Assembly: GCA_963711565.1 (NCBI GenBank)
Contig: CAVQEQ010000003.1
Coordinates: 736,001 to 800,000 of the forward strand
Source: an uncultured delta proteobacterium
Lineage (GTDB): Bacteria > Desulfobacterota > Binatia > Binatales > Binataceae
Length of the DNA: 64,000 bases
Direction of reading: 5' to 3'
Positions within the stretch are counted from its first letter, which is position 1; each line of letters opens with the position of its first letter. The notes beneath the pieces were generated by a model. That model saw only the letters and a list, made by a program, of their open reading frames with translations, ran no database searches and was not told where the DNA came from. Shown here one piece after another: positions 1-64,000 of this stretch. The position numbers were made by a program, and so were the translations under genes.

Positions 1-744
1 GTCAACGGCGTGGTCGCGATCTCCGGTGGCGTTGCCGATTCGCTCGCGGCTGCGGGCGTCGATCGGCAGCGCATTACGGTTGTCAATAGCGGCGTCAATT
101 GTGAGCACTTCCGTCCGCCGACCATTCAGGAACGTGCCGATGCGCGCGACGCGCTCGGAATTTCCGACGGTGAGCTCCTGATATCGGCGGTTGGCGCGCT
201 CGAGCAGCGCAAGGGCCATCGCTATCTGATCGAAGCGATCGGAGCGCTCGTGAGAAAAGAGAACTTAGTCAAGGTGAGGTGCCTCATCGCAGGTCAGGGT
301 GCTATTGGTCCATTACTCCAAAACGAAGTCGCCCTCCTCAGACGCGCCGACCGCATCAAGCTGATCGGCAGAATCGACGACCCGCGCGAGCTGCTGTGGG
401 CGTCGGACATTTTCACGATGCCGTCGTTGAAGGAAGGTCTTGGTGTAGCGGCTCTGGAAGCGATGGCGAGCGCACTCCCGGTGATTGCAAGCGATGTTGG
501 CGGCCTGCGCGAAGTGGTGGTGCCGGAACGCACGGGGATCATTGTGCCGCCTGCGAATACCGATGCAATCGCTTCGGCGATCAAACGTCTGGCGGAATCG
601 GCGGAGCTGAGAGCGCAGATGGGTGCGGCTGCGCGAGCGCGCGCGGTGGAGAATTACTCGATGGAGCAGATGGCGGCACGGACGCTCGCGCTCTATCGCG
701 AGTGTGTGAGAAAAACGCGGGACGAAAGGGGCGCAGTCGCATGA
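1..744 (+). CDS. Glycosyltransferase family 4 (GT-B), 5'-truncated by the window edge
   Basis: ORF 10..744 contains KGHRYLIEA, PSLKEGLGVAALEAMA and VIASDVGGLRE, the GT4 signature. Its stop overlaps the next ATG (ATGA). Confidence 0.88.
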   Translation, partial: VNGVVAISGGVADSLAAAGVDRQRITVVNSGVNCEHFRPPTIQERADARDALGISDGELLISAVGALEQRKGHRYLIEAIGALVRKENLVKVRCLIAGQGAIGPLLQNEVALLRRADRIKLIGRIDDPRELLWASDIFTMPSLKEGLGVAALEAMASALPVIASDVGGLREVVVPERTGIIVPPANTDAIASAIKRLAESAELRAQMGAAARARAVENYSMEQMAARTLALYRECVRKTRDERGAVA

Positions 745-1616
745 AAAGCATGACGGGATTTGGCAGGGCTATCGCCGAGCATGACGGCACTCGCGTGACT
801 GCCGAAGTGCGCGCACTCAACCAGAGATTTTTTGAACTCAAGCTGGCGGTGCCGCGCGGATGGGGCGAGCATGAAGCGGAGATTCGCAAGACCGTGCAGA
901 GCGTCGTGGCGCGCGGGCGAGTCGAAATTTTTATCAAGGCCGTGGCGTTGAAACCGCCGCCGGTGCGACTCGAGGTCAATGACAGGCTGGCCAATCTGTA
1001 TGTCGCCGAGTTGCGCCGTCTCGGCAAGCAGCTTCATCTCGTTGGCAATCCGGAAATCGGATCGATTCTGAATCGGCCCGAAATTTTTCACGTCGTCGAG
1101 GAAGAGCACGACTCGAGTACGGCGTACAAGCTCGGGCAGAAGGCGCTGGTGCGCGCGTTGAAGGCGCTGGAGGCCGAGCGAGTGCGCGAGGGCCGCAGCC
1201 TGCACGACGACTTCGCGGCGCGGGTGCGCAATATCGAGGCGGCAGTGCCGAAGATCGAAAAGCTGGCAGAGCAGACGCGCGTGGAGATCATGGAAAACTT
1301 TCACAAGCGCATTCGCGAACTGCTCGAAGAGTTGCCGGTCAACGAGAAACGCCTGTATGAGGAGGCGTCGTCGGCGTCGCAGCACGGCGATATCAGCGAA
1401 GAACTCACGCGTCTGCGCACGCATCTTGACGGGCTGAAGGCGCTGCTCAAGCGCAAAGGGCAGGTCGGCAAGTCGATTGAATTTCTGCTGCAGGAAATCA
1501 ACCGTGAAGTAAATACGATGGGATCGAAATCGCAGAACGCGGCGTTATCTCAAGTAACGGTTGAAGTTAAAGCGGAGGCCGAAAAGATGCGCGAGCAGGT
1601 CCAGAACGTCGAATAG
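741..1616 (+). CDS. yicC: YicC/YloC family endoribonuclease
   Basis: MKSMTGFGRA N-terminus, DISEELTRLRTH, FLLQEINREVNTMGSK and EKMREQVQNVE C-terminus. The true start is ATG 741. Confidence 0.95.
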   Translation: MKSMTGFGRAIAEHDGTRVTAEVRALNQRFFELKLAVPRGWGEHEAEIRKTVQSVVARGRVEIFIKAVALKPPPVRLEVNDRLANLYVAELRRLGKQLHLVGNPEIGSILNRPEIFHVVEEEHDSSTAYKLGQKALVRALKALEAERVREGRSLHDDFAARVRNIEAAVPKIEKLAEQTRVEIMENFHKRIRELLEELPVNEKRLYEEASSASQHGDISEELTRLRTHLDGLKALLKRKGQVGKSIEFLLQEINREVNTMGSKSQNAALSQVTVEVKAEAEKMREQVQNVE

Positions 1617-1647
1617 GATATAGCAAAAGGGACTTTGCACTCGCTGA

Positions 1648-2292
1648 ATGCCTTCTATACCCTTGAAATCAGGTGACTCCTTGCCGCCGAGACGGGGTAT
1701 AATCTTCATACTATCGGCGCCGTCGGGCGCTGGCAAAACGACGATTTATCGCGCGGCGCTCAAGGCGATCGCGGGACTGGAATTTTCGATATCGTTGACC
1801 ACGCGCGCGCCGCGCGAAGGCGAGGCGGACGGAATCGATTACAGCTTCGTGCGGGAAGAAGAATTCAAACGCAGGCAATCAGCCGGCGAGCTCGCCGAAT
1901 GGGCGCGTGTGTTCGACTCGTCGTACGGCACACCGCGCGCGCCGCTCGACGCCGCGATCGCCTCGGGCCACGACATCCTGCTCGACATCGACATCCAGGG
2001 TGCGCGGCAGATTCGTGCAAAGTATCCCGACGACGCGGTTTCGATTTTTGTGCTGGCGCCGACGTTTGAAGAACTCGCCGGGCGCCTCCGCGGCCGCGCG
2101 ACCGAGGATGAATCGAAGATTCAACACCGTCTTCAGAAAGCGCGCGAAGAGGCGCAGGCCTATCCCGAATACGACTACCTGATCGTCAACGCGGAGATTT
2201 CCGAATCTGTCGCGCGGCTCGAGACGATCGTAAACGCAGAGCGGCTCAAGGTCAGCCGCCTGCGCGGCGAATTTGCGCCATGGAAGAGCTAG
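1648..2292 (+). CDS. gmk: Guanylate kinase
   Basis: P-loop SAPSGAGKTT, SISLTTRAPREGE and YGTP motifs, LDIDIQGA; follows yicC. Confidence 0.96.
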   Translation: MPSIPLKSGDSLPPRRGIIFILSAPSGAGKTTIYRAALKAIAGLEFSISLTTRAPREGEADGIDYSFVREEEFKRRQSAGELAEWARVFDSSYGTPRAPLDAAIASGHDILLDIDIQGARQIRAKYPDDAVSIFVLAPTFEELAGRLRGRATEDESKIQHRLQKAREEAQAYPEYDYLIVNAEISESVARLETIVNAERLKVSRLRGEFAPWKS

Positions 2293-4496
2293 CGCAAAGC
2301 GTTCCCCCCGACCAACTCGACGGCCTGATCAGCCGGGTGAAGAGCTACAATTCGCAGGCAGACATCGGCTTGATCTTGCGCGCGTACGATTATTCGGCGC
2401 GGATGCATCTGCATCAGAAGCGCGAATCGGGCGAGCCCTACGTCACGCATCCGCTCAACGTCGCGATGATCATCGCGCAGCTCAAGCTCGACGTGCCGTC
2501 GATCGTCACCGGCCTGCTGCACGACGTGGTCGAGGATACGCACGCGTCGCTCGCGGAGGTGCAGACGGCGTTTGGCCCCGAGGTCGCGCAGCTCGTTAAC
2601 GGGGTGACCAAGGTCTCGAAGATCACGTTCCAGAGCCGCGAGGAAAAGCAGGCCGAGAATTTCCGCAAGATGATCATCGCGATGGCGAACGACATTCGCG
2701 TCGTGCTGATCAAGCTGGCCGACCGCCTGCACAATATGCGCACGCTCGACCATCTCTCCGCCGAACGCCAGAATGAAATCGCGAGAGAGACGATGGAAAT
2801 CTACGCGCCGATCGCGCATCGCCTCGGTATTTATTGGCTCAAATCGGAGCTCGAGGACCTGGCGTTTCGTTATTTGAATCCCACCGCGTACCAGGCGCTG
2901 AAGGCGTTTGTCGCAGCGAAGCGCAAGGAGCGCGAAGAATACATCGCGAACGTAATCGCGATCCTGTCGCGCCGCATGTCCGACGGTGGAGTGACGGCCG
3001 AGGTCACCGGCCGGCCGAAGCATTTTTTTTCGATTCACTCGAAGATGCAGGAGCTCGGCCTCAGCTTCGAGGAGATTTACGACCTGGTCGCGTTCCGCAT
3101 CATCGTGGACACGGTGCGCGAATGCTACGAGGCGCTCGGCGTCGTACACGCGAACTGGAAGCCGGTGCCCGGCCGTTTCAAGGATTACATCGCGCTGCCG
3201 AAAGCCAACATGTATCAGTCGCTGCACACGACGGTAATCGGGCCGCGCGGCCAGCGGATGGAAGTGCAGATTCGCACGCGCGAGATGCACAAGGTGGCCG
3301 AGGAAGGAATCGCAGCGCACTGGAGCTACAAGGACGGCAACTCGAAGGAGCTCAAGGACACCGAGCGGTTCGCATGGCTGCGGCGGCTGATCGAATGGCA
3401 GCAGAATCTGAAGGACCCGCAGGAATTTCTGTCCACCGTCAAGGACGACCTGTTTCCCGAAGAGGTTTTCGTCTTCACGCCGAAGGGAGACGTCTTCGAT
3501 TTTCCGCTCGGCTCGACAGTGATCGACTTCGCGTATCGAATCCATTCGCAGGTCGGCAACCATCTCGCGGGCGCGCGCGTCAACGGGCGGATGGTGCCGC
3601 TGCGCTACCGGCTTCGATCGGGCGACACGGTCGAGGTGCTCACGTCCGAAAAGCAGGTGCCGGGCAAGGACTGGACGAACTATGCAGCGACCGCGCGCGC
3701 GAAATCGCGCATCCGCCAATGGCTGCGGAATCAACAGGCGGAGCGCTCGCGCGACCTCGGAATCTCGCTGATCGATCGCGAGCTCGAACCCGTCAAGCTC
3801 AGCGTCACGCAGCTCAGATCGAACAAGCGGCTCGACAAAGTGCTCGGGGAATTTTCGCAGCGCGACGCCGACGGCCTGCTCGCGGCGGTCGGCTACGGAA
3901 TAGTCACACCCGCCCAAGTGCTCGCGAAGCTGCTGACGCCAGATGAACTGAAGATCTATCGTCCCGAGAAACCGCCGACGCCGCTAGGGCCCGCGCAGCG
4001 CGAACGCGCCGCCAAAGAAGCGCGCAAGTCCGCCAGCGGCGCGGTCGTGGTCTCGGGCGTCGGTGACATGCTGGTGCGCTTCGCGAAGTGCTGCAACCCG
4101 CTGCCGGGCGAAGCGATCACCGGCTTCATCACGCGCGGACGCGGCGTTACGGTGCACGTCGCAGGATGTCCGCATGCGCTCAACACCGATCCGCAGCGGC
4201 GCGTGCCGGTAGTCTGGAAGGACGGCGAGGAAGCGCCGCGGCCGATTCGGCTCGAAGTGTTATGCGCCGATCAGCCGGGCCTGCTCGCGGCGATGACCAA
4301 GGCGATCGCGTCGGCGGGCGTGAACATTTCGACCGCTGAAGTGAAGACTCACGGCGCCGACGGACGCGCGCTGGCGCTGTTCGAGGTTAGCGTGAGCAGC
4401 GCGCGTCAATTGAACAATCTGATGAACTCGATCGGCTCGATCGACGGCGTGATGCGCGTGTCGCGCCTCGGCCAGCATAACGGGAATCGCTATTGA
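2280..4496 (+). CDS. relA: Bifunctional (p)ppGpp synthetase/hydrolase Rel (RelA/SpoT)
   Basis: Intact HD motif LLHDVVED, KLADRLHNMRT, GRFKDY (RxKD), YQSLHT, TGS (DFAYRIHS), CCNP and a C-terminal ACT domain. Confidence 0.96.
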   Translation: MEELAQSVPPDQLDGLISRVKSYNSQADIGLILRAYDYSARMHLHQKRESGEPYVTHPLNVAMIIAQLKLDVPSIVTGLLHDVVEDTHASLAEVQTAFGPEVAQLVNGVTKVSKITFQSREEKQAENFRKMIIAMANDIRVVLIKLADRLHNMRTLDHLSAERQNEIARETMEIYAPIAHRLGIYWLKSELEDLAFRYLNPTAYQALKAFVAAKRKEREEYIANVIAILSRRMSDGGVTAEVTGRPKHFFSIHSKMQELGLSFEEIYDLVAFRIIVDTVRECYEALGVVHANWKPVPGRFKDYIALPKANMYQSLHTTVIGPRGQRMEVQIRTREMHKVAEEGIAAHWSYKDGNSKELKDTERFAWLRRLIEWQQNLKDPQEFLSTVKDDLFPEEVFVFTPKGDVFDFPLGSTVIDFAYRIHSQVGNHLAGARVNGRMVPLRYRLRSGDTVEVLTSEKQVPGKDWTNYAATARAKSRIRQWLRNQQAERSRDLGISLIDRELEPVKLSVTQLRSNKRLDKVLGEFSQRDADGLLAAVGYGIVTPAQVLAKLLTPDELKIYRPEKPPTPLGPAQRERAAKEARKSASGAVVVSGVGDMLVRFAKCCNPLPGEAITGFITRGRGVTVHVAGCPHALNTDPQRRVPVVWKDGEEAPRPIRLEVLCADQPGLLAAMTKAIASAGVNISTAEVKTHGADGRALALFEVSVSSARQLNNLMNSIGSIDGVMRVSRLGQHNGNRY

Positions 4497-4879
4497 TGAA
4501 GACTTCGATTCACACCAGGAATGCGCCTGCGGCGATCGGTCCGTACTCGCAAGCGGTCGAGCAAAACGGGCTGGTCTTCTGCTCGGGGCAGATTGCGCTC
4601 GACCCGGCGTCGGGCTCGCTGGTCGAAGGCGGGATCGAATTCGAGACTCGGCGAGTGCTGCAGAACCTCGGCGAAGTGCTCGCGGCTGCCGGGTTGGATT
4701 TCATCGATGTGGTGAAGACGACGATCTTCATGGTCGATCTCGCCGAGTTTGAAATCGTAAACCGCATATACGGAGAACATTTCGAACCGCCGTACCCGGC
4801 GCGTTCGACCGTGCAGGTCGCGGCACTGCCGCGCAACGCGCGCATCGAGATCGACGCGATTGCGCTGAAGCGCGATTGA
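4496..4879 (+). CDS. ridA: RidA/YjgF enamine-imine deaminase
   Basis: APAAIGPYSQA, SGQI, PARSTVQVAALP and IEIDAIA motifs. Confidence 0.93.
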   Translation: MKTSIHTRNAPAAIGPYSQAVEQNGLVFCSGQIALDPASGSLVEGGIEFETRRVLQNLGEVLAAAGLDFIDVVKTTIFMVDLAEFEIVNRIYGEHFEPPYPARSTVQVAALPRNARIEIDAIALKRD

Positions 4880-4888
4880 ATTTTCAAA

Positions 4889-5617
4889 TCATTCCGGATT
4901 CAGAATCGAGAGCGCGGCTGCGTCGAGAATTTGCCCCGACGGATCGAGCTTGCGCGCTGAACGCATCAGGCGCGCAGTATTCGCGCGGCGCATCGCGGAT
5001 GACAACGGCGCGTCGAGGAGCCGCGACTTGTCGAGGTCGATGATGATCACGGTGAAGCTGTCGCGCGCCCGCGTCACCAGCAAGTTGTGCAGATTGAGAT
5101 CGGCGTGAAAGAGCCCCTTGTCGTGCATCGTATCGATCGTGGCGCGCGCTTGCTGCAGAACGTGACTGCGAACCGTCGGGTCGTCGTCGGTCTTGACGAA
5201 TTCCCATAACGTCATTCCGCGCACCGCTCGAGTAAGAAAAAATCCCCGATAAAGGGCGGGGCCGATCCATTCGACCATCGCGCCCATCGGCTCGGCCACT
5301 GGAATTCCGCGGCGCATCGCTTCGATCGTCACGGCAAGCTCGGTCAGCGGCCGCGGCGCAATGCCGACGTAAACGTCGCTGAGGATCGATGCGATTAATC
5401 CGCCGCGACGGCCCCTGCGCGCGTACAGCTCGAGGCCGTCGGCCAGGTTCATCCGAAATGCGCTTTGACGATTGCCCGCGCCCGCTTCCACAGCGGACGT
5501 GAGCTCGCCGAGCTTCTGCAAAATTTGCGCAGCCTGTGCGGCGACATCGCGATGTATCACAAGTTCGCGGCGTCCAATCTTGAACGTCGAGAAGTTCGGG
5601 TCAGAGCGCCACTTCAT
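4889..5617 (-). CDS. Kdo kinase / LPS kinase (KdkA/InaA-like)
   Basis: GRRGGLIASILSDVY, HADLNLHNLL catalytic loop, IIDLDKS and RLMRSARK match the KdkA pattern. It is the last gene of the lipid A cluster. Start taken at ATG 5617. Confidence 0.8.
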   Translation of the reverse strand: MKWRSDPNFSTFKIGRRELVIHRDVAAQAAQILQKLGELTSAVEAGAGNRQSAFRMNLADGLELYARRGRRGGLIASILSDVYVGIAPRPLTELAVTIEAMRRGIPVAEPMGAMVEWIGPALYRGFFLTRAVRGMTLWEFVKTDDDPTVRSHVLQQARATIDTMHDKGLFHADLNLHNLLVTRARDSFTVIIIDLDKSRLLDAPLSSAMRRANTARLMRSARKLDPSGQILDAAALSILNPE

Positions 5618-5631
5618 CTGCGAAGGTGGTC

Positions 5632-6816
5632 TCACGCCTCGGCCACCTCGCTCGTGAGCCACAGTGCGAACAGGGCGGCTAGTGCGAGCAAAGATGAAAT
5701 GAAGTGCGCCGAGTAGAACAGCGCGATGCGGTTCAGATAGTTTCCCGTCGCGAGATTGAGGAGCACGGAAAGCGCGGACAGCGTCCACACCGAGATCGGC
5801 GTACTCTTGCCCGCGGCTCGGTCAGTCCATAGCGCCGCAGTCAGAGCCATGTAAGGCACGAGCATCGCAGCGTAGTAGCTCTTCCACGAAATCGGTGCGA
5901 ACGAAGGCATCAGGCAGAACAATCCGCACAACGCCAAGCGGCTCGCGAAGTTTCGGTGCGCGCCGCTCACCCGGTCCCAGAGCGACACCGCCGCGATGAG
6001 CACTATTTCGAGTCCCATTCCAACGACCGTTGCGGTTGCCGACGTTTCCGCGCCGGTCCCGATGCGAAGGCTCATCAGGCGCGCGACTGCGGAGACGGCC
6101 GACTGGTTCGTAAGCATCGTGCGATAGCGATTCGTCATCGAAGCGATCGCCGTCAAGTATGCGGCGGTCTGATCGATCCATCCGCGCGGTCCGAAGATCA
6201 CGACTGGTACAACGAGCAGCGCGACTCCCGCTACGACGGCCCATCCGAGTGTGAAGAAACGCTTTCGAATCGCGAGATGAATCGCGGCGAGCACTGCGAA
6301 CGGTTTAATCAGTATGGCAGCAGCGAGCATCAGTCCCGCCGAGGCATCGTGAGATTCATCCGCATAGGCGATCGCCCACACGATCAGCGCGAGTGTCGGC
6401 AGATTTATCTGGCCGTGATCGAAATTGTTGTCGATGAACCGAAACGACAGCAGCACCGGGACGACGATCAGCGCGGCCGGGAGTTGCCGCTCGCGGCCGA
6501 ACAGAATCACGCCGGCGCCAAGGATCAATTCGATCAGCGAAAATGCGTTGATCAGGAAAAAAACAAATTGCGCGAGATGGCGTGGCAGCAGCGCGAGTGG
6601 CGCGAACCCGATCGCAAAGATCGGCGCGTAGAGAAAGCGATCGGAGTCGTCGGGCGGATAGATCGCATGGCCGAGAAGCACGCGATGCCCCGCGCGATAG
6701 TAAACGTTGAAGTCGCCCTGCGCACGAAATGTGGCCGAGATGCCGAGCCCGGCGAGGTAGACGGCGATCGCGAGCCATGCGAGTTGGCGGGCGCGCGTCG
6801 CGTCGATCGGTTTCAT
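5632..6816 (-). CDS. GT-C membrane glycosyltransferase, GT87/DUF2029-like
   Basis: DFNVYY, FLYAP, GQIN, IKP, NQS and PISW motifs with multiple TM helices. Confidence 0.8.
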   Translation of the reverse strand: MKPIDATRARQLAWLAIAVYLAGLGISATFRAQGDFNVYYRAGHRVLLGHAIYPPDDSDRFLYAPIFAIGFAPLALLPRHLAQFVFFLINAFSLIELILGAGVILFGRERQLPAALIVVPVLLSFRFIDNNFDHGQINLPTLALIVWAIAYADESHDASAGLMLAAAILIKPFAVLAAIHLAIRKRFFTLGWAVVAGVALLVVPVVIFGPRGWIDQTAAYLTAIASMTNRYRTMLTNQSAVSAVARLMSLRIGTGAETSATATVVGMGLEIVLIAAVSLWDRVSGAHRNFASRLALCGLFCLMPSFAPISWKSYYAAMLVPYMALTAALWTDRAAGKSTPISVWTLSALSVLLNLATGNYLNRIALFYSAHFISSLLALAALFALWLTSEVAEA

Positions 6817-6858
6817 TTTCACTGCGGAAGGCAGGAATGCCCGCGCGCCGCGGCGAGG

Positions 6859-7029
6859 TCACGCGATCGGCTTGGCTTCCTCGATCAGCATGATTGGAAT
6901 GTCGTCGCGCACCGGATACACGAGTCTGCACGCGCCGCAGACCAGGCCGTCCTGCTGCTCGTTGAGATGCAGGTCGCCCTTGCATTTCGGGCACGCCAGG
7001 ATGTCGAGCAATTCCTGACTCAGCGCCAT
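6859..7029 (-). CDS. Trm112/YcaR family small protein (56 aa, not in the ORF track)
   Basis: Manual translation gives MALSQELLDILACPKCKGDLHLNEQQDGLVCGACRLVYPVRDDIPIMLIEEAKPIA. It sits in the usual position after lpxK. Confidence 0.93.
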   Translation of the reverse strand: MALSQELLDILACPKCKGDLHLNEQQDGLVCGACRLVYPVRDDIPIMLIEEAKPIA

Positions 7030-7050
7030 CGCCGAAATCCTCCACGAACT

Positions 7051-8175
7051 TTATTTTTTCTGCAATGCATCCGTCGCCGCCGTAATGCGCCCGATTATCA
7101 ACTCGTCGAGCGCGCGCGCATCTGCCACGTCCATCGTCACTTCGAGCTTGAGAGCGTATAGCGAATCGCGCGGGAACGGAAACCGCTCCAGCTTGACGAG
7201 GTCCTTCTCAGTGGTGACGACGAGATCCGTTTCGCGCATCGCGTTCACAATAGCCTGCCAGTCAGCGTTGGTGTAGGCGTGATGATCCGGATACTCGAAA
7301 ACGCCGACGAGTTCCGCGTCGAGTTCGCGCAGCATCGCGTAGAACCCGCTGGGATCCGCCAGGCCGCTGACGGCCAGCACGCGCCGTCCCCCCAGTCCCA
7401 GCGGAGTTTCCCGCCACACACCATTCTCGACCAGCAGCAAGGCGCGCGGCCGCACCGACGCGTGCAGTATTTTGCCCGCGGTCAGCTTCTTCATCTGCGA
7501 CGGTCGAATCGCAGACGCGCCGGTTCCCGAGCTCATCACTATGATCGCGTCGGCGCGTGCGACTGCACGGATCGAATCGCGCATCGGCCCCGCCGGCAGC
7601 ATCCAGCCGTTGCCGAAGCCGCGCTCGTTGCTCACCAGCACGAGATCAACGTCGCGACTCAAGCGGACGTGCTGAAAGCCGTCGTCCAGAATCACCGCAT
7701 CGAGCGGACCGAGCCGGCTCAGCAGCTCGATTCCGTCGAGGCGCCGCTTCGCAACCGCGATCGGCCCGGTGAACGACTTCGCCATCATCGCCGGCTCGTC
7801 GCCGGCATCTTCAGGCGATATTTTCAATTGACCGCCGTCAGCCACAAGCTCGGCGGGTGCCCCGGATCGCGCGCGCAGGTAGCCGCGACTCACGATTCCG
7901 ACGCGCAGGCCGTGGCTCTGCAAGCGCTTGGCGAGAAATAACGTGAATGGAGTCTTGCCGGTTCCGCCGACCGTCAGATTGCCGACGCTCACCGTCAGCA
8001 CGGGCGCGCGCCGTTTCATCATCTGCCAATACAGATGACGCGCGCCGACGCCGACCCGGTAAAATCCCGCCGCAGCCGCGAGCCCGACCCACGCAGGAAG
8101 AAGGCGCGCTGGAAGATCGCGCTGCCACAATCGCTCGATTCGTGGGCGACTCGGACTCGGCTCGCTTGGGGGCAT
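7051..8175 (-). CDS. lpxK: Tetraacyldisaccharide 4'-kinase
   Basis: VGNLTVGGTGKTP, SRGY, GDEP, ILDDGFQH, PAGPMR, PDHH and TTEKD motifs. Confidence 0.96.
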   Translation of the reverse strand: MPPSEPSPSRPRIERLWQRDLPARLLPAWVGLAAAAGFYRVGVGARHLYWQMMKRRAPVLTVSVGNLTVGGTGKTPFTLFLAKRLQSHGLRVGIVSRGYLRARSGAPAELVADGGQLKISPEDAGDEPAMMAKSFTGPIAVAKRRLDGIELLSRLGPLDAVILDDGFQHVRLSRDVDLVLVSNERGFGNGWMLPAGPMRDSIRAVARADAIIVMSSGTGASAIRPSQMKKLTAGKILHASVRPRALLLVENGVWRETPLGLGGRRVLAVSGLADPSGFYAMLRELDAELVGVFEYPDHHAYTNADWQAIVNAMRETDLVVTTEKDLVKLERFPFPRDSLYALKLEVTMDVADARALDELIIGRITAATDALQKK

Positions 8176-8178
8176 CGG

Positions 8179-9447
8179 TCAGCCGAGATTAATGAGCCCT
8201 TCGAGCTGCTTCAAGGCGAGCTGCGCGCCGCCCGATCCTCTGCTCACCGATGCACGGGCGCGACGACCCGCCTCTTCCCGCGTCGCGTCGTCGCCGAGCC
8301 ATTTTGAAGCTTCGATTACGATGTCAGCTGCGTCTTTGACAATTCGCGCGCCGCCCGAACTCACAATCGACGACACCATCTCCTTTTGATTCTCATGATA
8401 CGGACCGATCAACACCGGAACCTCGACCAGCGCGGGTTCGGCCGGATTTTGCCCGCCACGTCCCGGCGCGAGGCTGCCGCCGACGAACGCGATTGCCCCG
8501 CGACGATAGAAGCTGCGCAGCTCGCCCATCGTGTCGAGAATCAAAACGTCCGCGTCCCGCGCCGCGCCGGATGAATTGAGTTGCGACGCTTTGACGTAAT
8601 CGAGGGACGCAGCACGCAGCGCGTTTTCGACATCCGGCGTGCGATCGAGATGGCGCGGGGCAATCGTCAATGCGAGCTGCGGAAAGTCCTTGCGCAGTTC
8701 ACGGTAAGCGTTCGCGATCACCGCGTCCTCGCCCGGCGCCGTCGATCCAGCAATAAAAATTTGGCGACCGGATGCGAACGCCAGCAGCTCGGGACGAATC
8801 TGCTCTTCGGTCAACGTCTCCGCATTCGCCGCTTCGATCTTGGTGTTGCCGGTGACGACGATCTTTGCCGTGAGATCGAATTTCGCGTAACGCCGCGCGT
8901 CATCGTCGCTCTGCGTCAGAATCAGGGTCGCGCGGCCGAGCGCATCGTGAAACAGCCCGCGTGCGCGCAAATAACGGCGCATCGAACGTTCCGAGATGCG
9001 GCCGTTGACCACCGCGATCGTCGCACCCGCCCGCGCCGATTCGAGGAAATAGTTCGGCCAGATTTCAGTCTCAGTGATCAGCACCACGCTCGGCTGCACG
9101 CGCGCCAGAAAAGATCGCACCGCGCTTCGATTGTCGAATGGCGCGAGCATCCAGGCCGCTGCGCCCGGGATCCGCCGCTGAGCCGCCTCGCGTCCCGTCG
9201 CCGTCATCGTAGTGATTGTCATGATCGCGCCCGGATGACGTTCGAGCAGGCCGTTGGCGACCGGCCGAATCGCTTCGATCTCGCCGACCGACGCCGCATG
9301 AATCCAGATTCGCGACGCGCCCGTAATCTCCGGAAAATCGCCGTGCCCCATGCGCTCGCGATAGTCGCGCATGCTCGCCGGATGCGCGGCTATCAGCGCA
9401 AACGGCAGCGCCGGGTACCACAGCAAATTGTAAATCGCGCTTAGCAT
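8179..9447 (-). CDS. waaA: Kdo transferase
   Basis: WIHAASVGE, ETEIWPN, NGRIS, GNTK, APRH, DTMGEL, FVGGSL and GGQNPAEP motifs. Start ATG 9447. Confidence 0.95.
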   Translation of the reverse strand: MLSAIYNLLWYPALPFALIAAHPASMRDYRERMGHGDFPEITGASRIWIHAASVGEIEAIRPVANGLLERHPGAIMTITTMTATGREAAQRRIPGAAAWMLAPFDNRSAVRSFLARVQPSVVLITETEIWPNYFLESARAGATIAVVNGRISERSMRRYLRARGLFHDALGRATLILTQSDDDARRYAKFDLTAKIVVTGNTKIEAANAETLTEEQIRPELLAFASGRQIFIAGSTAPGEDAVIANAYRELRKDFPQLALTIAPRHLDRTPDVENALRAASLDYVKASQLNSSGAARDADVLILDTMGELRSFYRRGAIAFVGGSLAPGRGGQNPAEPALVEVPVLIGPYHENQKEMVSSIVSSGGARIVKDAADIVIEASKWLGDDATREEAGRRARASVSRGSGGAQLALKQLEGLINLG

Positions 9448-9493
9448 CGAAGGCCTCGGCACGGCTGACAGTCGAATCTGCGATCGACGATTG

Positions 9494-11287
9494 TCAGTTA
9501 ACGAGACCGCCGTTGCCGGCCAGATCTTGAGGCGACATGAATTGCAGATCGTAGAGCTTTCGATACTCCTGACCGCGAGCAAACAGTTCGTCGTGCGTGC
9601 CGTCTTCGACGATCCGGCCGTGAACGACTACGACGATCCGGTCCGCGCGCCGCACGGTGGACAGCCGATGCGCGATCACCAGCGTCGTGCGGTTTTCCAT
9701 CAGATGCTCGAGCGCTTCCTGCACCGATCGTTCCGCGGCGGAGTCCAGCGACGAGGTTGCCTCATCGAGAATCAAAATCGGTGCGTCCTTGAGCAGCGCC
9801 CGCGCGATCGCGATTCGCTGCCGCTCCCCGCCTGAGATGCGCACGCCCAACTCACCGACCATCGTCTCGTAACCGTTGGGCAGCCGCGAGATGAAGTCGT
9901 GTGCGTTGGCGAGCTTGGCGGCCGCGATCACGCGCTCGAGTTTCTTGTCGCTGCTGCCGTATGCGATATTCGCGCGAATGGTATCGTCGAACAGAAAGGT
10001 ACTCTGCGTCACCAGGCCGATTTCCGCGCGCAGCGATTTGAGCCGCAACTTGCGCACGTCGATTCCATCGACCGTAATCTGTCCCAGCTGCACGTCGTAA
10101 AAGCGCGGGATCAGATCCGCCATCGTCGATTTGCCACCGCCACTCATCCCGACCAGAGCCACGACCTTGCCGACACCGATCTCGAGGTTGATGTCGTGCA
10201 GCACCCATTCGTCGCCATAACGGAAGCTCACGTTTTCAAACGCGACGCTATGCGGGCCTGGTTGCAGGTCGATTCCATTCGGATCGTCGGGGACCTCACT
10301 TGGCAGATCCATCATCTCGAAGACGCGCTCCGCGGCCCCCAGTCCCTGTTGGATCGTATTATTGGTCTTGCTGACGCTCTTGAACGGCGGGTATACGAGA
10401 ATCATGACCGCAAAGAAACCCGCGAACTGACCTAGCGTGCGCGTACCCGCCTGCAGCGATCCCACCGCCCACCAGACTACCGCGACCACCGCAAATGCGC
10501 CGAGCGCCTCGATCAGCGGTCCGGTGAACGCCTTGATTCTCGCGACCCGCATGAAGATTCTGAACAGCCGTTTGAGTTCCCGGTTAAAGCGCCCGCGCTC
10601 GTAATCTTCCATCCCGAACGCCTTCACAACACGGTTTCCTTGCAAAGTTTCAACCAGCAGCGACTGCAACCCGCTCAATTGTTTTTGCTGATTCTTGGTT
10701 TCCCGGCGGACTTTCTTGGAGAGACTCACGATCGGCAAGACCACGATCGGAAAACCGATGAACGCAACGATCGCGAGCCGCCAATCGATATGGAAGGCGA
10801 CTGCCAGCAACGCTATCAGCGACATCCCGTCGCCGACGATCGAAAAGACACCGTTGCTCAGACTCGATACCACCATGCCGACGTCGTTGATCACTCGCGA
10901 AACCATCACTCCCGTGGGCGTGCGGTTGAAAAAACTCAGCGATTGGCGCTGGAGGCTCTCGTTCAGATCGCCCCGGATGTCCATCGTCATCTTTTGGGCG
11001 ATGTACGCACTCAGGTAGTCGTCCGAAAAGTTGGCAAGCGCGCGAAACAAAAACAATCCCGCAAGCACCAGCGAGTATTCACGCAGCTTAAAGGCGCTGT
11101 GCGCATCGAGCTGATGGCGGACTCCAAGATTAGTGCCCAAATCGACCACAGCCTTCGTCAGGAGTGGCACGCCTCCAGTTGCGGCCGACAGGACACCCAT
11201 CGCGATGGCCAGCAGCAGCACGTAGGGAAACAAATATTTGCGGAGGTAACCGAACAGTCGCCACTGCATTGGGGTGAGCAGCTTCAT
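9494..11287 (-). CDS. msbA: Lipid A flippase ABC transporter
   Basis: TM domain plus Walker A GMSGGGKS, ISGGERQRIAIARA, ILDEATS and IAHRLST; lies between lpxB and waaA. Start ATG 11287. Confidence 0.92.
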   Translation of the reverse strand: MKLLTPMQWRLFGYLRKYLFPYVLLLAIAMGVLSAATGGVPLLTKAVVDLGTNLGVRHQLDAHSAFKLREYSLVLAGLFLFRALANFSDDYLSAYIAQKMTMDIRGDLNESLQRQSLSFFNRTPTGVMVSRVINDVGMVVSSLSNGVFSIVGDGMSLIALLAVAFHIDWRLAIVAFIGFPIVVLPIVSLSKKVRRETKNQQKQLSGLQSLLVETLQGNRVVKAFGMEDYERGRFNRELKRLFRIFMRVARIKAFTGPLIEALGAFAVVAVVWWAVGSLQAGTRTLGQFAGFFAVMILVYPPFKSVSKTNNTIQQGLGAAERVFEMMDLPSEVPDDPNGIDLQPGPHSVAFENVSFRYGDEWVLHDINLEIGVGKVVALVGMSGGGKSTMADLIPRFYDVQLGQITVDGIDVRKLRLKSLRAEIGLVTQSTFLFDDTIRANIAYGSSDKKLERVIAAAKLANAHDFISRLPNGYETMVGELGVRISGGERQRIAIARALLKDAPILILDEATSSLDSAAERSVQEALEHLMENRTTLVIAHRLSTVRRADRIVVVVHGRIVEDGTHDELFARGQEYRKLYDLQFMSPQDLAGNGGLVN

Positions 11288-12483
11288 GCGGCGCTCCTCG
11301 ACGCGATCATCTCGAGCGCGATCTTCGCGACGCGTCCGGCCGCGCCCGGCGAGCCGAGCTTCTCGCGCAACGCCTTCAGCGCCGCGACCGTCTCCGCACG
11401 GATGGTGTCGCTCAGCAGCGGCTCGGCGGCCCGCACCAGCTTCTCCACGGTCACCTCGCCCTGGATCAGTTCCGGCACGATCTGCCAGCCCGCCAGGATA
11501 TTCGGCATCCCGATAAAATCCACTCCCGTCACAAGCATCCGCCCTAGGATATAGGTTAGCCGCGACACTTTGTAGGCGATGACTTCGGGGCATCCGAGCA
11601 GCGCCGTCTCCAGGGTGGCGGTCCCCGACGCAACCAGCCCGAGCTCACTCGCCGCCACAATGTTGTAGGTATCGCTCTCGACAATCTTGATTCCTGACAG
11701 GTCCGCGCGTCCAACTTCGGCAAGTTCGGCCTGCGTCAGGGTCGGCGCCAGCGCGAGCGCTATCTGAAGATCGTGATCGCGCGCGACAATCCGCGCCGCC
11801 TTGACCATCGGCTCCAGCAGATATCGAACTTCGGCGCGGCGGCTGCCCGGCAGGATCGAAATGATTCGAGCGCGCGCCGGGAATCCGTGACGCTTAAGCG
11901 TCTCGTCCCGGCTCTGTACCGTCGCAACTCGATCGAGCAGCGGATGCCCGACGAATGAGACGCGCTCGCCCGCGCGATGAAACAGTTCGGCCTCGAACGG
12001 CAGTACCACCGCCAGCCGGTCCGCGCGATCGACCAGCTTGTCGATTCGGCCGCGACGCCACGCCCATACTTGCGGCGTGATGTAGTAGAGCACCGGCACG
12101 CCATTGCGGCGCGCGGTGCCCGAGAGAATCAGGTTGAACTCCGCGTAGTCAATCAGGATCACCAGGTCCGGCCGCTCGCGCCGGATGATTCGGCGCAGCG
12201 CGCGAAACGCGCCAACGGTGCGCCCAATCGTCGAGGCCAGTTCCGAAAGTCCGAGTCCGTGGATGTCCTCGGTCTTGACGATTGCGCGGACGCCGGCCGC
12301 GCGCATTTTCTCGCCCGCGATTCCGAACAGTTCGCACGACCGGTCGCGCGCGAGAATCTCCCGCGCCAGGTCGCCGCCATGAAGATCGCCCGACGCCTCG
12401 CCCGCAACGATCATGATGCGGCTCCGGTGTGCGGTTTCTCTCAGGCGCTCATCAAGCGGCGGCGCTTCAGCATTCAAGGGCAT
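11284..12483 (-). CDS. lpxB: Lipid-A-disaccharide synthase
   Basis: AGEASGDLHG, PQVWAWR, LPFE, VGHPL, LPGSR, SGTATLE and PELIQ motifs. Confidence 0.96.
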   Translation of the reverse strand: MPLNAEAPPLDERLRETAHRSRIMIVAGEASGDLHGGDLAREILARDRSCELFGIAGEKMRAAGVRAIVKTEDIHGLGLSELASTIGRTVGAFRALRRIIRRERPDLVILIDYAEFNLILSGTARRNGVPVLYYITPQVWAWRRGRIDKLVDRADRLAVVLPFEAELFHRAGERVSFVGHPLLDRVATVQSRDETLKRHGFPARARIISILPGSRRAEVRYLLEPMVKAARIVARDHDLQIALALAPTLTQAELAEVGRADLSGIKIVESDTYNIVAASELGLVASGTATLETALLGCPEVIAYKVSRLTYILGRMLVTGVDFIGMPNILAGWQIVPELIQGEVTVEKLVRAAEPLLSDTIRAETVAALKALREKLGSPGAAGRVAKIALEMIASRSAA

Positions 12484-12625
12484 CGAAGCGATTGTGATTG
12501 AAAAACGTGAAGCCGCAAATAGCCCTGCTGGTCCGATTGACCGGCATTTCCAGCTTCGGGCGCGCTCGCATGGGTGTGCGAGCGGTGGACCACGGCAATG
12601 CTCAAAAGGAAGGACTTATCGATAT

Positions 12626-13549
12626 CTATCGGCCGGTGAGGCCGCTGGCGTAGCGAAAGCTGCCCCGCCCGGCATCGATCGCGGACGCTTCGCGTGGCAC
12701 TGCGTCGGACCTCTTCCAATCCGAAAAATCGAGCTTGAGCAGCTCCTCGAGCGCCTCGACCTCAGGTAGATAGCGCTCGGCCAACATCGCTTTTTTCTCG
12801 GGCGAAAGTGCCGGAAATATCTCGCCGCGCCCGTTGCAAAAATCCCAGATACCGGTCCTTCCCATCGCTCTGATCAAGCCATAAGCGTGACGCCTCTTCA
12901 GCCGGTATCGGAGGTGCCGCGCATTCTGGGCGAGTTTGCGGCTTTTCGGCGCGCGCTCGATCGAATTGGCCCGCCGTTGCCCAGTGCCATCATCAGGAAT
13001 CGAGATTCGCGCCGTCCCAATAAAGTCGCACACCCGGTCCAGATAGTCCTGGGGATCGTCGCGCAGCTCTTCATAGCGCATGATCAAAAAGCGCTCGCGG
13101 TCGAAGTGATCAAACCATGCCCTCAGCTGCTTTGCGTAGCGGTTGCCGTCATCGATATTCGGGCGCTGGTTGAGCACTTCATCGAACGTTCCACGTACGA
13201 ACGCACCGCGTACCAGCATTTTGTAAGTCGAATAGGCATGCTCGACCGGATTGCGAAACGTCACGAGGAATTTGCAGTCTGGCAGATGGCGATGAATGCG
13301 CGCGGGCGCCTTCATCGTGTTGAAGTAGGGACAAATCTCCGCCACCTTGCGTTCGCCGGTCGCGTAGCGGAAATGGTGCTGGTACCATTCGATTCCCTTC
13401 GAATAGAAGGTGGTGAAGAACTGCGTCTCCTTGACTCCGTACGGTAGATCGACGTGACCCTTGAGCAGCCCATGCAGCCAGGTTGTACCGGTACGGGGAG
13501 GGCCGAGCCCGATGAAATCGGGCAACCTGGTGATGGAACCTGACGCCAT
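12626..13549 (-). CDS. PAPS-dependent sulfotransferase
   Basis: 5'-PSB loop PDFIGLGPPRTGTTWL, KETQFF, 3'-PB motif FRNPVEHAYS, YEEL. Confidence 0.88.
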   Translation of the reverse strand: MASGSITRLPDFIGLGPPRTGTTWLHGLLKGHVDLPYGVKETQFFTTFYSKGIEWYQHHFRYATGERKVAEICPYFNTMKAPARIHRHLPDCKFLVTFRNPVEHAYSTYKMLVRGAFVRGTFDEVLNQRPNIDDGNRYAKQLRAWFDHFDRERFLIMRYEELRDDPQDYLDRVCDFIGTARISIPDDGTGQRRANSIERAPKSRKLAQNARHLRYRLKRRHAYGLIRAMGRTGIWDFCNGRGEIFPALSPEKKAMLAERYLPEVEALEELLKLDFSDWKRSDAVPREASAIDAGRGSFRYASGLTGR

Positions 13550-13692
13550 AACGCAGTCCCCATTAGCAGGTAGTGGGCCTGCCCACCCGAATTAGGGTCA
13601 AACCTTTGATGGAGAGCCCCTCCACCTTTCGACGGATCGTTTGACGCTCCACTGCGATTTCGCCGATTGTTAACGGTGCTCAGGAGAGAACG

Positions 13693-14776
13693 ATGAAGAC
13701 ACTGGATCGCAACAATCTTGACCTGAACGTCGCCCTGGCGCGCGCTGCCTTGTCGGTACTTGTGCTCGTATCGTGGTACGTCGATCCGTCTTACGGTGGA
13801 TGGTTCTACATCGACGAAGCTTCGTTGATCATTCTGACCCTGCATCTCGCCTACAGCCTGACCGCGGTCGTACTTATCGACCGCGGTATCGCGCCCTCTC
13901 TGGTGCCGGCAGGCTGCACCGCTCTCGACATCGTGTTTGCCGGCGTGGTCACGATCGTGACCGAGGGGCCGACCAGCCCCTCCTGGCTGTTTTTTGTCTT
14001 CGCGATTATCGTGGTCGATTGCAGCACCAGCTTTCGCGCGGTGATGACGGTGACGATTTTCAGCTCGCTGGTGTATCTCGTGCTGCTGGCGGCTTTCGTC
14101 CCCGGCCCCGGAAACGAGTACCTGATGCGGGCCGCGTACCTCGCCATCATCGGCTACCTGATCGGGTTCGTTGGCGCGCAACGCGCAAAGTTCGAAGCGC
14201 GCGTGCGCGACCTCGAGGCGGCCGCCGAACGCCATGCGATCGCGCGCGCACTTCACGACGGCTACGTGCAGGTGTTGGGCGGTGCGAACCTTCGGCTCGA
14301 GACCTGCCGGAACCTGATGAAGACCGGGCGCTCCGCCGAGGCGCTGGCAAGGATCACCGACCTGCAGAAGGAACTGGCGCGGGAATACGACGGCGTGCGC
14401 GCCTATATCCGCTCGCTCGCGGACGTTCGAACAGATCCCGGAGTTCGAAGAACACCCGTTTGCGGTCGAAACACTTTTCGAGCTGACGGCAAATTTCGCG
14501 GGGCGCGCGCGGCTACTCGAGCAGGTTCTTCAGATCGTTCTCGAAGGAGTGCGAAATAGCTGGCAGCACGGCAGAGCGGCCTGCGCCGCGATCAACATCA
14601 GCGCCGCCGACCATCTGATCCGAATCGCGATTGACGACGACGGCGTCGGCATTCGCAATCCCGAGAATCCGCCGTGGGCAATCGCGTCGCGGGTTGCCGA
14701 ATTCGGCGGGCAGCTGAGAATCGGCGGCGCTGAGCGTCCAGGCGCTCATCTGGAAATCGAAATCCCGGCGGCATAG
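13693..14776 (+). pseudogene. Membrane sensor histidine kinase (HisKA_3), split by a +1 frameshift near 14426 (possibly a sequencing error)
   Basis: TM helices and H-box ARALHDGYVQ lie in the first frame. N-box EGVRNSWQH and G1 box DDDGVG continue in the shifted frame (...LADV/EQIPEFEE...). Confidence 0.8.
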
Positions 14777-14778
14777 CT

Positions 14779-15414
14779 ATGGCGAAGCGCCTGCGTTTAA
14801 TCATCGCCGACGACCACTCGATTTTTCGCCAGGGTCTGAAGGAGCTGCTGCTGCTGCAGCCCGACGTCGAAGTGGTCGGCGAAGTCGCGCGCTTCAGCGA
14901 TCTCGCATCGATGCTGACGACCACGTCTTGCGATGTGCTCCTGCTCGATCTGCAAATGGAACGCTGGGTGGGCGGCAATATCGAACGGCTCAGCCGGATC
15001 ACCCGCGTCGTCGTGTTGACCGCGAGCGAGCGCAAGGAAGACGCGATGGCGGCGCTGCGGATGGGCGCGCACGCGTTCGTGCAAAAACGTTACGCGGTGG
15101 AAACCCTGATGGAAGCGATCCGGTCCGCGGCGCGGGGGCTGGTGTGGATTCCTCCCGCATTGCAGGCGGAACTCGCCGCCCAGCTCCGATCGCCCGCAAG
15201 CCGCCAGCTCTCCGACCGCGAGACCGAGATCATCCGCTGTATCGGCTTGGGGCTGCGGAACGCGGAAGTCGCCCGCCGGCTCTCGATCGGCGAAAGTACG
15301 GTCAAGACACATCTCAACAACATCTTTCAGAAGCTCGGCATCCGCGACCGTGTCGAGCTGGCGCTCTACGCGCAACGTGTTGGACTGGCGGAAGGGCCGC
15401 GCGGCAAACGCTAG
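14779..15414 (+). CDS. NarL/LuxR-family response regulator
   Basis: Receiver IIADDH...LLDL...VLT...K followed by the LuxR HTH LSDRETE...STVKTHLNNIFQKLG. Confidence 0.94.
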   Translation: MAKRLRLIIADDHSIFRQGLKELLLLQPDVEVVGEVARFSDLASMLTTTSCDVLLLDLQMERWVGGNIERLSRITRVVVLTASERKEDAMAALRMGAHAFVQKRYAVETLMEAIRSAARGLVWIPPALQAELAAQLRSPASRQLSDRETEIIRCIGLGLRNAEVARRLSIGESTVKTHLNNIFQKLGIRDRVELALYAQRVGLAEGPRGKR

Positions 15415-15474
15415 TCCGAGTGCGATTGCTATTTGGGGCGTTTCGCTTTGCGCGCCAAAGTCATAAATCCGGTT

Positions 15475-15906
15475 TCAATTGTCTTGCTCGAAATTCCGCC
15501 GGATCGCATCGCGTATCTGATCGACCGGCGAGCCCTGCTCCGACATCCGCTTCGCCAGCAGCGCCTCGCCGGTGCAAATTTCGCACGACGAGCCGTGCAT
15601 CCCGCGGTAGCAATCGAGCAGGTTCTGATGGCCTTCCGCCTTGTCGCATCCGCAGTAGCAATGCAATTCCGCGAGCAGCGCGGGATTTTGCTCGGCAAAT
15701 TTGTATGCTTCCTTTACCGGACCGACGAACTGATTTGGATCGAGCGTCAAGCGCCCCTGCGTTCCATCTGCCGCGACGGTTTCCGCCGCCTCCGCCCGCC
15801 CCGCGCCGCGCGCGCTATTCACCGATGAACCGCCGAGCATCGGCCACAGGTATGCAAGCGCGGTAATCGCAGCGAACGAGGAGCCAAGAATTATAGTCCG
15901 TCTCAC
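15475..15906 (-). CDS. PCYCGC-motif family exported protein (copy A)
   Basis: N-terminal hydrophobic anchor, LHCYCGC, GHQNLLDCY, HGSSCEIC and IRDAI; GTG start. Confidence 0.82.
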   Translation of the reverse strand: MRRTIILGSSFAAITALAYLWPMLGGSSVNSARGAGRAEAAETVAADGTQGRLTLDPNQFVGPVKEAYKFAEQNPALLAELHCYCGCDKAEGHQNLLDCYRGMHGSSCEICTGEALLAKRMSEQGSPVDQIRDAIRRNFEQDN

Positions 15907-15972
15907 GCTGCACCACCCATGTTCAGTACGCCGTCAGCAATTGCAAATTCGCTCCGAGGTAAAACACGCTAC

Positions 15973-16839
15973 TCAATGCGGCGGCGGTGTATTGGCCAGC
16001 ACCACCGACCATCCAAGCACGACTGCCAACAGGACGCATTCCACGGCCACGTTTCGAACCAGCGTAGCACGGGCCGAAGATTCTCCGATCGATCCTACCA
16101 GCCGATATCGATTGTAGCCGCCAATCAGGATCACCGTGGCCGCCGTGCCGACCTTCCACAGCAGCGTCCGCCCGTAAAGCGAATTCACCAACAGATCGAG
16201 ATGCAATCCCAACGTATCCCACGCCCTGATCGCGCCGGTCACAATCAGTGCGGCGACTGACCATCCCGCGATCGTCGATACTCGCGACGTTGCCGACCGC
16301 AGCCAATCCGCACCGGCATGTCCGTAGGTCGCGCCTATCAACAGCGAGACCAGCGCGCCGATCCACATGCCCGCCGCGGCCTGATGCGCGAAATGAACGG
16401 AGATCGCAAATGCGCCTTTGTCGATCGCATGACTCGTTACGCTTTGCAGCGCGAGCAGAGCCGCCGAGATGGCGAATATCAGCGCCGTCGCAAGCCGCCC
16501 CGGCGCGGGAATCCAGGCCACCAGAGCCAACAGCAGCGCCGTCGCGAGTCTCCACGTCCATACCCGGCCGGCAAAAGTCTCGCGCATAATCTGCGGCATC
16601 ACCGGAATAACTTCTCTGAAGGTCGAATCCGCCATTCCCGCGCCGACGGACAAGAGTCTGAGCGGCGACATCACGACTACAATCAGAGCGAGCACTCGCC
16701 ACAGCGACGCCATGCTTCTGCTCCATCGTTCGCCGTCGGCGAGATCGCGCGGCGCCGCCACCAGCGCGAAAGCCGTAGTTCCGAATATCAGCACTTGCGA
16801 CCCTACCAACGGCCACGCGAAGATTGGCTGCGGGATCAC
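15973..16839 (-). CDS. copD: CopD family copper uptake membrane protein
   Basis: TSHA, HFAHQAAAGMWIGAL, TG, YGRTLLWK and NRYRL motifs. GTG start overlaps the copC stop (GTGA). Confidence 0.88.
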   Translation of the reverse strand: MIPQPIFAWPLVGSQVLIFGTTAFALVAAPRDLADGERWSRSMASLWRVLALIVVVMSPLRLLSVGAGMADSTFREVIPVMPQIMRETFAGRVWTWRLATALLLALVAWIPAPGRLATALIFAISAALLALQSVTSHAIDKGAFAISVHFAHQAAAGMWIGALVSLLIGATYGHAGADWLRSATSRVSTIAGWSVAALIVTGAIRAWDTLGLHLDLLVNSLYGRTLLWKVGTAATVILIGGYNRYRLVGSIGESSARATLVRNVAVECVLLAVVLGWSVVLANTPPPH

Positions 16840-17225
16840 GATCCGCCGTTTACGACCGAGAAGGTGTACGAACCGTTCGTGTGATGCGTGTCGATGCACA
16901 CGACCGCCCACTTGACTGTGTAGTCGCCGGGCTTCAGCGCGCCCAATTTGACCGACAACTGGATTCCGTCGTCGCTGACTTGCGGCGTTCCGACCGCCAG
17001 GTTCTGCCCGTCAGCGCCCGTCACTTCCAGCTTGGCGAACAGCTTCTCGATTGGTGCGTCGAATTTGATCGTCACCTCCGACGGCGCCGATCCTAGTGTC
17101 TGCCCCGCCTTCGGACTTTCCTCCTCGGGAAACGAATGCGCGGAGGCCGGAATCGGAATACTCACTACAATTGCCAGTAGCGCGGGAGCGAATAGCAACA
17201 TTTTTCGGACGTTCATGGTTCTCAT
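16836..17225 (-). CDS. copC: CopC periplasmic copper-binding protein
   Basis: Signal peptide ASA/H gives a mature His1. P..G, GDYTVKW and DTH..G.Y.F.V match the CopC pattern; adjacent to copD. Confidence 0.9.
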   Translation of the reverse strand: MRTMNVRKMLLFAPALLAIVVSIPIPASAHSFPEEESPKAGQTLGSAPSEVTIKFDAPIEKLFAKLEVTGADGQNLAVGTPQVSDDGIQLSVKLGALKPGDYTVKWAVVCIDTHHTNGSYTFSVVNGGS

Positions 17226-18136
17226 TCTCCGTACAACTTCCAGTTGCCTTGCGGAAATATCGAGTCGTAGAAAATATCCAACAGCCCGAGGATTGCCGCA
17301 TGATTGCCGGATACGCTTGCCTGGTTGAGCGCGAACTGGGTGCCGACGCTGAGTTCGAAACGGTAGCTGACGTACGCAATTCCAGGCGTCACCAGGATCG
17401 TCGGGAAGGTCTGGCCCGACGGTCCTTTCACCAGTTGGTTGTAGTTGAATTCATTGAACAGAAACAGATTGCGCAGCGGCCACTTGAGTCCGATGTCCTG
17501 CACGTTGTTGCTCAGGTACAGGAGCGAGTACTCGATCATCCCGTCGGCAAACATATTGTGACTGGTATGTCCGCCCAACGCGGGGATATAGCCGTAGTCA
17601 AACTGGAATCCAATCGGCCGCAGCCACTTCAGCAGCGTGGTGTTGGGCAAGTCGCCGAGCGCCTTCGCTCCGATCAATTCCGGGCCGAGGCTCGTATGCT
17701 GTTGGGACTGAACGGATGGATTGCCCGTGGGTAAATCCAGCACCGCCTTCGCCGACAAAATAAATTCATGTTGCGGAATGATTAGAAACGCATACTTGGC
17801 GAACAGTTCCAAATCGTCGAACCCGCTGACATTGGCCCCCTGCTTTGGCGATTGGTAGATCCAGGTCGAGCCGCCGCCGACGCTGAATCGCGGCAAGTTG
17901 TCGCTGTCGGTGCCGAGCAGTTTTTCGATTGACGAACCGATTGAGAAAGTGCGGCCACCGGAATTCCGGTTCCAGTCCGGCGCGACTATATCCGCCTCGT
18001 TGGCCGGAGTCGCGTCGTCGGTCACCAGCGGCTCCAGGAATATGTAATCCCCTACGACTCCGTGCGCGTACACTGCGCTCGCGCGCAGCGCGATCACTGC
18101 TATCAAAGCTAACACAAGACTTTTCCGCATTATCAT
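17222..18136 (-). CDS. Putative outer-membrane beta-barrel (COG4313/MetA-pathway-like) with mature N-terminal His
   Basis: Signal peptide AVYA/HGVVG, amphipathic strands and GFDDLELFAKY...LDLPTG. Stop overlaps the copC ATG. Confidence 0.6.
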   Translation of the reverse strand: MIMRKSLVLALIAVIALRASAVYAHGVVGDYIFLEPLVTDDATPANEADIVAPDWNRNSGGRTFSIGSSIEKLLGTDSDNLPRFSVGGGSTWIYQSPKQGANVSGFDDLELFAKYAFLIIPQHEFILSAKAVLDLPTGNPSVQSQQHTSLGPELIGAKALGDLPNTTLLKWLRPIGFQFDYGYIPALGGHTSHNMFADGMIEYSLLYLSNNVQDIGLKWPLRNLFLFNEFNYNQLVKGPSGQTFPTILVTPGIAYVSYRFELSVGTQFALNQASVSGNHAAILGLLDIFYDSIFPQGNWKLYGE

Positions 18137-18200
18137 TCATCACGGCCGCGAGGGCCGCATCCTCTACTGGTATAAATTGGGTTAAATTGAGTTTCGTGAT

Positions 18201-18665
18201 CTATGGTTCCGTGACTGCGACGCGCACGGACCGGTCGGCAAGCGAGCGTAAATAGACGAACAGCGCGCTCGCGAACAACACCGCGTCCAACGCGAGCTCG
18301 ATCCACATTCTCGGACGTGATGGAGCGCCGGCGCCGAAACAGCCGCAGTCGAGTGTGAGACCTCGCAGCAGCGCCGACGCCAACGCCGTGAAAAATACCG
18401 CGGAGAGCAGAACGACGGCGATCGCCCCTACCCGCCTGGTCCGCGGCCCGAGCAACAAGAGCCCGCATGCGATCTCGAATGGCGGCAGACCCAGCGCGAG
18501 CAAGTTGATGAACACCGCCGGCAGGATCCCAAACGCCGCGATGCTGTCGGCGAATTGCAGCGGGTCGCGCAACTTGTCGATGCCCGCATAGATGAATACC
18601 GCCGCCATCGCCAGGCTCACCGCAAGCAGCACGTAGCGAAGACGCGGGTTGTCCGATGCCATCAT
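18201..18665 (-). CDS. MauE/DoxX family membrane protein
   Basis: FIYAGIDKL.DP..F, LPPFEIACGLLL and RGLTLDCGCFG (MauE CGCFG motif). ATG overlaps the rhodanese stop. Confidence 0.88.
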   Translation of the reverse strand: MMASDNPRLRYVLLAVSLAMAAVFIYAGIDKLRDPLQFADSIAAFGILPAVFINLLALGLPPFEIACGLLLLGPRTRRVGAIAVVLLSAVFFTALASALLRGLTLDCGCFGAGAPSRPRMWIELALDAVLFASALFVYLRSLADRSVRVAVTEP

Positions 18666-19249
18666 TTTCCGCTCCCTGTCGATGCCGGCAGTCCTGCCGC
18701 CGACCATGCTTCCCACCCGCCGGTGAAGACGCTGACATTGCTGAAGCCGAGACTCAGCAACGCGTTTGCGACGAGGCGGCTGTCATGACACTCGCCACCG
18801 GAGCAGTACACGATAACCCGCTTGTCGGTGGCAGCTTGCAACACGCCGGAGAGACTCCGATAGTCGTGCGCGAAGTCATCTCGCGCGAGATTCAACGCTC
18901 CCGGCACGTGCCCCTGCTCGAAGAAAACCGACGGCCGCGCATCAAGGATGAGAGCGCTCTTGTTGTCAACGGCTGAACGGAATTCATCGAGTCCGATCGT
19001 TGCGGCGGGCGCGATCTTGAACGGCGGCGCCGCGACCAGGGTCGTCAGCTCGGCATCGAACCTTTGCTCCGGCGTCTGAAAGACCATCGGAAGTGGCGCC
19101 GGGTAATAGCGGTTCATCGCGAGTCCAGCGGCAAGGGACGCTGCTGCGAGTACTGCAACAACGCCGAGATCGCGAACAAGCTGCGAGCCGAGGCTCCTCG
19201 CTCGACGCGCCGGATCGTGGGTGGTTATCGACGAGACTGCTGAAGTCAT
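18662..19249 (-). CDS. Membrane-anchored rhodanese-like protein
   Basis: LDARP..F..GHVPGALN, active-site loop VYCSGGECHDS and FTGGWEAW, preceded by an N-terminal TM helix. Start uncertain (19249-19300). Confidence 0.88.
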   Translation of the reverse strand: MTSAVSSITTHDPARRARSLGSQLVRDLGVVAVLAAASLAAGLAMNRYYPAPLPMVFQTPEQRFDAELTTLVAAPPFKIAPAATIGLDEFRSAVDNKSALILDARPSVFFEQGHVPGALNLARDDFAHDYRSLSGVLQAATDKRVIVYCSGGECHDSRLVANALLSLGFSNVSVFTGGWEAWSAAGLPASTGSGK

Positions 19250-19259
19250 ATCTGTGTGA

Positions 19260-19862
19260 TCAGCTGGCCGGACGGCTGCCGGCTGACGCATCTCCATCAA
19301 GGACTCGTTGCAAATGACTGGCAGGAGATTCGTGCCCGGCGTGGCCGTCGTGGCCGGTACTCAGGGCGCAGGCCGGCGCGGCGCTGGTATGTGGCGGCTT
19401 GAAGTCCGACGGGACCAAACGCTCGCGCGCCGCCCATCGGTCGAAATTGCCGGGATTGCTCGCCAGCACGCGAAATCGCATGCAGACGGTGTCACAGCCA
19501 CAGCCGGAATCGCAATTTCCGTAGAGCTCACCCGGTGACTTGAGGATCAGATCGAGCGGGCGCGTCTTGCCGGGCAGGATGCTTACCGCATCCTTCATCC
19601 CGAGAATCCAGAAGCTGTGGATCACATCGGCGGAAGCAAGCTCGAGCCGGACGTTCGTGTCGCTGGGCAGGTACAAAACATTGCTGGTCTTGATGCCGAG
19701 AGTCGGGTAGTCGAATTCCCACCACCACTGATGCGCGACCGCTTTGACCGTCAGTTCAGGCCGGGTCGCGCCACCGCCGACGGCTCGCGCGAGAAAGAGC
19801 GCTGCTGCACAGACGCACGCCAGACCGACCATCGCTCCGACCAATGTTCGTGACGACTTCAA
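19260..19862 (-). CDS. Stand-alone CoxII-like cupredoxin with a non-canonical CuA loop
   Basis: AHQWWWEFDY, LYLP, LASADVIHSFWI, PG and YGNCDSGCGCDTVCM, with one N-terminal hydrophobic segment. Start is TTG 19862 (overlaps the sco stop) or ATG 19832. Confidence 0.8.
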   Translation of the reverse strand: MKSSRTLVGAMVGLACVCAAALFLARAVGGGATRPELTVKAVAHQWWWEFDYPTLGIKTSNVLYLPSDTNVRLELASADVIHSFWILGMKDAVSILPGKTRPLDLILKSPGELYGNCDSGCGCDTVCMRFRVLASNPGNFDRWAARERLVPSDFKPPHTSAAPACALSTGHDGHAGHESPASHLQRVLDGDASAGSRPAS

Positions 19863-20557
19863 GCATGAGCCTCGTGAAGGGTCGCCGCGATGATCGCGCC
19901 GTTGCCGGCCGCCACCGGCTCGTTCGCCACGGCTCGCTCCACGTCGCTCGCAACGCGATCCGGCTCGGCCTTTTCTCCCATGTACTGCAGCAATGCCTTG
20001 CCATTCGCGTCGACCAGGAAGAACTCGAGAACGTGATCGACCGTACCGTCGGCTTCGTGCTGCCGAATCAAGTCGAATCGCGCCAGCACATCGTCGATCT
20101 GCTTTGGCGTGCCGGTAAGGAACAGCCATCCGTTAACGTCAGCGCCCTGAGCCTTCGCGTAGGCGTTTAGCTGCGCGGGGTGATCGTGTTCGGGATCGAC
20201 CGTTATCGACACGATGCGCGCTTCCGTTCCAAGCTTGGGCCCGAGTCGATCGGCGATCTGTTTCATCCGGCTCGTCAGGACAAGACACGGTCCGGGACAG
20301 CTGGTGTAAATGAAATCGAACAGCACCGGTTTGCCTTTCAGCGACGCCAGCGAGACCTTCTTGCCGTTCTGATCGAGCAACGTGATGTCGGGCAGGCAGT
20401 CGGAGGTATTGCGCACCTCGAACCCTCCGCGCTCGCCGATATTTTCCTCCGGCTGGCGGCAACCAGTTAGAACCTTCGCGCCCGCGAAAACAACCAGCAT
20501 CGTCAGAAATAAGCTCTTCCCGATCGACAAAACGGTTCTCGTGGATTGCATCACCAT
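19859..20557 (-). CDS. SCO1/SenC family copper chaperone (copy 2)
   Basis: DQNG, FIYTSCPGPC (CxxxC), ITVDPEHD, WLFLTG and the conserved His in VDHV. Confidence 0.92.
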   Translation of the reverse strand: MVMQSTRTVLSIGKSLFLTMLVVFAGAKVLTGCRQPEENIGERGGFEVRNTSDCLPDITLLDQNGKKVSLASLKGKPVLFDFIYTSCPGPCLVLTSRMKQIADRLGPKLGTEARIVSITVDPEHDHPAQLNAYAKAQGADVNGWLFLTGTPKQIDDVLARFDLIRQHEADGTVDHVLEFFLVDANGKALLQYMGEKAEPDRVASDVERAVANEPVAAGNGAIIAATLHEAHA

Positions 20558-20560
20558 TTT

Positions 20561-21016
20561 TCAATTGTCCCCGGCGTATTGTCTGCGGAGCGCATCGCGT
20601 ATCTGCTCGACCGGCGAGCCCTGCTCCGACAGTTGCTCCGCCGTCAGCGCCTCGCCGAGGCAGATTGCGCACACCGAGGCGTGGGTGCCTCGGTAACAAT
20701 CGAGCAGATTCCTATGGCCGTACGTCTTGTCGCATCCGCAGTAGCAATGCAGTTGAGCCAGCAGCGCGGGGTTCTTCTTCGCAACCTCGTACGCCTGCTT
20801 TACCGGCCCGACGAACTGGTTGGGATCGAGTGTCACGCGCTCGGGCGCCGCGTTGGCCGCGAGAGTCTCGGCCTCCGCCCGTGCGGTGCAGCAGCAATGA
20901 CCCAGGATGCACATCGCGCCACGCTCAGTTGACGAAGCGCCGAAAGTCGGCAGCCACAGGTATGCCAGCGTCAGGATCGCCGCAATCGAGGAGCCCAAAA
21001 TGATTGCTCGTCGCAT
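20561..21016 (-). CDS. PCYCGC-motif family exported protein (copy B, with a Cys/His-rich insert)
   Basis: LHCYCGC, GHRNLLDCY and HASVCAIC; paralog of 15475..15906. Alternative start 21034. Confidence 0.82.
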   Translation of the reverse strand: MRRAIILGSSIAAILTLAYLWLPTFGASSTERGAMCILGHCCCTARAEAETLAANAAPERVTLDPNQFVGPVKQAYEVAKKNPALLAQLHCYCGCDKTYGHRNLLDCYRGTHASVCAICLGEALTAEQLSEQGSPVEQIRDALRRQYAGDN

Positions 21017-21026
21017 GCTGTGTCTC

Positions 21027-21620
21027 TCAACCATTGTTCAGAGTTTTCTTAACGTCATCGACGATGTCCTGGGCCTTGACGATCTCGCCGTTGTACTCGC
21101 GCACCAGCCGCCCGTCGGGCCCGACCAGCATCATGTTGACTAGGTGACCAACCGATCCGTCCGGCTCGACTTCACGGCTGAGCTTGAACCCCGCCAGCGC
21201 CTGATCGATATCCGCCGGGCCGCCCGTCAGGAAATACCAGCCTTTCTCGTCCGCCCCTTGCTGGCGCGAGTAATTGAGTAACTGCTTGGGGCCGTCATGC
21301 TCGGGATCGACGCTGATCGAAACGAGCGTCACCTTGGAGCCGAGATCGCTGCCCAGCCGCAGCGCGACGTTCGCAAACTTCGCCGTCTCCATCAGGCACG
21401 GTCCGGGGCATGACGTGTAGATGAAATCCACTACCAGCGGCTTGCCCTTGAGCGACGAGAGCTCGACCGTGTTGCCGTTCTGATCGACGAGCTTGGTGTC
21501 GGTTAGAACACTGGCGGTGCTGTTCGCGGTTGAGCCGCCATGACATCCCGCAACCGAACACAAGCTCAACGTCGCGACCAGCGCGATTGCGAGAGATCTG
21601 AGATTAGAACGAATACGCAT
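21027..21620 (-). CDS. SCO1/SenC family lipoprotein (copy 1)
   Basis: Lipobox VAGC, FIYTSCPGPC, SVDPEHD, WYFLTG and VGH. Start ATG 21620. Confidence 0.92.
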   Translation of the reverse strand: MRIRSNLRSLAIALVATLSLCSVAGCHGGSTANSTASVLTDTKLVDQNGNTVELSSLKGKPLVVDFIYTSCPGPCLMETAKFANVALRLGSDLGSKVTLVSISVDPEHDGPKQLLNYSRQQGADEKGWYFLTGGPADIDQALAGFKLSREVEPDGSVGHLVNMMLVGPDGRLVREYNGEIVKAQDIVDDVKKTLNNG

Positions 21621-21698
21621 ATCTGTATCCCTCTGGTAAGTGCGATTCTCTAGTTGCCGATTAGGCACTGATACCTATCTCTTTTACTCTTCCCCGCC

Positions 21699-21780
21699 TC
21701 AGAAACCGTAACTCAGAATCAGCTTGCCCGCGAAGCCGCGTCCTGCACTCGCGAGCCATCAGGCTCTCGCGAGCAATCAT
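21699..21780 (-). pseudogene. Remnant of an outer-membrane (TonB-dependent-like) receptor: start codon fused out of frame to the C-terminal beta-signal
   Basis: Minus strand 21746..21699 reads AGRGFAGKLILSYGF-stop, a terminal amphipathic strand ending YxF. An out-of-frame ATG lies at 21780. Confidence 0.45.
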
Positions 21781-21808
21781 TCTTGCGCGAAAATTTGAAA
21801 CTAATGCG

Positions 21809-22129
21809 CTAGCTGAACAGCTTGGGCGGAGGCGGATCGGGAGCTTCGGCGAGTTTACTCTTCAGGATAGGTTCGAATTGAGCGAGGCTCTCGTGCGAAA
21901 GAACTCTCGCGTCGATGCCGGGCTGCGCGGGGCGCGCGATCTGCACGATGCCCGGCGCGCTGTCGAGCGCTTGCAGGGGATGACAGATGTCCATCGAGAT
22001 AGTCGGCCCCGAGCGATCGGCAATGATAATCACGCCGAGCGACGGCAGAGTCGCCATCATCATGATGAACGCCATCGCAGCGGCCAGTTGCCGCATAAAA
22101 GCGCGATCGATTGTCATCGCGGTTGCCAT
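21809..22129 (-). CDS. Small leader-like protein with signal/TM segment, CH motif and C-terminal PDPPPP (DUF2946/CruR-like architecture)
   Basis: Met-rich hydrophobic N-terminus, ICHP and the tail LAEAPDPPPPKLFS. Confidence 0.6.
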   Translation of the reverse strand: MATAMTIDRAFMRQLAAAMAFIMMMATLPSLGVIIIADRSGPTISMDICHPLQALDSAPGIVQIARPAQPGIDARVLSHESLAQFEPILKSKLAEAPDPPPPKLFS

Positions 22130-22131
22130 GG

Positions 22132-22578
22132 TCAGAAGAGCGCGCGTCCACCTTTCAAATCCGCAGTTTTGATCCGCACGACTCCCGCATCTTCCTCATG
22201 CTGCAGGCTGACGGGCACACACGACGCCTTGCCCTCAGTCATCTGATCAACCGGATAGTGATTGCCGCAGACCCGGCAAATCAATTCGCCGTCAACCACG
22301 CGGTAGCCGCTGTGGTACGCCGAACACTGGCGGCATGCGTCGAACACCGAGCGCACTTTGCCGTCGTTGCCGCGCGCGAGCACGAAGCGCAGCCGCTTGC
22401 CGGCGTCGTCGGTGTAGCAGAAAACCCGCGCAATCCCGGGACGCAGCGCGGACACGTTGACGGCCACGTCGTCGATGCCGCTCACGGTTGTGCAGTTTGA
22501 GGTCGCGGTGAAGATGAGAAACGCGGCACCCGCCGCGAGCACCAGCCCGCCGAGAATCCTGAACTTGCCCGCACCCAT
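22132..22578 (-). CDS. DUF2318 / FtrD-like membrane-anchored Fe-S (Rieske-like) protein
   Basis: FDACRQC, GY, ICRVCG and CVPV motifs, with an N-terminal TM helix. Confidence 0.85.
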   Translation of the reverse strand: MGAGKFRILGGLVLAAGAAFLIFTATSNCTTVSGIDDVAVNVSALRPGIARVFCYTDDAGKRLRFVLARGNDGKVRSVFDACRQCSAYHSGYRVVDGELICRVCGNHYPVDQMTEGKASCVPVSLQHEEDAGVVRIKTADLKGGRALF

Positions 22579-22587
22579 GACGGCTCA

Positions 22588-22616
22588 ATGCTGTCGCAGC
22601 GGAGCGCGAGCGTCAA
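22588..22616 (-). promoter_or_regulatory. Possible sigma70 promoter for the copper operon
   Basis: Minus strand TTGACG-N17-CAGCAT ends 9 nt before ATG 22578. The -10 element is weak. Confidence 0.35.
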
Positions 22617-23561
22617 GGTGCGACCGAGTCCGTCAGCATCACTTGTTTGATCCTCTCGGTCAGATCCATCACGCGAAGTCCGTCGTCGGCGCTGACCGCC
22701 GGCGTCGATCTGCCGCGAACCGCCGCCACGAAAGACTTGACCTCGTCGGCCAGCGGGTCGCCTTCGCCGAACTCGATCTGTTCCGCCAAAATCGTCGGGA
22801 ACTGCGCGCCACGCGCCGGCGGAGTTTTGCGATACATCTGGATGCTGCGCGCCTCGTAGTCGACCGAGATGTACGCGTCGGGCTGAAAGAAGCGAATCTT
22901 GCGCTCGCGGCGAGCCGACACGCGACTAGTCACCAGATTCGCGATTAGACCGCTCTGGAAGCGGATGCGCGCGTTGGCGAGGTCGATTCGATCGGTAAGG
23001 ATCGCGACGCCGACCGCCTCCAGCGACGCGACTTCCGACGGCGCCAGCGACAGGATCACGTCGAGATCGTGCACCATCAGATCGAGCACCACGTCCACGT
23101 CGGTGCCGCGCTCGGTGAACGGCGCGAGCCGATGGCATTCGACGAAGCGCGGATTTTTCACGATCGAATGCAGATGCACGACCGCCGGATTGAACCGCTC
23201 GAGATGGCCGATCTGAAGAATGCGCGCGCTCGACGACGCCAGCCCGGCCAGGTCGCGCGCCTGCGCCAGCGTTTCCGCCATCGGTTTTTCCAGCAGCACG
23301 TCGATGCTCGCTGTCAGCATCGCGGACGCGATCTCATGATGGGTCACGCCGGGCGACGCAATCGTCACCAAGTCGATCTTACCCGCCAGCGCGCGGTAGT
23401 CGGTTAGCGCCGTCGCGCCAACTTCGGTCGCCAGCGCGCGCGCCCGCTCAACGTCGAGATCGACGATGTGCGCGAGCTTGATGCCCGCGATTGCGGCGTA
23501 CTTGCGCGCGTGCAGAGTGCCGCAGGCCCGCGCCAATGACCGCGGCACGCAGCTCAGCCAT
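22613..23561 (-). pseudogene. Gfo/Idh/MocA oxidoreductase (GnnA-like), frameshifted in the Rossmann GxGxxG near 23522 (possibly a sequencing error)
   Basis: MAELRAAVIGAG, then a frame change to GTLHARKY...EKPM...GHLERFNP...DVVLDLMVHDLD. Length 949 nt is not a multiple of 3. Confidence 0.82.
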
Positions 23562-24369
23562 TGGCTTCCGCATAGCCGTAAATCGTCACGTCTTTCGCGC
23601 GTGCGAGTTCGAGTGTGCGATCGCGTTCGAGAATCAGCGCGACTCCGGCTTCGACGCCGATCATCGCGGCGCCGATTTCGGCCAGCAGATCCACCGTGGC
23701 CGGACCAATCGCCGGCCGATCGAAGCGCAGGTCCTGTCCGGGCTTCGCCGCCTTGGCGATCACCAACCCCGCGCCGACCAGCGCGGCCGCGCGGCGCAGA
23801 GCGGCATCCGTTCCTTCCAGTGCTTCCACGGCGGCGACCATTCCGTCGCGGACCGCGACCGTCTGGCCGATATCGTAGGCGCCGAGTCGGCGCGCAACCG
23901 CGAATGCGAGATCGAGATCGCGCATTCGAGCGGGAGTCGGATCGGGACCGGCGCCGACGCCGGCGCGCGCGATCCAATGCTCGATCATCGGCACCGGATC
24001 GATCATCTTGATGCCTTCGCTTTCGACTTCGCGCGCGACGCCGCGCAGCACGGCGTCGTCGCTGAAGCGCCCGATGTTCGCGAGCATCTTGAGCGCGCGT
24101 GCGTCCGGTGCGAACGAGTCTTTCAGCCGCGCGCGTGAGATGCCGCCCGCCATCGCAGCTTCCGACACGCCGGCGTTTTTGAACACGTCGATTATCTTCT
24201 GCAGCTCGCCGACTTTGATCCATGTGACTTCGCCGGCGATTGAGTCGAGCGCCCGATCGCTTTCATTGAGGTGTGCGACGGCGATGATTTTTATTCCGCG
24301 CGTGCGTGCGGCGCGCGCTACTTCGAGCGGGAAGACGCCGTTGCCCGCGATTAGCCCGAGCTTATTCAC
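23554..24369 (-). CDS. lpxI: UDP-2,3-diacylglucosamine diphosphatase LpxI
   Basis: LGLIAGNG.FP, DIGQTV, AVEALEGTD and KPGQDLRFDRPAIG; directly after lpxA. Confidence 0.93.
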   Translation of the reverse strand: MNKLGLIAGNGVFPLEVARAARTRGIKIIAVAHLNESDRALDSIAGEVTWIKVGELQKIIDVFKNAGVSEAAMAGGISRARLKDSFAPDARALKMLANIGRFSDDAVLRGVAREVESEGIKMIDPVPMIEHWIARAGVGAGPDPTPARMRDLDLAFAVARRLGAYDIGQTVAVRDGMVAAVEALEGTDAALRRAAALVGAGLVIAKAAKPGQDLRFDRPAIGPATVDLLAEIGAAMIGVEAGVALILERDRTLELARAKDVTIYGYAEANG

Positions 24370-25156
24370 GCTCGCGGCCAACGACTCCGCGCTTAGAGTT
24401 GTTGATGAAATCGACCAGGCGCCGCACCTCGGCGAGGTCGCCGTATTCCTCGAGCGTCTTCGCGATCGCGTCCTCGCGCAGCAGCTTGGAGAAGAACAAC
24501 GTACGAATCGCCGACTTCAGCGCCGCGATCGTCTCGGGCTTGAAGCCGCGCCGCTGCAGGCCGACCTCGTTGACGCCCGCCAGCCGTGCGCGCTCGCTGC
24601 CCGCTACCATCGAGTAGGGCGGCACGTCCTGCGCGACCTTGGCGCCGGCGGCGACGATCGCGTGAGTGCCGATGCGCGTGAACTGATGCACGCCGACCTG
24701 GCCCTCGCAAATCGCGTAATCTTCGATCAGGCAGTGGCCAGCCAGCCCGGTGGACGCCGCCAGGATCACGTGGTCGCCGATGATGCAGTCGTGCGCGACG
24801 TGCGCGTAAGTCATTATCAGCGTGTGACTGCCGAGTTTTGTCAGCATTCCGCCGCCTTCGGTGCCGCGGTGGATCGTTGCGAACTCGCGAATCATGTTGT
24901 CGTCGCCGATTTCGACGACCGATGGTTCGCCCTTGAATTTCAGATCCTGGGGTTCCGCGCCGATCGCCGCGAACTGCCAGATGCGATTGCGCTGGCCGAT
25001 GGTGGTGTTGCGCTCGATCACCGCGCTCGCGCCGATCGCCGTGCCCGCGCCAATCTTAACGCCCGGTCCGATGACCGCGCCCGGACCGACTTCGACGCTC
25101 GTGTCGAGCTCGGCGCGTTTGTCGATGACCGCGGAGGAATGGATTTTTCCCGCTAT
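24362..25156 (-). CDS. lpxA: UDP-GlcNAc O-acyltransferase
   Basis: Hexapeptide repeats, PQDLKF, IREFATIHRGT, HVAHDC, VHQF and QDVPPY. The apparent start is ATA 25156. Confidence 0.95.
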   Translation of the reverse strand: MAGKIHSSAVIDKRAELDTSVEVGPGAVIGPGVKIGAGTAIGASAVIERNTTIGQRNRIWQFAAIGAEPQDLKFKGEPSVVEIGDDNMIREFATIHRGTEGGGMLTKLGSHTLIMTYAHVAHDCIIGDHVILAASTGLAGHCLIEDYAICEGQVGVHQFTRIGTHAIVAAGAKVAQDVPPYSMVAGSERARLAGVNEVGLQRRGFKPETIAALKSAIRTLFFSKLLREDAIAKTLEEYGDLAEVRRLVDFINNSKRGVVGRERE

Positions 25157-25614
25157 CGAACTTGCTCCTCGACTTCCATCGCGGACAATTCCGCCTCGGC
25201 CGCCAGCTCGTCGCCGACGTGCGCCTCCGCATGCATTCGCCACAGCGGACGATGAAACTTCGATATTTTTACTTCCATCCGCAGCTGATCGCCCGGGATA
25301 ACGCGGCGCCGAAAGCGCACTTTGTCCAATCCCGTCAGCATGAACAGCCGCGTCGGGTCACCGCCCACTTCGTTGAGTGCCAGGATTGCCGCCGACTGCG
25401 CGAGCGCTTCGACGATTAACACCCCCGGCATCACCGGGTGCCCGGGGAAGTGCCCGGCGAAGTACGGCTCGTTGAAGGTGACGTTTTTGATCGTTACGAC
25501 GCGGCCCTTGGTCAGTTCGATGATGCGATCGACCAGCAGAAATGGATAGCGATGGGGCAGCAGCCCCAGCACGCGCTCGAGCTCCGAGACTTTCGTTTCG
25601 TGGTCGTCAGGCAC
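25153..25614 (-). CDS. fabZ: 3-hydroxyacyl-ACP dehydratase
   Basis: LPHRYPFLLVD, NEPYFAGHFP and PVMPGVLIVEALAQ motifs. Confidence 0.96.
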   Translation of the reverse strand: MPDDHETKVSELERVLGLLPHRYPFLLVDRIIELTKGRVVTIKNVTFNEPYFAGHFPGHPVMPGVLIVEALAQSAAILALNEVGGDPTRLFMLTGLDKVRFRRRVIPGDQLRMEVKISKFHRPLWRMHAEAHVGDELAAEAELSAMEVEEQVR

Positions 25615-25648
25615 CGGGAGTTACTTCGCGCACGTTGTCTCGGGCGGC

Positions 25649-26305
25649 CTACTTCGAGATGGTCGATTTCTTGGCCGCATCGGTACCGAACTCCGACGGC
25701 TGCGACGCCCCCGCCGGATCGTCGTCGCCCTGCATGCTCGCGGGCGCTACGGCGCCACCCGGCCCTTCGCCGACGGTGCCAATCGTCACGTGCATCGCGT
25801 TGTAGCTGCGGATCACCTGGTCGGTGATATCGATATTCGGCGCGCCCCAGAGAATCGATCCCTTCTCGAACACCATCGTGTAGTTGTCGCGCTCGCCCAG
25901 CGTGCGGATGACTTGCGCGAGGTCGTGCACGATCTTCGCCGTGACCTCCTGGTCCTTCGCCTGCAACTCATCCTTCGAGTCCTTGTAGTCGCGCTCGAAG
26001 TCCTTGAGCTTTTCCATGTACTGGTCCTGCAGGGCCTGGCGCTGATCGGCGTTCATCAGCATGCCCTTTTTCTCCATCTCATCCTTGAGCGCCTGGACCT
26101 CGTTCTGCTGCCGCTGCAGGTGACCCTCGAGCGTAGTGACCTTGCCCTGGAAGTCGGCTTTGGCGCGCTTGCCGGCGTCGCATTCGTTCAGGGCCCGTTG
26201 CACATCGACATAGGCAAACTTGAACTCGGCGTGCGCGGGAACTGCCGCCAACGTCACCGCGAGGAACGCACCAAACATCGCACTAATGAACAACCGTTGC
26301 CTCAT
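25649..26305 (-). CDS. skp: OmpH/Skp periplasmic chaperone
   Basis: Signal peptide, KFAYVDVQRAL, coiled-coil body and DITDQVI; downstream of bamA. Confidence 0.9.
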   Translation of the reverse strand: MRQRLFISAMFGAFLAVTLAAVPAHAEFKFAYVDVQRALNECDAGKRAKADFQGKVTTLEGHLQRQQNEVQALKDEMEKKGMLMNADQRQALQDQYMEKLKDFERDYKDSKDELQAKDQEVTAKIVHDLAQVIRTLGERDNYTMVFEKGSILWGAPNIDITDQVIRSYNAMHVTIGTVGEGPGGAVAPASMQGDDDPAGASQPSEFGTDAAKKSTISK

Positions 26306-26483
26306 ACAGCCGGGAAACCCTCCTGTTGACTGACTACCTGAAACGGCGAAACACGTTCGCACGGGCGCGCCTCTGGTGCATCGGAAATATACACAATAGT
26401 ACCTCGTCGAGCATCAAATCCAGTTGCATTCGACCTGTCTCGCCGATGTTTGTCGAAAAATTCGTTTGAGCCGGTTCGCGAAG

Positions 26484-28913
26484 CTACAGCGGCGAGCCGG
26501 CGCCGACTTCAAACACGGTGCTCTGGTCGGCCGGCCGCGGGTTGATCGGAAAAGCGACATCCACCGCCAGCGGCCCGAATGGCGATTTCCAGCGGATGCC
26601 GATTCCAAACGACGCCTGCAGCTTGTCGATATCGATATTGTCCTTGAGCAGGAACGATTGGCCGGCGTCGCTGAACACCACCCCGCGAATACCCAGGCCC
26701 GACAAGATCGGGAACGTGATCTCGTTGCTCAGCAGCAATTCCTTGCTGCCGCCGACGTCCTGCACGCTCAGCGGGGTGCCGTTCTGGCTGAAGATCGTAA
26801 CCTGCGGCCCCAACGAATACAGCTGATAGCCGCGCACGTCGCCCGGTCCGCCGACACCGCCGGGGAAGAATCGCTCGTACAGCGGCAACTCGCCGCCGGT
26901 CCCGCTTTCGAGGTTGGTCCCGATACCGTAGGTGATGCCCTGCGACACCACGAACGTCCCCAGCGTCTGGCTCTTCAGGAACGGGTAGAAATATCTGAAA
27001 TGCGCGACGCCCTTGATGAACGAGTTGGTGCCGCCGAGTCCGCCGAACTGCAGGCTGAGAGTCTCGACCGTGCCGGTGCGCGGGTCGGTTGGATTGTCCA
27101 CCGTGAAGCGGCGAAACGTCGGCGTGAATTCGGAAGTCTGCGTGTAACCCTTGTAGCGCGCGATTTGATAAGTCGTGAACTGATTCAGCCCGGTGATGCC
27201 GATGCTCTGGTACGAGTAGCCCAGTCCCACCGTGATGTTTTTCAGCGAGAACGGCCCGAGTTTCTTGAAGCCGAGCTCAGTCAGCGGATAGCTCGTCGTC
27301 AAGGTGAAGCCGGCCGACGACTGGTTGAAGCTCAGCAGGTAGGTTTTGTTGTCGAACAACTGCACGCCCACCGACAGCGGAATATCCAGGAACCACGGCT
27401 CGGTGTAACTGATGCTGTAGTTCTGGAACAGAAATCCGACCTGCGCATTGGCGATGAGCGATTCGCCGCCGCCGAACAGGTTGGTGTTGCCCAGCGTGAA
27501 GTTACCGAACACCGATTGATAGCTGTCGAAGCCGCCCGCCACCGAGAACGTCGCGGTGTTCGCCTCGGTCACGTTAACGTCGAGGTCGATCTTGTCGGGC
27601 TGCGACGCCGGCGCGGTCGTGATGCGCGTGTCGCTGAAGAATCCCAGCCGTTGCAGCCGCGCCTGCGAATCGCGGATCTCCTCGGCGCTGTACGGCTCCT
27701 GCTCCTGCAGCTGGATCTCGCGGCGGATTACCTTGTCGGAGGTCTTGGTGTTGCCGCTGATATTGATGCGGTCGATCAGCACTTCGTGGCCGGGATTTAT
27801 CACGAACACCACGTTGACCCGCTTGACGGTGTGGACGAGCTGCGTGCGCGGATCGACGTTGACGTAAGCGTAGCCGCGGTTCGAGTAGAAATCCGACAGC
27901 GCCAGCACCTGCCGCTGCAACGACGAGCCGCGGAACAGTTGCCCGCTCTTCATCGTCAGCAGCTTGCGCAATTCCCGGCGCGGAAACTTCAGGTTGCCCT
28001 CGATGTCGATATGGCCGACCCGGTACGGCGTGCCCTCGTCGATCGTTATGACAATCGTAATATGGCCGCCGCTGCGCTGCACCGCCGGCGGCGCAATCTG
28101 CACGTTCAGGTAGCCGTTGTCGTAGTAAAACGCCGTCAGGCGATCGACGTCCTCCTGCAGTTTCTTCTGGTCGAGCGCGCCCCAGCCGGTGAGCCAGCTC
28201 AGGAGTTTGCTGTAGGTTTTCGTCTCCATGTTGCTCGCGAGCACCGAAGACGTAAACGCGTGGTTGCCGACGAAATCGATCTTGGTGATCTGGACCTTCG
28301 ATCCTTCCACCACGTCGAACTCGCCGAAGGCCGTGTTGTCGGGCTGCGGGATTGGCTTGAAGGTCACCTTGGCGTCGGTGTAGCCCGCGTCCGCGTAAAC
28401 TTGCGTGATGTTGTTGATCGTCTCCTTGACCGCGACCGGATCGAGAATCGTCCCCGGATGCAACTTCATCGCGGCGACTATCTTGTCGTCGTTCGAGCGG
28501 ATCGCCTTCATCCCGTACAGCTTGACGTCGGTAATCTGCGGGCGCTCCTTAACGTAATAGACCAGCACGCTCTGGCCGCCCTGCTGCACGACGTGCGCGC
28601 TTACATCCGAGAAGAAGCCGAGCCGATCAATCGACTTGATGTCGGCGTCGACCGCCGCCGTATCCAGCGGCTGGCCTACCTGTTGTGTGATGTGGATCCG
28701 AATCGCGTCTTCTTCGACGCGTTGATTGCCGACGATCTCAATCTTGGAGATTACCGGCGCCTGCGCGCGCGCGACCGATGCCGCGAAGATCGCGGCGAGC
28801 AAGATCGCCACTGTCAATGCACCGCCGGCGGGCAATAGTGCGCGCTTGGGACGGCGAAGCCCGCAAAATAGCGGCGCGCGCGACGGGCGCGCGTTGAATT
28901 TTCCGGATGTCAC
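26484..28913 (-). CDS. bamA: Outer membrane protein assembly factor BamA
   Basis: POTRA repeats (GNQRV, GNTKTSDKVIRRE), YTEPWF, VRGY and IRWKSPFGPL. Confidence 0.96.
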   Translation of the reverse strand: MTSGKFNARPSRAPLFCGLRRPKRALLPAGGALTVAILLAAIFAASVARAQAPVISKIEIVGNQRVEEDAIRIHITQQVGQPLDTAAVDADIKSIDRLGFFSDVSAHVVQQGGQSVLVYYVKERPQITDVKLYGMKAIRSNDDKIVAAMKLHPGTILDPVAVKETINNITQVYADAGYTDAKVTFKPIPQPDNTAFGEFDVVEGSKVQITKIDFVGNHAFTSSVLASNMETKTYSKLLSWLTGWGALDQKKLQEDVDRLTAFYYDNGYLNVQIAPPAVQRSGGHITIVITIDEGTPYRVGHIDIEGNLKFPRRELRKLLTMKSGQLFRGSSLQRQVLALSDFYSNRGYAYVNVDPRTQLVHTVKRVNVVFVINPGHEVLIDRINISGNTKTSDKVIRREIQLQEQEPYSAEEIRDSQARLQRLGFFSDTRITTAPASQPDKIDLDVNVTEANTATFSVAGGFDSYQSVFGNFTLGNTNLFGGGESLIANAQVGFLFQNYSISYTEPWFLDIPLSVGVQLFDNKTYLLSFNQSSAGFTLTTSYPLTELGFKKLGPFSLKNITVGLGYSYQSIGITGLNQFTTYQIARYKGYTQTSEFTPTFRRFTVDNPTDPRTGTVETLSLQFGGLGGTNSFIKGVAHFRYFYPFLKSQTLGTFVVSQGITYGIGTNLESGTGGELPLYERFFPGGVGGPGDVRGYQLYSLGPQVTIFSQNGTPLSVQDVGGSKELLLSNEITFPILSGLGIRGVVFSDAGQSFLLKDNIDIDKLQASFGIGIRWKSPFGPLAVDVAFPINPRPADQSTVFEVGAGSPL

Positions 28914-29050
28914 TCAAACACACTAAAAACGGCGACCAAACTAGCCAATCGTGTCCCCCATGTAAATGGAACTTCCGCCAGCGCCTAAATTGTTACGCAC
29001 AGGCGTCAGTAGACGCTGCGGAGTTCTTCGCGTCCGCTCTTAATCCCTAA

Positions 29051-29219
29051 CCTCTCCTTGTCCGAGGAGAGGTCGGCGTAAGCCGCGTGCAGCGCGGTGT
29101 CGCCGGGAGAGGTTCAACGCCAGACACTGCGCCCTCCCTAACTCAGCGTTGCGAGTCTGAAGGTCTTGCGGCGCCGGGCGTCGCACCTCTCCCTAACCCT
29201 CTCCTCGGACAAGGAGAGG
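29051..29219. repeat. Inverted pair of REP-like CCTCTCC...GGAGAGG palindromes
   Basis: CCTCTCCTTGTCCGAGGAGAGG (29051-29072) and its exact reverse complement CCTCTCCTCGGACAAGGAGAGG (29198-29219). Each copy is itself a hairpin. Confidence 0.8.
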
Positions 29220-29236
29220 GCACTGGATCCCAATCG

Positions 29237-29965
29237 TCACCGGCGCTCGTCTACCAGCTTTCCTTCATTCAGCCGCAGCGCGCGGCCGACGCTGCGGGTC
29301 AATTGCTCGTTATGCGTCGCGATCACCAGCGTGATTCCCAGCTCGCGATTGAGCTTGTGAAACAGCGCATGAACTTCTTCCGCCGTATGCGGATCGAGAT
29401 TGCCCGTGGGTTCGTCCGCCAGCAGCAGCTTTGGCCGTAGCACCACCGCGCGCGCCACGGCGACGCGTTGCTGCTCGCCACCGGACAGTTCCGCCAGGCG
29501 CTTGAGCTTGTCGCCAAGGCCCACCATTTCGAGCATCTCGGTCGCGCGCCGGCTCGCTTCAGCGTCGTCGATACGGCCGATCAGCGCCGGCATCATCACG
29601 TTCTCCAGCGCGGTAAAATCGGCCAGCAGGTAATGGAACTGGAAAACGAATCCCAGTTTCAGGTTGCGGAACTCGGCCAGCGATTTCTGATCGAGGGCGA
29701 ACAAATCTTCGCCTTCGAAATAGACTTTGCCCGCGGTCGGCTCTTCGAGGCTGCCGATTATATGCAGCAGGGTGGACTTGCCGGTGCCCGATTGGCCCAC
29801 CACCGCGATCTCCTCGCCCGCCTCGACGTTGAGGTCCAGATTGCGCAGCACACGAATCTCGCGATCGGCGTCGTAGAATGTCTTGTCCAGGCCGCGCACT
29901 TCGATAAGACGCCCGGTCGCGGTTTTCGGTTTCGCCTTCGATGCCGCGGCGCGCGCCTCACTCAT
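29237..29965 (-). CDS. lolD: Lipoprotein-releasing ABC transporter ATPase
   Basis: GQSGTGKST, LGFVFQFHYLL.DFTALENV, LSGGEQQR and ADEPTGNLD motifs. Confidence 0.93.
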   Translation of the reverse strand: MSEARAAASKAKPKTATGRLIEVRGLDKTFYDADREIRVLRNLDLNVEAGEEIAVVGQSGTGKSTLLHIIGSLEEPTAGKVYFEGEDLFALDQKSLAEFRNLKLGFVFQFHYLLADFTALENVMMPALIGRIDDAEASRRATEMLEMVGLGDKLKRLAELSGGEQQRVAVARAVVLRPKLLLADEPTGNLDPHTAEEVHALFHKLNRELGITLVIATHNEQLTRSVGRALRLNEGKLVDERR

Positions 29966-31238
29966 AGCGAATCACCTCGACCGGCGAGAGCCTTGCAGCT
30001 TGCAATGCGGGGTAAATTGCCGCTGCTAGGCACACCGTGATCGTTGCCACCGCGACCAGGATAAAGTTCCACGGATTCAGCTGCACCGGCACCGCGCTCA
30101 CCATGAACATGTCGGCCGGCAGATGAATCAACTGATACTTGCCGATGAGGAACACCGTCGCGAGCGCCGCGCTCTCGCCAATCAGCGTGCCGGCAACGCC
30201 CAGCGCCGCGCCCTGGGTCAGAAAGATCGATGCCACCGACGCCGCTCGCGCACCCATCGTGCGCACCATTGCGATCTCCTTGCGCCGCTCCATCACCATC
30301 ATCACCAGCGTTGCAATTATATTGAAAGCAGCCACCAGCACGATCAGCAGCAGCACCAGAAAGTAGGTCAAGTTCTCCAGCTTGAGCGCGGCGAATAGCG
30401 GCGCATTGGCTGTCGTCCAGTCCTTCACCTCGAAATCTGGTCCCGCCATCGCCGCGATCTTGTCGCGGACCGCGGGCGCGTCGAACATGTTGACCAGCCG
30501 CAATTCGAGTCCGCTCTCGAGCGACGAATCGTCGGCCAGCAGCGCGCGTCCGTCCTTCAAGGCGACAAACACCAGCGTCGAATCGAAGTCGTACATGCCG
30601 GAATGAAAGAATCCTGTCACCACGAATCGCTTGAGGCGCGGCGGCCCGATTCCTGCTCCCAGGCTGGCAGGCGAAATCAGTATCACCGCGTCGCCGGGCC
30701 GCACTCCCAGCTCGAACGCCAGTGACTTGCCGAGAATCGCGCCGGGTAGTTGGACGACTCGTTTGACGCCCTTATCGACGATTGTCACCGGATGTGTGGT
30801 CTCGAGATCCGCCAGCGTTCCGTTCTCGAGCGTGTCTTTCAATTCCTTCAGCACCGCATTGTCGTGCGGCTGGACCCCGCGGAGAATTCCGCCCGACACG
30901 AGACCCGGCGCGCCCGAGTCCGCGCTCGAGACCGCCATCACCTGCGAGGTGACGAACGGCGCCGCCGCCACCACTCCCGGCATCGCGGCGATCTTCTTTT
31001 CGAGCTCGCTCGGATTCCACACTCCGCCGTCGGTGCGTTCGACCGTTACCTGCGGCGTAAACGCGAGCAGCCGCCCGCGCAAATCTTTCTCGAACCCGCT
31101 CATCACCGACAACGCGACACACAAGGCGAACGTCCCGATCGCGATGCCGGCGAGTGAGATGATAGCGATCACGGATACGAATCGCTCGCGCCGGCGTGCC
31201 CGCAAATATCGGAGTCCAATCAGGAATTCGTAGCGCAA
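29958..31238 (-). CDS. lolE: Lipoprotein-releasing ABC transporter permease LolC/E
   Basis: IGLRYLRA, SVMSGF, GMYDFD, VAAFNI and YPALQAARLSPVEVIRYE; TTG start. Confidence 0.9.
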   Translation of the reverse strand: MRYEFLIGLRYLRARRRERFVSVIAIISLAGIAIGTFALCVALSVMSGFEKDLRGRLLAFTPQVTVERTDGGVWNPSELEKKIAAMPGVVAAAPFVTSQVMAVSSADSGAPGLVSGGILRGVQPHDNAVLKELKDTLENGTLADLETTHPVTIVDKGVKRVVQLPGAILGKSLAFELGVRPGDAVILISPASLGAGIGPPRLKRFVVTGFFHSGMYDFDSTLVFVALKDGRALLADDSSLESGLELRLVNMFDAPAVRDKIAAMAGPDFEVKDWTTANAPLFAALKLENLTYFLVLLLIVLVAAFNIIATLVMMVMERRKEIAMVRTMGARAASVASIFLTQGAALGVAGTLIGESAALATVFLIGKYQLIHLPADMFMVSAVPVQLNPWNFILVAVATITVCLAAAIYPALQAARLSPVEVIRYE

Positions 31239-31255
31239 CCCGTCACCCTTGCGTT

Positions 31256-31320
31256 CTTACCTCGCCCGTTTTACGGGAGAGGCGACCGGCCGCAACGCGG
31301 CCGGCAGGTGAGGGTTCCGC
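31256..31320. repeat. REP-like element (CCTCGCCCG...CGGGAGAGG family)
   Basis: cttacctcgcccgtt..acgggagagg...ccgg.agg.gagggttc, closely matching 59731-59800. Confidence 0.7.
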
Positions 31321-31440
31321 GGCCCCGGCGGCGATTGAAGCAACGAGCGGCCGTCGCACTTCTATTTTCCTGGATTGAATCAAATCGGGTTGGTGATCGT
31401 CATAGTCGCCGAGCACTGTGACATTTGCAACAATTGCGGG

Positions 31441-31470
31441 TTGCACACCGCGGCGGTCGTGAAATATGCT
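31441..31470 (+). promoter_or_regulatory. Possible sigma70 promoter of gspD
   Basis: TTGCAC-N18-TATGCT upstream of SD GGAGGA (31495) and ATG 31507. Confidence 0.35.
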
Positions 31471-31506
31471 CACGTCGCTTTGACCCGAAATTGCGGAGGA
31501 TGCTCG

Positions 31507-34221
31507 ATGAGCCGTTTTTTGCTTGGGGCGCTGACCGCCGCACTGCTGTTCTTATCCTCAAATAACTTCTCATCTTCCGCCTTCGCCGCAGATCCTGACG
31601 GGCTGCCTCCCCAGAATACCGTTACGATGAATTTCCAGAACGTGGATATTCCCGTTCTCGCCAAGTTCATCTCCGAGATCACCGGCCGTAACTTCATCAT
31701 CGACGAATCCGTGCGCGGCAAGGTTACGATCATCTCACCGAGCAAAGTCACTCCCGAGCAGGCCTACTCGATCTTTCAGTCCGTGCTCCAGGTAAAAGGC
31801 TTCACCACCGTCCAGGCCGGCAAGGTCATCAAAATCGAGCCCGCGCGCAACGTGCGCTCGAACGCCAAGCTTACCCAATCGCAGACTCCCGCCGAGTCCA
31901 GCGGCGACGAGTACGTCACGCGGATGGTGCGGCTCAAGAATATCGAAGCCGCTTCGGTTATAGGCGTCATCCAGCCGATGGTCTCGCACGACGGCCTGGT
32001 GGCGGCATTTCCCGGCGACAACACGATCATCGTCACCGACGACGCCTTCAACGTCGAGCGCTTGCTCCAGATAATCGGCGCGCTGGACGTGCGCGGCGAG
32101 CAGCAGTCAATCGTCGTGATTCCGCTCCGGCTCGCCTTCGCCACCGAACTGGCGCCCGAGATCGATCAGCTCATGGCGGCCAAGATGGGCGCCTCCAGCG
32201 GCAGCAGCCCCCAGATGATGCGGCCGCAAATGGGCGTCGCGACCTCCACCACCGGCCCCTCGATGGGTTACAAAGTCATCCCCGATGAACGCACCAATTG
32301 TCTCGTCGTGGCGGCGCCGCCGCTCCAGATGCGCGAGATCCAGGAGATTGTAGCGAAGCTCGACGTTAATCCTCCTCTGTCCACCTCCCGAATCCACGTC
32401 TACCGGCTCAAGAACGCGCAGGCGCTCGAGATGGTCCAGGTGCTCAACAACCTGCTTAACGGCGGCGGCGGTCCCTCTACACTATCGCCCACTACCGGCA
32501 AGGGCTCGCTGGGCCGATCGAGCTTCAACGACGCCGCTAGCGGACAAGGTGGCGGCTTCGGCGGGATGGGCAGCTCGGGCGGCGGCATGGGCGGAATGTC
32601 CAGTAGCGCCAGCTTCGGCGGTTCGATGAGCGGCGGCGGGGGCATGGGCGGCACCAACGGCTCCGGCGGCTTCGGCGGCGGTAGCAGCGGTGGCGGGATC
32701 AGCCGTGGCGGCGGATCCAACAACGGGCCAGCGTCGGCCAGCTCGCAAGGCAAGAGCATCGATTTCTCTTATCCAGTAAATATCACCGCCGACCCCGCGA
32801 CCAATGCGATGGTTATCAGCGCGTCGCCGCAGGATTGGCAGACCCTCAAGCAGATTATCGACGACCTCGACACCCCGCGCGTCCAGATTTTCGTCCAGGC
32901 CGTCATCGTCGAGGTCTCCGCCGAGCGCCAGCGCCAGTTGGGCGTCAATTTCTACTCCAACGGTGTCGGCGGCGGCAGCGTGTTCGGTGTCGGCGCGCTT
33001 AATTTCGGACAGCTCCAGAGTGCGATCTCCGACCCGCTGTCGGTCACCGGCCTTGGCCTCGGCCTCGCCGGCAACACCATGTGTACGGTTTCTGGCGCGG
33101 CTCTGGCCGCCGCGACCGCCGCCACCGGAACGACGACGACGACCACCACCACCGGCAACTTGAAAATCCCCTGCGACGTCGCGCTCATCATGGCGCTTGA
33201 GACCGACACTCACGCCGACGTGCTGTCCGCGCCCACGTTGCTTACGGCCGACAATGAAGAAGCAATGATCGTGGTCGGCGAGAATCTGCCCTTCGTCGGC
33301 TCGGCGTCGGCCAACGCCGGACTGCCGGGACAAATCTTCAACTCGGTCGAGCGCCAGAACGTCGGCATCACGCTCGATATCGTGCCGCAGGTGTCCGAGG
33401 GCGACTACGTCAAGCTCGACCTTTACGAAGAGGTTTCCAACGTCGTCAACGGCACCGCGAACAACACACTCGGCCCGACGACGACCATCCGGTCCGCCTC
33501 GACCAGCGTGCTGATCCAGAACCATCGCACCGCGGTCGTCGGCGGCCTGCTCGCCAGCCAGGACACGCTGGATAACCAGGGCGTTCCCTTCATCTCCGAC
33601 ATCCCGGTCATCGGGAACTTTTTCAGCAACAAGAGCACCGACAAGCAGAAGGACAACCTGATCGTCTTCCTGACTCCGCATATCATTCGCAACAAGAGCC
33701 AGCTGCGCGATCTCGCCCTCGACGAACGCCAGCAGTACGTGAACTCGCTCGGCCGCAAGGAAATCCACGACATGCCGGCCTCGCAGATTCGCCAGATCTA
33801 CAAGCCGAGCTTCTCGATTCCGGTGTCACCCGCGGCCGATCTGAATGCCCCCTACGGCGGTGCGGCCGCGCCTCCGGGTCCTGAAAATCCGGGCGCCGGA
33901 TACGAGTCCACGCCGTCAGGCGGCAACAGCGCCGATACTCCTTTCAACACCACCGAGATCGGCCCGACCTCGATGAACTCGACGGCGCCGTCCGCGACGG
34001 GCGGCGCGGCAAGTATCTCGCCACCCTACCCTGCGCCTCTGGGAAGATCCGGCAACGACTCGACGATATCGGCACCGACGGCGAGCGCGCCGCCGTACTC
34101 AGCGTCGGCGGCGCCGTACGCCAGCACGGGCGGCGGTACAGCAGTAACTCCGCTTGATTCCGGCGCCGGCAAAGTCACAACGGACTCGTCGAGCGGCGTA
34201 ACCCCGGCCATCGCGCCGTAG
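31507..34221 (+). CDS. gspD: Type II secretion secretin
   Basis: MNFQNVDI..LAKFISEITGRNFIID..V.G.VTI, N1-N3 repeats, RVQIFVQAVIVEV, NVGITL.I.PQV, VPFISDIPVIG and LIVFLTPHII. Confidence 0.93.
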   Translation: MSRFLLGALTAALLFLSSNNFSSSAFAADPDGLPPQNTVTMNFQNVDIPVLAKFISEITGRNFIIDESVRGKVTIISPSKVTPEQAYSIFQSVLQVKGFTTVQAGKVIKIEPARNVRSNAKLTQSQTPAESSGDEYVTRMVRLKNIEAASVIGVIQPMVSHDGLVAAFPGDNTIIVTDDAFNVERLLQIIGALDVRGEQQSIVVIPLRLAFATELAPEIDQLMAAKMGASSGSSPQMMRPQMGVATSTTGPSMGYKVIPDERTNCLVVAAPPLQMREIQEIVAKLDVNPPLSTSRIHVYRLKNAQALEMVQVLNNLLNGGGGPSTLSPTTGKGSLGRSSFNDAASGQGGGFGGMGSSGGGMGGMSSSASFGGSMSGGGGMGGTNGSGGFGGGSSGGGISRGGGSNNGPASASSQGKSIDFSYPVNITADPATNAMVISASPQDWQTLKQIIDDLDTPRVQIFVQAVIVEVSAERQRQLGVNFYSNGVGGGSVFGVGALNFGQLQSAISDPLSVTGLGLGLAGNTMCTVSGAALAAATAATGTTTTTTTTGNLKIPCDVALIMALETDTHADVLSAPTLLTADNEEAMIVVGENLPFVGSASANAGLPGQIFNSVERQNVGITLDIVPQVSEGDYVKLDLYEEVSNVVNGTANNTLGPTTTIRSASTSVLIQNHRTAVVGGLLASQDTLDNQGVPFISDIPVIGNFFSNKSTDKQKDNLIVFLTPHIIRNKSQLRDLALDERQQYVNSLGRKEIHDMPASQIRQIYKPSFSIPVSPAADLNAPYGGAAAPPGPENPGAGYESTPSGGNSADTPFNTTEIGPTSMNSTAPSATGGAASISPPYPAPLGRSGNDSTISAPTASAPPYSASAAPYASTGGGTAVTPLDSGAGKVTTDSSSGVTPAIAP

Positions 34222-34240
34222 CGTCCGGGCGGGTCGCGGG

Positions 34241-35179
34241 TCACCAGCCAGCAAGGGCCGCGATCAGAAATGCCGCGATCATCAGCAGCCCGAATTCCAT
34301 GTGGAGCTGGATCGATCGAAACAAACCGAGGTTGAGCTTCTTCGGATCGATCTCGCGGGTCATGATTCGAACCTGATCGAGCGCGCGCGGGATCGTGATA
34401 AACACCGCCAGCGCAAGCCACGGCATCGCGTGCGACAGAACCGCCACGATTATCGCCGCGTAAGCCGCAACGTCCAGCGCGATCAGTTCATAGTTCGCAC
34501 CCGCCCGCCCCAGCATCGTCGCGAGCGTCCGCTTGCCGTGGCGCGTGTCGCTTTCGATGTCGCGGATATTGTTGGCGTGCAATATTCCCGCGACCAGGAA
34601 TCCCAGCGGTATCGATGCCCATAGAGCCGACGCCGAAAATTGCATCGCCATGACGAAGTACGATCCGATCACGATCGCCGGCCCCATGAAAACGAACACG
34701 GTCAACTCGCCCAGCGCCACGTACGCGAGCGACACCGGGCTTGCGGTGTAAAAATAGCCGGCCGCGACGCTCGGGATTCCGATCGCGAGAATCGGCCACC
34801 CGCACAGATACACGAGGACCAGGCCAATCATCGCGCCAAGAGCAAACGCGGCGACTCCGCCGAACCACACCTGGTCCGCGCTCAGCAGGCCGCGCTGAAT
34901 CACCATGCTCGGCCCGAGCGATTGCTCGCTGTCGGCGCCGCTGCGGAAATCGTAGTAGTCGTTGATAAGATTGGTGCCGGCCTGAATCGCCATCGCTCCG
35001 ACCAGCGCAAGAATCATCCGCCCCAGCGAAAAAAATCCCGCCCGCGCGGCCACCGCAACTCCCAGCAGCACCGGAATCGCAGCCGCACTGAGCGAAGGCG
35101 CCCGAATCGCCTGAACCCAAACGGCTACAGCACCGGGCCGCGCCCCGCCACCATCCGTGATTGCGCCGGCTTCCGCCAC
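34241..35179 (-). CDS. menA: 1,4-dihydroxy-2-naphthoate prenyltransferase
   Basis: W.QAIR, NLINDYYD...GAD, LGE and ANNIRDIESD...GKRTLA (MenA/UBIAD1 motifs). Confidence 0.9.
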   Translation of the reverse strand: MAEAGAITDGGGARPGAVAVWVQAIRAPSLSAAAIPVLLGVAVAARAGFFSLGRMILALVGAMAIQAGTNLINDYYDFRSGADSEQSLGPSMVIQRGLLSADQVWFGGVAAFALGAMIGLVLVYLCGWPILAIGIPSVAAGYFYTASPVSLAYVALGELTVFVFMGPAIVIGSYFVMAMQFSASALWASIPLGFLVAGILHANNIRDIESDTRHGKRTLATMLGRAGANYELIALDVAAYAAIIVAVLSHAMPWLALAVFITIPRALDQVRIMTREIDPKKLNLGLFRSIQLHMEFGLLMIAAFLIAALAGW

Positions 35180-35181
35180 AG

Positions 35182-37647
35182 CTAAATCAGCACCTTCGCT
35201 TCCTTCAACCGCGCGATTTCCTCTGCGTTGTATCCGAGCAGCTCGCTCATCACTTCATCCGTATGCTCGCCGACCATCGGCGCGCCGCGATAATCGAGAT
35301 CGATCGCGCTGAAGCGCGCCGGCAGTCCCGGCACGACGCGCTCGCCGACTTCGCCATGCTTCAAATTCACCATCATGCTCGATTCCGAGAAGACGGGATC
35401 ATTCATCAACTCCGGAGTGTTGTAGACGGGCCCCGCGGCGATGCCGCGCGCGCGCAGTTTCGTCACCAGCTCGTCGCGCTGATGAACGCGCGTGCGCGCC
35501 GCAACTTCGCGCTCGAGTTCCCCGACGTTGGCGAGCCGACCGTACAGCCGCGAGAACTTCGCATCCGTCGCCAGCGACGGCACGCCGAGCGTCTCGCACA
35601 GTTTCGCGAACTCGTCGTCGCCGGCAATCGCAATCGCGATCCATTTGTCGTCGCCCGCGGCCGGGAACACGCCATGCGGCGCCATCGACTCGTCGCGGTT
35701 CCCGATTGGCGCCTGGTCGCGCCCGTTCATCAGAAAATCCATCATCGCTTCCGGCAGCATCGTCGTGACCATCTCGGCCATCGACAAATCCAGATACTGC
35801 CCGTGGCCGGTGCGGTCGCGATAGTGCAGCGCCGCGAGCAGAAAAAACACCATGCCCGTGCCGACCGCGAAATCCGGCCACGTTCCGCCAATCCCGCACG
35901 GAAACGAATCGGGATAACCCGTGATATGGCACAGGCCGGCGAACGCCTGCGTGGTCGGCCCGAAGCCCACCGTCCGCGCGAACGGACCGTCCTGCCCGAG
36001 CGGAGTGCCGCTCAGCATGATGATGTCGGGTTTGATCTTGACCAGATCGTCGTAGGCGAGATTGTATTTCGCCATGTTGCCGACGGTGAAATTTTCGGTG
36101 ACGAAATCACACTGGCGAATCAGATTGCGCGCGATTTCCTGCCCCTCGGGCGTCGCAAGATTCAGCAGGAGACTGCGCCGCGAGGGATTGATCGCGTGGA
36201 AAACTCCGCTGCGGTTTGCGCCAATCGATCCGTCGGTGCCGGTCAGGAACCGCACCAGGTCAGGCGCGCCCGAGGTTTCTATTCGAATCACGTCGGCTCC
36301 CAGAGCGCCCAGCCACGCGGTCGCGTGCGGGACGGCGTAGATCCAACCGAAGTCCGCGACTCGAATTCCTTCCAACGGCCGCGTTCTTTTCAATTGATTC
36401 CTACCGGCGAAGCGATCATCACCTGCGGCTGCACGGCGTTGGAGTATTTTCTCGTTGTGCTCGCCGAGCCGCGGGGCTCCACGCACGATTCGCCATGGCG
36501 TGCGCGAGAATTTGCATGGCGCACCCGGCATCCGCACTTCGCGCGCCGCGGGATGGTCGATGTTGACGAAGAATTTGCGCGCTTTGTATTGCTCGTTGCC
36601 CGCGACCTCGGCCGGTGAATGCACCGGAAAGCACGGCACGTGTTCCGCTTGCGCCTTCTCGAATGCCTCAGTTCGTGTATTCGTAGATAGCCAGTCGATT
36701 ACCCCGGCTTCGATCGCGTCGATATTTTCGGTGCGGCCCAAATGAGTGGCGAACAACTCAGTGTCCATCCACGCGGGATTGCCCATCGCCTTCTTCGCGC
36801 TGCGCCAGAATCGATCGGTGGTGGCGCTGAAGCTCACCCATCCGTCCTTGCACGGATATAGCCACTGGGCGGCGGTTTTGCGGCGTATCAGCAGCCGTTG
36901 GAAAGAGGCGGAGTCGCGCACTTCGTGCGAGTAGAAACCGAGGTTGGGGCGAATCATGCTGACCATCGAAAGCCACTGCGCGACATCGACATGCTGCCCT
37001 GCGCCATTACTCTTTCGACTATACAGTGCGCACATCGCGGCGGCCGCCGCTGTATAGCCAGTCAAATAGTCAGATTGCCTGCCGCCGAGCTTCAGCGGCG
37101 GCTGAGTTTCGGGATCGGTCACCTGGTGCCACGGCGTTTCGTAACCGACTCCACTCATGTGCGTGGCGACCAGGTCGCCGCCGCGGATGTTGCGGTACGC
37201 CGACTCGGCGCCGAAAAACGTTATCGACACGACGATCAGTTTCGGAAATCGCGTCGTCAGCATGCGCCAATCGATTCCAAGCTGCTCGTTCACCTCGGGA
37301 CGGTTCGGATTGAAGACAATGTCCGCCGTCGCGAGCAGATCGAGCAGCAAGTCGCGCCCGCGCGGATTTTCCAGGTCGATCGTCACGCCGAGCTTGTTGG
37401 TATTTAGAAAAAGATGCAGCCCGCCGGTTTCGGGGTCGGGCATCTCGTCGCGAAACGGCCCGAGCGCGCGCTCCCTCGATCCTGTTCGCGGCGGCTCGAC
37501 CTTGACGACCTCGGCGCCGAAATCGGCGAACGACTTCGCCGCCATCGCCGCCGCCATGAACGGCATCGTGTCGAGACACGGCAGCTCGACGACCTTGAGA
37601 CCCTTGAGCGCACGCGGCGGCTCCTCGTACTGTTCAAAGCGCGCCAT
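35182..37647 (-). CDS. Tandem (two-domain) class III CoA-transferase, CaiB/BaiF family
   Basis: Two repeats: ADFGAEVVKVEPP...NTNK and GALGADVIRIE...NPSRRS, each ending in AP..GEH. Confidence 0.9.
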   Translation of the reverse strand: MARFEQYEEPPRALKGLKVVELPCLDTMPFMAAAMAAKSFADFGAEVVKVEPPRTGSRERALGPFRDEMPDPETGGLHLFLNTNKLGVTIDLENPRGRDLLLDLLATADIVFNPNRPEVNEQLGIDWRMLTTRFPKLIVVSITFFGAESAYRNIRGGDLVATHMSGVGYETPWHQVTDPETQPPLKLGGRQSDYLTGYTAAAAAMCALYSRKSNGAGQHVDVAQWLSMVSMIRPNLGFYSHEVRDSASFQRLLIRRKTAAQWLYPCKDGWVSFSATTDRFWRSAKKAMGNPAWMDTELFATHLGRTENIDAIEAGVIDWLSTNTRTEAFEKAQAEHVPCFPVHSPAEVAGNEQYKARKFFVNIDHPAAREVRMPGAPCKFSRTPWRIVRGAPRLGEHNEKILQRRAAAGDDRFAGRNQLKRTRPLEGIRVADFGWIYAVPHATAWLGALGADVIRIETSGAPDLVRFLTGTDGSIGANRSGVFHAINPSRRSLLLNLATPEGQEIARNLIRQCDFVTENFTVGNMAKYNLAYDDLVKIKPDIIMLSGTPLGQDGPFARTVGFGPTTQAFAGLCHITGYPDSFPCGIGGTWPDFAVGTGMVFFLLAALHYRDRTGHGQYLDLSMAEMVTTMLPEAMMDFLMNGRDQAPIGNRDESMAPHGVFPAAGDDKWIAIAIAGDDEFAKLCETLGVPSLATDAKFSRLYGRLANVGELEREVAARTRVHQRDELVTKLRARGIAAGPVYNTPELMNDPVFSESSMMVNLKHGEVGERVVPGLPARFSAIDLDYRGAPMVGEHTDEVMSELLGYNAEEIARLKEAKVLI

Positions 37648-37649
37648 CG

Positions 37650-38342
37650 CTACTCGGCAGTTTCCGTCTTCATGTTGTCGATCAGGTCGATCAGTTCCGC
37701 CATCGTGCGAATCACGTAGTCGGGTTTGAACGCCTGATGCGTTTGCAGATATTTGAACGACGCCGCGCCGGTTGCGACCGCGACTGATGCGCCGAAACCC
37801 GCTCCCAGAGCCGCCATGATGTCCCGAGGCTCGTCGCCAACGTACATGCACGCACGCGGAAGTACCGCGGCCTTCAGCGCGGTCTGCTTGAGGCTCTCGG
37901 TCTTGTCGAGCGCACGGAGCGAAGTGGTGGTCTGCGTGACGACCTGGTCCAGGTACGACGCAAGCCCGACCATCGCGAGCTTCTCGACCAGCCGCCGCGA
38001 ATCTCCGGGCCGGCTGGTGATCACGCCGGTCGCGTAGCCGCGCCGCTTCAACTCCGCCAGCGTATCCTGCACGTGCGGCAGCACCTCGAGCCGCTCGGTC
38101 TTGTCGATCTCCGCGAGGAAATACGCGTACGCGAGCTTCGCGTACTCAGGCCGCAGATGCTCGGGCACTCCCAGCCACACGTCATCGGCGGAAAGCGCCT
38201 CGCGAAATCGCTCATGCGTGAGTGGAGGATCGTACTTGAGCTCGTCGAGCGCGTTTTTCGCGGCGATATACAACGGGCCGTGGATATCGACCAGCGTGCC
38301 GTCGAGATCGAAAAAGATCGCCTTGAATTCGCGCGACGCCAA
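37650..38342 (-). CDS. HAD-family hydrolase (phosphatase)
   Basis: FDLDGTLVD motif I, ITS motif II and YVGDEPRD motif IV; TTG start. Confidence 0.88.
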   Translation of the reverse strand: MASREFKAIFFDLDGTLVDIHGPLYIAAKNALDELKYDPPLTHERFREALSADDVWLGVPEHLRPEYAKLAYAYFLAEIDKTERLEVLPHVQDTLAELKRRGYATGVITSRPGDSRRLVEKLAMVGLASYLDQVVTQTTTSLRALDKTESLKQTALKAAVLPRACMYVGDEPRDIMAALGAGFGASVAVATGAASFKYLQTHQAFKPDYVIRTMAELIDLIDNMKTETAE

Positions 38343-38368
38343 ATAAATTCTCCGGGCTTACCAACCGG

Positions 38369-38398
38369 AGTGTGCTGAGATGCGGCGCGAACTGTCAA
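38369..38398 (-). promoter_or_regulatory. Possible sigma70 promoter of the HAD-CoA transferase-menA operon
   Basis: Minus strand TTGACA-N18-CACACT. Confidence 0.4.
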
Positions 38399-38403
38399 GC
38401 GCG

Positions 38404-40542
38404 CTAGGAACGCGGCTGATACAACAGCAGGTACTCGCGCCGCCCACCGATCACTTTCTTGACGTAGTCGCGGGTCTCTTTGTACGCGATATTTTCAACC
38501 CACTCGTCATCGGGGCCGCCCGATTGCGCGATCCATTTAGAAACCGCATTCTCGCCCGCGTTGTACGCCGCGACCGCATGAAACGCGTCGCCGTTGAACA
38601 TCGCAAAGAGATTTCTTAGATATGCCGTCCCCAGCTCGACGTTCACCGACGGATCGTAAAGCCGAATCGCCTCGGGATCGATGCCGTTCTGCGATGCCAT
38701 CTTCTTCGCTGTCAACGGAATCAATTGCATCAGGCCGCGCGCGTTCGAACTCGATGTCGCCCTCGGATTAAACAGGCTCTCCTGCCGCGCCAGCGCCAGC
38801 ACCAGGTAAGGATCGAGCGCGAGCCGCGTCGACGCCGACTGAAAAAGATCCCAGTATGCGCGCGGATAGCGCACACGCTCGGCCACGTCGTGGCTCATCT
38901 GACCGTTTTTTTCCATGTGCGTCGCCGCGACGATCGCATCATACCACGCATCGGCGCTCGCGAATCCCGCCAGCACGAAACGCCGCATCTCAATTGTGCC
39001 GCCCGCACTATCCTCGAGCGCCTTCAGCTCCCCCGGCTCGAGCTCCTTCAGTCCCAATGCGCGCAGCGTTTGCAGCCGCGCCATGTGGTACTCGGCGACT
39101 CCGGTAACGGCAGGCGTTGCGCCGAATTGAGGATCGGGCGCCGACGCGGCGGCCAGGTCCGGACTGGCAGCCGCGACGCGACGGCTCGCGAGCTCGGGAT
39201 AGTAGTTAGTGTCGGTGCTGTCGGCGAGTCTCTCAAAAATCGCGCGCGCAGCAGTTACATCGCCGGCCTTCTCCAACGCGCGCGCATGCCAGTACTCGCA
39301 CATATCGCGATTGGTCAGATCCTTCGCGCGCGCGCCGGCGCTCTGGAAGCCGTCGGCCGCGATCCGGTAGTTCCGCGCCAGGTACAACGTCCACGGTATT
39401 CGGAACCGCGCGTCTTCGGCGGCGTCGCTGCCGGGATAGCGCGCCGCCAGCCGCCGATACTGCGCGCGGGCGGAATCGAACTGATGCTGTTCCTCGAAGA
39501 TTCTGCCGACGCGCAGCATCGCTCCGGGCGCGAGTTCGCTGGCCGGAAAATTGGCGACGAGCCGGTCGAACGTCGCGCGCGCGAGATTGTCCTGATCGTC
39601 GTGCCAGTAAATCAGCGCCAGCGCTTCAAGCGCGGCCGCCGCGTCCGGTCCGCGCGGCGCAATTTGCAGGTACTCGAGTATCGCGCGCCTTGCGCGATCA
39701 GGCTCCGGCTTGAGCGCGCGCGCCGTCACCCACACCAGTTCGGCGCGAACCGCCGGCTCGGGGCCCATCGCGAGTCCCGCGCTCGCCTGCTCTTCCGCCT
39801 GCGCCAGGGCGCCCTCGCGCAGCAGCAACTCGGATTCTTCGCGATGGTACGCGAGCGAGTTGGTGTCGGCAACGTCGGGATTTGACGCGAGGATCGATCG
39901 AGTGAGAGCGCGCGCATCGGCATCCGAGTCCGAATGCGGATACTTGTCGCGCAATTCCATCAACTGCGCGTAGGCTGACTTCGGATTTCCGAGCGCGATT
40001 AGCGCGCGCGCTTCTGTTATCTGCGCGCTCTGCTCGATCGACGCTTCCGGCCCTCGCGCGATCAGCCGCGACGCGACCGCCGCCGCCTCGGCGTTGCGGC
40101 CCAGCTTCAGCAGATTGTCCGCCAGCATCATCTCGCCGCCATCGATCGTCACGCTGTCCGGATACAACCTGACCAGCCGATCGAGCGTGTCTGCCGAGGC
40201 GTTCAGGTCGCCCTGGTCGTGCTCAGCCAGCGCAAGGTAATAGAGCGCGTAGTCGCCGAGCGGTGGAAAATTATCCGCGGCGAATTTCAGTTGCTCGATC
40301 GCGCGCGCATTGTCGTGGTTCTGATACGCGCGATAGCCGTCGAGGAACGCGGTTTGCCCGTCGGTCGGCGGTACGAGCGGCGCCGCTCCAGGAGCAGCCG
40401 GCGTCACGGACCCGGTTTGAGCCGATGGCGCAGCCTGCGATGCGGCAGCCGAATCCGCCCGCGCCGGCCCCGACGCGCATCCCGCCAGCACCGACCCACA
40501 TAGAATCATCGCCGCGCCATCCGACCACCATTTCGCTTTCAT
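38404..40542 (-). CDS. slt: Slt70-like lytic transglycosylase lipoprotein with TPR repeats
   Basis: Lipobox LAGC, TPR-like helices, RQESLF, ARGLMQL, AAYNAG and ETRDYVKKV. Confidence 0.92.
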   Translation of the reverse strand: MKAKWWSDGAAMILCGSVLAGCASGPARADSAAASQAAPSAQTGSVTPAAPGAAPLVPPTDGQTAFLDGYRAYQNHDNARAIEQLKFAADNFPPLGDYALYYLALAEHDQGDLNASADTLDRLVRLYPDSVTIDGGEMMLADNLLKLGRNAEAAAVASRLIARGPEASIEQSAQITEARALIALGNPKSAYAQLMELRDKYPHSDSDADARALTRSILASNPDVADTNSLAYHREESELLLREGALAQAEEQASAGLAMGPEPAVRAELVWVTARALKPEPDRARRAILEYLQIAPRGPDAAAALEALALIYWHDDQDNLARATFDRLVANFPASELAPGAMLRVGRIFEEQHQFDSARAQYRRLAARYPGSDAAEDARFRIPWTLYLARNYRIAADGFQSAGARAKDLTNRDMCEYWHARALEKAGDVTAARAIFERLADSTDTNYYPELASRRVAAASPDLAAASAPDPQFGATPAVTGVAEYHMARLQTLRALGLKELEPGELKALEDSAGGTIEMRRFVLAGFASADAWYDAIVAATHMEKNGQMSHDVAERVRYPRAYWDLFQSASTRLALDPYLVLALARQESLFNPRATSSSNARGLMQLIPLTAKKMASQNGIDPEAIRLYDPSVNVELGTAYLRNLFAMFNGDAFHAVAAYNAGENAVSKWIAQSGGPDDEWVENIAYKETRDYVKKVIGGRREYLLLYQPRS

Positions 40543-40601
40543 CCGATCTGGGTTAGCGCATGGTAAGCGCGGCTTCAATTGGGTATCACTTCTTTCTGGC
40601 T

Positions 40602-41192
40602 ATGAAGAAAATGCCGGATTCAATCAAAGTGATTCTCGCGTCGGCATCGCCGCGACGGCATCAACTGCTGGGCGCTGCACGAATTGAGTTCGAAGTTGTC
40701 GAGAGCATGATGCCCGAGGAGCACGTCGCGGGCGAGCCGCCGCGCGTCTACGCGTTGCGGATGGCGCGCGACAAGGCCATCGCGGTTTCATCGCGGTTCC
40801 CCGATGCGATTGTCATCGGCGCCGACACGATCGTCGTGTGCGAGGCTCAAATTCTGGAAAAACCCACCGACGCCGACGATGCGCGCCGAATGCTCACGAT
40901 GCTCTCCTCGCGCACGCACACGGTCGTGACAGCTTTTGCATTAGCGCGCGGTGGAGAGATCCTGGAGAGTTCGCCAATCGAGAGCCGCGTCACGTTTCGC
41001 AGACTCACCGACGCGGAAATCGACGATTACATCGCCACCGACGAGCCGTTCGACAAGGCCGGCGCCTACGGAATCCAGGGCATCGGCGGCGGATTTATCG
41101 CGCACGTCGAAGGTTCGCGCGACAACGTGATGGGGCTGCCGACCGAGCGCGTCGTCGCGGCGCTCGCAAGATATGGCGTGAAGCCGGTCTAG
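40602..41192 (+). CDS. maf: Maf nucleoside-triphosphate pyrophosphatase
   Basis: ILASASPRR, GADTIV, EKP, DKAGAYGIQG and NVMGLP motifs. Confidence 0.95.
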   Translation: MKKMPDSIKVILASASPRRHQLLGAARIEFEVVESMMPEEHVAGEPPRVYALRMARDKAIAVSSRFPDAIVIGADTIVVCEAQILEKPTDADDARRMLTMLSSRTHTVVTAFALARGGEILESSPIESRVTFRRLTDAEIDDYIATDEPFDKAGAYGIQGIGGGFIAHVEGSRDNVMGLPTERVVAALARYGVKPV

Positions 41193-41197
41193 CGAAG

Positions 41198-41884
41198 ATG
41201 TCGACTCGGCATGAAATCGCGGAGCGGCTCGAGATCGTGCGGGCACGGATCGGCGCGGCTGCATACAAGGCGAGACGCGATGCGTCGTCGATTCGGCTCG
41301 TGCTCGCGAGCAAGACGCAGCCGACTGACGCGATTCGCGCCGCGGCGGAGGCGGGCGCGCGCGACTTCGGCGAGAACTACGTGCAGGAGGCAATCGCGAA
41401 GCGCGCGGAGCTGGCGGACTTGACCGAAATTCGATGGCATCTTATCGGCCATCTGCAGACCAACAAGGCGAAGACCGCCGCGAGCGCTTTCAGTCTAATC
41501 CACAGCGTCGATTCCGTTCGCCTGGCCGAGGCTCTCGCGCGCGCGCAACCTTCGCCGCGCGTCCACGCGCTCGTCGAGGTGAATCTCGGCGCCGAGGCGA
41601 GCAAGAGCGGCGTGGCGCCGGAGGGAGTCGCCGCGATCCTCGACGCCGCGCGTGGCAAGCTCGAAATCGATGGCTTGATGACGATTCCGCCGCCCTCCCC
41701 ACGCGCCGAGGCCGCACGTCCGTACTTCGCACGACTGCGCGAGCTGCGCAACGTCCTTGCGATGCAATCCGGCTATGCGCTAAGCGAACTCTCGATGGGA
41801 ATGTCGGACGACTTTGAAGTGGCGATCGAAGAAGGCGCGACAATAGTTCGGATTGGACGCGCGGTCTTCGGCGAACGCGCATGA
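41198..41884 (+). CDS. yggS: YggS/PLP homeostasis protein
   Basis: FGENYVQE, WHLIGHLQTNK, GLMTIP, LSMGMSDD and VRIGRAVFG motifs. Confidence 0.95.
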   Translation: MSTRHEIAERLEIVRARIGAAAYKARRDASSIRLVLASKTQPTDAIRAAAEAGARDFGENYVQEAIAKRAELADLTEIRWHLIGHLQTNKAKTAASAFSLIHSVDSVRLAEALARAQPSPRVHALVEVNLGAEASKSGVAPEGVAAILDAARGKLEIDGLMTIPPPSPRAEAARPYFARLRELRNVLAMQSGYALSELSMGMSDDFEVAIEEGATIVRIGRAVFGERA

Positions 41885-42720
41885 AAACACTCGGATTCAT
41901 CGGCGGCGGCAACATGGCCGAGGCGCTCGCCCACGGCCTTATCCAGCACAAGGTTTTCAAGCCTGCCGACATAATAGTGTCCGACGTCGAGGCCGAACGC
42001 CGCCGCAAACTCGCCCGCGCGCTCAAAGTCTCGACGACCGACGACAATCTCGAAGTTCTGCGCGAGTCCGCCGCCGTCCTGCTCGCCGTCAAGCCGCAGA
42101 TAATCGACATTGTGATGAAGGAACTCGCGGCCGAACTTGCGAAGCCCGGCAAAAAAGCGGCCGGCAAGGGCAAGCTGTTTATTTCGATTGCGGCCGGCAT
42201 CACGATCGAGCGCCTGAGCCGCGGTCTGGGCAAGCGCGCGCGAGTGATCCGCGTGATGCCGAATGCGCCAGCGATGGTTGGCCACGGGATGGCCGCAATG
42301 GTGCGCGCGCGAACTGCGTCTGCAGCCGATGAAGCGTTCGCGCTGAAGATTTTCAACGCGGTCGGCGACGCCGTCGCGCTCAAGGACGAAAAACTGCTCA
42401 ACGTCGTCACCGCGCTGTCGGGCAGCGGCCCCGCTTACGTTTACCTGTTCGCCAAGGCGATGGCGGATGCGGCGGTGAGCGAGGGAATCCCGCGCGAACT
42501 TGCCATCCGCATGGCGCTGAAGACGATTCGCGGCGCCGAGCACCTGATGCGCGAGTCGAAGCGCGAGGTCGCCGACTTGATTCGCGCCGTCGCTTCGCCC
42601 GGCGGCACGACCGAGGCCGCACTTCGTCGATTCGCCGAGCATGGTTTTTCTGATATCGTTGCCGCCGCACTGCACGCCGCCAGCGATCGCTCGCGCGCGC
42701 TCGGCCGCGGAGTCAACTAG
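41881..42720 (+). CDS. proC: Pyrroline-5-carboxylate reductase
   Basis: GFIGGGNMA, LAVKPQ, RVMPN, SGSGPAY and SPGGTT motifs. Confidence 0.96.
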   Translation: MKTLGFIGGGNMAEALAHGLIQHKVFKPADIIVSDVEAERRRKLARALKVSTTDDNLEVLRESAAVLLAVKPQIIDIVMKELAAELAKPGKKAAGKGKLFISIAAGITIERLSRGLGKRARVIRVMPNAPAMVGHGMAAMVRARTASAADEAFALKIFNAVGDAVALKDEKLLNVVTALSGSGPAYVYLFAKAMADAAVSEGIPRELAIRMALKTIRGAEHLMRESKREVADLIRAVASPGGTTEAALRRFAEHGFSDIVAAALHAASDRSRALGRGVN

Positions 42721-42735
42721 CGAGAGCGTTATCGC

Positions 42736-43038
42736 GTGTACGCCTGGACCAACCTGATTATCTTCATCGCGCAGACCCTTGACGGTCTGCTGACGCTCTA
42801 CTTGTACGTCGTGATCATCGCGGCGTTGATGACGTGGATCGAGCCGAATCCGTACAATCCGATCGTCCGCTTTCTCTATTCGGTGACGGAGCCGGTCTTC
42901 CAATGGTTCCGCGAGCACATCCCGGTGGTGATGGGCGGGATCGATTTTTCGCCGCTGATCGTGATCATCGGCATTCAGCTAATCCAGCGAGTCGTCATAC
43001 CGAGCGCGGTGCATCTGCTGATTCCCGCCTACACGTGA
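42736..43038 (+). CDS. yggT: YggT family membrane protein
   Basis: PNPYNPIVRFL..VTEP and GGIDFSP motifs; follows proC. Confidence 0.92.
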   Translation: MYAWTNLIIFIAQTLDGLLTLYLYVVIIAALMTWIEPNPYNPIVRFLYSVTEPVFQWFREHIPVVMGGIDFSPLIVIIGIQLIQRVVIPSAVHLLIPAYT

Positions 43039-43370
43039 GTCGGGGCGGAAATCCGCCGGCGTCCGACCCGCCCTGGATGCGAGTGTCCATTGACGAAGTG
43101 ATAATCGAGGTGACTGCGCGGCCGGGCACGTCGCGTCGCGGCGTAATCGGTGCGAGTGGCGATCGTCTGACAATCGGCGTCAATTCAAGACCGGAAAAGG
43201 GAAAGGCGAACGACGAACTGATCGAGTATCTCGCCCGCGAAATGCGCGTACCGCGCTCAGCCTTGCTGATTGTTCGCGGCGAAACCTCGCGCCGCAAAAC
43301 AATCCGAATCATCACGCACGAACCCACCAGGGTCGCATCGCGACTGCGGCAAATGAGCAAACCCAAGTAG
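43035..43370 (+). CDS. yggU: DUF167/YggU family protein
   Basis: PEKGKANDEL and GETSRRK motifs. GTG overlaps the yggT stop. Confidence 0.88.
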   Translation: MSRGGNPPASDPPWMRVSIDEVIIEVTARPGTSRRGVIGASGDRLTIGVNSRPEKGKANDELIEYLAREMRVPRSALLIVRGETSRRKTIRIITHEPTRVASRLRQMSKPK

Positions 43371-43391
43371 CGTGTGCCGACGCACCAAAAC

Positions 43392-44012
43392 TCAGTGCCC
43401 GCCCGTGTGTGTCGAATCGGGATCGAAGAACAGTGGTCCTCCGACCGGCAGCTCGGCGCACGCTGACGAGTCCCCCTGACCTGCCTGGGTAACGAACGAA
43501 TCCTCGGTCTTCTCCATCGGACAAGTGCATTCGGCCAGCTCGACTCCATTCTCGGTGCCGCCGCGCGTGCACTGCCAATTCCAACATTGTGAGAACGAAT
43601 CCTGCGACGGGCAGACCTGCATGATCGAAGTCGCCTCCTGCCAGGTGCCGTCGATCAGCTGCGGGAAAGAATCGGCGAACTCGAAGGTCGAGTAGACGAT
43701 GTCCGGATTGGACGACGTGCAACTACCTTTCATATTGCCGCCATTGAGGTCGGCGATATTGTCGCCCACGATGATCGGACACTCGCACGACACGGCTTTG
43801 TGCTTCGTGCCCTGGTTGTCCTTGATAGAACCTCCAGTGGCAGTGCATGTGGACGCCGCGCACAACGCAAACTCGGTATCCTGACAAATTGTTAGTTGAC
43901 GCCCCTTTGGCCGCTTCGCCGCCGCGCGCGCCGGACCTGACGTGAAGAACAACGTGGCGCAGACGAGCGCCATCACTGTGAGAGGAAATACTCGCGCATC
44001 AGTGCTCGTCAC
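43392..44012 (-). CDS. Secreted Cys-rich protein with two 6-Cys repeats, function unknown
   Basis: Signal peptide (ARA/A), 12 mature Cys, SD GGGAGG and GTG start. Confidence 0.72.
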   Translation of the reverse strand: MTSTDARVFPLTVMALVCATLFFTSGPARAAAKRPKGRQLTICQDTEFALCAASTCTATGGSIKDNQGTKHKAVSCECPIIVGDNIADLNGGNMKGSCTSSNPDIVYSTFEFADSFPQLIDGTWQEATSIMQVCPSQDSFSQCWNWQCTRGGTENGVELAECTCPMEKTEDSFVTQAGQGDSSACAELPVGGPLFFDPDSTHTGGH

Positions 44013-44045
44013 TAGAGGCCTCCCGATATTGCCGTGCGAGGTATG

Positions 44046-44061
44046 AGCAGAGGACGTGCCA
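44046..44061 (-). promoter_or_regulatory. Sigma54 (-24/-12) promoter
   Basis: Minus strand TGGCACGTCCTCTGCT versus consensus TGGCACGNNNNTTGCW, one mismatch. It lies about 35 nt upstream of the 44012 start. Confidence 0.65.
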
Positions 44062-44350
44062 GATCAGATTGCGTGCTTAAGTTGGCGACCTTGCGCAGGC
44101 GTGCGATCGAATTACAGCTTCGCGATCTCGCGTCGCCCGATGGGACATCGAACGACACATCGCATCAAAGGCGGATCCAATGTTTGAAGTGCCGTGCCCA
44201 AATGCAAATCAGCAATCCAAAACTGCGATTGCCAGCAAATCCGAGGCGAATCGAAGGCGAATGATCCGCGATTCGGTTGACTGCGTTGCGTTTCGTGGTT
44301 ACTTAGGGGGAAGAGGGTGCAGGTTTTCGATTAGCAGCCTCCGGTTTGCG

Positions 44351-44740
44351 ATGCCAATTTACGAGTACAAGTGCAACAAATGCGGCGTGTTCGAGGCGAT
44401 GCAGGGGATCAAGGAAGCGCCGCTCAAAAAATGCCCGACCTGCAAAAGTAAGGTCGAGCGGCAGATGTCGCGCGGCTCGTTCATCCTGAAGGGCAGCGGA
44501 TGGTACGCGACCGACTACGCCAAAAAGAGCACCCCGAGCAGCCCGGAGTCGGATTCATCATCGACGCCGGCAACGCCCGCGACTAACGGCAGCACAGCGT
44601 CGTCGAGCGATACGTCATCGAAGCCGGCCTCCGAATCAAGGCCGGCGACAGAATCCAAGCCGTCGTCATCTGAATCGAAGACGTCCTCGCGCTCCAAATC
44701 CTCGTCCGAAAAGTCTGTCTCGGCCAAGGCCGCCGACTGA
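44351..44740 (+). CDS. FmdB-family zinc-ribbon protein with Ser-rich tail
   Basis: [16 protein letters not shown] and [13 protein letters not shown] motifs. Confidence 0.92.
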
Positions 44741-44774
44741 CTCTACCTCCGCAACTAAATAATCAAGTGCGTCG

Positions 44775-44809
44775 AGCCGTGGGGTAGAGAGCCCGCGGCT
44801 TTTTTGTTT
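44775..44809 (+). terminator. Rho-independent terminator after the FmdB-like gene
   Basis: Stem AGCCGTGGG/CCCGCGGCT followed by TTTTTGTTT. Confidence 0.7.
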
Positions 44810-44819
44810 GAATCGGGCG

Positions 44820-45770
44820 ATGCGCGCGCTGGTATTCGATCGCAAGCTGGAATTTCGCGGCGACTATCCTGATCCCGTCGCCGCGCCCAGCGAGAGTATC
44901 GTGCGCGTCTCGGTTGCCGGCGTGTGCGGAACCGACCTCGAGATCGCGCGCGGCTACATGCAATACCGCGGAGTGCCGGGACATGAATTCGCCGGCCGTA
45001 TCGTCGAATCGCAAAACGCCGCGCTCCGTGGGAAACGCGTCGTTGGCGAGATCAACGCCGGATGCGGCCGATGCGCGACTTGCTCCGCCGGTCTCGCGCG
45101 TCATTGCCCCAATCGCACCGTGCTTGGAATCCTCGGCCGCGACGGCGCCTTCGCGGATTTCCTTCGTCTGCCCAACGTCAACCTGATTCCAATTCCCGAT
45201 TCGATCCCCGACAACGTCGCGGTGTTCGTCGAGCCTCTCGCGGCGGCGTACGAAATCTTCGAGCAGGTCCACCTGGCGCGGAACCAGACAATAGTGGTGA
45301 TTGGCGACGGCAGGCTCGGCGCGCTCGTTGCCCTCGTGCTCAAGGGCGAGCAGTACGTGCCGATCGTAGCGGGCCATCATCGGGATAAACTCGCGCGGCT
45401 CGCCGAACTCGGACTCGAGACCGCCGAGGAATCTTCCCTGCGCGAAAAATTCAACGTCGCGATCGATTGCAGCGGAAGCGAATCCGGATTTCGGCGCGCC
45501 GCCGAGCTGGTCCGCCCGCGCGGAAAGATCTTACTGAAGAGCACTGCGGCAGCGGCGGCGGAAATCAACCTCGCGCCGATCGTCGTAAATGAAATCAGCA
45601 TGATCGGCTCGCGATGCGGCCGCTTTCAGCCCGCACTCGACGCAATCGCGGCGGGCAAAATCGATCCGCGCGCGCTGATCGATGGCAGCTTCGCGCTCGA
45701 AGACGGCCTGCTCGCTTTCGAGGCCGCAAAGAACCCGCGCAACTTCAAAATCCTGCTGAGAACGCCGTGA
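44820..45770 (+). CDS. Zinc-dependent MDR-family alcohol dehydrogenase
   Basis: GVCGTD, GHEF, structural Zn site CGRCATC...C, EPLAAA, GDGRLG and GSRCG. Confidence 0.9.
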   Translation: MRALVFDRKLEFRGDYPDPVAAPSESIVRVSVAGVCGTDLEIARGYMQYRGVPGHEFAGRIVESQNAALRGKRVVGEINAGCGRCATCSAGLARHCPNRTVLGILGRDGAFADFLRLPNVNLIPIPDSIPDNVAVFVEPLAAAYEIFEQVHLARNQTIVVIGDGRLGALVALVLKGEQYVPIVAGHHRDKLARLAELGLETAEESSLREKFNVAIDCSGSESGFRRAAELVRPRGKILLKSTAAAAAEINLAPIVVNEISMIGSRCGRFQPALDAIAAGKIDPRALIDGSFALEDGLLAFEAAKNPRNFKILLRTP

Positions 45771-47743
45771 AGCGGCGGAGCGCCGGTCGAATCTTGGTCG
45801 GTATCGACACCGGCGGCACCTTCACCGACCTCGTCGCGCTCGTCGGCAGCGAAATCCGCGTGCACAAAGTGCTCTCGACGCCGGCCGACCCCGCCGACGC
45901 TGTAATCCGTGGACTGCGCGAGATGCTTGCGGGCGCGCCCCCTGAGTCGGTCACCTACAGTTCCACCGTCGCGACCAACGCGCTGCTTGAGAAGAAAGGC
46001 GCGCGCGTCGCGATGTTCACCAACGCGGGCTTCGAGGACCTGATCGAGATCGGCCGCCAGAACCGCGACGACCTGTACGCGCTGGCGCCGTCGCGGCCCG
46101 AGCCGCTTGTCAGTCGCTCGATGCGCTTCGGCGTCGCCGAGCGCACGCTGTTCGACGGCAGCATCATCAGACAGCTCGGGCGCGCCGAGCTCGCGCGAAT
46201 TCGCCGGCTCGCATCACGCAGTGGCGCCGACGCGTTCGCCATCTGCCTGCTCCATTCGTACGCCAATCCGAAAGGCGAGGAATCTATCGCGCGCGCGCTG
46301 GCGCCACTAGGCCGGCCGCTCTCGGTCTCGCATCGGATTCTCGCCGAGTATCGCGAATACGAGCGCTTCTCGACTGCGGTTGTGAACGCGTATGTCGCGC
46401 CGCGGATGTCGTCGCATCTGAAAAACCTCGAGACCCGGCTCGAAGGCGCGGGGCTCCGCGTGATGCAATCCAACGGCAGCGCGATCGGCACCGAGTTGGC
46501 GCGCGCGGAACCGGTGCGAACGATTCTCTCCGGTCCCGCGGCCGGCGTGATTGGCGCAGCAAGCCTCGCGCGCGCGTTCGCCACCGATCGCTTCATCACC
46601 TTTGACATGGGCGGGACCTCGACCAACGTCTCGCTGTTCGACCGCCGCGCGCGAATACGCACACTGAGTCATCCCGACGGCTACGCGGTGCGCACGCCAG
46701 TGATTGACATTCACACCGTCGGCGCAGGCGGCGGGTCGATCGCTCGGATTGACGCGGGCGGCTCGCTGCGAGTCGGGCCCGATAGCGCGGGCGCCGATCC
46801 CGGACCCGCATGCTACGGACGCGGCGAGTTGTGTACCGTGACCGACGCCGACCTGGTCGCGGGCAGATTGGTCGCGGCGAATTTCCTCGGCGGCCGGATG
46901 AAGCTTTATCCGGATCGCGCCGAGCATGCCGTGTCGCGGATCGCGCGCGAGATGAAAACGAATCCACTCGCAGCGGCGCGCGGCATCATTCGCGTCGTCA
47001 ATGCGAACATGGAGCGCGCGATTCGCGTGATCACGGTCGAGCGCGGCTACGATCCGCGCGACTTCGCGTTGCTGGCGTTCGGCGGCGCGGGCCCGATGCA
47101 TGCGTGTGAGCTGGCGCTCGACCTGGGCATCCGGCGAATCGTGATGCCGCGAAATCCCGGTCTGCTGTGCGCATGGGGGGCGTCGAGCGCGCCTCTGGGG
47201 CGCGAGTATTCTCTGACGGTGCGCGAGACCAATCCGAACTACTGCCGCCTGCTCGCGCGCGCCGCGGCACTCGTGCGTCGCGCTCGCGCCGAGCTCGCGG
47301 CTGAAGGTGCGCGCGCGATTCGTCACGAACTGTGGACCGACATGCGCTATCGCGGGCAGTCGTACGAACTCGAAATCGCGCTCACGCCGCGATTCATCGC
47401 CGATTTCCACTCGACGCATCGCAGAACTTTCGGACATTCCTCGACGACTGCCCCTGTCGAAGTTGTAAATATCCGCATCCGCGCAGTCGCTGGCGAAGCG
47501 GCCGCCACGCCGAGACGAATCGCGCGCCACGTCGGAAAACCGACGCCGGTCTCCAGCGGACGCGTGCTGGTCGGCGGCCGGGCACGCGTGATCCCGATTT
47601 ACGAGCGAGACTCGCTTGGTGCGGGCGCGCGCGTGCGCGGGCCAATCGTCGTCGTCGAGCTGAGCTCCACTGCGTACGTCGCGCCGGAATTCACTTTGCG
47701 CGTGGACGACTTCGGCAATCTGCAATTGGAGGCGACGCGATGA
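45767..47743 (+). CDS. Hydantoinase/oxoprolinase subunit A (HyuA-like)
   Basis: GIDTGGTFTD, STVATNALLE, SGPAAG, DMGGTS, GAGGGS, SAGADPGPACYG and FGGAG. GTG overlaps the ADH stop. Confidence 0.93.
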   Translation: MKRRSAGRILVGIDTGGTFTDLVALVGSEIRVHKVLSTPADPADAVIRGLREMLAGAPPESVTYSSTVATNALLEKKGARVAMFTNAGFEDLIEIGRQNRDDLYALAPSRPEPLVSRSMRFGVAERTLFDGSIIRQLGRAELARIRRLASRSGADAFAICLLHSYANPKGEESIARALAPLGRPLSVSHRILAEYREYERFSTAVVNAYVAPRMSSHLKNLETRLEGAGLRVMQSNGSAIGTELARAEPVRTILSGPAAGVIGAASLARAFATDRFITFDMGGTSTNVSLFDRRARIRTLSHPDGYAVRTPVIDIHTVGAGGGSIARIDAGGSLRVGPDSAGADPGPACYGRGELCTVTDADLVAGRLVAANFLGGRMKLYPDRAEHAVSRIAREMKTNPLAAARGIIRVVNANMERAIRVITVERGYDPRDFALLAFGGAGPMHACELALDLGIRRIVMPRNPGLLCAWGASSAPLGREYSLTVRETNPNYCRLLARAAALVRRARAELAAEGARAIRHELWTDMRYRGQSYELEIALTPRFIADFHSTHRRTFGHSSTTAPVEVVNIRIRAVAGEAAATPRRIARHVGKPTPVSSGRVLVGGRARVIPIYERDSLGAGARVRGPIVVVELSSTAYVAPEFTLRVDDFGNLQLEATR

Positions 47744-49305
47744 AGCTCGATTCCGTCACGCTGGCCGTGATGAATAATCGCCTCGCGGCGATCGCGGACG
47801 AGATGGGCGTCGTGCTCGGGCAGACGGCGTTTTCGCCGAACATCAAGGAGCGGCATGATTTCTCGTGCGCGATTTTCGACGCGCGCGGCGAGTTGGTCGC
47901 GCAAGCCGCGCACATTCCGGTCCACCTCGGCTCCACCCCGCTATCGGTGCGCGCGGCGATCGCGAATCTCGATCTCGGGCGCGGCGACGTTGCGGCGCTG
48001 AACGATCCATTCGCCGGCGGAACGCATCTGCCGGACTTGACCCTGGTCGCACCGGTGTTCATCGGCAACGAGCGACGGCCGTTTGCGTACGCCGCCAACC
48101 GTGCCCATCACGCTGATATCGGCGGGATCGCGCCGGGCTCGATGGCGCTCGCGACGGAAATTTACCAGGAAGGCTTCCGATTGCCGCCGGTGAAAATCGT
48201 CACGGCCGGCGAAATCGCGCGCGACGTGATGACGCTGTTTCTCGCGAACACGCGCGTTCGCGAGGAACGCGAGGGCGACTTGCGCGCGCAGATTGCCGCG
48301 TTGTCGGTCGGCGCCGAGCGGTTGCTTGCGATCGTAAAATCGTCGGGACGGAAAACGGTCGAGGCCGCGATGGATGGGCTCAAGAATTACGCGGAGCGCC
48401 TGATGATCGCGGCGCTTAAGAAGCTTCGCCCGGGAACGTATCGCGCCGAGGATTTTCTCGACGACGACGGCTTCGGCACCGGCCCGATTCCGATTCACGT
48501 CGCAATCAGGATTGGCGGCGGCAACGCGATCGTCGATTTCACCGGCTCCGCGCCGCAGGTGCGCGGTTCGGTCAACGCCAACTATGCGATCACGCTGTCC
48601 GCGACTTTTTACGTCATGAAATGTCTCGCAGCCGAGGCCGTGCCCGCCAACGAGGGCCTGATGCGCCCGATCAAGCTCATCGCGCCGTCGGGATCGATCG
48701 TCAACGCGTTGGCTCCTGCCGCGGTCGCGGGCGGCAACGTCGAGACCTCGCAGCGGATTGTCGATGTTCTGTTTCGCGCGCTCGCCAAAGCTGCGCCGGA
48801 TCGCATTCCGGCGGCGAGTTCGGGCTCGATGTCGAATCTCACGGTCGGCGGCTTCGATCGATTTCGCGATCGTCATTTCTCTTATTACGAAACTATCGCG
48901 GGCGGCGCGGGCGGCGCGAAGGGCAGGCCCGGCGCGTCGGGAATCCACACTCACATGACCAACACGCTCAACACGCCGATCGAGGCGCTCGAGGCTTACT
49001 ACCCGATGCGGATCACCGAGTACCGAATGCGCCGCAACTCGGGTGGACGCGGTCAAGCGCGCGGCGGCGACGGATTGATTCGCGAGCTCGAGTGCCTCGT
49101 CGATGCCAACGTAAGCGTGCTCACCGAGCGGCGAACAATCGCGCCGTACGGACTTGCCGGCGGTGGGTCGGGCGCGATCGGCAAAAACATTCTCGTGCGC
49201 GGCACGCGTCGAAGCCGCTTACCCGGCAAGGCAAACATTGACCTCAAGGCCGGCGATCGCATTCGAATCGAGACACCCGGCGGCGGCGGCTGGGGCCGTC
49301 GTTAG
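47740..49305 (+). CDS. Hydantoinase B/oxoprolinase subunit
   Basis: SPNIKERHDFSCA, HIPVHLG, NDPFAGGTHLPD, HHADIGG, HMTNT and TPGGGGWG motifs. Confidence 0.94.
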   Translation: MKLDSVTLAVMNNRLAAIADEMGVVLGQTAFSPNIKERHDFSCAIFDARGELVAQAAHIPVHLGSTPLSVRAAIANLDLGRGDVAALNDPFAGGTHLPDLTLVAPVFIGNERRPFAYAANRAHHADIGGIAPGSMALATEIYQEGFRLPPVKIVTAGEIARDVMTLFLANTRVREEREGDLRAQIAALSVGAERLLAIVKSSGRKTVEAAMDGLKNYAERLMIAALKKLRPGTYRAEDFLDDDGFGTGPIPIHVAIRIGGGNAIVDFTGSAPQVRGSVNANYAITLSATFYVMKCLAAEAVPANEGLMRPIKLIAPSGSIVNALAPAAVAGGNVETSQRIVDVLFRALAKAAPDRIPAASSGSMSNLTVGGFDRFRDRHFSYYETIAGGAGGAKGRPGASGIHTHMTNTLNTPIEALEAYYPMRITEYRMRRNSGGRGQARGGDGLIRELECLVDANVSVLTERRTIAPYGLAGGGSGAIGKNILVRGTRRSRLPGKANIDLKAGDRIRIETPGGGGWGRR

Positions 49306-50530
49306 ACGACGCCGCTCTCACGCAGGCGCTTGCGGGCGTCGGCGTCGATTCCAAGTTCCGCCAGGATTTCGTCCGTATGCGCTCCCAGAGCCGGTGCGCC
49401 ACTTCTTATCCTCGTCGGCGTGCGCGAGAACTTCGCCGCCGGCCCGGTAATCGGCGCGAGCTTGCCGTCTTCCTGCTCGACTTGCTGGAGCATGTCGCGC
49501 TCGAGCGTGTGCGGACAACGCGCCGCCTCCGCGTAAGTTCTCACCTTGGCGCACGGGATGCCTTCCTTCGCGCACTCGTCGACCGCTTCATCGACGGTGC
49601 GCGCCTCGCACCACTTTGCAAACATTTCGTTGCACTCCTTGCGATTGCTCATGCGGCCGGGAATCGTCGCGTAGCCATCGTGATGCGCAAGATCGTCGCG
49701 TCCGGCCATCCTGGCCAGCACTTTCCAGTGAGTGTCGAGCAACACGCCGGCCATCACCAGTCCGTCGCGGCATTGGTAAGTGTTGGTGGGAACGGAGAAC
49801 GGAATTTCGTTGCCCCATCGCTTGAGTTCGACCCCCATCGCGCCGAGCGTCAGGTTGCCGTTGGACTGAAACAGCATCGCGTCGAGCATCGCGACATCGA
49901 CATGTTGCCCTTCGCCGGTGCGATCACGATGACGCAGCGCACCGAGCGCGCCGATCGCACCGTGCAATCCGCCGAGGTCGTCGCAGAGCCAGGTCGGCGC
50001 TTTGGTCGGCGGTCCGTCGGGGCTGCCGTTCAGAGAAATGAAGCCGCCCATCGCCTGCGCGAGCGGATCGTACGCGACCCGATCGTGAATCGGGCCGAAT
50101 TGCCCGTAGCCGCTGATCGACACGTAGATGATGTCCGGCTTGACGGCGCGAACGTGATCGAAGCCGACGCCCCATTTCTCGAAAGTGCCGGGGCGGAAAT
50201 TCTGCACGATGATATCGGAGCGCGCCGCAAGTTTCAGAAAAATTTCGCGACCCTCGTCACGGCGAAGGTCGAGCGTCAGGCTGCGCTTGTTGCGATTGAC
50301 CGTCGCCTGCGCGTATCCAATCTGCTTCTCGTGCCCCGGCAGCGCCGGCGGATCCGCCGCGCGACTTCGCCTTCGTGCGCCTCGACCTTGATCACGTCGG
50401 CGCCGAGGTCGGCGAGGATGCACGCGCACATCGGTCCCGCCCAGCTCGTCGTGGCGTCGATCACGCGAACGCCGTCGAGCGGGCCGGTCAAGTCGCGCCG
50501 CGCGTCCCGGTAGAACTCGGATTTTTCCAT
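49302..50530 (-). pseudogene. Class III CoA-transferase with a 1-nt deletion near 50350 (possibly a sequencing error)
   Basis: The N-terminus [10 protein letters not shown]...[12 protein letters not shown] and the remainder NRNKRSL...APALGAHT are in different frames. ATC-CGC needs one more C to read IPPALPG. Confidence 0.85.
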
Positions 50531-50630
50531 TGCGCACTTCCTCCCAGGCGCTCGAATCGTACTGCTGGAGAGCCGCCTTCGACAAACGCGGAAGTGGCGC
50601 GCCGGCGAGCGGCCCGCTAGCTTGAGCACG

Positions 50631-51041
50631 ATGGCGGAGCAGCAATTCTTCGTGGGCATCCATGGCGTGATCGCCAGCCGCGGGCGAATGCTCGTGCTGA
50701 AGCGCGCGCCCATGATGAATTATCGCGCCGGTAGCTGGGACCTTCCCGGCGGCCATCTTGCGCTCGGCGAAAGTTTCGAGGATTGCCTGCTGCGCGAGGT
50801 CAAGGAGGAAACCGCGCTCGACGTTGCGATCGACCACCTGCTCGGATTGAACAGCATGGCGCCGGAACCCTACCTGCAAGCGCTCTACTCGTGCCGGCTG
50901 ACGGTTTTTCAGAAAGTGCAACTGCGGCCCGACGAACACGTCGAGCATCGATGGGTCACGCCGGCCGAACTCGCGAGCCTCGAGTTGATTCCGTATCTCG
51001 CGGCGATTCTGAAGCGCGGCATGCTGAGTTACGTGAAGTGA
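50631..51041 (+). CDS. NUDIX hydrolase
   Basis: WDLPGG and Nudix box [18 protein letters not shown]. Confidence 0.9.
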
Positions 51042-51054
51042 TCGCGATGCCGCT

Positions 51055-51957
51055 CTATCGTGCGATCAGACGCCCGCGCCAGTAGCCGAAGAAGTTTGCG
51101 CACTCGAGTTCGTGATAAATCGCACGCTCCGAATCCCCGCGCATCGCGGCAGACGCCATCCGGACTCCGTTACGAACCAGCTTGTCGAGGCGATTGTGAT
51201 TTTGCAGTCCCGCAAATCCGGTGCCCATGCCGAAAGCGAAACTCTTGCGTCGCAGGTACGCGTGCGTCATCCGTTCGGCCGGGATCAGATGATGTACAAT
51301 CGCGCGCGGCGCAAAACCCATCGCGCCGTCGCGCGCCAAAATCCGCGCAAACAGTTCCGTGTCCTCACCTGAGATCGGATTGCCGCCGACCACACCGAGG
51401 TCCTCGCGAAATTTCCCGAACCGCGCGAACGCATTGCGCTTAAATCCGACGTTGGCGCTGAAATAGTTGTCGAGCCGCTCGGCGGCCGCCGTTGGCCCCG
51501 ATTCGATCGCACGGCGGTCGTGAACGGCGAGCTTGACCCACAGGCTCGGCCCCAGCCACTTGGGCGGTGGCGACGACCATCGCGGAAGAACCATTCCGCA
51601 CGCCGCGTCGAGGTCGCGCCGCCGCATCGCGTCAAGCAGTTCGGCGGCCCAATCACGCTCGGCCACAGCGTCGTCGTCGATAAAGAAGATGTAGTCCGAC
51701 GCGGTTTCGTCCACCGCACGATTTCTCGCAAAGCTCGAACCCATCCGCTGCTCGAACACGCGACGCATCGGCAGGGCCGCGTCCCGCGCGAAGTCATCGA
51801 CCACCGACGCGGTATCGTCAGTCGATGCGTTGTCGATGACGAGGCAGTCCGCCTCGACGCCGGCCGGAATCGCGAGCGCCGAGACGCTCGCGAGCGTGTC
51901 GCGCACAAGCGCTGCGCGATTGTGCGTGGGGATCGCGATTGTGAGCTTGATTGCCAA
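51055..51957 (-). CDS. Glycosyltransferase family 2
   Basis: IAIPTHNR, IDNASTD, ARN, FIDDD and GEDTE motifs. Confidence 0.9.
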   Translation of the reverse strand: MAIKLTIAIPTHNRAALVRDTLASVSALAIPAGVEADCLVIDNASTDDTASVVDDFARDAALPMRRVFEQRMGSSFARNRAVDETASDYIFFIDDDAVAERDWAAELLDAMRRRDLDAACGMVLPRWSSPPPKWLGPSLWVKLAVHDRRAIESGPTAAAERLDNYFSANVGFKRNAFARFGKFREDLGVVGGNPISGEDTELFARILARDGAMGFAPRAIVHHLIPAERMTHAYLRRKSFAFGMGTGFAGLQNHNRLDKLVRNGVRMASAAMRGDSERAIYHELECANFFGYWRGRLIAR

Positions 51958-52071
51958 GGTGGTCGTGCGCGGCGGCGACGCCGCCGCGCATCATCATAAT
52001 ACCGAACTGCGCCCCGCACCGGATAACCGGTGCGCGGCGCAGCTCGGCCTGACGCGGCGCTCCGCGCCGCG

Positions 52072-53238
52072 TCAGTGACTCGCCGCGCCCGCCGGCGCGG
52101 GCGCGGCCGCTGCCGACGCACTCGCCGTCGGCGATGCCCCCGGCGCCGGCGTCGGCGTCGCCGGCTTCGGCAGCGGCGCCCCAGATTGCGTGAACACGAT
52201 CAACGTCACCGTCAGGTCCGGCGTCGCCTTCTGCTGCACTTCGGGATCCGCCGTCAGCCGGAATCCGAAGTTGCGCGTCTCACCCGGCACGAACGGCAGC
52301 ACCGGCCGCCCGAAGTTGGTGAACTCCAGCGGCGTCGCGATCGGCGTGTGCATCTCGGTGAAAACCGCCTTCTTGTTTTTCCCCTTGCCCTCGTAATACG
52401 TGACCGTGAACTGAACCTCGTCGATCGGCTTGTCGCCGCTATTCGTCATCTTGCCGAAAATTCCCGGCACTCGCGATGCCGACATCTTCATGTCCACGTC
52501 GCTCAGCACGATCTTCGGGATGTACGCCTCTGCGTCGGGCATCTGTTTCTGCGCGTTCTGGATATCGGTTAGCTCGCGTCCGTATTGGAACTTGAGGCCC
52601 GCGTTGCCGGTTGCCTCCGACTTGTCCAGCTCGTCGATTATTTTCTGATAGGCGGCTATCGCCTTGTCGTAGTCGTGCTGATGGTAGAGATCGACCGCGT
52701 CCTTGTGTTCCTTGATGATATTTTCTCTCGACGGAAAATCGACCAACAGCCGCCATTCGCCATTCTGCTGCACCATCACCATGTCATCGTCGTAGGTAAC
52801 CTTGGGGTAGGTGCCGTCTGTCAGGTCCTTTTGCGCGGGCTGGTCGGGCGTCTGATCTCCGGTGAGGCCGGCATTTATCGTCCGCTCCCAGAGCGCGAGA
52901 TCGGGCGCCGTCACGCTGACAGTGACTATTGCCTTGTCGCCGTCGATCTTCGCGTCGCCGACTTTGTAGTCGTAAGTGCGCAGGATGCCCTTGAACCAGT
53001 CCTTGCTCACGTCGGGCGCCATCGGAATTTCGCTGAGGAACTGATCCATCGTGCGATCGACCTGGTCCTGATGCGACAGCGCCTCGTAGGTGGCCGGATA
53101 ATTGTAGAGTTTAAGGTTGCCGAGATAGTTCTCGGCCGCGGCCTGCGGCGTATGCCCCTGGCATCCCGCCACCAGAAACGCGCAAACTGCCATAGCCGCA
53201 AGCATCGCGCCTTTGGCTTGAATCCTGATTGTCGTCAT
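52072..53238 (-). CDS. Hypothetical lipoprotein (NTF2-like N-domain, TPR-like helix, FxLYD-like C-domain, Pro/Ala tail)
   Basis: Lipobox VAGC, GEWRL, YDKAIAAYQK and GKMTNSGDKPIDEVQFTVTYY. Domain calls are by pattern only. Confidence 0.7.
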   Translation of the reverse strand: MTTIRIQAKGAMLAAMAVCAFLVAGCQGHTPQAAAENYLGNLKLYNYPATYEALSHQDQVDRTMDQFLSEIPMAPDVSKDWFKGILRTYDYKVGDAKIDGDKAIVTVSVTAPDLALWERTINAGLTGDQTPDQPAQKDLTDGTYPKVTYDDDMVMVQQNGEWRLLVDFPSRENIIKEHKDAVDLYHQHDYDKAIAAYQKIIDELDKSEATGNAGLKFQYGRELTDIQNAQKQMPDAEAYIPKIVLSDVDMKMSASRVPGIFGKMTNSGDKPIDEVQFTVTYYEGKGKNKKAVFTEMHTPIATPLEFTNFGRPVLPFVPGETRNFGFRLTADPEVQQKATPDLTVTLIVFTQSGAPLPKPATPTPAPGASPTASASAAAAPAPAGAASH

Positions 53239-53396
53239 CGTCGAAGTTCCTCTTCACGCGCAAACGGGTAGATTTTAATGTCGCTCCCACCAAAAACAAG
53301 TCGGCTCGAATGCCGCCCGTTGGTTCCCTTAGTGGAAGCGACAGTCCTGCTTATCAGAAAAAAGGCGCGCTATGCGACCGGCCACGGACTCGCCGT

Positions 53397-53798
53397 TCAC
53401 GACCCCGTCGGCATTTGCTTGAGCTCGACGACGTTGCCCTCGGTATCGTGCACGTAGAGCGAAAGCCCATTGCCGTGCGCCCCATAGCGCATCACCGGCT
53501 CGCCCAACACCTCTACCGAATGCTCGCGAAGATAGCGCGCGACGTCGTTCAGGTCGCGAGTCGCGACTCCGATGCAAACGTGATCGACGTTCAGTCCGGT
53601 CTCGACCCGCGTACCTGCCGGTGCCGGAATCAAATCGATCAGCCCGCTACCTGCTCGCAACTGGATTAAGCCAAGCTGCTCGAGGCGCCGCTCCTCGCTA
53701 AGGCCCAGGATGCGCGTGTAGAAGTCGTATGTGCGATTGATATCGCGGCATCGAAACACGACGTGGTCCAGCTCTTCGACCTTGAACGGAATTTCCAT
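53397..53798 (-). CDS. VOC/glyoxalase family protein
   Basis: LDHVV, FYTRILGL, VDHVC and DTEGNVVELK motifs. Confidence 0.9.
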   Translation of the reverse strand: MEIPFKVEELDHVVFRCRDINRTYDFYTRILGLSEERRLEQLGLIQLRAGSGLIDLIPAPAGTRVETGLNVDHVCIGVATRDLNDVARYLREHSVEVLGEPVMRYGAHGNGLSLYVHDTEGNVVELKQMPTGS

Positions 53799-53866
53799 AG
53801 CGATACCTTGGAACTACACCTCTGATGCGGATGCTGCCAACACCTTGACGGCCTGAATAACCGGCG

Positions 53867-55096
53867 ATGCTTCCCGGCCACCTCCTGACACTCATCATAT
53901 TCGCCCTGACCTACGCCGTGATCGCGCTAGGCGAGATTCCGTGGGTGCGCATCGATCGCACCGGCGCCGCGTTAGCGGGCGCGGTGGCGATGGTCGTGTC
54001 CGGCGCGCTCAGCGAAGCGGCAGCCGAGCACGCGATCGACTTCCACACGATTGCGCTGCTGCTCGGGATGATGATCGTCGTGGCGAACCTGCGCCTTTCG
54101 GGAGCGTTCGCGTTTTTCGCGCGCGCGCTGCTCAGCCGCGCGCGGTCGGGCTTTGGGATGCTGGCGATGACGGTAGCGGCGTCCGGCCTGCTCGCCGCGT
54201 TCTTCATAAACAACGTCGTATGCCTCGCGCTGACGCCGGTGATTATCGACGCGGCCGAAATCGCGGGCGTCGATCCGATCCCTCTTCTGCTGGGTCTCGC
54301 GACCGCCAGCAACATCGGCAGCGCCGCGACGATCACCGGCAACCCGCAGAACATGATTGTCGCCGGCTTCGCGCATCTCGACTACTCTAGCTTCGCGATT
54401 CACCTAGCGCCTCCCGCAATCATCGGTCTCCTCTTCGACTACCTTGTGATCGCCGCGATTTACCGAAGCTCGCTCGGCGCGACGCGGGTTCCGGCCGACG
54501 ATGGCCTCCGCACGATTCGCGTCAACCGCCCGCTGATGATCAAATCGTCGCTCGTCGCGCTCGCCGTCTTGGCGATGTTCCTTGCGGGCTACCCGACTCA
54601 TCTGGTCGCGATGAGCGCCGGCGTCTTCCTGCTGTTCACACGGCGAATCAAGCCGGCTCGCGTGTATCGACTGATCGATTGGACGTTGCTCGCGATGTTC
54701 ACCGGACTGTTCATCGTGGTGGCCGGCTTCCAGACGACCGGCTTTCTCGCCGACGCGGTGAGCCGGATCGGAGTCCAGCGCTTGACCCATCCGCTGACGC
54801 TGACCGTGGTCGTCGCGATCCTTTCCAACCTCGTGAGCAACGTCCCCGCCGTGCTGCTGTTCCGCCCGCTCTATCCGATGCTTGGCGCGAGCCGCGCGGT
54901 TGCGCTGATGATCGCGAGCGCGAGCACCTACGCGGGAAATCTGACTGTGGTCGGCTCAATCGCCAATCTGATCGTGATCGAGCAGGCGCGGCTGCGGAAG
55001 ATCAACGTGACCTTCGTCAACTACTTGTGCGTCGGCGTGCCAATCACGTTGATCACACTCGCGATCAATACCGCGTTCCTGACTCTCTGGCCGTAG
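53867..55096 (+). CDS. ArsB/NhaD (CitMHS/SLC13-like) anion transporter
   Basis: RIDRTG, ASNIGSAATITGNPQN, VSNVPAV and AGNLTVVGSIANLIV; multiple TMs. Confidence 0.88.
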   Translation: MLPGHLLTLIIFALTYAVIALGEIPWVRIDRTGAALAGAVAMVVSGALSEAAAEHAIDFHTIALLLGMMIVVANLRLSGAFAFFARALLSRARSGFGMLAMTVAASGLLAAFFINNVVCLALTPVIIDAAEIAGVDPIPLLLGLATASNIGSAATITGNPQNMIVAGFAHLDYSSFAIHLAPPAIIGLLFDYLVIAAIYRSSLGATRVPADDGLRTIRVNRPLMIKSSLVALAVLAMFLAGYPTHLVAMSAGVFLLFTRRIKPARVYRLIDWTLLAMFTGLFIVVAGFQTTGFLADAVSRIGVQRLTHPLTLTVVVAILSNLVSNVPAVLLFRPLYPMLGASRAVALMIASASTYAGNLTVVGSIANLIVIEQARLRKINVTFVNYLCVGVPITLITLAINTAFLTLWP

Positions 55097-55102
55097 CGCG
55101 CC

Positions 55103-55167
55103 GCGCGCAACTTTGCGCTTCACACTGGGTGCAGGGGTCACCCCTGCCGCCCGCCGCGGAGGCGATT
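55103..55167 (+). repeat. REP-like element, GCAGGGGTCACCCCTGC family (copy 1)
   Basis: About 65 bp, nearly identical to 56535-56598, with a palindromic core. Confidence 0.85.
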
Positions 55168-55217
55168 ATTCTTTCGGACAGCTTCGCGTCAGCGAAGCCG
55201 GTACCGGCTCTTCGTCG

Positions 55218-56421
55218 CTACGTCCCCGACGCTCTAACCGCAGCCCCTTGTGCAGCGCGCGGCGGGAACCAGAACCGCGCGACTTCCGTGGCGCGCACGG
55301 CGTCGTCGATCATCCGCGGGATATCGAAGCGCGATTCCGCCGCCTCGACTTCCTCGATTCGCGCGCGCGTCTCCGGATGCGCCGGCACGAAGAGCGTGCA
55401 GCAGTCCTGGTCGGGAATTATCGACGTCTCGAACGTGCCCAACCGGCGCGCCTGCTCGATAATCTCGTTCTTGTCCATCCCGACCAGCGGCCGCATCACC
55501 GGCAACGCCGCCGCCTTCTCGATCACCGCCATGTTTTCGAGCGTCTGCGACGCGACCTGCCCCAGGCTCTCGCCCGTCACCAGCACGGTGGCCTGCGAGC
55601 GTTCCGCGAGCGCGCTCGCGATTCGCAGCATGAAGCGCCGGTAAAGAATAACGCGCAGCGGGCGCAACGTGTTCGCGACGATTTCGCGCTGCAAGTTTCC
55701 GAACGGCGCCAGCATCAGCGTCGATCGCGCCTGCCATCGCGTCAGATGCGCCGCTAGCTCGGCCGCCTTCTCTTTGCTCGCCGCCGACACCAGCGGATGC
55801 GCGTGAAAATGTACGAAGTCCAGCCGCAGCCCGCGCCGCATCATGCGATACGCCGCGACTGGCGAGTCGATCCCGCCCGACAGCAGCGCCATCCCGCGCC
55901 CGGTAACTCCTACCGGCAGCCCGCCCGCACCCACTATCTTGCCAGGCCGAGACGTACGCGGCGTCGTTCATTATTTCGATCGAAATCGTCAGCTCGGGCG
56001 CGCTCAGATCCACTTCAAAGCCGAGCGCCTCCTGCACTTCGCCGCCGACCGCGCGATCGATCTCGACCGAATTCATCTCGAAGCGCTTGTCCTCGCGCCT
56101 GGTCCGCACCGCAAACGTGCGCGCCTTGCTTCCCGATGCGCGCTTGATCGCTTCGCGCGAGATCGATTGGATATCGCGCGGCGTCGAATAGCTGAGCGAG
56201 AAATTCTGCAGGCCGAAGATCAGCGCCGCGCGCTCGGCCGCGATCTCGTCGCTGAGCTCATCAGGGATTTGCACCATCAGGCGCGGCCCGACGCTGCGGA
56301 TGTTGCCCAGCCAGTAATCGCCGAACAGGTCGCGCAGATTTTGCTTGACCTGGTCGACGAATCGCCACTGATTGCGCCCCTTGAGCGCAATCTCGTGGTA
56401 CCTGCCAATGAGATATCGCAT
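55218..56421 (-). pseudogene. thiI: tRNA 4-thiouridine synthase ThiI with a frameshift near 55946 (possibly a sequencing error)
   Basis: RYHEIALKGRN and the THUMP domain are in one frame. GGLPVG, LLSGGIDSPVA, GESLGQVASQT and DCC are in another. Length 1204 nt. Confidence 0.9.
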
Positions 56422-56534
56422 GCTGTTCTCTTATCCCCTCTCGCTTTAAGGAAATCTTCGCATAACCCGGCCCGCAGTTCTCCCCCTCGCCCCAGCAGCG
56501 AGAGCCGCCGCGCCTGAGAGCAAAGTAGTGCGCT

Positions 56535-56598
56535 GCGCGCAACTTTGCGCTTCAACTGGGTGCAGGGGTCACCCCTGCCGCTCACCGCGCAGGCGATT
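56535..56598 (+). repeat. REP-like element, GCAGGGGTCACCCCTGC family (copy 2)
   Basis: Direct repeat of 55103-55167. Confidence 0.85.
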
Positions 56599-56655
56599 GC
56601 GTTGGATCATCCATCGCGCTTGCAAGATGCCCGCCGCGCGCGATTATCTGTAGCG

Positions 56656-57264
56656 ATGAGTGACGACGCCACCTTCAACCTTCAGGTCGAGACCATCCGG
56701 CGCAAGCTTTCCACCGTCACTCCTCCTCCGCGCGAGGCGCTCGCGAACAAGTCCAACGCCGCCGCCGTGCTGATACCGCTGTTTGAGCGCGGCGGAGAAC
56801 TTCACATCCTGTACATCCGCCGCTCCGACCACGTCGCCAGCCATCGCGGCCAGGTCGCCTTCCCCGGCGGCCGCGTTGACGCCGGCGATGCGACCCTGCT
56901 CGACGCCGCTCTGCGCGAGGCGCACGAAGAAGTCGGCATCCATCCTTCGACCGTCGAAGTGATCGGCGCCTTAGCCACGATGCAAACGACGACCAGCGGA
57001 ATCGTCGTCGCGCCGTTCGTCGGCGTCATCCCGTCCGACGCGCCGCTCAAGCCGCAGCCCTCCGAAGTCGCGCAAATCTTCGACGTACCGCTCACGGCGC
57101 TGCGCGACCCAAAGTTCCGCGGCGACTACGAATGGAAGAGCGAAGGCCCGGCGGCTCGCACGTCGAAGTTCCCGGCAATCCTCTACGCGGGCCAAACAAT
57201 CTGGGGCCTGACTCTCCGCATCACGCTCAATCTGCTTGAGCTGCTGGATCCGGCGAGATCCTGA
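56656..57264 (+). CDS. CoA pyrophosphatase (NudL/PCD1-type NUDIX)
   Basis: AAVLIPL, HRGQVAFPGG, AALREAHEEVGI and IWGLT motifs. Confidence 0.9.
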   Translation: MSDDATFNLQVETIRRKLSTVTPPPREALANKSNAAAVLIPLFERGGELHILYIRRSDHVASHRGQVAFPGGRVDAGDATLLDAALREAHEEVGIHPSTVEVIGALATMQTTTSGIVVAPFVGVIPSDAPLKPQPSEVAQIFDVPLTALRDPKFRGDYEWKSEGPAARTSKFPAILYAGQTIWGLTLRITLNLLELLDPARS

Positions 57265-57302
57265 AAATACGGAAAGCTCCCTCTTTTTCTTCGAACTCTG
57301 CT

Positions 57303-57325
57303 TGTAATTACACTAACGATGTAAT
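57303..57325. promoter_or_regulatory. Putative TetR operator
   Basis: Palindrome TGTAATTACA overlapping the inverted repeat ATTACA-N7-TGTAAT, 15 nt before the tetR ATG. Confidence 0.55.
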
Positions 57326-57340
57326 AACTTTCGCCGCCTG

Positions 57341-57934
57341 ATGCCGCAACTTGCTCCTCTCGACGGACGCCTCGCCCGCTCGGCTCGCACACGCCATGCC
57401 GTGGTTGATGCGCTCCTCGATCTCCTCGGCGACGGCGACCTGCGCCCGACCGCTGCGCGAATCGCCGAACGCGCCGGCGTCTCGTTGCGGCTCGTGTTCC
57501 ATCACTTCGACAACGTCGAGACGATCTACAACGAACTCGCCGACCGCCAGGCCGAGCGCGTCAAGCCGCTCACCGTGCCGATTTCAGTCACGCTACCCTT
57601 TGCGCGCCGCGTCGCGGAATTCTCCACGCAGCGCGGCCGCCTGCTTGAGACGCTATCGCCGGTGCGCCGCGCCGCCGTGTTGATGGAACCGTTTCGTCCT
57701 GCTTTAGCCAAACGCCTCAAGAATGCGCGCGATCTGATGCGCGCAGCCGCGATTGCCGCATTCGCGCCCGAGCTCTCGAAGCTCACCGCCGATCCAAGGC
57801 GCGCGACCATCGCGGCGCTCAACGTCGCCACATCGTGGGTCGCGTGGGAGCAGATGCGGCGGCATCAGGGACTTTCCGAGACCGAAGCGCGCGGCGTGAT
57901 CGCGACTACTATCCGCGCGCTGCTGACAACGTGA
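57341..57934 (+). CDS. TetR/AcrR family regulator
   Basis: DGR..R..RTR and HTH IAERAGVSLRLVFHHF. Confidence 0.9.
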   Translation: MPQLAPLDGRLARSARTRHAVVDALLDLLGDGDLRPTAARIAERAGVSLRLVFHHFDNVETIYNELADRQAERVKPLTVPISVTLPFARRVAEFSTQRGRLLETLSPVRRAAVLMEPFRPALAKRLKNARDLMRAAAIAAFAPELSKLTADPRRATIAALNVATSWVAWEQMRRHQGLSETEARGVIATTIRALLTT

Positions 57935-57967
57935 AACGATAGAATCCGCAAACGGGAGCTGAAGCTA

Positions 57968-59545
57968 ATGGGACGCAATATCCTTTTCATCACCACCGAT
58001 CAGCAGCGCTACGACGCGCTCGGATGCAACGGCGGTACAATCGCGCAGACCCCGGTCGCCGATCGGCTCGCCGCCAATGGAATCAACTATCGCCGCGCGC
58101 ACAATCAGAATGTCGTCTGCATGCCCGCGCGCTCGACCATGATCACCGGCCAGCACGTGCGCACTCACGGCGTCGTCGCCAACGGCGTCGCGCTGCCGCC
58201 CGACTCGCCGAGCGTCGCCGCCTATCTCCACGAGAAGGCCGGCTACCGCACCGCGCTGCTCGGCAAGGCGCATTTCGAGCCCGCGTTCGATTTGCAGGGG
58301 CGATGGTTCGAGAACCAGATGGCGCGCAAGGACTCGACCGGTCCGTATCGCGGCTTCGATCGGATGGAACTCGCGATGCACTCGCCGGTCGGCGGCTGGC
58401 ACTACTCGCTGTGGCTGCAGAAAAACCATCCCGACGAGATTGCCGGCTTCGCGCCGATTCTGAGCGCGATGCCGGGCGGCGACACCGGCGCGCCCGAAGT
58501 GAAGTACAATCCCATTCCGCGTGAGCATTACCACACCGACTGGGTGGCCGCGCGCACGATCGCGTATCTCGATTCGCTCGATCCCGACGACAACTGGTTC
58601 GTCTGGATGAGCTTCCCCGACCCGCACCATCCGTGGGATCCGCCGCAGGACGAGGCGCGCCGAATCAACTGGCGCGATCTCGATCTGCCCGCCGGCTACC
58701 CCGGCTCGCGCGAGAAGATCGAAAAGATTCTCGCCGGCAAACCGCGCCATTGGCTCGATTGGTACGAAGGCCGCTTCGGCAACTTCGAGGGCGGCCCCGG
58801 CACCTTCGTCCCGTGCAAGCTCACCGAGGATCAGATTCGCGAAGTCAACGCGCTCACTCACGTCGAGAACGAACTGATCGACCAGGCATGCGGCCGCGTA
58901 CTCACGCGCATCGCGGAGCGCGGATGGGAGTCGCGCACCGACGTGATCTACACCACCGACCACGGCGAGCTGCAAGGCGACTTCGGCCTGCTCTACAAGG
59001 GCCCGTATCACGTCAACGCGCTGATGCGGCTGCCGATGATCTGGCGCCCCGCACCCTCGGCCAACGTCACGCCGAGCGAAGTTTCGGAGCCCGTCGGGCA
59101 ACTCGATCTCGCGCCGACGTTCTGCCAAATCGCCGGCGTCCCGGTTCCCGACTGGATGCAGGGCAAGCCGCTGCCGGTCGCGCCCGGCTCCGGCCGCGAG
59201 CGCGTGATCACGGAATGGGACAGCCAGTTCGCCGCGATCGGGATGCATCTGCGGAGCATCTACCGCGACGGCTACACGCTGACGGTGTACGAGAAATCGA
59301 CGCGCAACGTCGGCTTCGACCTCGCCAATATTCCGCCGATGCTCGCGCCGCGCGGCGGGATTTTCGACATCCGCTACGACGGCACCGAAGGCGAGTTCTA
59401 CAACCTGCGCGAAGACCCGATGCAATGGCGCAATCTGTGGAACGATCCCGCCTACGCAAAACTGAAGTCCGACCTGCGCGCCGATTTGTACGACAACCTC
59501 CCGCCCGAGCGTAACCCCAAGCTGCCGGTCGAGGCTCCGGCGTGA
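57968..59545 (+). CDS. Sulfatase (formylglycine-dependent)
   Basis: NILFITTDQ, CMPARS (CxPxR), GKAH, PDPHHP, TDHGE and DLAPT motifs. Confidence 0.93.
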   Translation: MGRNILFITTDQQRYDALGCNGGTIAQTPVADRLAANGINYRRAHNQNVVCMPARSTMITGQHVRTHGVVANGVALPPDSPSVAAYLHEKAGYRTALLGKAHFEPAFDLQGRWFENQMARKDSTGPYRGFDRMELAMHSPVGGWHYSLWLQKNHPDEIAGFAPILSAMPGGDTGAPEVKYNPIPREHYHTDWVAARTIAYLDSLDPDDNWFVWMSFPDPHHPWDPPQDEARRINWRDLDLPAGYPGSREKIEKILAGKPRHWLDWYEGRFGNFEGGPGTFVPCKLTEDQIREVNALTHVENELIDQACGRVLTRIAERGWESRTDVIYTTDHGELQGDFGLLYKGPYHVNALMRLPMIWRPAPSANVTPSEVSEPVGQLDLAPTFCQIAGVPVPDWMQGKPLPVAPGSGRERVITEWDSQFAAIGMHLRSIYRDGYTLTVYEKSTRNVGFDLANIPPMLAPRGGIFDIRYDGTEGEFYNLREDPMQWRNLWNDPAYAKLKSDLRADLYDNLPPERNPKLPVEAPA

Positions 59546-59574
59546 GCGGGGGAAGGGTAAATCATTTGATTGAA

Positions 59575-60010
59575 TTTGAAACCCACGTTGGGTTTCAAAC
59601 TTCCTTCGGCAGGGGTGACCCCTGCACCCAGTGACGAAGAAAAGATGCGGGACTTCGTCCCTGTTTGGAGGTTTTTTTGTGTCATCCTGAGCGCAGCGAA
59701 GGATCTCGCGCGCAAGCGCGTTCGCTTCTTCTTACCTCGCCCGTTATTTTCACGGGAGAGGAGGCCGGCGGGCGTAGCCGCCGGTAGGCGAGGGTTCTGC
59801 GATCGCACCACAAAAGCCGGTCTGCTCGCTCTTTGTGTCATTCTAGAGCGAAGCGAAGAATCCCGGGTCCTTCTTTACCTCTCCCTTCGGAGAGCTTTGC
59901 GTAACTTCGGCGGACACGCCCAGGCAGAAACCAGAATCTTGAATCGCGCGCAAAAGAGCGCCCTGAATAAGGACCCTCACCTTCGATCCTCTCCATTCTG
60001 GGAGAGGGGA
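59575..60010. repeat. Intergenic mosaic of several palindromic repeat families
   Basis: Hairpin TTTGAAACCCACGTTGGGTTTCAAA (59575-59599); reverse copy of the GCAGGGGTCACCCCTGC element (59607-59633); GTCATCCTGAGCGCAGCGAAGGATCT (~59681-59706) with a variant at ~59837-59863; CCTCGCCCG..CGGGAGAGG (59731-59800); CCTCTCC..GGAGAGG (~59988-60008). Confidence 0.8.
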
Positions 60011-60067
60011 ATATGCATGGCCCAGTTATGCAAAGGTCTCCGAAAGGAGAGGTAGGAGAGATTACAC

Positions 60068-61087
60068 ATGACACCATTGAAGTTGGTTGGCGGGTTCGGG
60101 TCGCCCTACTCGCGGAAGATGCGGGCGGTGTTGCGCTTTAGGCGCATCCCGTTCACCTGGATTATGCGCGGGTCGGCTGAGGATGTTGCTATCCCCGACG
60201 TTCCAGTCGCGCTGATACCGGTGCTCGTCTTCGAGAACAACGAGGCGATGATCGACTCGACCTTTCAAATTAAGCGGCTCGAGAAGATGTTTGCCGCGCG
60301 ATCGATCATTCCGCGCGATCCCGCGATCGCGTTTCTCGACGCGATCCTCGAAGACTATGCCGACGAATGGCTGACCAAGCCGATGTTCCATTACCGATGG
60401 AAGTACGCCGCTGACATTCACAAGGCGTCGCATGTGCTCGCACTCGATCGCAATCCGCTTATGAGCCGCGACACGCTGGCAAAGATGTCGAGCTACATTG
60501 CCGAGCGCCAAATCGAACGGCTGCGCGTCGTCGGCTCCAACGACGTGACGACGCCCGTCATCGAGGCGAGTTACCGGCGCATCCTCGGCCTGCTCGATTC
60601 GCATCTCGTCGGCGGGAATCGATTCCTCATGGGCGCGCGGCCGGGAGCCGGCGACTTCGGCTTCTTCGGCCAGTTGAGCCAGCTCGCGCATTTCGATCCC
60701 ACGCCCGCCGCGATCGCCGCCGCCGAGACTCCGCGCGTCGTCTCATGGGTCTCGCATCTCGACGATCTCTCGTCGCTCGAGGTTGACGACACGCCGTGGC
60801 CGTCGCGCGACGACGCCGCCGCATCGCTGCGCCCGTTCCTGGTCGAAGTCGGCCGCGTCTATGCGCCCTTCCTGATCGCTAACGCGCGCGCACTCGCTAG
60901 TCGCGCGACTGAAGTGCGATGCGAGATCGACGGCCTGCCGTGGGTGCAGCAGCCCTTCCCTTACCAGGGCAAGTGCTTGAGATGGTTACGCGAAGCTCGC
61001 GAGGCGCTGAGCGCCGCCGATCGTGAATATGCGGATGCGGCGCTGAAATCCACCGGCGCCGACTCTATCTTCAGCGCGCCCATCTGA
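60068..61087 (+). CDS. Glutathione S-transferase family protein
   Basis: GSPYSRKMRA, IPVL, DST, EDYADEW and FLMGARP..GDF motifs. Confidence 0.88.
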   Translation: MTPLKLVGGFGSPYSRKMRAVLRFRRIPFTWIMRGSAEDVAIPDVPVALIPVLVFENNEAMIDSTFQIKRLEKMFAARSIIPRDPAIAFLDAILEDYADEWLTKPMFHYRWKYAADIHKASHVLALDRNPLMSRDTLAKMSSYIAERQIERLRVVGSNDVTTPVIEASYRRILGLLDSHLVGGNRFLMGARPGAGDFGFFGQLSQLAHFDPTPAAIAAAETPRVVSWVSHLDDLSSLEVDDTPWPSRDDAAASLRPFLVEVGRVYAPFLIANARALASRATEVRCEIDGLPWVQQPFPYQGKCLRWLREAREALSAADREYADAALKSTGADSIFSAPI

Positions 61088-61118
61088 GAGCGCTTGTACT
61101 CGCGGCCTGCAAGTTCTA

Positions 61119-61147
61119 TTGACCTGCACTGGATGCGTCCATAACTT
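61119..61147 (+). promoter_or_regulatory. Sigma70 promoter giving a leaderless transcript
   Basis: TTGACC-N17-TAACTT, then 7 nt to GTG 61155. Confidence 0.5.
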
Positions 61148-61154
61148 CGATCTC

Positions 61155-61544
61155 GTGAGGCGCAAGATCGAGCATACGTCGGCGTCGCCGGACGATACGC
61201 CATCTCGATTGCAAGCATTGGTCGCGGTGATGCTGCTGTTCACGCTTGCGCTCGGCCTGCACGTTCAACTCGCCAGGTACGACAATCTCTCCACGTTCCC
61301 AACCAGGCATATCCTGCACGGTGACCTCCGACCTGACAGTGGCACGTCGAGCGGAATCTTCACCGATATCCACGACGCGGTCGCTCTCGTATTCGCCGCA
61401 GGTCTGCTGCCGCGCAGCAATGCGGCTCCCAGGCGGTTCTCGGGCTCCGTTGCGCCGTCCGCCGAGCCTGTCGAGCGCGAATTTTTGAACTATCTCGCTC
61501 TCTTCGTGCGTCCGCCTCCTGTGCTTTTCGCAGCGAGCTGTTAG
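61155..61544 (+). CDS. Candidate leader/arrest peptide with signal-like segment and C-terminal RPPP
   Basis: Hydrophobic LQALVAVMLLFTLALGL and the tail LALFVRPPPVLFAASC; directly upstream of the MgtC/DUF4010 gene. Confidence 0.6.
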   Translation: MRRKIEHTSASPDDTPSRLQALVAVMLLFTLALGLHVQLARYDNLSTFPTRHILHGDLRPDSGTSSGIFTDIHDAVALVFAAGLLPRSNAAPRRFSGSVAPSAEPVEREFLNYLALFVRPPPVLFAASC

Positions 61545-61647
61545 TCGAAGCCGACCGGCCGCCTTCGCGAAACCGATGCTTGTCGGCTCGCGATTGGCGT
61601 GTTCCCTATTCGCAAGCAGAAAAGAGAGAGCAAGGAAATCGAAAGAA

Positions 61648-63030
61648 GTGTTTTCAGCATCAGTCGCGCCATTCGCTTACGTTGACGCCGCGTCGAAGAT
61701 TGCGCTCGCAGTCGCCGTGGGCCTGCTCGTTGGGCTGGAGCGGGAGTGGGCGCAGAAGGCGGTCGGCGTCCGCACCTTCGCGATCATCGCGCTGCTCGGG
61801 ACGCTGACTTACCTGGTCGCTCCGCAGCTCGAGATCGCGGCCCTATGCGGAACCTTCCTGCTCGTCATCCTGTTGAACGTCCATCACCTGCTGAAGAGCT
61901 GGCAGTTCCCGACCGCGGATACATCCGCACCCGCAAAAGTCGCGCGCGAGTCCGCGTACGCGATCGATCGCGATGCCCCGCTTGAAATAACCACCTCCGC
62001 CGCGCTGCTGGTGACGCTGATGCTCGGGGCGCTGATCGGACAAGGGCATTACTTCACCGCGATCACGTCGGCGATCGTGATGACGATGCTGCTGGCATGG
62101 AAAGAAGGCCTGTCGCGCTTCGCCGGCGGATTGCAGCCTGAAGAGATACGCAGCGCCGTGCTGCTGGGCCTGCTCACTTTCGTCATCTACCCGTTGCTGC
62201 CGGACAGATTTATCGATCCGATGGATCTGCTGAATCCGAGGCAGTCGTGGCTGATCGTCGTCGTCATCGCGGGACTTGGTTTCGCCAACTACGTGATGCT
62301 GCGGTTTTACGGAACCCGCGGCACCTATTACGCGGCCTTTCTTGGCGGACTGGTCAACAGCACGGCGGCGGCGACCGAGCTTTCCGGTCTCTTCAGAGGA
62401 GTGAACAACTCCTCACTCGCCGTCGCGGTGGTGATGGTGACGAGCGTCGCGATGTTTCTCCGCAACCTGGTGATCCTCGCGATCTTCGCTCCCGCCGCGG
62501 TCGGCACCGCCCTGTTCCCGCTGCTCGCGATGACGATCGCCGCGCTGTGCGCCGTCTGGGTGCATCGCGACCGTGACGGCGCCAGCGTGTCGCCACTCTC
62601 GCTGTCCTCGCCGGTGTCGATGCCTCATGTACTCAAGTTCGCCGCATTATTCGTGACGATCGCCGCGGCCGGCACGCTCGCGGAGCGATACTTCGGTACG
62701 CTCGGATTTCTGGCGCTCAGCGTCCTCGGCGGGTTGGTGAGCAGCGCGAGCACTACCGCCACCGCGGCCACGCTCGTCGCCGCCGGAAGAATCACGCCAG
62801 ACAGCGCCGGGATCGCGGTCGTGCTCACGTCGATGGCAAGCGCGGTCGTCGATATGCCGATCGTTTACCGGCAGATTCGCGACAACGCCGTCTTCTACCG
62901 GCTGGCTGGAGTATCGGTGCTGGTCCTGATAATCGGGCTCGGCGTGATGACGCTGGGACAATCGGAGAGTCACGAAATCCAACGCCTCACCCTGCAAACG
63001 ATTCAAAGCCTGCGGGCACCCGCCCAATAG
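61648..63030 (+). CDS. MgtC/SapB-DUF4010 family membrane protein
   Basis: GLLVGLERE, GVRTF, ITTSAAL, P.LPD, GGLVNSTA and MFLRN motifs. Start GTG 61648 (ORF track gives 61576). Confidence 0.88.
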   Translation: MFSASVAPFAYVDAASKIALAVAVGLLVGLEREWAQKAVGVRTFAIIALLGTLTYLVAPQLEIAALCGTFLLVILLNVHHLLKSWQFPTADTSAPAKVARESAYAIDRDAPLEITTSAALLVTLMLGALIGQGHYFTAITSAIVMTMLLAWKEGLSRFAGGLQPEEIRSAVLLGLLTFVIYPLLPDRFIDPMDLLNPRQSWLIVVVIAGLGFANYVMLRFYGTRGTYYAAFLGGLVNSTAAATELSGLFRGVNNSSLAVAVVMVTSVAMFLRNLVILAIFAPAAVGTALFPLLAMTIAALCAVWVHRDRDGASVSPLSLSSPVSMPHVLKFAALFVTIAAAGTLAERYFGTLGFLALSVLGGLVSSASTTATAATLVAAGRITPDSAGIAVVLTSMASAVVDMPIVYRQIRDNAVFYRLAGVSVLVLIIGLGVMTLGQSESHEIQRLTLQTIQSLRAPAQ

Positions 63031-63119
63031 AGCCCGGGTCACGTTCCAGCTTGATCAAACTTGCGTGACTGTGTAGCTGTACGCGCGTGAGTCAAGAAAT
63101 CCCACTCGGAGCCAAGTCG

Positions 63120-63632
63120 ATGAGCAAGCCGCATCGCGACTCAAGAACAATTCTCGTAATTGCCGTTTTGATTCTCGCCATCGGCGGCGCAGCATCGTTG
63201 GCGCGCGCCGGCGCCGAGGCGGCGCTGATGAACCAGGTCAACGCCGCACTGCGCAGCAACGGCCAACTCAACGGCGCCAAGGCTTACACGGCGGCGGAGG
63301 GCGTGGTCGTACTTTACGGGATGGTCTTCGACGAAAAGGATCGGGTGCTGGCCGAGCAGGTTGCAAATGGAGTGCCCGGCGTCAACTCGGTCGTCGATAA
63401 CCTGCGGACCAAGACCGGCAAATGGCACGAGGAAGAAGAGCGTATCCAGCTGCAAATCCAGAGCAACGGCTTCAATGACGTGCAGGTGCGAGTGGTAGGA
63501 CCTTACGTTTACCTCTCGGGACAGGTCGTCGGCGAGGGCGAGAAGCAGCGCGCGGCCAGTGTGGTTGCGTCGGTCGCGCCGAACAAGCAAATCAACAACA
63601 TGATCTGGGCCCAGCCCCCTCCGATGTTCTAA
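63120..63632 (+). CDS. Double-BON domain periplasmic protein (OsmY-like)
   Basis: Signal peptide, GVVVLYG...VPGVNSVVDNL and a second repeat VYLSGQV...INNM. Confidence 0.85.
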   Translation: MSKPHRDSRTILVIAVLILAIGGAASLARAGAEAALMNQVNAALRSNGQLNGAKAYTAAEGVVVLYGMVFDEKDRVLAEQVANGVPGVNSVVDNLRTKTGKWHEEEERIQLQIQSNGFNDVQVRVVGPYVYLSGQVVGEGEKQRAASVVASVAPNKQINNMIWAQPPPMF

Positions 63633-63638
63633 GCGAGT

Positions 63639-64000
63639 TCAGGGACTGACGAGCATCTCGAAGTACGATACGTCGATCAGATCGGCCGGTACCACTCCGA
63701 GCGCCGCGAGGATTTCATTGACGGCGCCGCGGCTGCGTTCGGGATCGTCGCCGTCGGCGATCACCGCCTCGATCTCGCCGTAGTCACCGAGGCGCGCGAC
63801 CTGGTCGAGATGCAGCCGCACGTTGTCGCGCATCATCAGCACTCGCGTCTTTTCAACTACCGCAATTGGGCCGAGCGCATTGGCGAGAATTCGCATTGTC
63901 CCGATCGGATCGCCAACCTTGACGATGTCGTAGCTGCTCAGCATCAGCGGGCCGCTCTCGTCGCGATGGTAGAAGATGAGAACACTGCTGCCGTTTTCCT
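63639..64000 (-). CDS. CYTH / class IV adenylate cyclase family, 5'-truncated by the window edge
   Basis: LIFYHR, VEKTR, VRLHLDQVARLGDYGEIEAV and the SY C-terminus. Confidence 0.85.
   Translation of the reverse strand, partial: ENGSSVLIFYHRDESGPLMLSSYDIVKVGDPIGTMRILANALGPIAVVEKTRVLMMRDNVRLHLDQVARLGDYGEIEAVIADGDDPERSRGAVNEILAALGVVPADLIDVSYFEMLVSP

Follow-up and report, generated by a model that had tools for sequence, protein, structure and literature searches.

A variable cassette of copper-protein genes in the Binataceae with paired Sco paralogues and an altered CuA-like protein

Does a run of copper-protein genes that includes a CuA-like protein form a pathway of its own, or does it serve copper enzymes encoded elsewhere in the genome? 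The question arises from a cluster in the window, the 64-kb stretch analyzed here of a contig from an uncultured soil bacterium of the Binataceae, which an earlier note described as a self-contained pathway of twelve consecutive, tightly packed minus-strand ORFs built around an orphan CuA-like gene. All twelve ORFs (12/12) are present in the order given there, and with likely starts 8 of the 11 junctions are ≤10 nt or overlapping, the remaining three being 188, 70 and 66 nt. Pfam profiles match an FtrD-like/DUF2318 protein, two SCO proteins, two PCYCGC proteins, a COX2 periplasmic domain, a rhodanese, MauE, CopC and CopD, all above curated cut-offs (the CopD match spans the C-terminal part only); the Pfam search gave no match for the leader protein and the His-tipped barrel. 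As also noted earlier, no heme-copper oxidase subunit I lies within the 64-kb window; four COX1-family genes occur elsewhere in the genome, which also gave three Cu-oxidase_3 matches. A promoter and terminator scan returned chance level. In one soil RNA run 7% of words were present and 3 short contigs matched without differences (17058-17203, 21729-21904 and 22251-22526), matches that show neither transcription nor an operon.

The copper inventory of the genome bears on this question. There are two Sco genes, both in the cluster. The three A-type subunit I genes are all accompanied by a subunit II with the canonical H..CxExCxxxHxxM motif, and none of these three CuA oxidase operons contains Sco. 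Because its two Sco genes are the only ones in a genome with three canonical CuA oxidases, the evidence does not support a self-contained cluster; the copper theme of the earlier proposal is borne out. PCuAC is absent from the host genome and occurs in one of 165 family genomes, and Sco occurs in 161 of the 165, so the family must finish CuA another way. No pmoB, nosZ or nirK match was found in the host genome (94.9% complete). Sco, TlpA and PcuC are described as building CuA, with CtaK as a non-homologous substitute in Bacillus, in the available text of PMC6669012 and PMC9145763. We consider it fairly probable that the cassette imports copper and hands it via Sco to copper proteins, chiefly the three CuA oxidases encoded elsewhere, a reading supported by metal-ligand residues that are near-invariant across the cluster proteins.

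The cluster is a variable cassette of envelope genes, with modules varying independently at one site between gfo and lpxB, and not a fixed operon. All 16 gfo-lpxB loci of the genus that were picked by PCYCGC contain FtrD and Sco; 9 of them contain barrel-CopC-CopD, 6 rhodanese-MauE and 2 the CoxII-like gene. The synteny that the earlier note had made its check thus extends to relatives, whose loci also contain YHS proteins and TlpA. Compared with its close kin, this strain has a trimmed copy that lacks a third Sco, the Cys-tipped barrel, TlpA, one lipoprotein and the Sco that elsewhere precedes the final PCYCGC.

Import would begin at the outer membrane, where copper would pass through a predicted barrel (17222..18130, minus strand, as are all features below) with His as first mature residue after the predicted cleavage, and formerly also through a Cys-tipped barrel. 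The first-residue His is conserved in 19/19 sequences, and a homologue precedes copC-copD on Paraburkholderia, Nitrobacter and Methylocystis plasmids, a pattern that spans several phyla. Searches with both barrels gave no Pfam match, no PDB sequence match and no solved relative by sequence, and their profiles do not align significantly with each other (probability 1.7%). When compared with COG4313/PF13557 channels, the Atlas neighbors of the two barrels carry PF13557 in 13% and 39% of members; those of the His-tipped barrel are labelled 'transporter', with PF13557 as nearest family in 39% of a cluster. CopC (16836..17225, PF04234), which has a His1 and D-T-H site (His30 in 19/19, His114 in 19/20) and a mature part lacking a Met-rich stretch, would then buffer Cu(II). 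The CopD-family inner-membrane protein (15973..16839; PF05425 above cut-off; 121 bits against NF033808, under the cut-off of 195) would move copper across the inner membrane. A CopC with a His1 site followed by CopD is the arrangement of a CopCD uptake pair.

From there copper would pass to two Sco lipoproteins (PF02630), one paired with PCYCGC (21027..21620; longest ORF start 21668) and one with the CoxII-like protein (19859..20557), which would bind it by CxxxC and His and load CuA sites. Both have the thioredoxin-like SCO domain, CxxxC, distal His and membrane anchor, lipobox-like ends are seen, and CPGPC plus His is invariant across 28 Sco1 rows. We identified three Sco paralogue groups, each with a fixed Cys-rich neighbor (FtrD, PCYCGC or CoxII-like), a pairing that is new here; the groups come from a FastTree phylogeny, midpoint-rooted and without support values. 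PCYCGC is the next gene in 23 of 27 cases for its group, and in 28 of 30 loci the third group immediately precedes the CoxII-like gene, being one gene away in the other 2. This steady company of the CoxII-like gene suggests that the third Sco group has a client that is not an oxidase.

The PCYCGC protein that follows Sco (20561..21016; PF13798, NF041379) belongs to the CYCXC (seleno)protein family and has an added CxxGHCCC linker; the second copy (15475..15906) has neither the linker nor the preceding Sco gene found in relatives. They score 112.4 and 111.8 bits against NF041379 (cut-off 90). The linker-bearing copy is modeled as a membrane-anchored helical Cys-rich domain (pLDDT >90 over residues ∼61-150). 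The fold search gave no Foldseek match at E≤0.001 (best Z 5.8) and is evidence neither way; it included a weak CcmH-like row (Z 4.7). The linker is present in 112 of 119 close homologues as compared to 1 of 78 copies in a nadA-dominated set, and 65 of the 80 loci of copies closest to a non-Binataceae query lie beside nadA/NUDIX. The functional context proposed earlier for the whole PCYCGC family therefore shrinks to one subfamily in a copper setting. A third PCYCGC, linker-less, is in a non-copper nadA context. The linker-bearing protein shares the CYCGC and CxxC motifs of the CYCXC (seleno)protein OS_HP4 and, as compared with the available accounts (PMC9312934, PMC13188914), differs in being all-Cys, in the linker and in its position directly after Sco. 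In CYCXC proteins of three other Binatia families an in-frame TGA takes the place of the first CxxC cysteine.

With PCuAC missing, the linker PCYCGC and the CoxII-like protein may be second copper carriers, copper stores or clients to which particular Sco proteins are devoted. Coupled to Sco and bearing the Cys linker, PCYCGC is thus a candidate for alternative CuA completion in an abundant soil family, and would give an uncharacterized (seleno)protein family its first test. A stronger version, which we hold possible but doubtful, is that the Binataceae replaced PCuAC with their own set of Sco partners, the linker PCYCGC being a new family of second CuA copper chaperones and the CoxII-like protein a His-to-Cys CuA variant with a three- or four-thiolate copper centre. 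No such centre is described in the literature searched.

PCYCGC also recurs in metal islands of unrelated plasmids, which bears on whether the cassette serves tolerance of copper or soft metals, with Cys-rich proteins buffering excess copper, thiol-redox modules repairing damage and no cuproenzyme supplied. PCYCGC is found in Cus, multicopper oxidase and P-type ATPase islands of Burkholderiaceae and Bacillota, in another Binatia family it lies near a gene resembling a heavy-metal ATPase, and CutF-type leaders are reported to switch on detoxifying genes (PMC9973294, text available in part). We nevertheless regard tolerance as unlikely: efflux pumps, P-type ATPases and multicopper oxidases are all missing from the cassette, no Sco gene of the genome lies outside it, its CopC has no Met-rich Cu(I) stretch, and its chromosomal position, among lipid A genes, is fixed in 16/18 genus loci and 9/20 loci from other genera.

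The orphan CoxII-like cupredoxin (19260..19862), as the earlier note recognized, is an altered CuA-like protein. It has the cupredoxin fold of oxidase subunit II in its model (Foldseek E 1.6e-12 to 2yev_B; rmsd 1.7 Å over 131 columns to 4w9z), about 200 aa, a His-rich tail, no cytochrome c and one TM helix (117 of 120 homologues). As in these CoxB structures it keeps the first His, both bridging Cys and Met (His82, Cys117, Cys121 and Met128; H82 conserved in 119/120, the others in 120/120). Unlike CoxB it has no subunit I partner, it adds three near-invariant Cys (Cys123, Cys127 and Cys165), and the second CuA His is absent in 120/120, with Thr there in 106. A CuA protein is described with one His per copper in the available text of PMC6696091. 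Judged from its residues, the family represents a natural, conserved change to the ligands of CuA with a putative copper site, and a new copper-thiolate centre could come to light in its soluble domain, which is about 130 residues long. A decaying oxidase copy was considered and rejected, given dN/dS of 0.105-0.345 (median 0.20, 29 pairs), indicating purifying selection, and the invariant extra Cys. Since a branch with support 100 sets 40 canonical rows apart, the tree suggests a single origin of the variants; it is a quick version in which 8 canonical rows, with long branches or poorly filled and probably mis-cut by the domain rule, fall on the variant side. Outside the family the gene was found in 1 of 300 other phylum genomes, itself belonging to the genus. 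Divergent metagenomic variants also exist, listed without taxa.

The ligand set, rewired and under purifying selection, keeps in play a self-contained pathway in which the cluster would assemble, on the CoxII-like protein, a copper centre that is rich in Cys and may contain sulfide, rhodanese and MauE acting as sulfur donors. The protein has its own Sco group, the Cys-tipped barrel and TlpA lie upstream of it in 19/20 loci, and its gene is tied neither to pmoB (12/31 carriers versus 62/165 overall) nor to nosZ (1/31 carriers). We judge this pathway quite improbable all the same. The CoxII-like gene occurs in 31 of 165 family genomes and in only 2 of the 16 cassette loci, usually in a separate Cys-barrel/TlpA/Sco unit, so it is not what the cassette is built around. 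CopC/CopD are absent from 19 of 20 CoxII-like loci (present in 1/20) and the rhodanese from 9 of 20, which speaks against a sulfur-containing centre; this strain has lost the Cys-tipped barrel and TlpA that normally accompany the gene. No catalytic subunit travels with it: of the 19-kb loci, 1/20 has an oxidase subunit I, several kb away and accompanied by CoxB genes of its own, and 1/20 has a NOR-like gene.

Under the copper-supply reading, the membrane-anchored rhodanese domain (18662..19249, PF00581; longest ORF start 19300) and the MauE/DoxX membrane protein (18201..18665, PF07291), plus TlpA in relatives, would hold thiols reduced. Both Cys of the rhodanese two-Cys loop, CSGGEC, are conserved in 20/20, as are both Cys of the MauE CGC motif (20/20). 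The FtrD-like (DUF2318) membrane-anchored protein (22132..22578, PF10080 E 5e-18) has two CxxC motifs and a fifth Cys (each of the five is kept in every aligned match, 47-48 of 47-48); it is the most stable cassette member, with an ortholog in 119/165 family genomes. FtrD/DUF2318 is known from an iron system, the Campylobacter fetMP-fetABCDEF genes, where FetA/FtrD has the same Cys pattern (PMC10783030, available in part). A general envelope thiol-redox or iron cluster akin to fetABCDEF, with copper genes added secondarily, would account for FtrD being the most constant gene, for YHS proteins and TlpA in relatives, which match the DUF2318, YHS and thioredoxin components of the fet cluster, and for the 4 of 20 FtrD loci in other genera that have no copper gene nearby. 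Such a cluster seems very unlikely: Sco, CopC and CopD dominate, the cassette has no FTR1 permease or ABC transporter, and the single FTR1 gene of the genome, about 420 kb away, is not linked to DUF2318. As compared with the fet genes in the portion of PMC10783030 available, DUF2318 is here a stand-alone small protein and FetM/FetP are missing.

The leader protein (21809..22129), with a hydrophobic N-terminus, a single Cys-His motif and a C-terminal PDPPPPK, matched nothing in Pfam or NCBIfam. A C-H motif (spacing within one residue) and Pro tail are common to 14 relatives directly ahead of either barrel; the Cys-to-stop distance is 58-59 residues in 14/14, and the intergenic region downstream measures 83-165 nt. 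From this analysis the leader is likely a CruR/CutF-like upstream ORF, and it would couple downstream expression to metal status as those do. Bordetella CruR (DUF2946) operons and Rhodobacter CutF-cutO, as far as the available text describes them (PMC9426467, PMC9973294), likewise have a small upstream ORF whose N-terminus is hydrophobic and whose metal-ligand motif keeps a set distance from a Pro-rich tail at the C-terminus; a ∼90-nt intergenic region follows, and after it come an outer-membrane gene and Sco/CopC/AhpC-TSA genes. Operons that begin with a DUF2946 leader contain ScoC, CopC and AhpC_TSA genes (PMC9426467). On the same partial accounts, CruR and CutF need CxxC/CxxxC and end in RAPP, whereas the leader here has no CxxC or CxxxC copper motif and no Pfam match or significant similarity to a DUF2946 protein, is not the first gene, and precedes a barrel of ∼300-330 aa instead of a TonB receptor. 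A leader with a Cys-His motif would add a further type to the metal-sensing upstream ORFs of the CruR/CutF class. The intergenic region that follows (21740..21808) contains a conserved hairpin-capable sequence; in a 13-row alignment 83% of cells are paired, a level also reached in 340 of 500 shuffles, with no covariation above shuffles, and an Rfam search gave no match.

Between this region and Sco lies a scar (21699..21739), what remains (∼12 codons at the 3' end, with the stop) of a deleted gene for a ∼330-aa predicted outer-membrane barrel tipped by an N-terminal CACGC. The final 36 nt of the intact gene in a relative match 21699-21734 at 31/36, the next best site in the 64-kb window (both strands) matching at 21/36, and the gene ends of ten relatives match the scar at 19-32/41. 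The intact gene is present at 8/16 genus loci, and no copy lies elsewhere in the host genome. The receptor scar reported earlier is thus real but not from a TonB receptor: a ∼330-aa protein is too short, and a TonB-dependent source was rejected, as intact homologues (ORFs of 323-378 aa, no TonB Pfam match) are far smaller than a plug-plus-22-strand protein.

As a whole the cluster puts known copper parts together in a new way and resembles copper islands already described. It resembles Bradyrhizobium diazoefficiens ScoI/TlpA/PcuC in a membrane-anchored Sco with CxxxC and His, a TlpA-like thioredoxin in relatives' copies and canonical CoxB clients in the genome. As set against the available parts of PMC6669012 and PMC9145763, it differs in having no PCuAC, up to three Sco groups with their own Cys-rich neighbors, and no linkage to cox operons. 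The leader's departure from the CruR/CutF motif, the hairpin without covariation, the nadA context of the third PCYCGC, the place of FtrD/DUF2318 in an iron system and the Sco group that accompanies the CoxII-like gene weigh against copper supply. Burkholderia-type islands with the same parts, which are efflux/resistance islands, do so as well. The Paraburkholderia atlantica plasmid pBC201 island (NC_014120.1, annotation only) has PCYCGC, TlpA, SCO, a DUF2946 leader, a His-barrel homologue, CopC and CopD in one run; it alone has Cus efflux, DsbD, a multicopper oxidase, HiPIP and cytochrome c, and its annotation lists no CoxII-like, rhodanese/MauE or FtrD gene. For copper supply speaks that shared set of parts, as does Ralstonia, where a DUF2946-Cys-barrel homologue-redoxin run adjoins a 'copper uptake system-associated protein'.

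All twelve minus-strand ORFs described for positions 22578 to 15475 of the window were found, in the order given in the earlier note, and their packing is tight, with overlap or at most 10 nt at 8 of the 11 junctions. A Pfam profile search of the twelve ORFs confirmed ten; the leader, a small Pro-tailed ORF (21809..22129), and the His-barrel, a predicted outer-membrane barrel (17222..18130), had no Pfam match. Both PCYCGC proteins of the window exceed the NCBIfam cut-off for the CYCXC (seleno)protein family. The cassette interrupts a run of outer-membrane and lipid A genes (22613-26362 and 11284-12483), 34 nt past gfo, so it may be transcribed by read-through from that run. We take the surrounding genes to be skp-like, fabZ-like, lpxA-like, lpxI-like and lpxB-like; the Gfo/Idh/MocA label is not an assumption of this kind. 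The gap between cassette and lpxB (12626-15414) holds a sulfotransferase gene and, on the opposite strand, a HisKA_3 kinase paired with a LuxR response regulator. These genes are present at the site in some relatives only: all three follow lpxB in L037 and L039, and the sulfotransferase alone precedes lpxB in L041, L046 and L047.

We compared 20 regions around PCYCGC matches, 18 of them from the same genus and 16 of these between gfo and lpxB; the genomes are kin and the locus counts are not independent. At the 16 gfo-lpxB loci we found the DUF2318 protein FtrD (22132..22578 in the window) in 16, Sco1 in 16 and PCYCGC in 16 (by selection), the leader in 12, a third Sco in 11, His-barrel/CopC/CopD in 9, the Cys-barrel in 8, TlpA in 8, rhodanese/MauE in 6, and the orphan cupredoxin, CoxII-like (19260..19862), in 2. 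FtrD-Sco-PCYCGC stands alone at four of these loci. Genome L037 carries every window gene in the same order and five more; thus the window copy is a trimmed version of the cassette. Among 20 loci from other genera, chosen by FtrD, 9 are at the gfo-lpxB site, Sco, His-barrel and CopC occur in 10 each, PCYCGC in 2 and CoxII-like in 0, and 4 are without any copper gene. The genes are syntenic in relatives, but as a variable cassette and not a fixed operon centred on CoxII-like. In one relative, a 1465-aa exported G8/CEMIP beta-helix protein is encoded just upstream of a second cluster copy (L038:14573-18970).

A scar at 21699..21739 marks a lost gene. Relatives encode, after the leader, a protein of ~330 aa whose predicted mature end starts CACGC (the Cys-barrel) and in which three Cys are kept in 34/34. 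The 3' end of this gene agrees with window positions 21699-21734 in 31 of 36 nt, whereas no other site in the window exceeds 21/36; the DNA past the scar matches the relatives' barrel-to-Sco spacer, and no copy of the gene occurs elsewhere in the source genome. A TonB receptor as the source of the scar is ruled out by the size of the relatives' intact protein, which is too short. Its Atlas neighbours are unnamed porin/transporter clusters, in one of which PF13557 occurs in 13% of members; together with a C-terminal Phe, they suggest a barrel. In relatives, the Cys-barrel/TlpA genes are followed by a small lipoprotein with two Cys invariant in 19/19 and no family match (L041:7971-8375, L052:5355-5759), and YHS-domain proteins are likewise added there.

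The labels of homologues assign the source organism to Candidatus Binatus / Binataceae. Its genome (4.84 Mb, 4 contigs, 94.9% complete) has only two Sco genes, both in the cassette: Sco1 (21027..21620), paired with PCYCGC, and Sco2 (19859..20557), paired with CoxII-like. Four COX1-family genes all lie outside the window. Three are cytochrome c oxidase subunit I by profile score (two pass the cut-off, the third narrowly misses it), and each is paired with a subunit II bearing the full CuA motif; the fourth has no NCBIfam match at 1e-20 and presumably resembles a quinol NO reductase. No Sco gene is present in the three oxidase operons. Two Caa3_CtaG genes lie beside two oxidase operons, and neither PCuAC nor Cox11 was found in this 94.9% complete genome. 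Across 165 family genomes, Sco is present in 161 and PCuAC in 1. Two papers describe CuA as built jointly by ScoI, PcuC and TlpA in Bradyrhizobium (PMC6669012), and an unrelated lipoprotein, CtaK, as standing in for PCuAC in Bacillus (PMC9145763). With the only Sco genes in the cassette, CuA oxidases without their own and PCuAC absent, the simplest job for the cassette Sco proteins would be to supply the CuA of the oxidases in trans. That the cluster as a whole serves supply, by copper uptake and Sco delivery, is moderately probable. The observation in the earlier note stands and its interpretation stands in part: the cluster is of a known type, and the candidate novelties are the rewired CoxII-like site and a possible role of PCYCGC.

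We built a tree, without support values, from the window's two Sco domains and 76 others drawn from 58 loci (78 in all); its groups track their neighbours. Sco3, a group with no member in the window, adjoins FtrD in 18/18, Sco1 is followed by PCYCGC in 23/27, and best-hit Sco2 by the CoxII-like gene in 21/31; because the loci were picked via partner genes these adjacencies are inflated, but the matching of group to partner was not set by selection. Three loci of one genus (L090, L104, L105) have a divergent Sco-like gene after the CoxII-like gene, on a long separate branch.

His-barrel homologues precede copC-copD on plasmids of Paraburkholderia, Nitrobacter and Methylocystis (3 of 9 records examined). 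A DUF2946 gene lies ahead of the His-barrel homologue in Paraburkholderia, and ahead of a Cys-barrel homologue and a redoxin in Ralstonia. DUF2946 proteins are described, in PMC9426467 and PMC9973294, as upstream ORFs that sense copper and carry CxxC/CxxxC and a Pro-rich tail that causes stalling. The Binataceae leader is placed as DUF2946/CruR/CutF are, and its Pro tail likewise lies at a constant distance from a metal-type motif; unlike in DUF2946, this motif is a single Cys-His, and the leader has neither CxxC nor a match to the profile. By this analogy the leader would act like CruR/CutF. Leaders of the Binataceae type may be listed in the neighbourhood tables of PMC9426467 and PMC9973294. 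The leader-to-barrel hairpin is kept in sequence among relatives, with no covariation seen. A distant His-barrel paralogue (30% identity) is present elsewhere in the source genome (G000:C3:424236-424991), with no copper gene recognised nearby.

The CoxII-like protein is modelled as a CoxB cupredoxin domain, with the ligand loop at low confidence (pLDDT 58, residues 121-130). Among the best 120 of 415 homologues, His82 is present in 119 and Cys117, Cys121 and Met128 in 120, as are the extra Cys123 (120), Cys127 (119) and Cys165 (117); one hydrophobic helix is found in 117. The second CuA His is present in 0/120, and on this residue the protein falls outside the CoxB-type CuA. It may work as a CuA or Cu-thiolate protein in which Cys123 or Cys127 replaces the ligand; alternatively, the extra Cys may form disulfides. 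The median dN/dS is 0.20 (29 pairs). The best 150 matches in a 50%-cluster library comprise 13 with the variant motif, 129 canonical and 8 partial or deviant. Carriers are found in 31/165 family genomes and 1/300 other genomes of the phylum. At 28 of 30 loci a Sco2-type gene lies immediately upstream, and at the other 2 a single gene intervenes. Twenty wider CoxII-like loci have Cys-barrel and TlpA (19), rhodanese (11), MauE (10), CopC/CopD (1) and oxidase subunit I (1). No link of CoxII-like to pmoB or nosZ was found; pmoB-like genes occur in 62/165 Binataceae genomes, in two score classes, and nosZ-like matches in 10/165, every one under the TIGR04244 cut-off. A literature search thin on subscription papers and exclusive of supplements yielded no description of the cluster or the CoxII-like family, whose rewired site is one of two testable novelties.

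Rhodanese and MauE each keep two Cys in 20/20, and are optional both in the cassette (6/16) and in the CoxII-like unit. Sulfur insertion is therefore not required to account for them, and thiol upkeep would be more economical.

The second novelty is a possible role of PCYCGC as a PCuAC substitute. The domain is predicted to be a small bundle of helices, and no solved structure is clearly related to it. In tables of two reviews (PMC9312934, PMC13188914) the family is listed solely as a selenoprotein of the UxxC type whose function is not known, and one paper naming PCYCGC leaves its function unassigned. The earlier note had proposed a copper context for the family, which holds for a subfamily, where it recurs independently, and not family-wide. 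The CxxGHCCC linker, added in Sco-linked PCYCGC, is present in 112 of 119 close homologues and in 1 of 78 of a nadA-dominated set, that one being a Sco-linked locus. Of six plasmid PCYCGC regions examined, five are metal islands, two of these with SCO, and one is not. Against these stands a third copy in the source genome, after nadA and a NUDIX gene (G000:C4:1063047-1063469, L005); with such a copy leading the query, 65 of the 80 loci kept of 382 have the nadA/NUDIX context and 1 has Sco. The nadA - NUDIX - PCYCGC - DedA run is conserved across Binatia (L005, L113-L192). An in-frame TGA at the first Cys of CxxC is found in PCYCGC of three other Binatia families, and the selenocysteine (UxxC) form is seen in L009, L025 and L032. 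In another Binatia family, a selenocysteine-type PCYCGC lies within a run of genes (L054:4382-13822) that we take from their translations to be heavy-metal ATPase-like, rhodanese-like, HesB-like and DsbA-like.

Follow-up and report, generated by a model that had tools for sequence, protein, structure and literature searches.

The open reading frame of 106 residues at 21809..22129 (minus strand) of the window, by which the whole 64,000-nucleotide stretch of Binataceae DNA analysed here is meant, probably acts in cis as a copper arrest leader of the CutF/CruR type, a reading for which sequence comparison suggests a probability of roughly 0.6. The frame is a real, well-conserved gene. That it is an arrest leader of some kind is very probable, and copper would, given an arrest leader, be the probable signal. 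A preliminary description of this DNA had proposed a metal-responsive stalling leader resembling CruR, which is supported by the spacing of the conserved residues, the position of the stop codon, the divergent linker and a slot shared with DUF2946 genes, whereas the motifs and the start site that it named did not hold. Since copper arrest leaders of the CutF/CruR kind are known already, what is new is most likely a lineage-specific form with a single cysteine.

The leader gene

The leader and its parts are given below; counts out of 60 refer to 60 distinct genomic leaders, from which L025 and one copy in L050 were left out as frameshifted or truncated.

21809..22129, minus strand: leader ORF of 106 aa (P0001), predicted cis-acting arrest peptide, from sequence and family conservation
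22019..22093, minus strand: hydrophobic export segment (signal peptide or signal anchor), residues 13-37, from hydropathy
21980..21985, minus strand: Cys49 (invariant) and His50 (38/60 leaders), from the alignment
21929..21937, minus strand: ARP motif, residues 65-67, in 50/60 leaders and lost in distant genera
21821..21841, minus strand: PDPPPPK, residues 97-103, predicted stall site, with PxxPPP in 60/60 leaders

The frame of 106 aa, its Met-rich segment, the ICHP motif (residues 48-51) and the C-terminal APDPPPPK (the last residues being APDPPPPKLFS) are all present as first described, and the hydrophobic segment reaches its best 19-residue hydropathy, 2.2, near residue 18. The linker was called low-complexity, which does not agree with a 12-residue entropy of at least 2.45 bits in all 16 linker segments computed; it is variable and holds the conserved ARP. 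Of the 3,589 long frames in this genome, 3 end in PxxPPP, which is the chance level, and PxxPPP[KR] ends 4 of 42,558 frames; the rarity of such endings among the genome's frames argues that the leader ORF is more than a product of chance. Over 18 orthologs, a dN/dS of 0.34 points to purifying selection on the whole ORF (0.16 in the Cys region, 0.34 in the linker), and the +1 frame contains four to seven stops in each ortholog. The PDPPPPK stretch, which has C-rich codons, showed a pN of 0 and a pS of 0.16 versus a pS of 0.38 for the whole ORF. Searches of Pfam, NCBIfam and PDB sequences with the leader matched no family, and the Atlas structure model of the leader was poorly folded (pTM 0.24).

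Copper cluster and gene context

The genes of the cluster are listed in their order on the minus strand, in which the leader stands between the first and the second.

22132..22578, minus strand: ftrD-like (PF10080) gene, ending 2 nt before the leader ATG
21027..21620, minus strand: SCO1/SenC gene, first gene after the leader here, its start (21620) lying 188 nt past the leader stop
20561..21034, minus strand: PCYCGC-motif protein
19859..20557, minus strand: second SCO1/SenC gene
19260..19838, minus strand: COX2 periplasmic-domain protein, start approximate
18662..19300, minus strand: rhodanese-like protein, start approximate
18201..18662, minus strand: MauE/DoxX membrane protein
17222..18136, minus strand: HGVVG-type exported protein, likely an outer-membrane barrel, no Pfam match
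16836..17225, minus strand: copC
15973..16911, minus strand: copD, start approximate
15475..15906, minus strand: second PCYCGC-motif protein, end of the cluster

The leader had been placed at the head of the copper genes, a position that is in fact taken by the ftrD-like gene. The gene directly upstream of the leader was SCO in 26 and ftrD-like in 20 of the 60 loci (46/60 together), so the leader is usually internal and not the head of its cluster; an ftrD-like gene was found within 1.5 kb upstream in 45/60. Downstream, the first gene encoded an ACACGC-type barrel in 33 loci, an HGVVG-type protein in 21, a YHS-like protein in three, a TonB-dependent receptor in two and SCO in one, the source genome. 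In total, 57/60 of these genes encode barrels, TonB receptors or SCO, all exported. The gap from leader to next gene is usually about 90-125 nt and at most 200 nt in 59/60; at the remaining locus, a TonB receptor gene lies a few hundred nucleotides downstream. The downstream partner changes 14 times on the tree, in which many forks are unresolved (minimum possible 4; shuffled mean 22.7), and such repeated change of partner is as expected for a portable cis element.

The ACACGC protein was modelled (pLDDT 77) as a 12-stranded barrel whose nearest known structures are the COG4313 channel and FapF (PDB 4RL8 and 5O65; TM-score 0.65-0.71), which it resembles in the predicted barrel and C-terminal Phe and from which it differs by an identity of 11-15% and an N-terminal CxCxC. 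This CxCxC is invariant and directly follows the signal peptide in the ACACGC channel (L002:1922-2914) and its relatives, and distant homologues are annotated merely as transporter, lipoprotein or hypothetical protein. Because the HGVVG structure model was unusable (pLDDT 39), the presumed barrel fold of that protein rests on context. A long frame elsewhere in the genome ends in a distant paralogue of the C-terminal part of HGVVG, with 31% identity (G000:C3:424440-425003).

In its wider setting, the copper cluster interrupts a lipid A operon (11284-25243 of the window), between lpxA-lpxI plus one further conserved gene and lpxB; these we take to be lpxA, lpxI and lpxB as recognised from their translations and not from the family scan. 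Of the 14 main loci of the genus, most share this lpx insertion site, with varying gene content, and 10/14 have lpxB on the same strand at most 75 nt past the cluster. In the window, a HisKA_3 sensor-like gene (13693-15414, plus strand) and a LuxR-type response regulator gene (12626-13549, minus strand), together with one further gene, separate the copper cluster from lpxB; most relatives do not have these genes there.

Distribution and conserved features of the family

By single-sequence search, the leader was detected in 34/36 genomes of the same genus and in none of 24 others, and a family profile found it in 33/36 genomes of Binataceae, representing 13 genera when that of the source genome is counted, and in 0/214 searched genomes from other families. 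Clustering at 90% gave 481 proteins of the family and clustering at 50% gave 152, and its named homologues belong to Candidatus Binatus and Binataceae, the latter being uncultured soil bacteria. Several genomes carry two or three leader copies (L049, L050, L047, L048, L037 and L040), among which tandem modules of an ftrD-like gene plus leader stand before different genes.

All 60 leaders have one invariant Cys and the C-terminal PxxPPP, separated, from Cys to last Pro, by 52 (n=27), 53 (n=32) or 54 (n=1) residues; the invariant Cys of the source leader lies 53 residues before the prolines of PDPPPPK. The stop follows four codons past the last Pro in 55/60 leaders and three to five codons past it in 59/60. 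An acidic residue follows the first Pro of PxxPPP in 59/60, and Lys or Arg follows PPP in 57/60. Every leader also has a hydrophobic N-terminal segment (19-residue hydropathy of at least 1.6), which may be an uncleaved anchor. The residue after the Cys is His in 38/60, Gln in 19, Arg in two and Gly in one, most Gln and Arg forms falling in one supported clade, so that 21 independent losses of His are not implied. Some leaders of this C-Q clade follow a ZIP metal transporter gene and not an ftrD-like or SCO gene (L028:1875-2621).

The homologs thus keep the Cys, the PPP and their spacing of 52-54 while most linker columns fall below 50% conservation, as had been anticipated; the adjacent His, also expected to be conserved, is not. 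With His in 38/60 and PPPP in only 31/60 leaders, CH and PPPP were rejected as the defining motifs of the family, the invariants being one Cys and P-x-x-P-P-P. Among 150 distant representatives, the tail was present in 126, and the spacing was 52-54 in 106 of the 116 with both motifs. The family profile itself contains the Cys and Pro motifs, which biases these conservation counts upward; spacing and gene context are less exposed to this effect.

Comparison with CruR and CutF

CruR of Bordetella pertussis (Bp2923, DUF2946/PF11162) is described in PMC9426467 as a leader with CxxC and RAPP acting with Rho, and its published positions C90 and P142 give a spacing of 52; its arrest in vitro is reported in PMC12992588. 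CruR and the Binataceae leader are alike in the ruler from Cys to last Pro (52 versus 52-54), a stop few codons past the prolines, a long gap, a C-rich 3' end, and outer-membrane uptake genes with SCO/CopC downstream. They differ in that the Binataceae leader has no CxxC, RAPP or PF11162 match and is usually not the first gene of its cluster.

The same slot is held by DUF2946 genes elsewhere. Nine plasmid records carry a homologue of HGVVG, and in four of the six inspected a CxxC/RAPP leader lies 98-121 nt upstream. The HGVVG homologues of Paraburkholderia, Caballeronia and Burkholderia are preceded by an annotated DUF2946 gene at 106, 102 and 98 nt, respectively, and have copC or copD behind them, and DUF2946 genes thus take in Burkholderiaceae the place before the same barrel that the leader takes in Binataceae. 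These three plasmid leaders were confirmed as DUF2946 by Pfam (positive controls, 1e-15). A plasmid of Methylocystis rosea has barrel-copC-copD genes preceded, at 121 nt, by a CxxC/RAPP leader frame that is not annotated (L101:2121-2609). From first Cys to last Pro, the spacing is 52 in all four DUF2946-type plasmid leaders. No leader was found before the HGVVG homologue at the Nitrobacter and Cupriavidus plasmid loci, or at a Verrucomicrobia locus with an ACACGC barrel homologue.

By sequence, the Binataceae leader is not a DUF2946 member. PF11162 matched 0/97 members of the leader family at E 0.1 and was found in only 2/61 Binataceae genomes, and profile-profile comparison (hhalign) of the leader with the four DUF2946-type leaders gave a probability of 0.4%. 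CxxC occurs near the invariant Cys in 0/60 leaders and anywhere in 2/150 distant matches, and C-terminal RAPP in 0/60. The nearest named clusters by language-model features were of the DUF2946 type (0.92), which serves as a lead only. The common slot and spacing therefore suggest that the leader is likely an arrest leader of the CutF/CruR type, in the absence of detectable homology. The source genome also has a second, CruR-like leader of 112 aa (G000:C1:1131017-1131355; L118:2518-2856) with a hydrophobic N-terminus, CPVC, a C-terminal RAPP and a spacing of 51, located 108 nt before the gene for an 800-aa TonB-dependent receptor and scoring below the DUF2946 profile level.

The proline run in place of RAPP, proposed in the preliminary description, is no new substitute, since stalling on prolines has been published for CutF, a copper leader of Rhodobacter capsulatus. 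In CutF (PMC9973294; bioRxiv 10.1101/2025.02.05.636593), the ribosome stalls on the PPP of the tail PEPEGPPPRL, CxxxC and the signal sequence are needed, EF-P is a modulator, and the nascent chain is reckoned to need about 30 residues to pass the ribosome tunnel and 17 to cross the membrane. A survey in PMC9973294 collected 5,334 CutF-like proteins and describes some leaders as not copper-specific; a single-Cys form may exist among its 29 published clusters. Compared rule by rule, its criteria fit the Binataceae leader apart from the SignalP call of a cleavable Sec or lipoprotein signal peptide: a length below 150 aa (101-112 aa in the leader copies listed) and PP within the last 15 residues (60/60 leaders). 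The Cys/His motif of two or more ligands, CxxxC in CutF, is missing, there being one invariant Cys with an adjacent His in 38/60.

The leader tail matches the P-E-G-P-P-P-R-L of CutF; CutF, however, is described as having CxxxC plus further Cys with proposed disulfides, whereas the Binataceae leader has one Cys only. CutF is also described as activating a detoxifying oxidase through the melting of a stem-loop that covers the Shine-Dalgarno sequence, whereas in Binataceae two hairpins and a distance of about 100 nt separate the leader from the next start, and the target genes resemble those for uptake and delivery. A literature search of titles and abstract beginnings found no paper on the Binataceae leader.

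Intergenic region and a deleted channel gene

Behind the leader, the following elements were identified.

21748..21773, minus strand: hairpin 1 of the intergenic region, conserved in the genus (90% of cells paired, two cells changed on both sides)
21661..21780, minus strand: frame of 39 codons from ATG 21780, likely not a gene, not conserved
21735..21739, minus strand: GCGGC junction, at which the left arm of the second conserved hairpin is fused to the 3' end of a deleted channel gene
21699..21734, minus strand: remnant of an ACACGC-type outer-membrane channel gene (last 11 codons and stop), from blastn to the barrel 3' ends of relatives

The 28-nt gap between the leader stop and ATG 21780 and the hairpin at 21748-21773 are exactly as previously described, and yet they do not form the controlled start site. 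The ATG does not start a copper gene; it has no Shine-Dalgarno sequence, and an ATG at about the same place occurs in 15/27 relatives examined with frames of 11-291 codons, which indicates that it is not a conserved gene; it was rejected as the controlled start, the next real gene, SCO, starting at 21620.

Gaps downstream of the leader fold better than shuffled sequences (mean z -1.41; z of -2 or lower in 16/55), the window segment 21610-21860 folds no better than shuffles (z -0.52), and the covariation of the hairpin is weak, resting on the two cells changed on both sides. RNAalifold suggested that the Pro codons pair over a long range with the beginning of the following gene, a pairing that was rejected as it showed no covariation. 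With a ribosome footprint placed on the prolines, the computed opening cost of the downstream start falls by a median of 1.3 kcal/mol in 55 relatives (at least 1 kcal/mol in 30/55), the effect being about zero for footprints shifted by -66, -33 or +33 nt; for the SCO start of the source genome it is 0.1 kcal/mol. C exceeds G around the leader stop in 60/60 leaders, which is partly forced by the Pro codons. Rfam gave no match at E 1 over 20500-23000, and thus no known riboswitch is present there; sigma-70 consensus scans of the coding strand found no promoter before or inside the cluster, and no intrinsic terminator was found after the leader. Both Rho and EF-P are encoded in the genome. One RNA run yielded a 176-nt contig over 21729-21904, which alone cannot show expression.

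Past the leader stop, the gap matches the leader-side sequence of relatives to about 21735 and then the ACACGC barrel 3' end, which has the GCGGC at the join in common with the second hairpin. A tblastn search of the source genome detected no intact ACACGC barrel gene. Deletion of the channel gene explains why SCO comes next after the leader here; the SCO gene present between the ftrD-like gene and the leader in 12/14 main loci of the genus is missing in this genome. Among 47 genomes of the genus, 13 others match one half of the junction stretch and none spans the junction. An assembly artefact as the cause of the deletion was rejected on the basis of junction-spanning contigs from three DNA runs of three studies, of which one run may be the source sample. 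One such contig from another study is about 91% identical to the window, and the differences listed include none in the last eight leader codons.

Proposed mechanism

By analogy with CutF and CruR, co-translational export, pausing at PPP and metal binding at the Cys may be inferred. The hydrophobic segment would engage the translocon during synthesis of the leader, the ribosome would, by the tunnel and membrane lengths reckoned for CutF, pause on PDPPPPK as Cys49 emerges at the periplasmic side of the translocon, and copper at Cys49 would set the length of the pause and hence the expression of the genes behind, the first of which in relatives is the outer-membrane channel. Targets that look like uptake and delivery genes, together with the slot shared with CruR, favour a logic in which low copper means a pause and genes on, and copper means release and genes off. 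At low copper, the paused ribosome would cover the C-rich end of the ORF and keep Rho off, so that the channel, chaperone and CopCD genes are made, and it may also free the downstream ribosome-binding site; copper would relieve the pause and turn the genes off, as with CruR.

Polarity by Rho is favoured over hairpin melting because the start lies about 100 nt past the stall, C exceeds G in 60/60, the pS at the prolines is reduced (0.16 versus 0.38), and Rho and EF-P are present. On the other hand, with lpxB at most 75 nt past the cluster in 10/14 loci, operon-wide termination by Rho would need an internal promoter, none of which was found by the consensus scan, and the lowered opening cost of the start under the footprint (median 1.3 kcal/mol) fits translational control and argues against Rho polarity. 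As the channel gene is deleted in the source genome, the leader would control the SCO-PCYCGC-SCO-COX2-rhodanese-MauE-barrel-copCD genes only if its output is transcriptional.

Alternative explanations

Several observations weigh against a copper arrest leader. A lone Cys cannot chelate copper by itself, and His50 is missing in 22/60; the motif conservation is inflated by a profile containing the motifs; the excess of C over G is partly forced by Pro codons, and hairpin covariation is weak. The leader closely follows an SCO or ftrD-like gene in 46/60, whereas CruR heads its operon, and barrels also occur without a leader (2/6 plasmid loci and the Verrucomicrobia locus). An arrest leader might instead use its lone Cys to read periplasmic thiol-redox state or export load, similar to SecM, and thereby tune channel synthesis. 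This appears unlikely; it would agree with a single Cys and no CxxC in 60/60 leaders, with a cluster rich in genes for thioredoxin-fold SCO, rhodanese and MauE/DoxX proteins, and with a location inside the lpxA-lpxB envelope operon before genes whose products are exported in 57/60 cases, but copper-type DUF2946 leaders use the same slot and spacing, and the neighbours are copC, copD, SCO and COX2 and not Sec or Dsb components. Sensing of zinc, nickel, cobalt or iron, or of different metals by the C-H and C-Q clades, is quite unlikely when the window cluster contains copC, copD, two SCO genes and a COX2 domain and the plasmid barrel homologues sit with copC/copD. The ftrD-like Fe-S gene within 1.5 kb upstream in 45/60 speaks for it, as do the leaders described as not copper-specific in the CutF survey (PMC9973294) and the ZIP gene upstream at some C-Q loci, owing to which the metal may differ. 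It may also be proposed, very tentatively, that the family is an independently evolved single-thiol arrest class with a 52-53-residue ruler convergent with that of CruR, in which the nascent Cys would read the loading of the ftrD-like or SCO partner and not free metal, either completing a site with the protein encoded upstream or taking copper or a disulfide from it.

The leader could also be an ordinary small membrane-anchored protein that works in trans, with SCO or FtrD, for instance, as its thiol partner, and whose proline tail is structural. Purifying selection over the whole ORF (dN/dS 0.34), the conserved ARP in the linker, and an internal position abutting SCO or ftrD-like genes in 46/60 are what such a protein might show; even so it is improbable, as length and spacing are fixed while the linker is free, the stop comes three to five codons past the prolines in 59/60, a structured gap of about 100 nt follows, DUF2946 leaders take the slot elsewhere, and the leader model is poorly folded (pTM 0.24). 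Compatible with any of these readings, it is possible, though doubtful, that in the source genome the leader is an orphan that has lost its target and the second hairpin and controls nothing, in line with a footprint effect of only 0.1 kcal/mol for the SCO start versus the median of 1.3 kcal/mol in 55 relatives. Against this, all motifs are intact, the contig of about 91% identity from another study has the same junction without a listed difference in the last eight codons, and the SCO operon would still be subject to Rho-type polarity.

Implications

The natural deletion in the source genome separates the two possible outputs of the leader, since any control that it still has over the SCO operon could come only from transcriptional polarity. 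As a minimal natural version with one Cys and PPP, in which no intrachain disulfide is possible and the CruR spacing occurs without detectable homology, the leader could put the ruler and disulfide models directly to the test, and with them the way in which metal in the periplasm acts on stalling within the ribosome in CutF and CruR. In addition, the leader family singles out, as likely copper channels, two families of outer-membrane proteins that have no annotation.

Follow-up and report, generated by a model that had tools for sequence, protein, structure and literature searches.

In the genome of an uncultured soil bacterium of the Binataceae (Ca. Binatus), an open reading frame (ORF) of 129 residues probably encodes a RAPP-type peptide that arrests the ribosome upstream of an MgtC/DUF4010 gene and, through this stall, would keep that gene on; its mRNA is predicted to be leaderless. 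An Arg-x-Pro-Pro motif at a near-fixed distance past a histidine motif, together with a position ahead of a membrane protein gene, makes a new ribosome-stalling sensor likely, and this reading is supported by conserved anatomy, selection, spacing, synteny and co-inheritance of the target. Table 1 collects the features, with positions numbered along the window, i.e., the whole 64,000-nt stretch of DNA that was analysed. The earlier note had proposed an arrest-peptide leader linked to the MgtC/DUF4010 gene, and comparative evidence, namely conservation, exchange within R/H-x-P-P and co-inheritance, now strongly supports that proposal; the 129-residue ORF, signal-like stretch, histidines and LFVRPPP ending that it described are all present.

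Table 1. Features of the leader-target region (window positions).
Feature	Position	Strand	Basis
Sigma-70-type promoter: -35 TTGACC 61119-61124, 17-nt spacer, -10 TAACTT 61142-61147	61119..61147	+	Sequence; 13/14 loci
Leader ORF, 129 aa	61155..61544	+	Predicted leaderless GTG start, 7 nt 3' of the -10 box
N-terminal hydrophobic signal or signal-anchor segment (predicted), residues ~20-40	61212..61274	+	Family hydropathy; AlphaFold helix 16-46
HILHGDL motif (H52, H55, G56, D57, L58), candidate sensor	61308..61328	+	Invariant in alignments; pN/pS 0.12
Second, moderately hydrophobic segment, ~33-45 residues before Arg	61374..61412	+	Hydropathy; AlphaFold helix 73-83
CTCTCTT tract	61498..61504	+	Predicted pairing with 61619-61631 in ribosome-free mRNA, this genome only
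RPPP candidate arrest motif, R119-P122	61509..61520	+	R/H-x-P-P in 42/47 proteins; pN/pS 0.07
Conserved intergenic element: hairpin 61566-61592, then GGCG-containing tract	61566..61601	+	Probability ~0.7
Likely Shine-Dalgarno (SD) AAGGA of downstream gene	61632..61636	+	Aligns with GAGGAG/TAGGAG in six other adjacent loci
MgtC/DUF4010 polytopic membrane protein, 460 aa, likely regulated target	61648..63030	+	Pfam PF02308 + PF13194

By sequence comparison, the leader ORF is a real, conserved gene. It comprises 129 codons, five of them for His, and closes with the stop TAG at 61542-61544; a near-identical public protein is also annotated at 129 residues. Searches for homologues returned 15 matches with the single query, 32 by profile and 25 representatives at 50% identity; the family set was pooled from these searches with one near-duplicate excluded and holds 47 proteins, with identity between leader proteins falling to 25%. 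This genome contains no paralog of the leader, and the protein matched no Pfam or NCBIfam family. Three helices make up its AlphaFold model, which lacks a compact domain (pLDDT 63.5, pTM 0.30). At fewer than 300 residues and with a conserved N-terminal hydrophobic segment, seen in hydropathy profiles (Kyte-Doolittle values) and in the AlphaFold model, the leader has the size and localisation signal of RAPP-like upstream ORFs (uORFs), and a second hydrophobic segment reaches its mean hydropathy peak at -39 from the Arg (31 proteins).

By itself, the promoter scores 8/12 against the consensus, and a consensus promoter scan returned nothing, missing the TTGACC-TAACTT promoter that the earlier note had read in the sequence. 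Among the 14 loci with an intact 5' end, however, 13 present a -35 box, a 17-18-nt spacer and a -10 box, and 12 carry a GTG, or once an ATG, exactly 7 nt past the -10 box. The exceptions are L040, which has lost the start codon and has an ATG 12 nt further on, and L055, which lies outside the pattern. The recurrence of the complete layout, start codon included, in 12 of the 14 places the promoter beyond chance and, since no other ATG follows GTG 61155 until residue 26, a leaderless leader mRNA with a predicted transcription start at or near 61155 is well supported. Genome-wide, 79 TTGAY-17-TAnnnT sites were counted in this genome, of which six have an ATG or GTG exactly 7 nt downstream, the commonest offset; five of these six open ORFs of at least 129 residues, so that leaderless genes probably occur in this organism.

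The leader C-terminus reads LFVRPPP (from 61500) followed by seven residues, and a conserved L-x-Y-L-A-L-F helix lies immediately N-terminal to RPPP. An R/H-x-P-P ending, located as in RAPP-like peptides at most 12 residues from the C-terminus, occurs in 42 of the 47 family proteins (RPPP 30, RAPP 10, RGPP 1, HPPP 1); the remaining five comprise one CPPP and four proteins without the motif, whose ends are apparently broken or divergent. Restriction of the variation to this set was counted in favour of the arrest-peptide reading. R/H-x-P-P motifs came out of selection as stallers (PMC10951233), and in mutagenesis of arrest motifs a second-position Pro partly or largely retained arrest: the Ala-to-Pro change in ApdP, equivalent to RPPP, left a Bacillus subtilis reporter low (2.4 vs 1.9 units) and caused partial arrest in Escherichia coli (PMC12992588). 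The same motifs are avoided in this genome, where 1,822 long ORFs contain RPPP five times (22.1 expected) and RAPP five times (19.5 expected), a roughly fourfold depletion not shared by APPP (41 vs 37.5 expected), AAPP or SPPP.

With three consecutive prolines in 30 of the 47 proteins and EF-P encoded in this genome, the run might instead act as a slow stretch that reports Pro-tRNA or EF-P, with no nascent-chain arrest; the Salmonella mgtP leader senses proline (PMC3641672), and PPP stalling in CutF is EF-P-sensitive (bioRxiv 10.1101/2025.02.05.636593). Such a sensor is quite unlikely here, given that the Arg is retained while the first Pro is swapped for Ala or Gly in 11 of the 47 proteins, that tRNA sensing would call for neither a protein of 129 residues nor a signal segment nor a fixed spacing, and that the target is not a Salmonella-type MgtC. 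The analogy with the Salmonella mgtC leader drawn by the earlier note does not hold for the same reasons: the Arg, rather than the proline count, is what the family keeps, and the target falls far below the MgtC cut-offs.

The second conserved element is the His motif, whose H52, H55, G56, D57 and L58 are unchanged throughout the 19-row and 16-row alignments. In all 42 proteins with the ending, the Arg follows the HGDL His by 61-67 residues, and in 24 of them by exactly 64. Selection across 13 loci follows the same anatomy, with pN/pS low at RPPP (0.07) and the His motif (0.12), higher in the 15-residue tail (0.34) and the signal segment (0.39), and highest in the linker (0.81); in sequence comparison, the linker between the His motif and R-x-P-P is thus nearly neutral in sequence and fixed in length. 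An ordinary small exported or membrane partner of the DUF4010 protein, e.g., a His-based ligand-binding accessory with a structural R-x-P-P tail, would also account for the invariant His motif and the tight linkage to the target, and a second small membrane gene does belong to the cassette in seven loci. We nevertheless regard such a partner as unlikely, because of the fixed length of a near-neutral linker, the poorly structured model of the leader, the confinement of the tail to a motif set avoided by the proteome, and the target orthologs outside the leader clade, described below, which have no leader in the ~1.2 kb before them.

For the arrest peptide, the following course of events is proposed. 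The N-terminal segment would bring the nascent chain to the translocon, and the ribosome would stall at RPPP. The ribosome tunnel holds 30-40 residues; the His motif, about 64 residues back, would therefore lie outside the ribosome and may have reached or crossed the membrane. Some 40 residues back, the second hydrophobic segment would sit close to the mouth of the tunnel, and a pull there could end the stall. Arrest might be tuned by such a pull or by a fold that depends on a ligand. The His motif is a possible sensor, and the stall time might be set by ligand binding or protonation there, or by export itself. By covering them, the stalled ribosome would keep pyrimidine-rich leader codons from pairing with the purine-rich stretch where ribosomes bind, so that the target is expressed.

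Fifteen distinct leader loci were compared, duplicates between searches being counted once; two weak matches (G018 and G077; E 0.003 and 0.006) and L035, whose contig ends inside the leader, were excluded. In 13 of the 15, a co-oriented MgtC/DUF4010 gene follows downstream, as the target of a RAPP-like uORF would: directly adjacent in seven and beyond a small two-helix ORF in six. Of the other two loci, one has the two-helix ORF and a DUF4010 stub, and in one the leader is truncated at its 5' end and the available DNA shows no target. The two-helix ORF, an unnamed, conserved membrane ORF of about 87-100 residues, is found in L034, L038 (5568-5831), L042, L043, L044, L054 and L055; it accompanies the most divergent leaders and is therefore probably ancestral, having been lost in the lineage of the window. 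The JGI label 'RcnA', attached to three of the 15 members listed for one cluster, was rejected for this ORF, with no Pfam or NCBIfam support. Neighbouring genes vary from locus to locus, so that the cassette moves as a unit. One locus (L043:3204-9244) places the cassette between a DUF190-CBS gene with a CrcB fluoride channel gene and a split Na+/H+ exchanger with a Usp gene, an ion-homeostasis context absent from the other loci examined; its leader is frameshifted in the assembly, and a close database protein is intact.

Strong leader matches were found in 12 of 165 Binataceae genomes and in none of 306 genomes sampled from other families of the class. The reverse search, which the earlier note had suggested as a check for RxPP-ended ORFs upstream of DUF4010 orthologs, identified a close target ortholog in 25 of the 165 genomes, with the leader upstream in 11. 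All 11 leader-bearing targets belong to one 13-gene clade (support 97/94; target tree with midpoint root only), the two leader-less members of which are a relic and a deletion, a history that fits one gain and two losses. The other 12 of the 25 ortholog genomes fall outside the clade and show no leader in the ~1.2 kb before the target, which was counted against the arrest-leader reading and also speaks against an accessory partner. This patchy occurrence, along with the broken or lost cases (G083, frameshift; G088, stub target; G181, deletion; G013, relic; L036, 5'-truncated copy), would agree with a constitutive or decaying leader of no regulatory role. That view is very unlikely, as both motifs are under strong purifying selection in proteins that diverge down to 25% identity.

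Two of the losses left traces. In L060 (G013), a 29-column relic of the last leader codons precedes the start of the DUF4010 gene by about 95-65 nt, with a local score of 34 that was reached by one of 1,000 shuffles; the Arg codon is gone and the rest of the leader absent. A BON-domain gene stands upstream of this relic and, in the window, downstream. In L067 (G181), the -10 box, the leader and the start have been deleted, so that the leader -35 box directly abuts the DUF4010 gene at about its codon 22.

How a stall would be passed on to the target was considered from the intergenic RNA. The earlier note had described a translational attenuator in which pyrimidine tracts around the motif pair with the purine tract GAAAAGAGAGAG (61619-61630), a switch that the folding predictions bear out only in part. 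Pairing of CTCTCTT with the purine tract is indeed predicted here, with a probability of 0.76-0.93 over four window lengths, and blocking the stall footprint abolishes it (0.00), with SD openness going up from about 0.41 to 0.57-0.67 in this genome. The purine partner, however, is present in only one of the 15 loci and absent from 14 and, given the likely SD at 61632-61636, it sits just 5' of the SD. When the full-length mRNA was folded and the block made longer, the SD did not become more open (0.38 vs 0.42). The second tract, CTTTTC (61524-61529), cannot be retained as part of the main structure, its pairing probability being 0.02-0.13. The sequences AGCCGAC (61549) and GTCGGCT (61582) exist as described, but the stem between them reaches at most 0.09 and yields to the competing intergenic hairpin, of which a core of 3 bp survives when 12 loci are folded to a consensus. 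Rfam gave no match over 60900-63200, and the fold of the 201-nt region is no more stable than that of shuffled sequences (z -0.14).

The aligned loci yielded no anti-SD helix that is conserved and covarying. For six of the seven loci in which leader and target adjoin, leader codons are the main predicted partner of the SD, and opening it costs 1.5-4.7 kcal/mol less once they are blocked. Against synonymous recoding, the effect was matched by 2 of 40 nulls in this genome and by 12-30% in the others, and was reversed in L040. A wider ribosome-binding window opened in 11 of 14 loci, a count in which the block favours opening by construction and small-ORF starts were hand-picked. The distance from the P-site to the next start, 130-216 nt across loci, was counted against the translational route. 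Two long-range helices returned by RNAalifold for the seven adjacent loci, pairing REFL codons with the SD and RPPP codons with the GGCG tract, were rejected for lack of net covariation and for probabilities of about 0.1 or less in this genome.

The same arrest peptide could act on transcription in the manner of CruR, the stall shielding a C-rich, G-poor Rho site and its release letting Rho terminate in the intergenic region; this variant, a possible though less probable form of the arrest reading, is counted within the likelihood given to that reading as a whole. All 15 loci show a surplus of C over G of 12-24 points in their best 78-nt window at the motif, and G occupies the third position of codons -30 to -13 less often than expected (50 vs 77), a deficit shared by 13 of 13 loci. 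A rho gene is present in this genome, the intergenic gaps of adjacent loci measure 89-135 nt and include the conserved hairpin, and the leader is conserved whether the two-helix ORF or DUF4010 comes next. Yet Pro and Arg codons are C-rich regardless, T-ending codons are enriched along the entire leader, and the loci are related, so that the counts are non-independent. Other characterised Sec-type arrest peptides, moreover, mostly act on translation initiation, and SecM does so too (PMC10951233). Unmasking of the SD is favoured only slightly over Rho-dependent termination: the translational helix is predicted in this genome and is not conserved, and Rho-type attenuation fits about equally well.

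The target starts at GTG 61648, and a 460-residue database protein matches its length. It scores 15-20 bits against MgtC cut-offs of 214-255 (NF007431, NF011912). Internal repeats are common in secondary transporters, and the target contains one, between residues ~217-274 and 345-403 (HH probability 89%). Sequence searches of the PDB gave no match, nor did Foldseek at E<=0.001, and our literature search found no functional study of MgtC/DUF4010 proteins. A distant second MgtC/DUF4010 gene, at about 26% identity, is encoded in this genome on contig C4 (~302940-304120, minus strand) and represents the type present in most genomes of the genus.

Among known systems, CruR (Bp2923, DUF2946), located upstream of bfrG in Bordetella pertussis, shares with the leader its place as first gene of the unit, a predicted export signal, a conserved internal motif whose distance to the C-terminal RAPP-type motif hardly varies, poor structure, and a long intergenic region with a C>G bubble (PMC9426467). 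It differs, as described there, in DUF2946, in a CXXC motif where the leader has H-x-x-H-G-D-L, and in a spacing of 45 residues against about 64; the leader is mainly RPPP and predicted leaderless, and it precedes an inner-membrane MgtC/DUF4010 gene, whereas CruR controls a TonB-dependent transporter (PMC9426467). PF11162 (DUF2946) matched none of 32, 16 and three divergent locus proteins, and a CXXC/CXXXC pattern about 45 residues before the motif occurs in only two of the 47 proteins and is not conserved. CutF, upstream of cutO in Rhodobacter capsulatus, likewise has a signal sequence and a C-terminal PPP run, with proposed nascent-chain sensing outside the cytoplasm and release of a sequestered ribosome-binding site; in contrast, the leader lacks the Cys motif, no conserved SD-shielding stem-loop was found for it, and its target is unrelated (bioRxiv 10.1101/2025.02.05.636593).

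ApdA, ApdP, ApcA, SecM and the RQH family are likewise small, carry a localisation signal and have a C-terminal R-x-P-P arrest module preceded by a segment particular to each family (PMC10987492, PMC12992588, PMC10951233). Unlike SecM, ApcA, ApdA and ApdP, the leader precedes not secA, secDF or yidC but a PF02308+PF13194 gene, and its invariant His motif suggests a ligand sensor rather than solely an export monitor. The mgtP/mgtM leader of Salmonella mgtCBR is comparable as a proline-run uORF before a gene with an MgtC-type domain, but mgtP is a short proline-sensing ORF within a transcription attenuator, whereas the leader here has 129 residues, predicted membrane targeting and a conserved Arg (PMC3641672); the target, in turn, is a 460-residue DUF4010 fusion.

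RAPP-type uORFs ahead of diverse genes have already been published (PMC12992588). The literature searched held no description of this leader family or of an arrest peptide before MgtC/DUF4010; the supplements of PMC12992588 might list divergent RAPP members, and the part of them covered contained no MgtC or DUF4010 target. The available sections of the LudP preprint make no mention of RPPP or MgtC.

Few ligand-sensing arrest peptides have been characterised, and the closest two, CruR and CutF, sense copper via cysteines; what the present family adds is another candidate sensor, with a fixed spacing that is longer and a start predicted to be leaderless. More tentatively, and doubtful in its full form, the leader may be the first cysteine-free His arrest sensor of its kind, leaderless, with HxxHGDL at or across the membrane while the ribosome is stalled at R-x-P-P, reading external pH or a metal (Ni, Zn, Cu) and controlling a transporter-like DUF4010 protein. 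If true, this would expose the function of a widespread uncharacterised family; the leader's signal, once found, would be the first functional handle on MgtC/DUF4010 proteins. The natural RPPP/RAPP/RGPP/HPPP series would be useful for tests of EF-P resistance.

Two further observations concern this genome. On contig C1 (~1130960-1131355, plus strand), a second small RAPP-ended ORF with a signal-like segment and a CxxC constitutes a CruR-like candidate without a PF11162 match, that profile having matched nothing in the genome; the long ORF downstream of it presumably resembles an outer-membrane receptor. Within the window, thiI (55218-56421, minus strand) appears split over two overlapping frames, through a frameshift or an assembly error.
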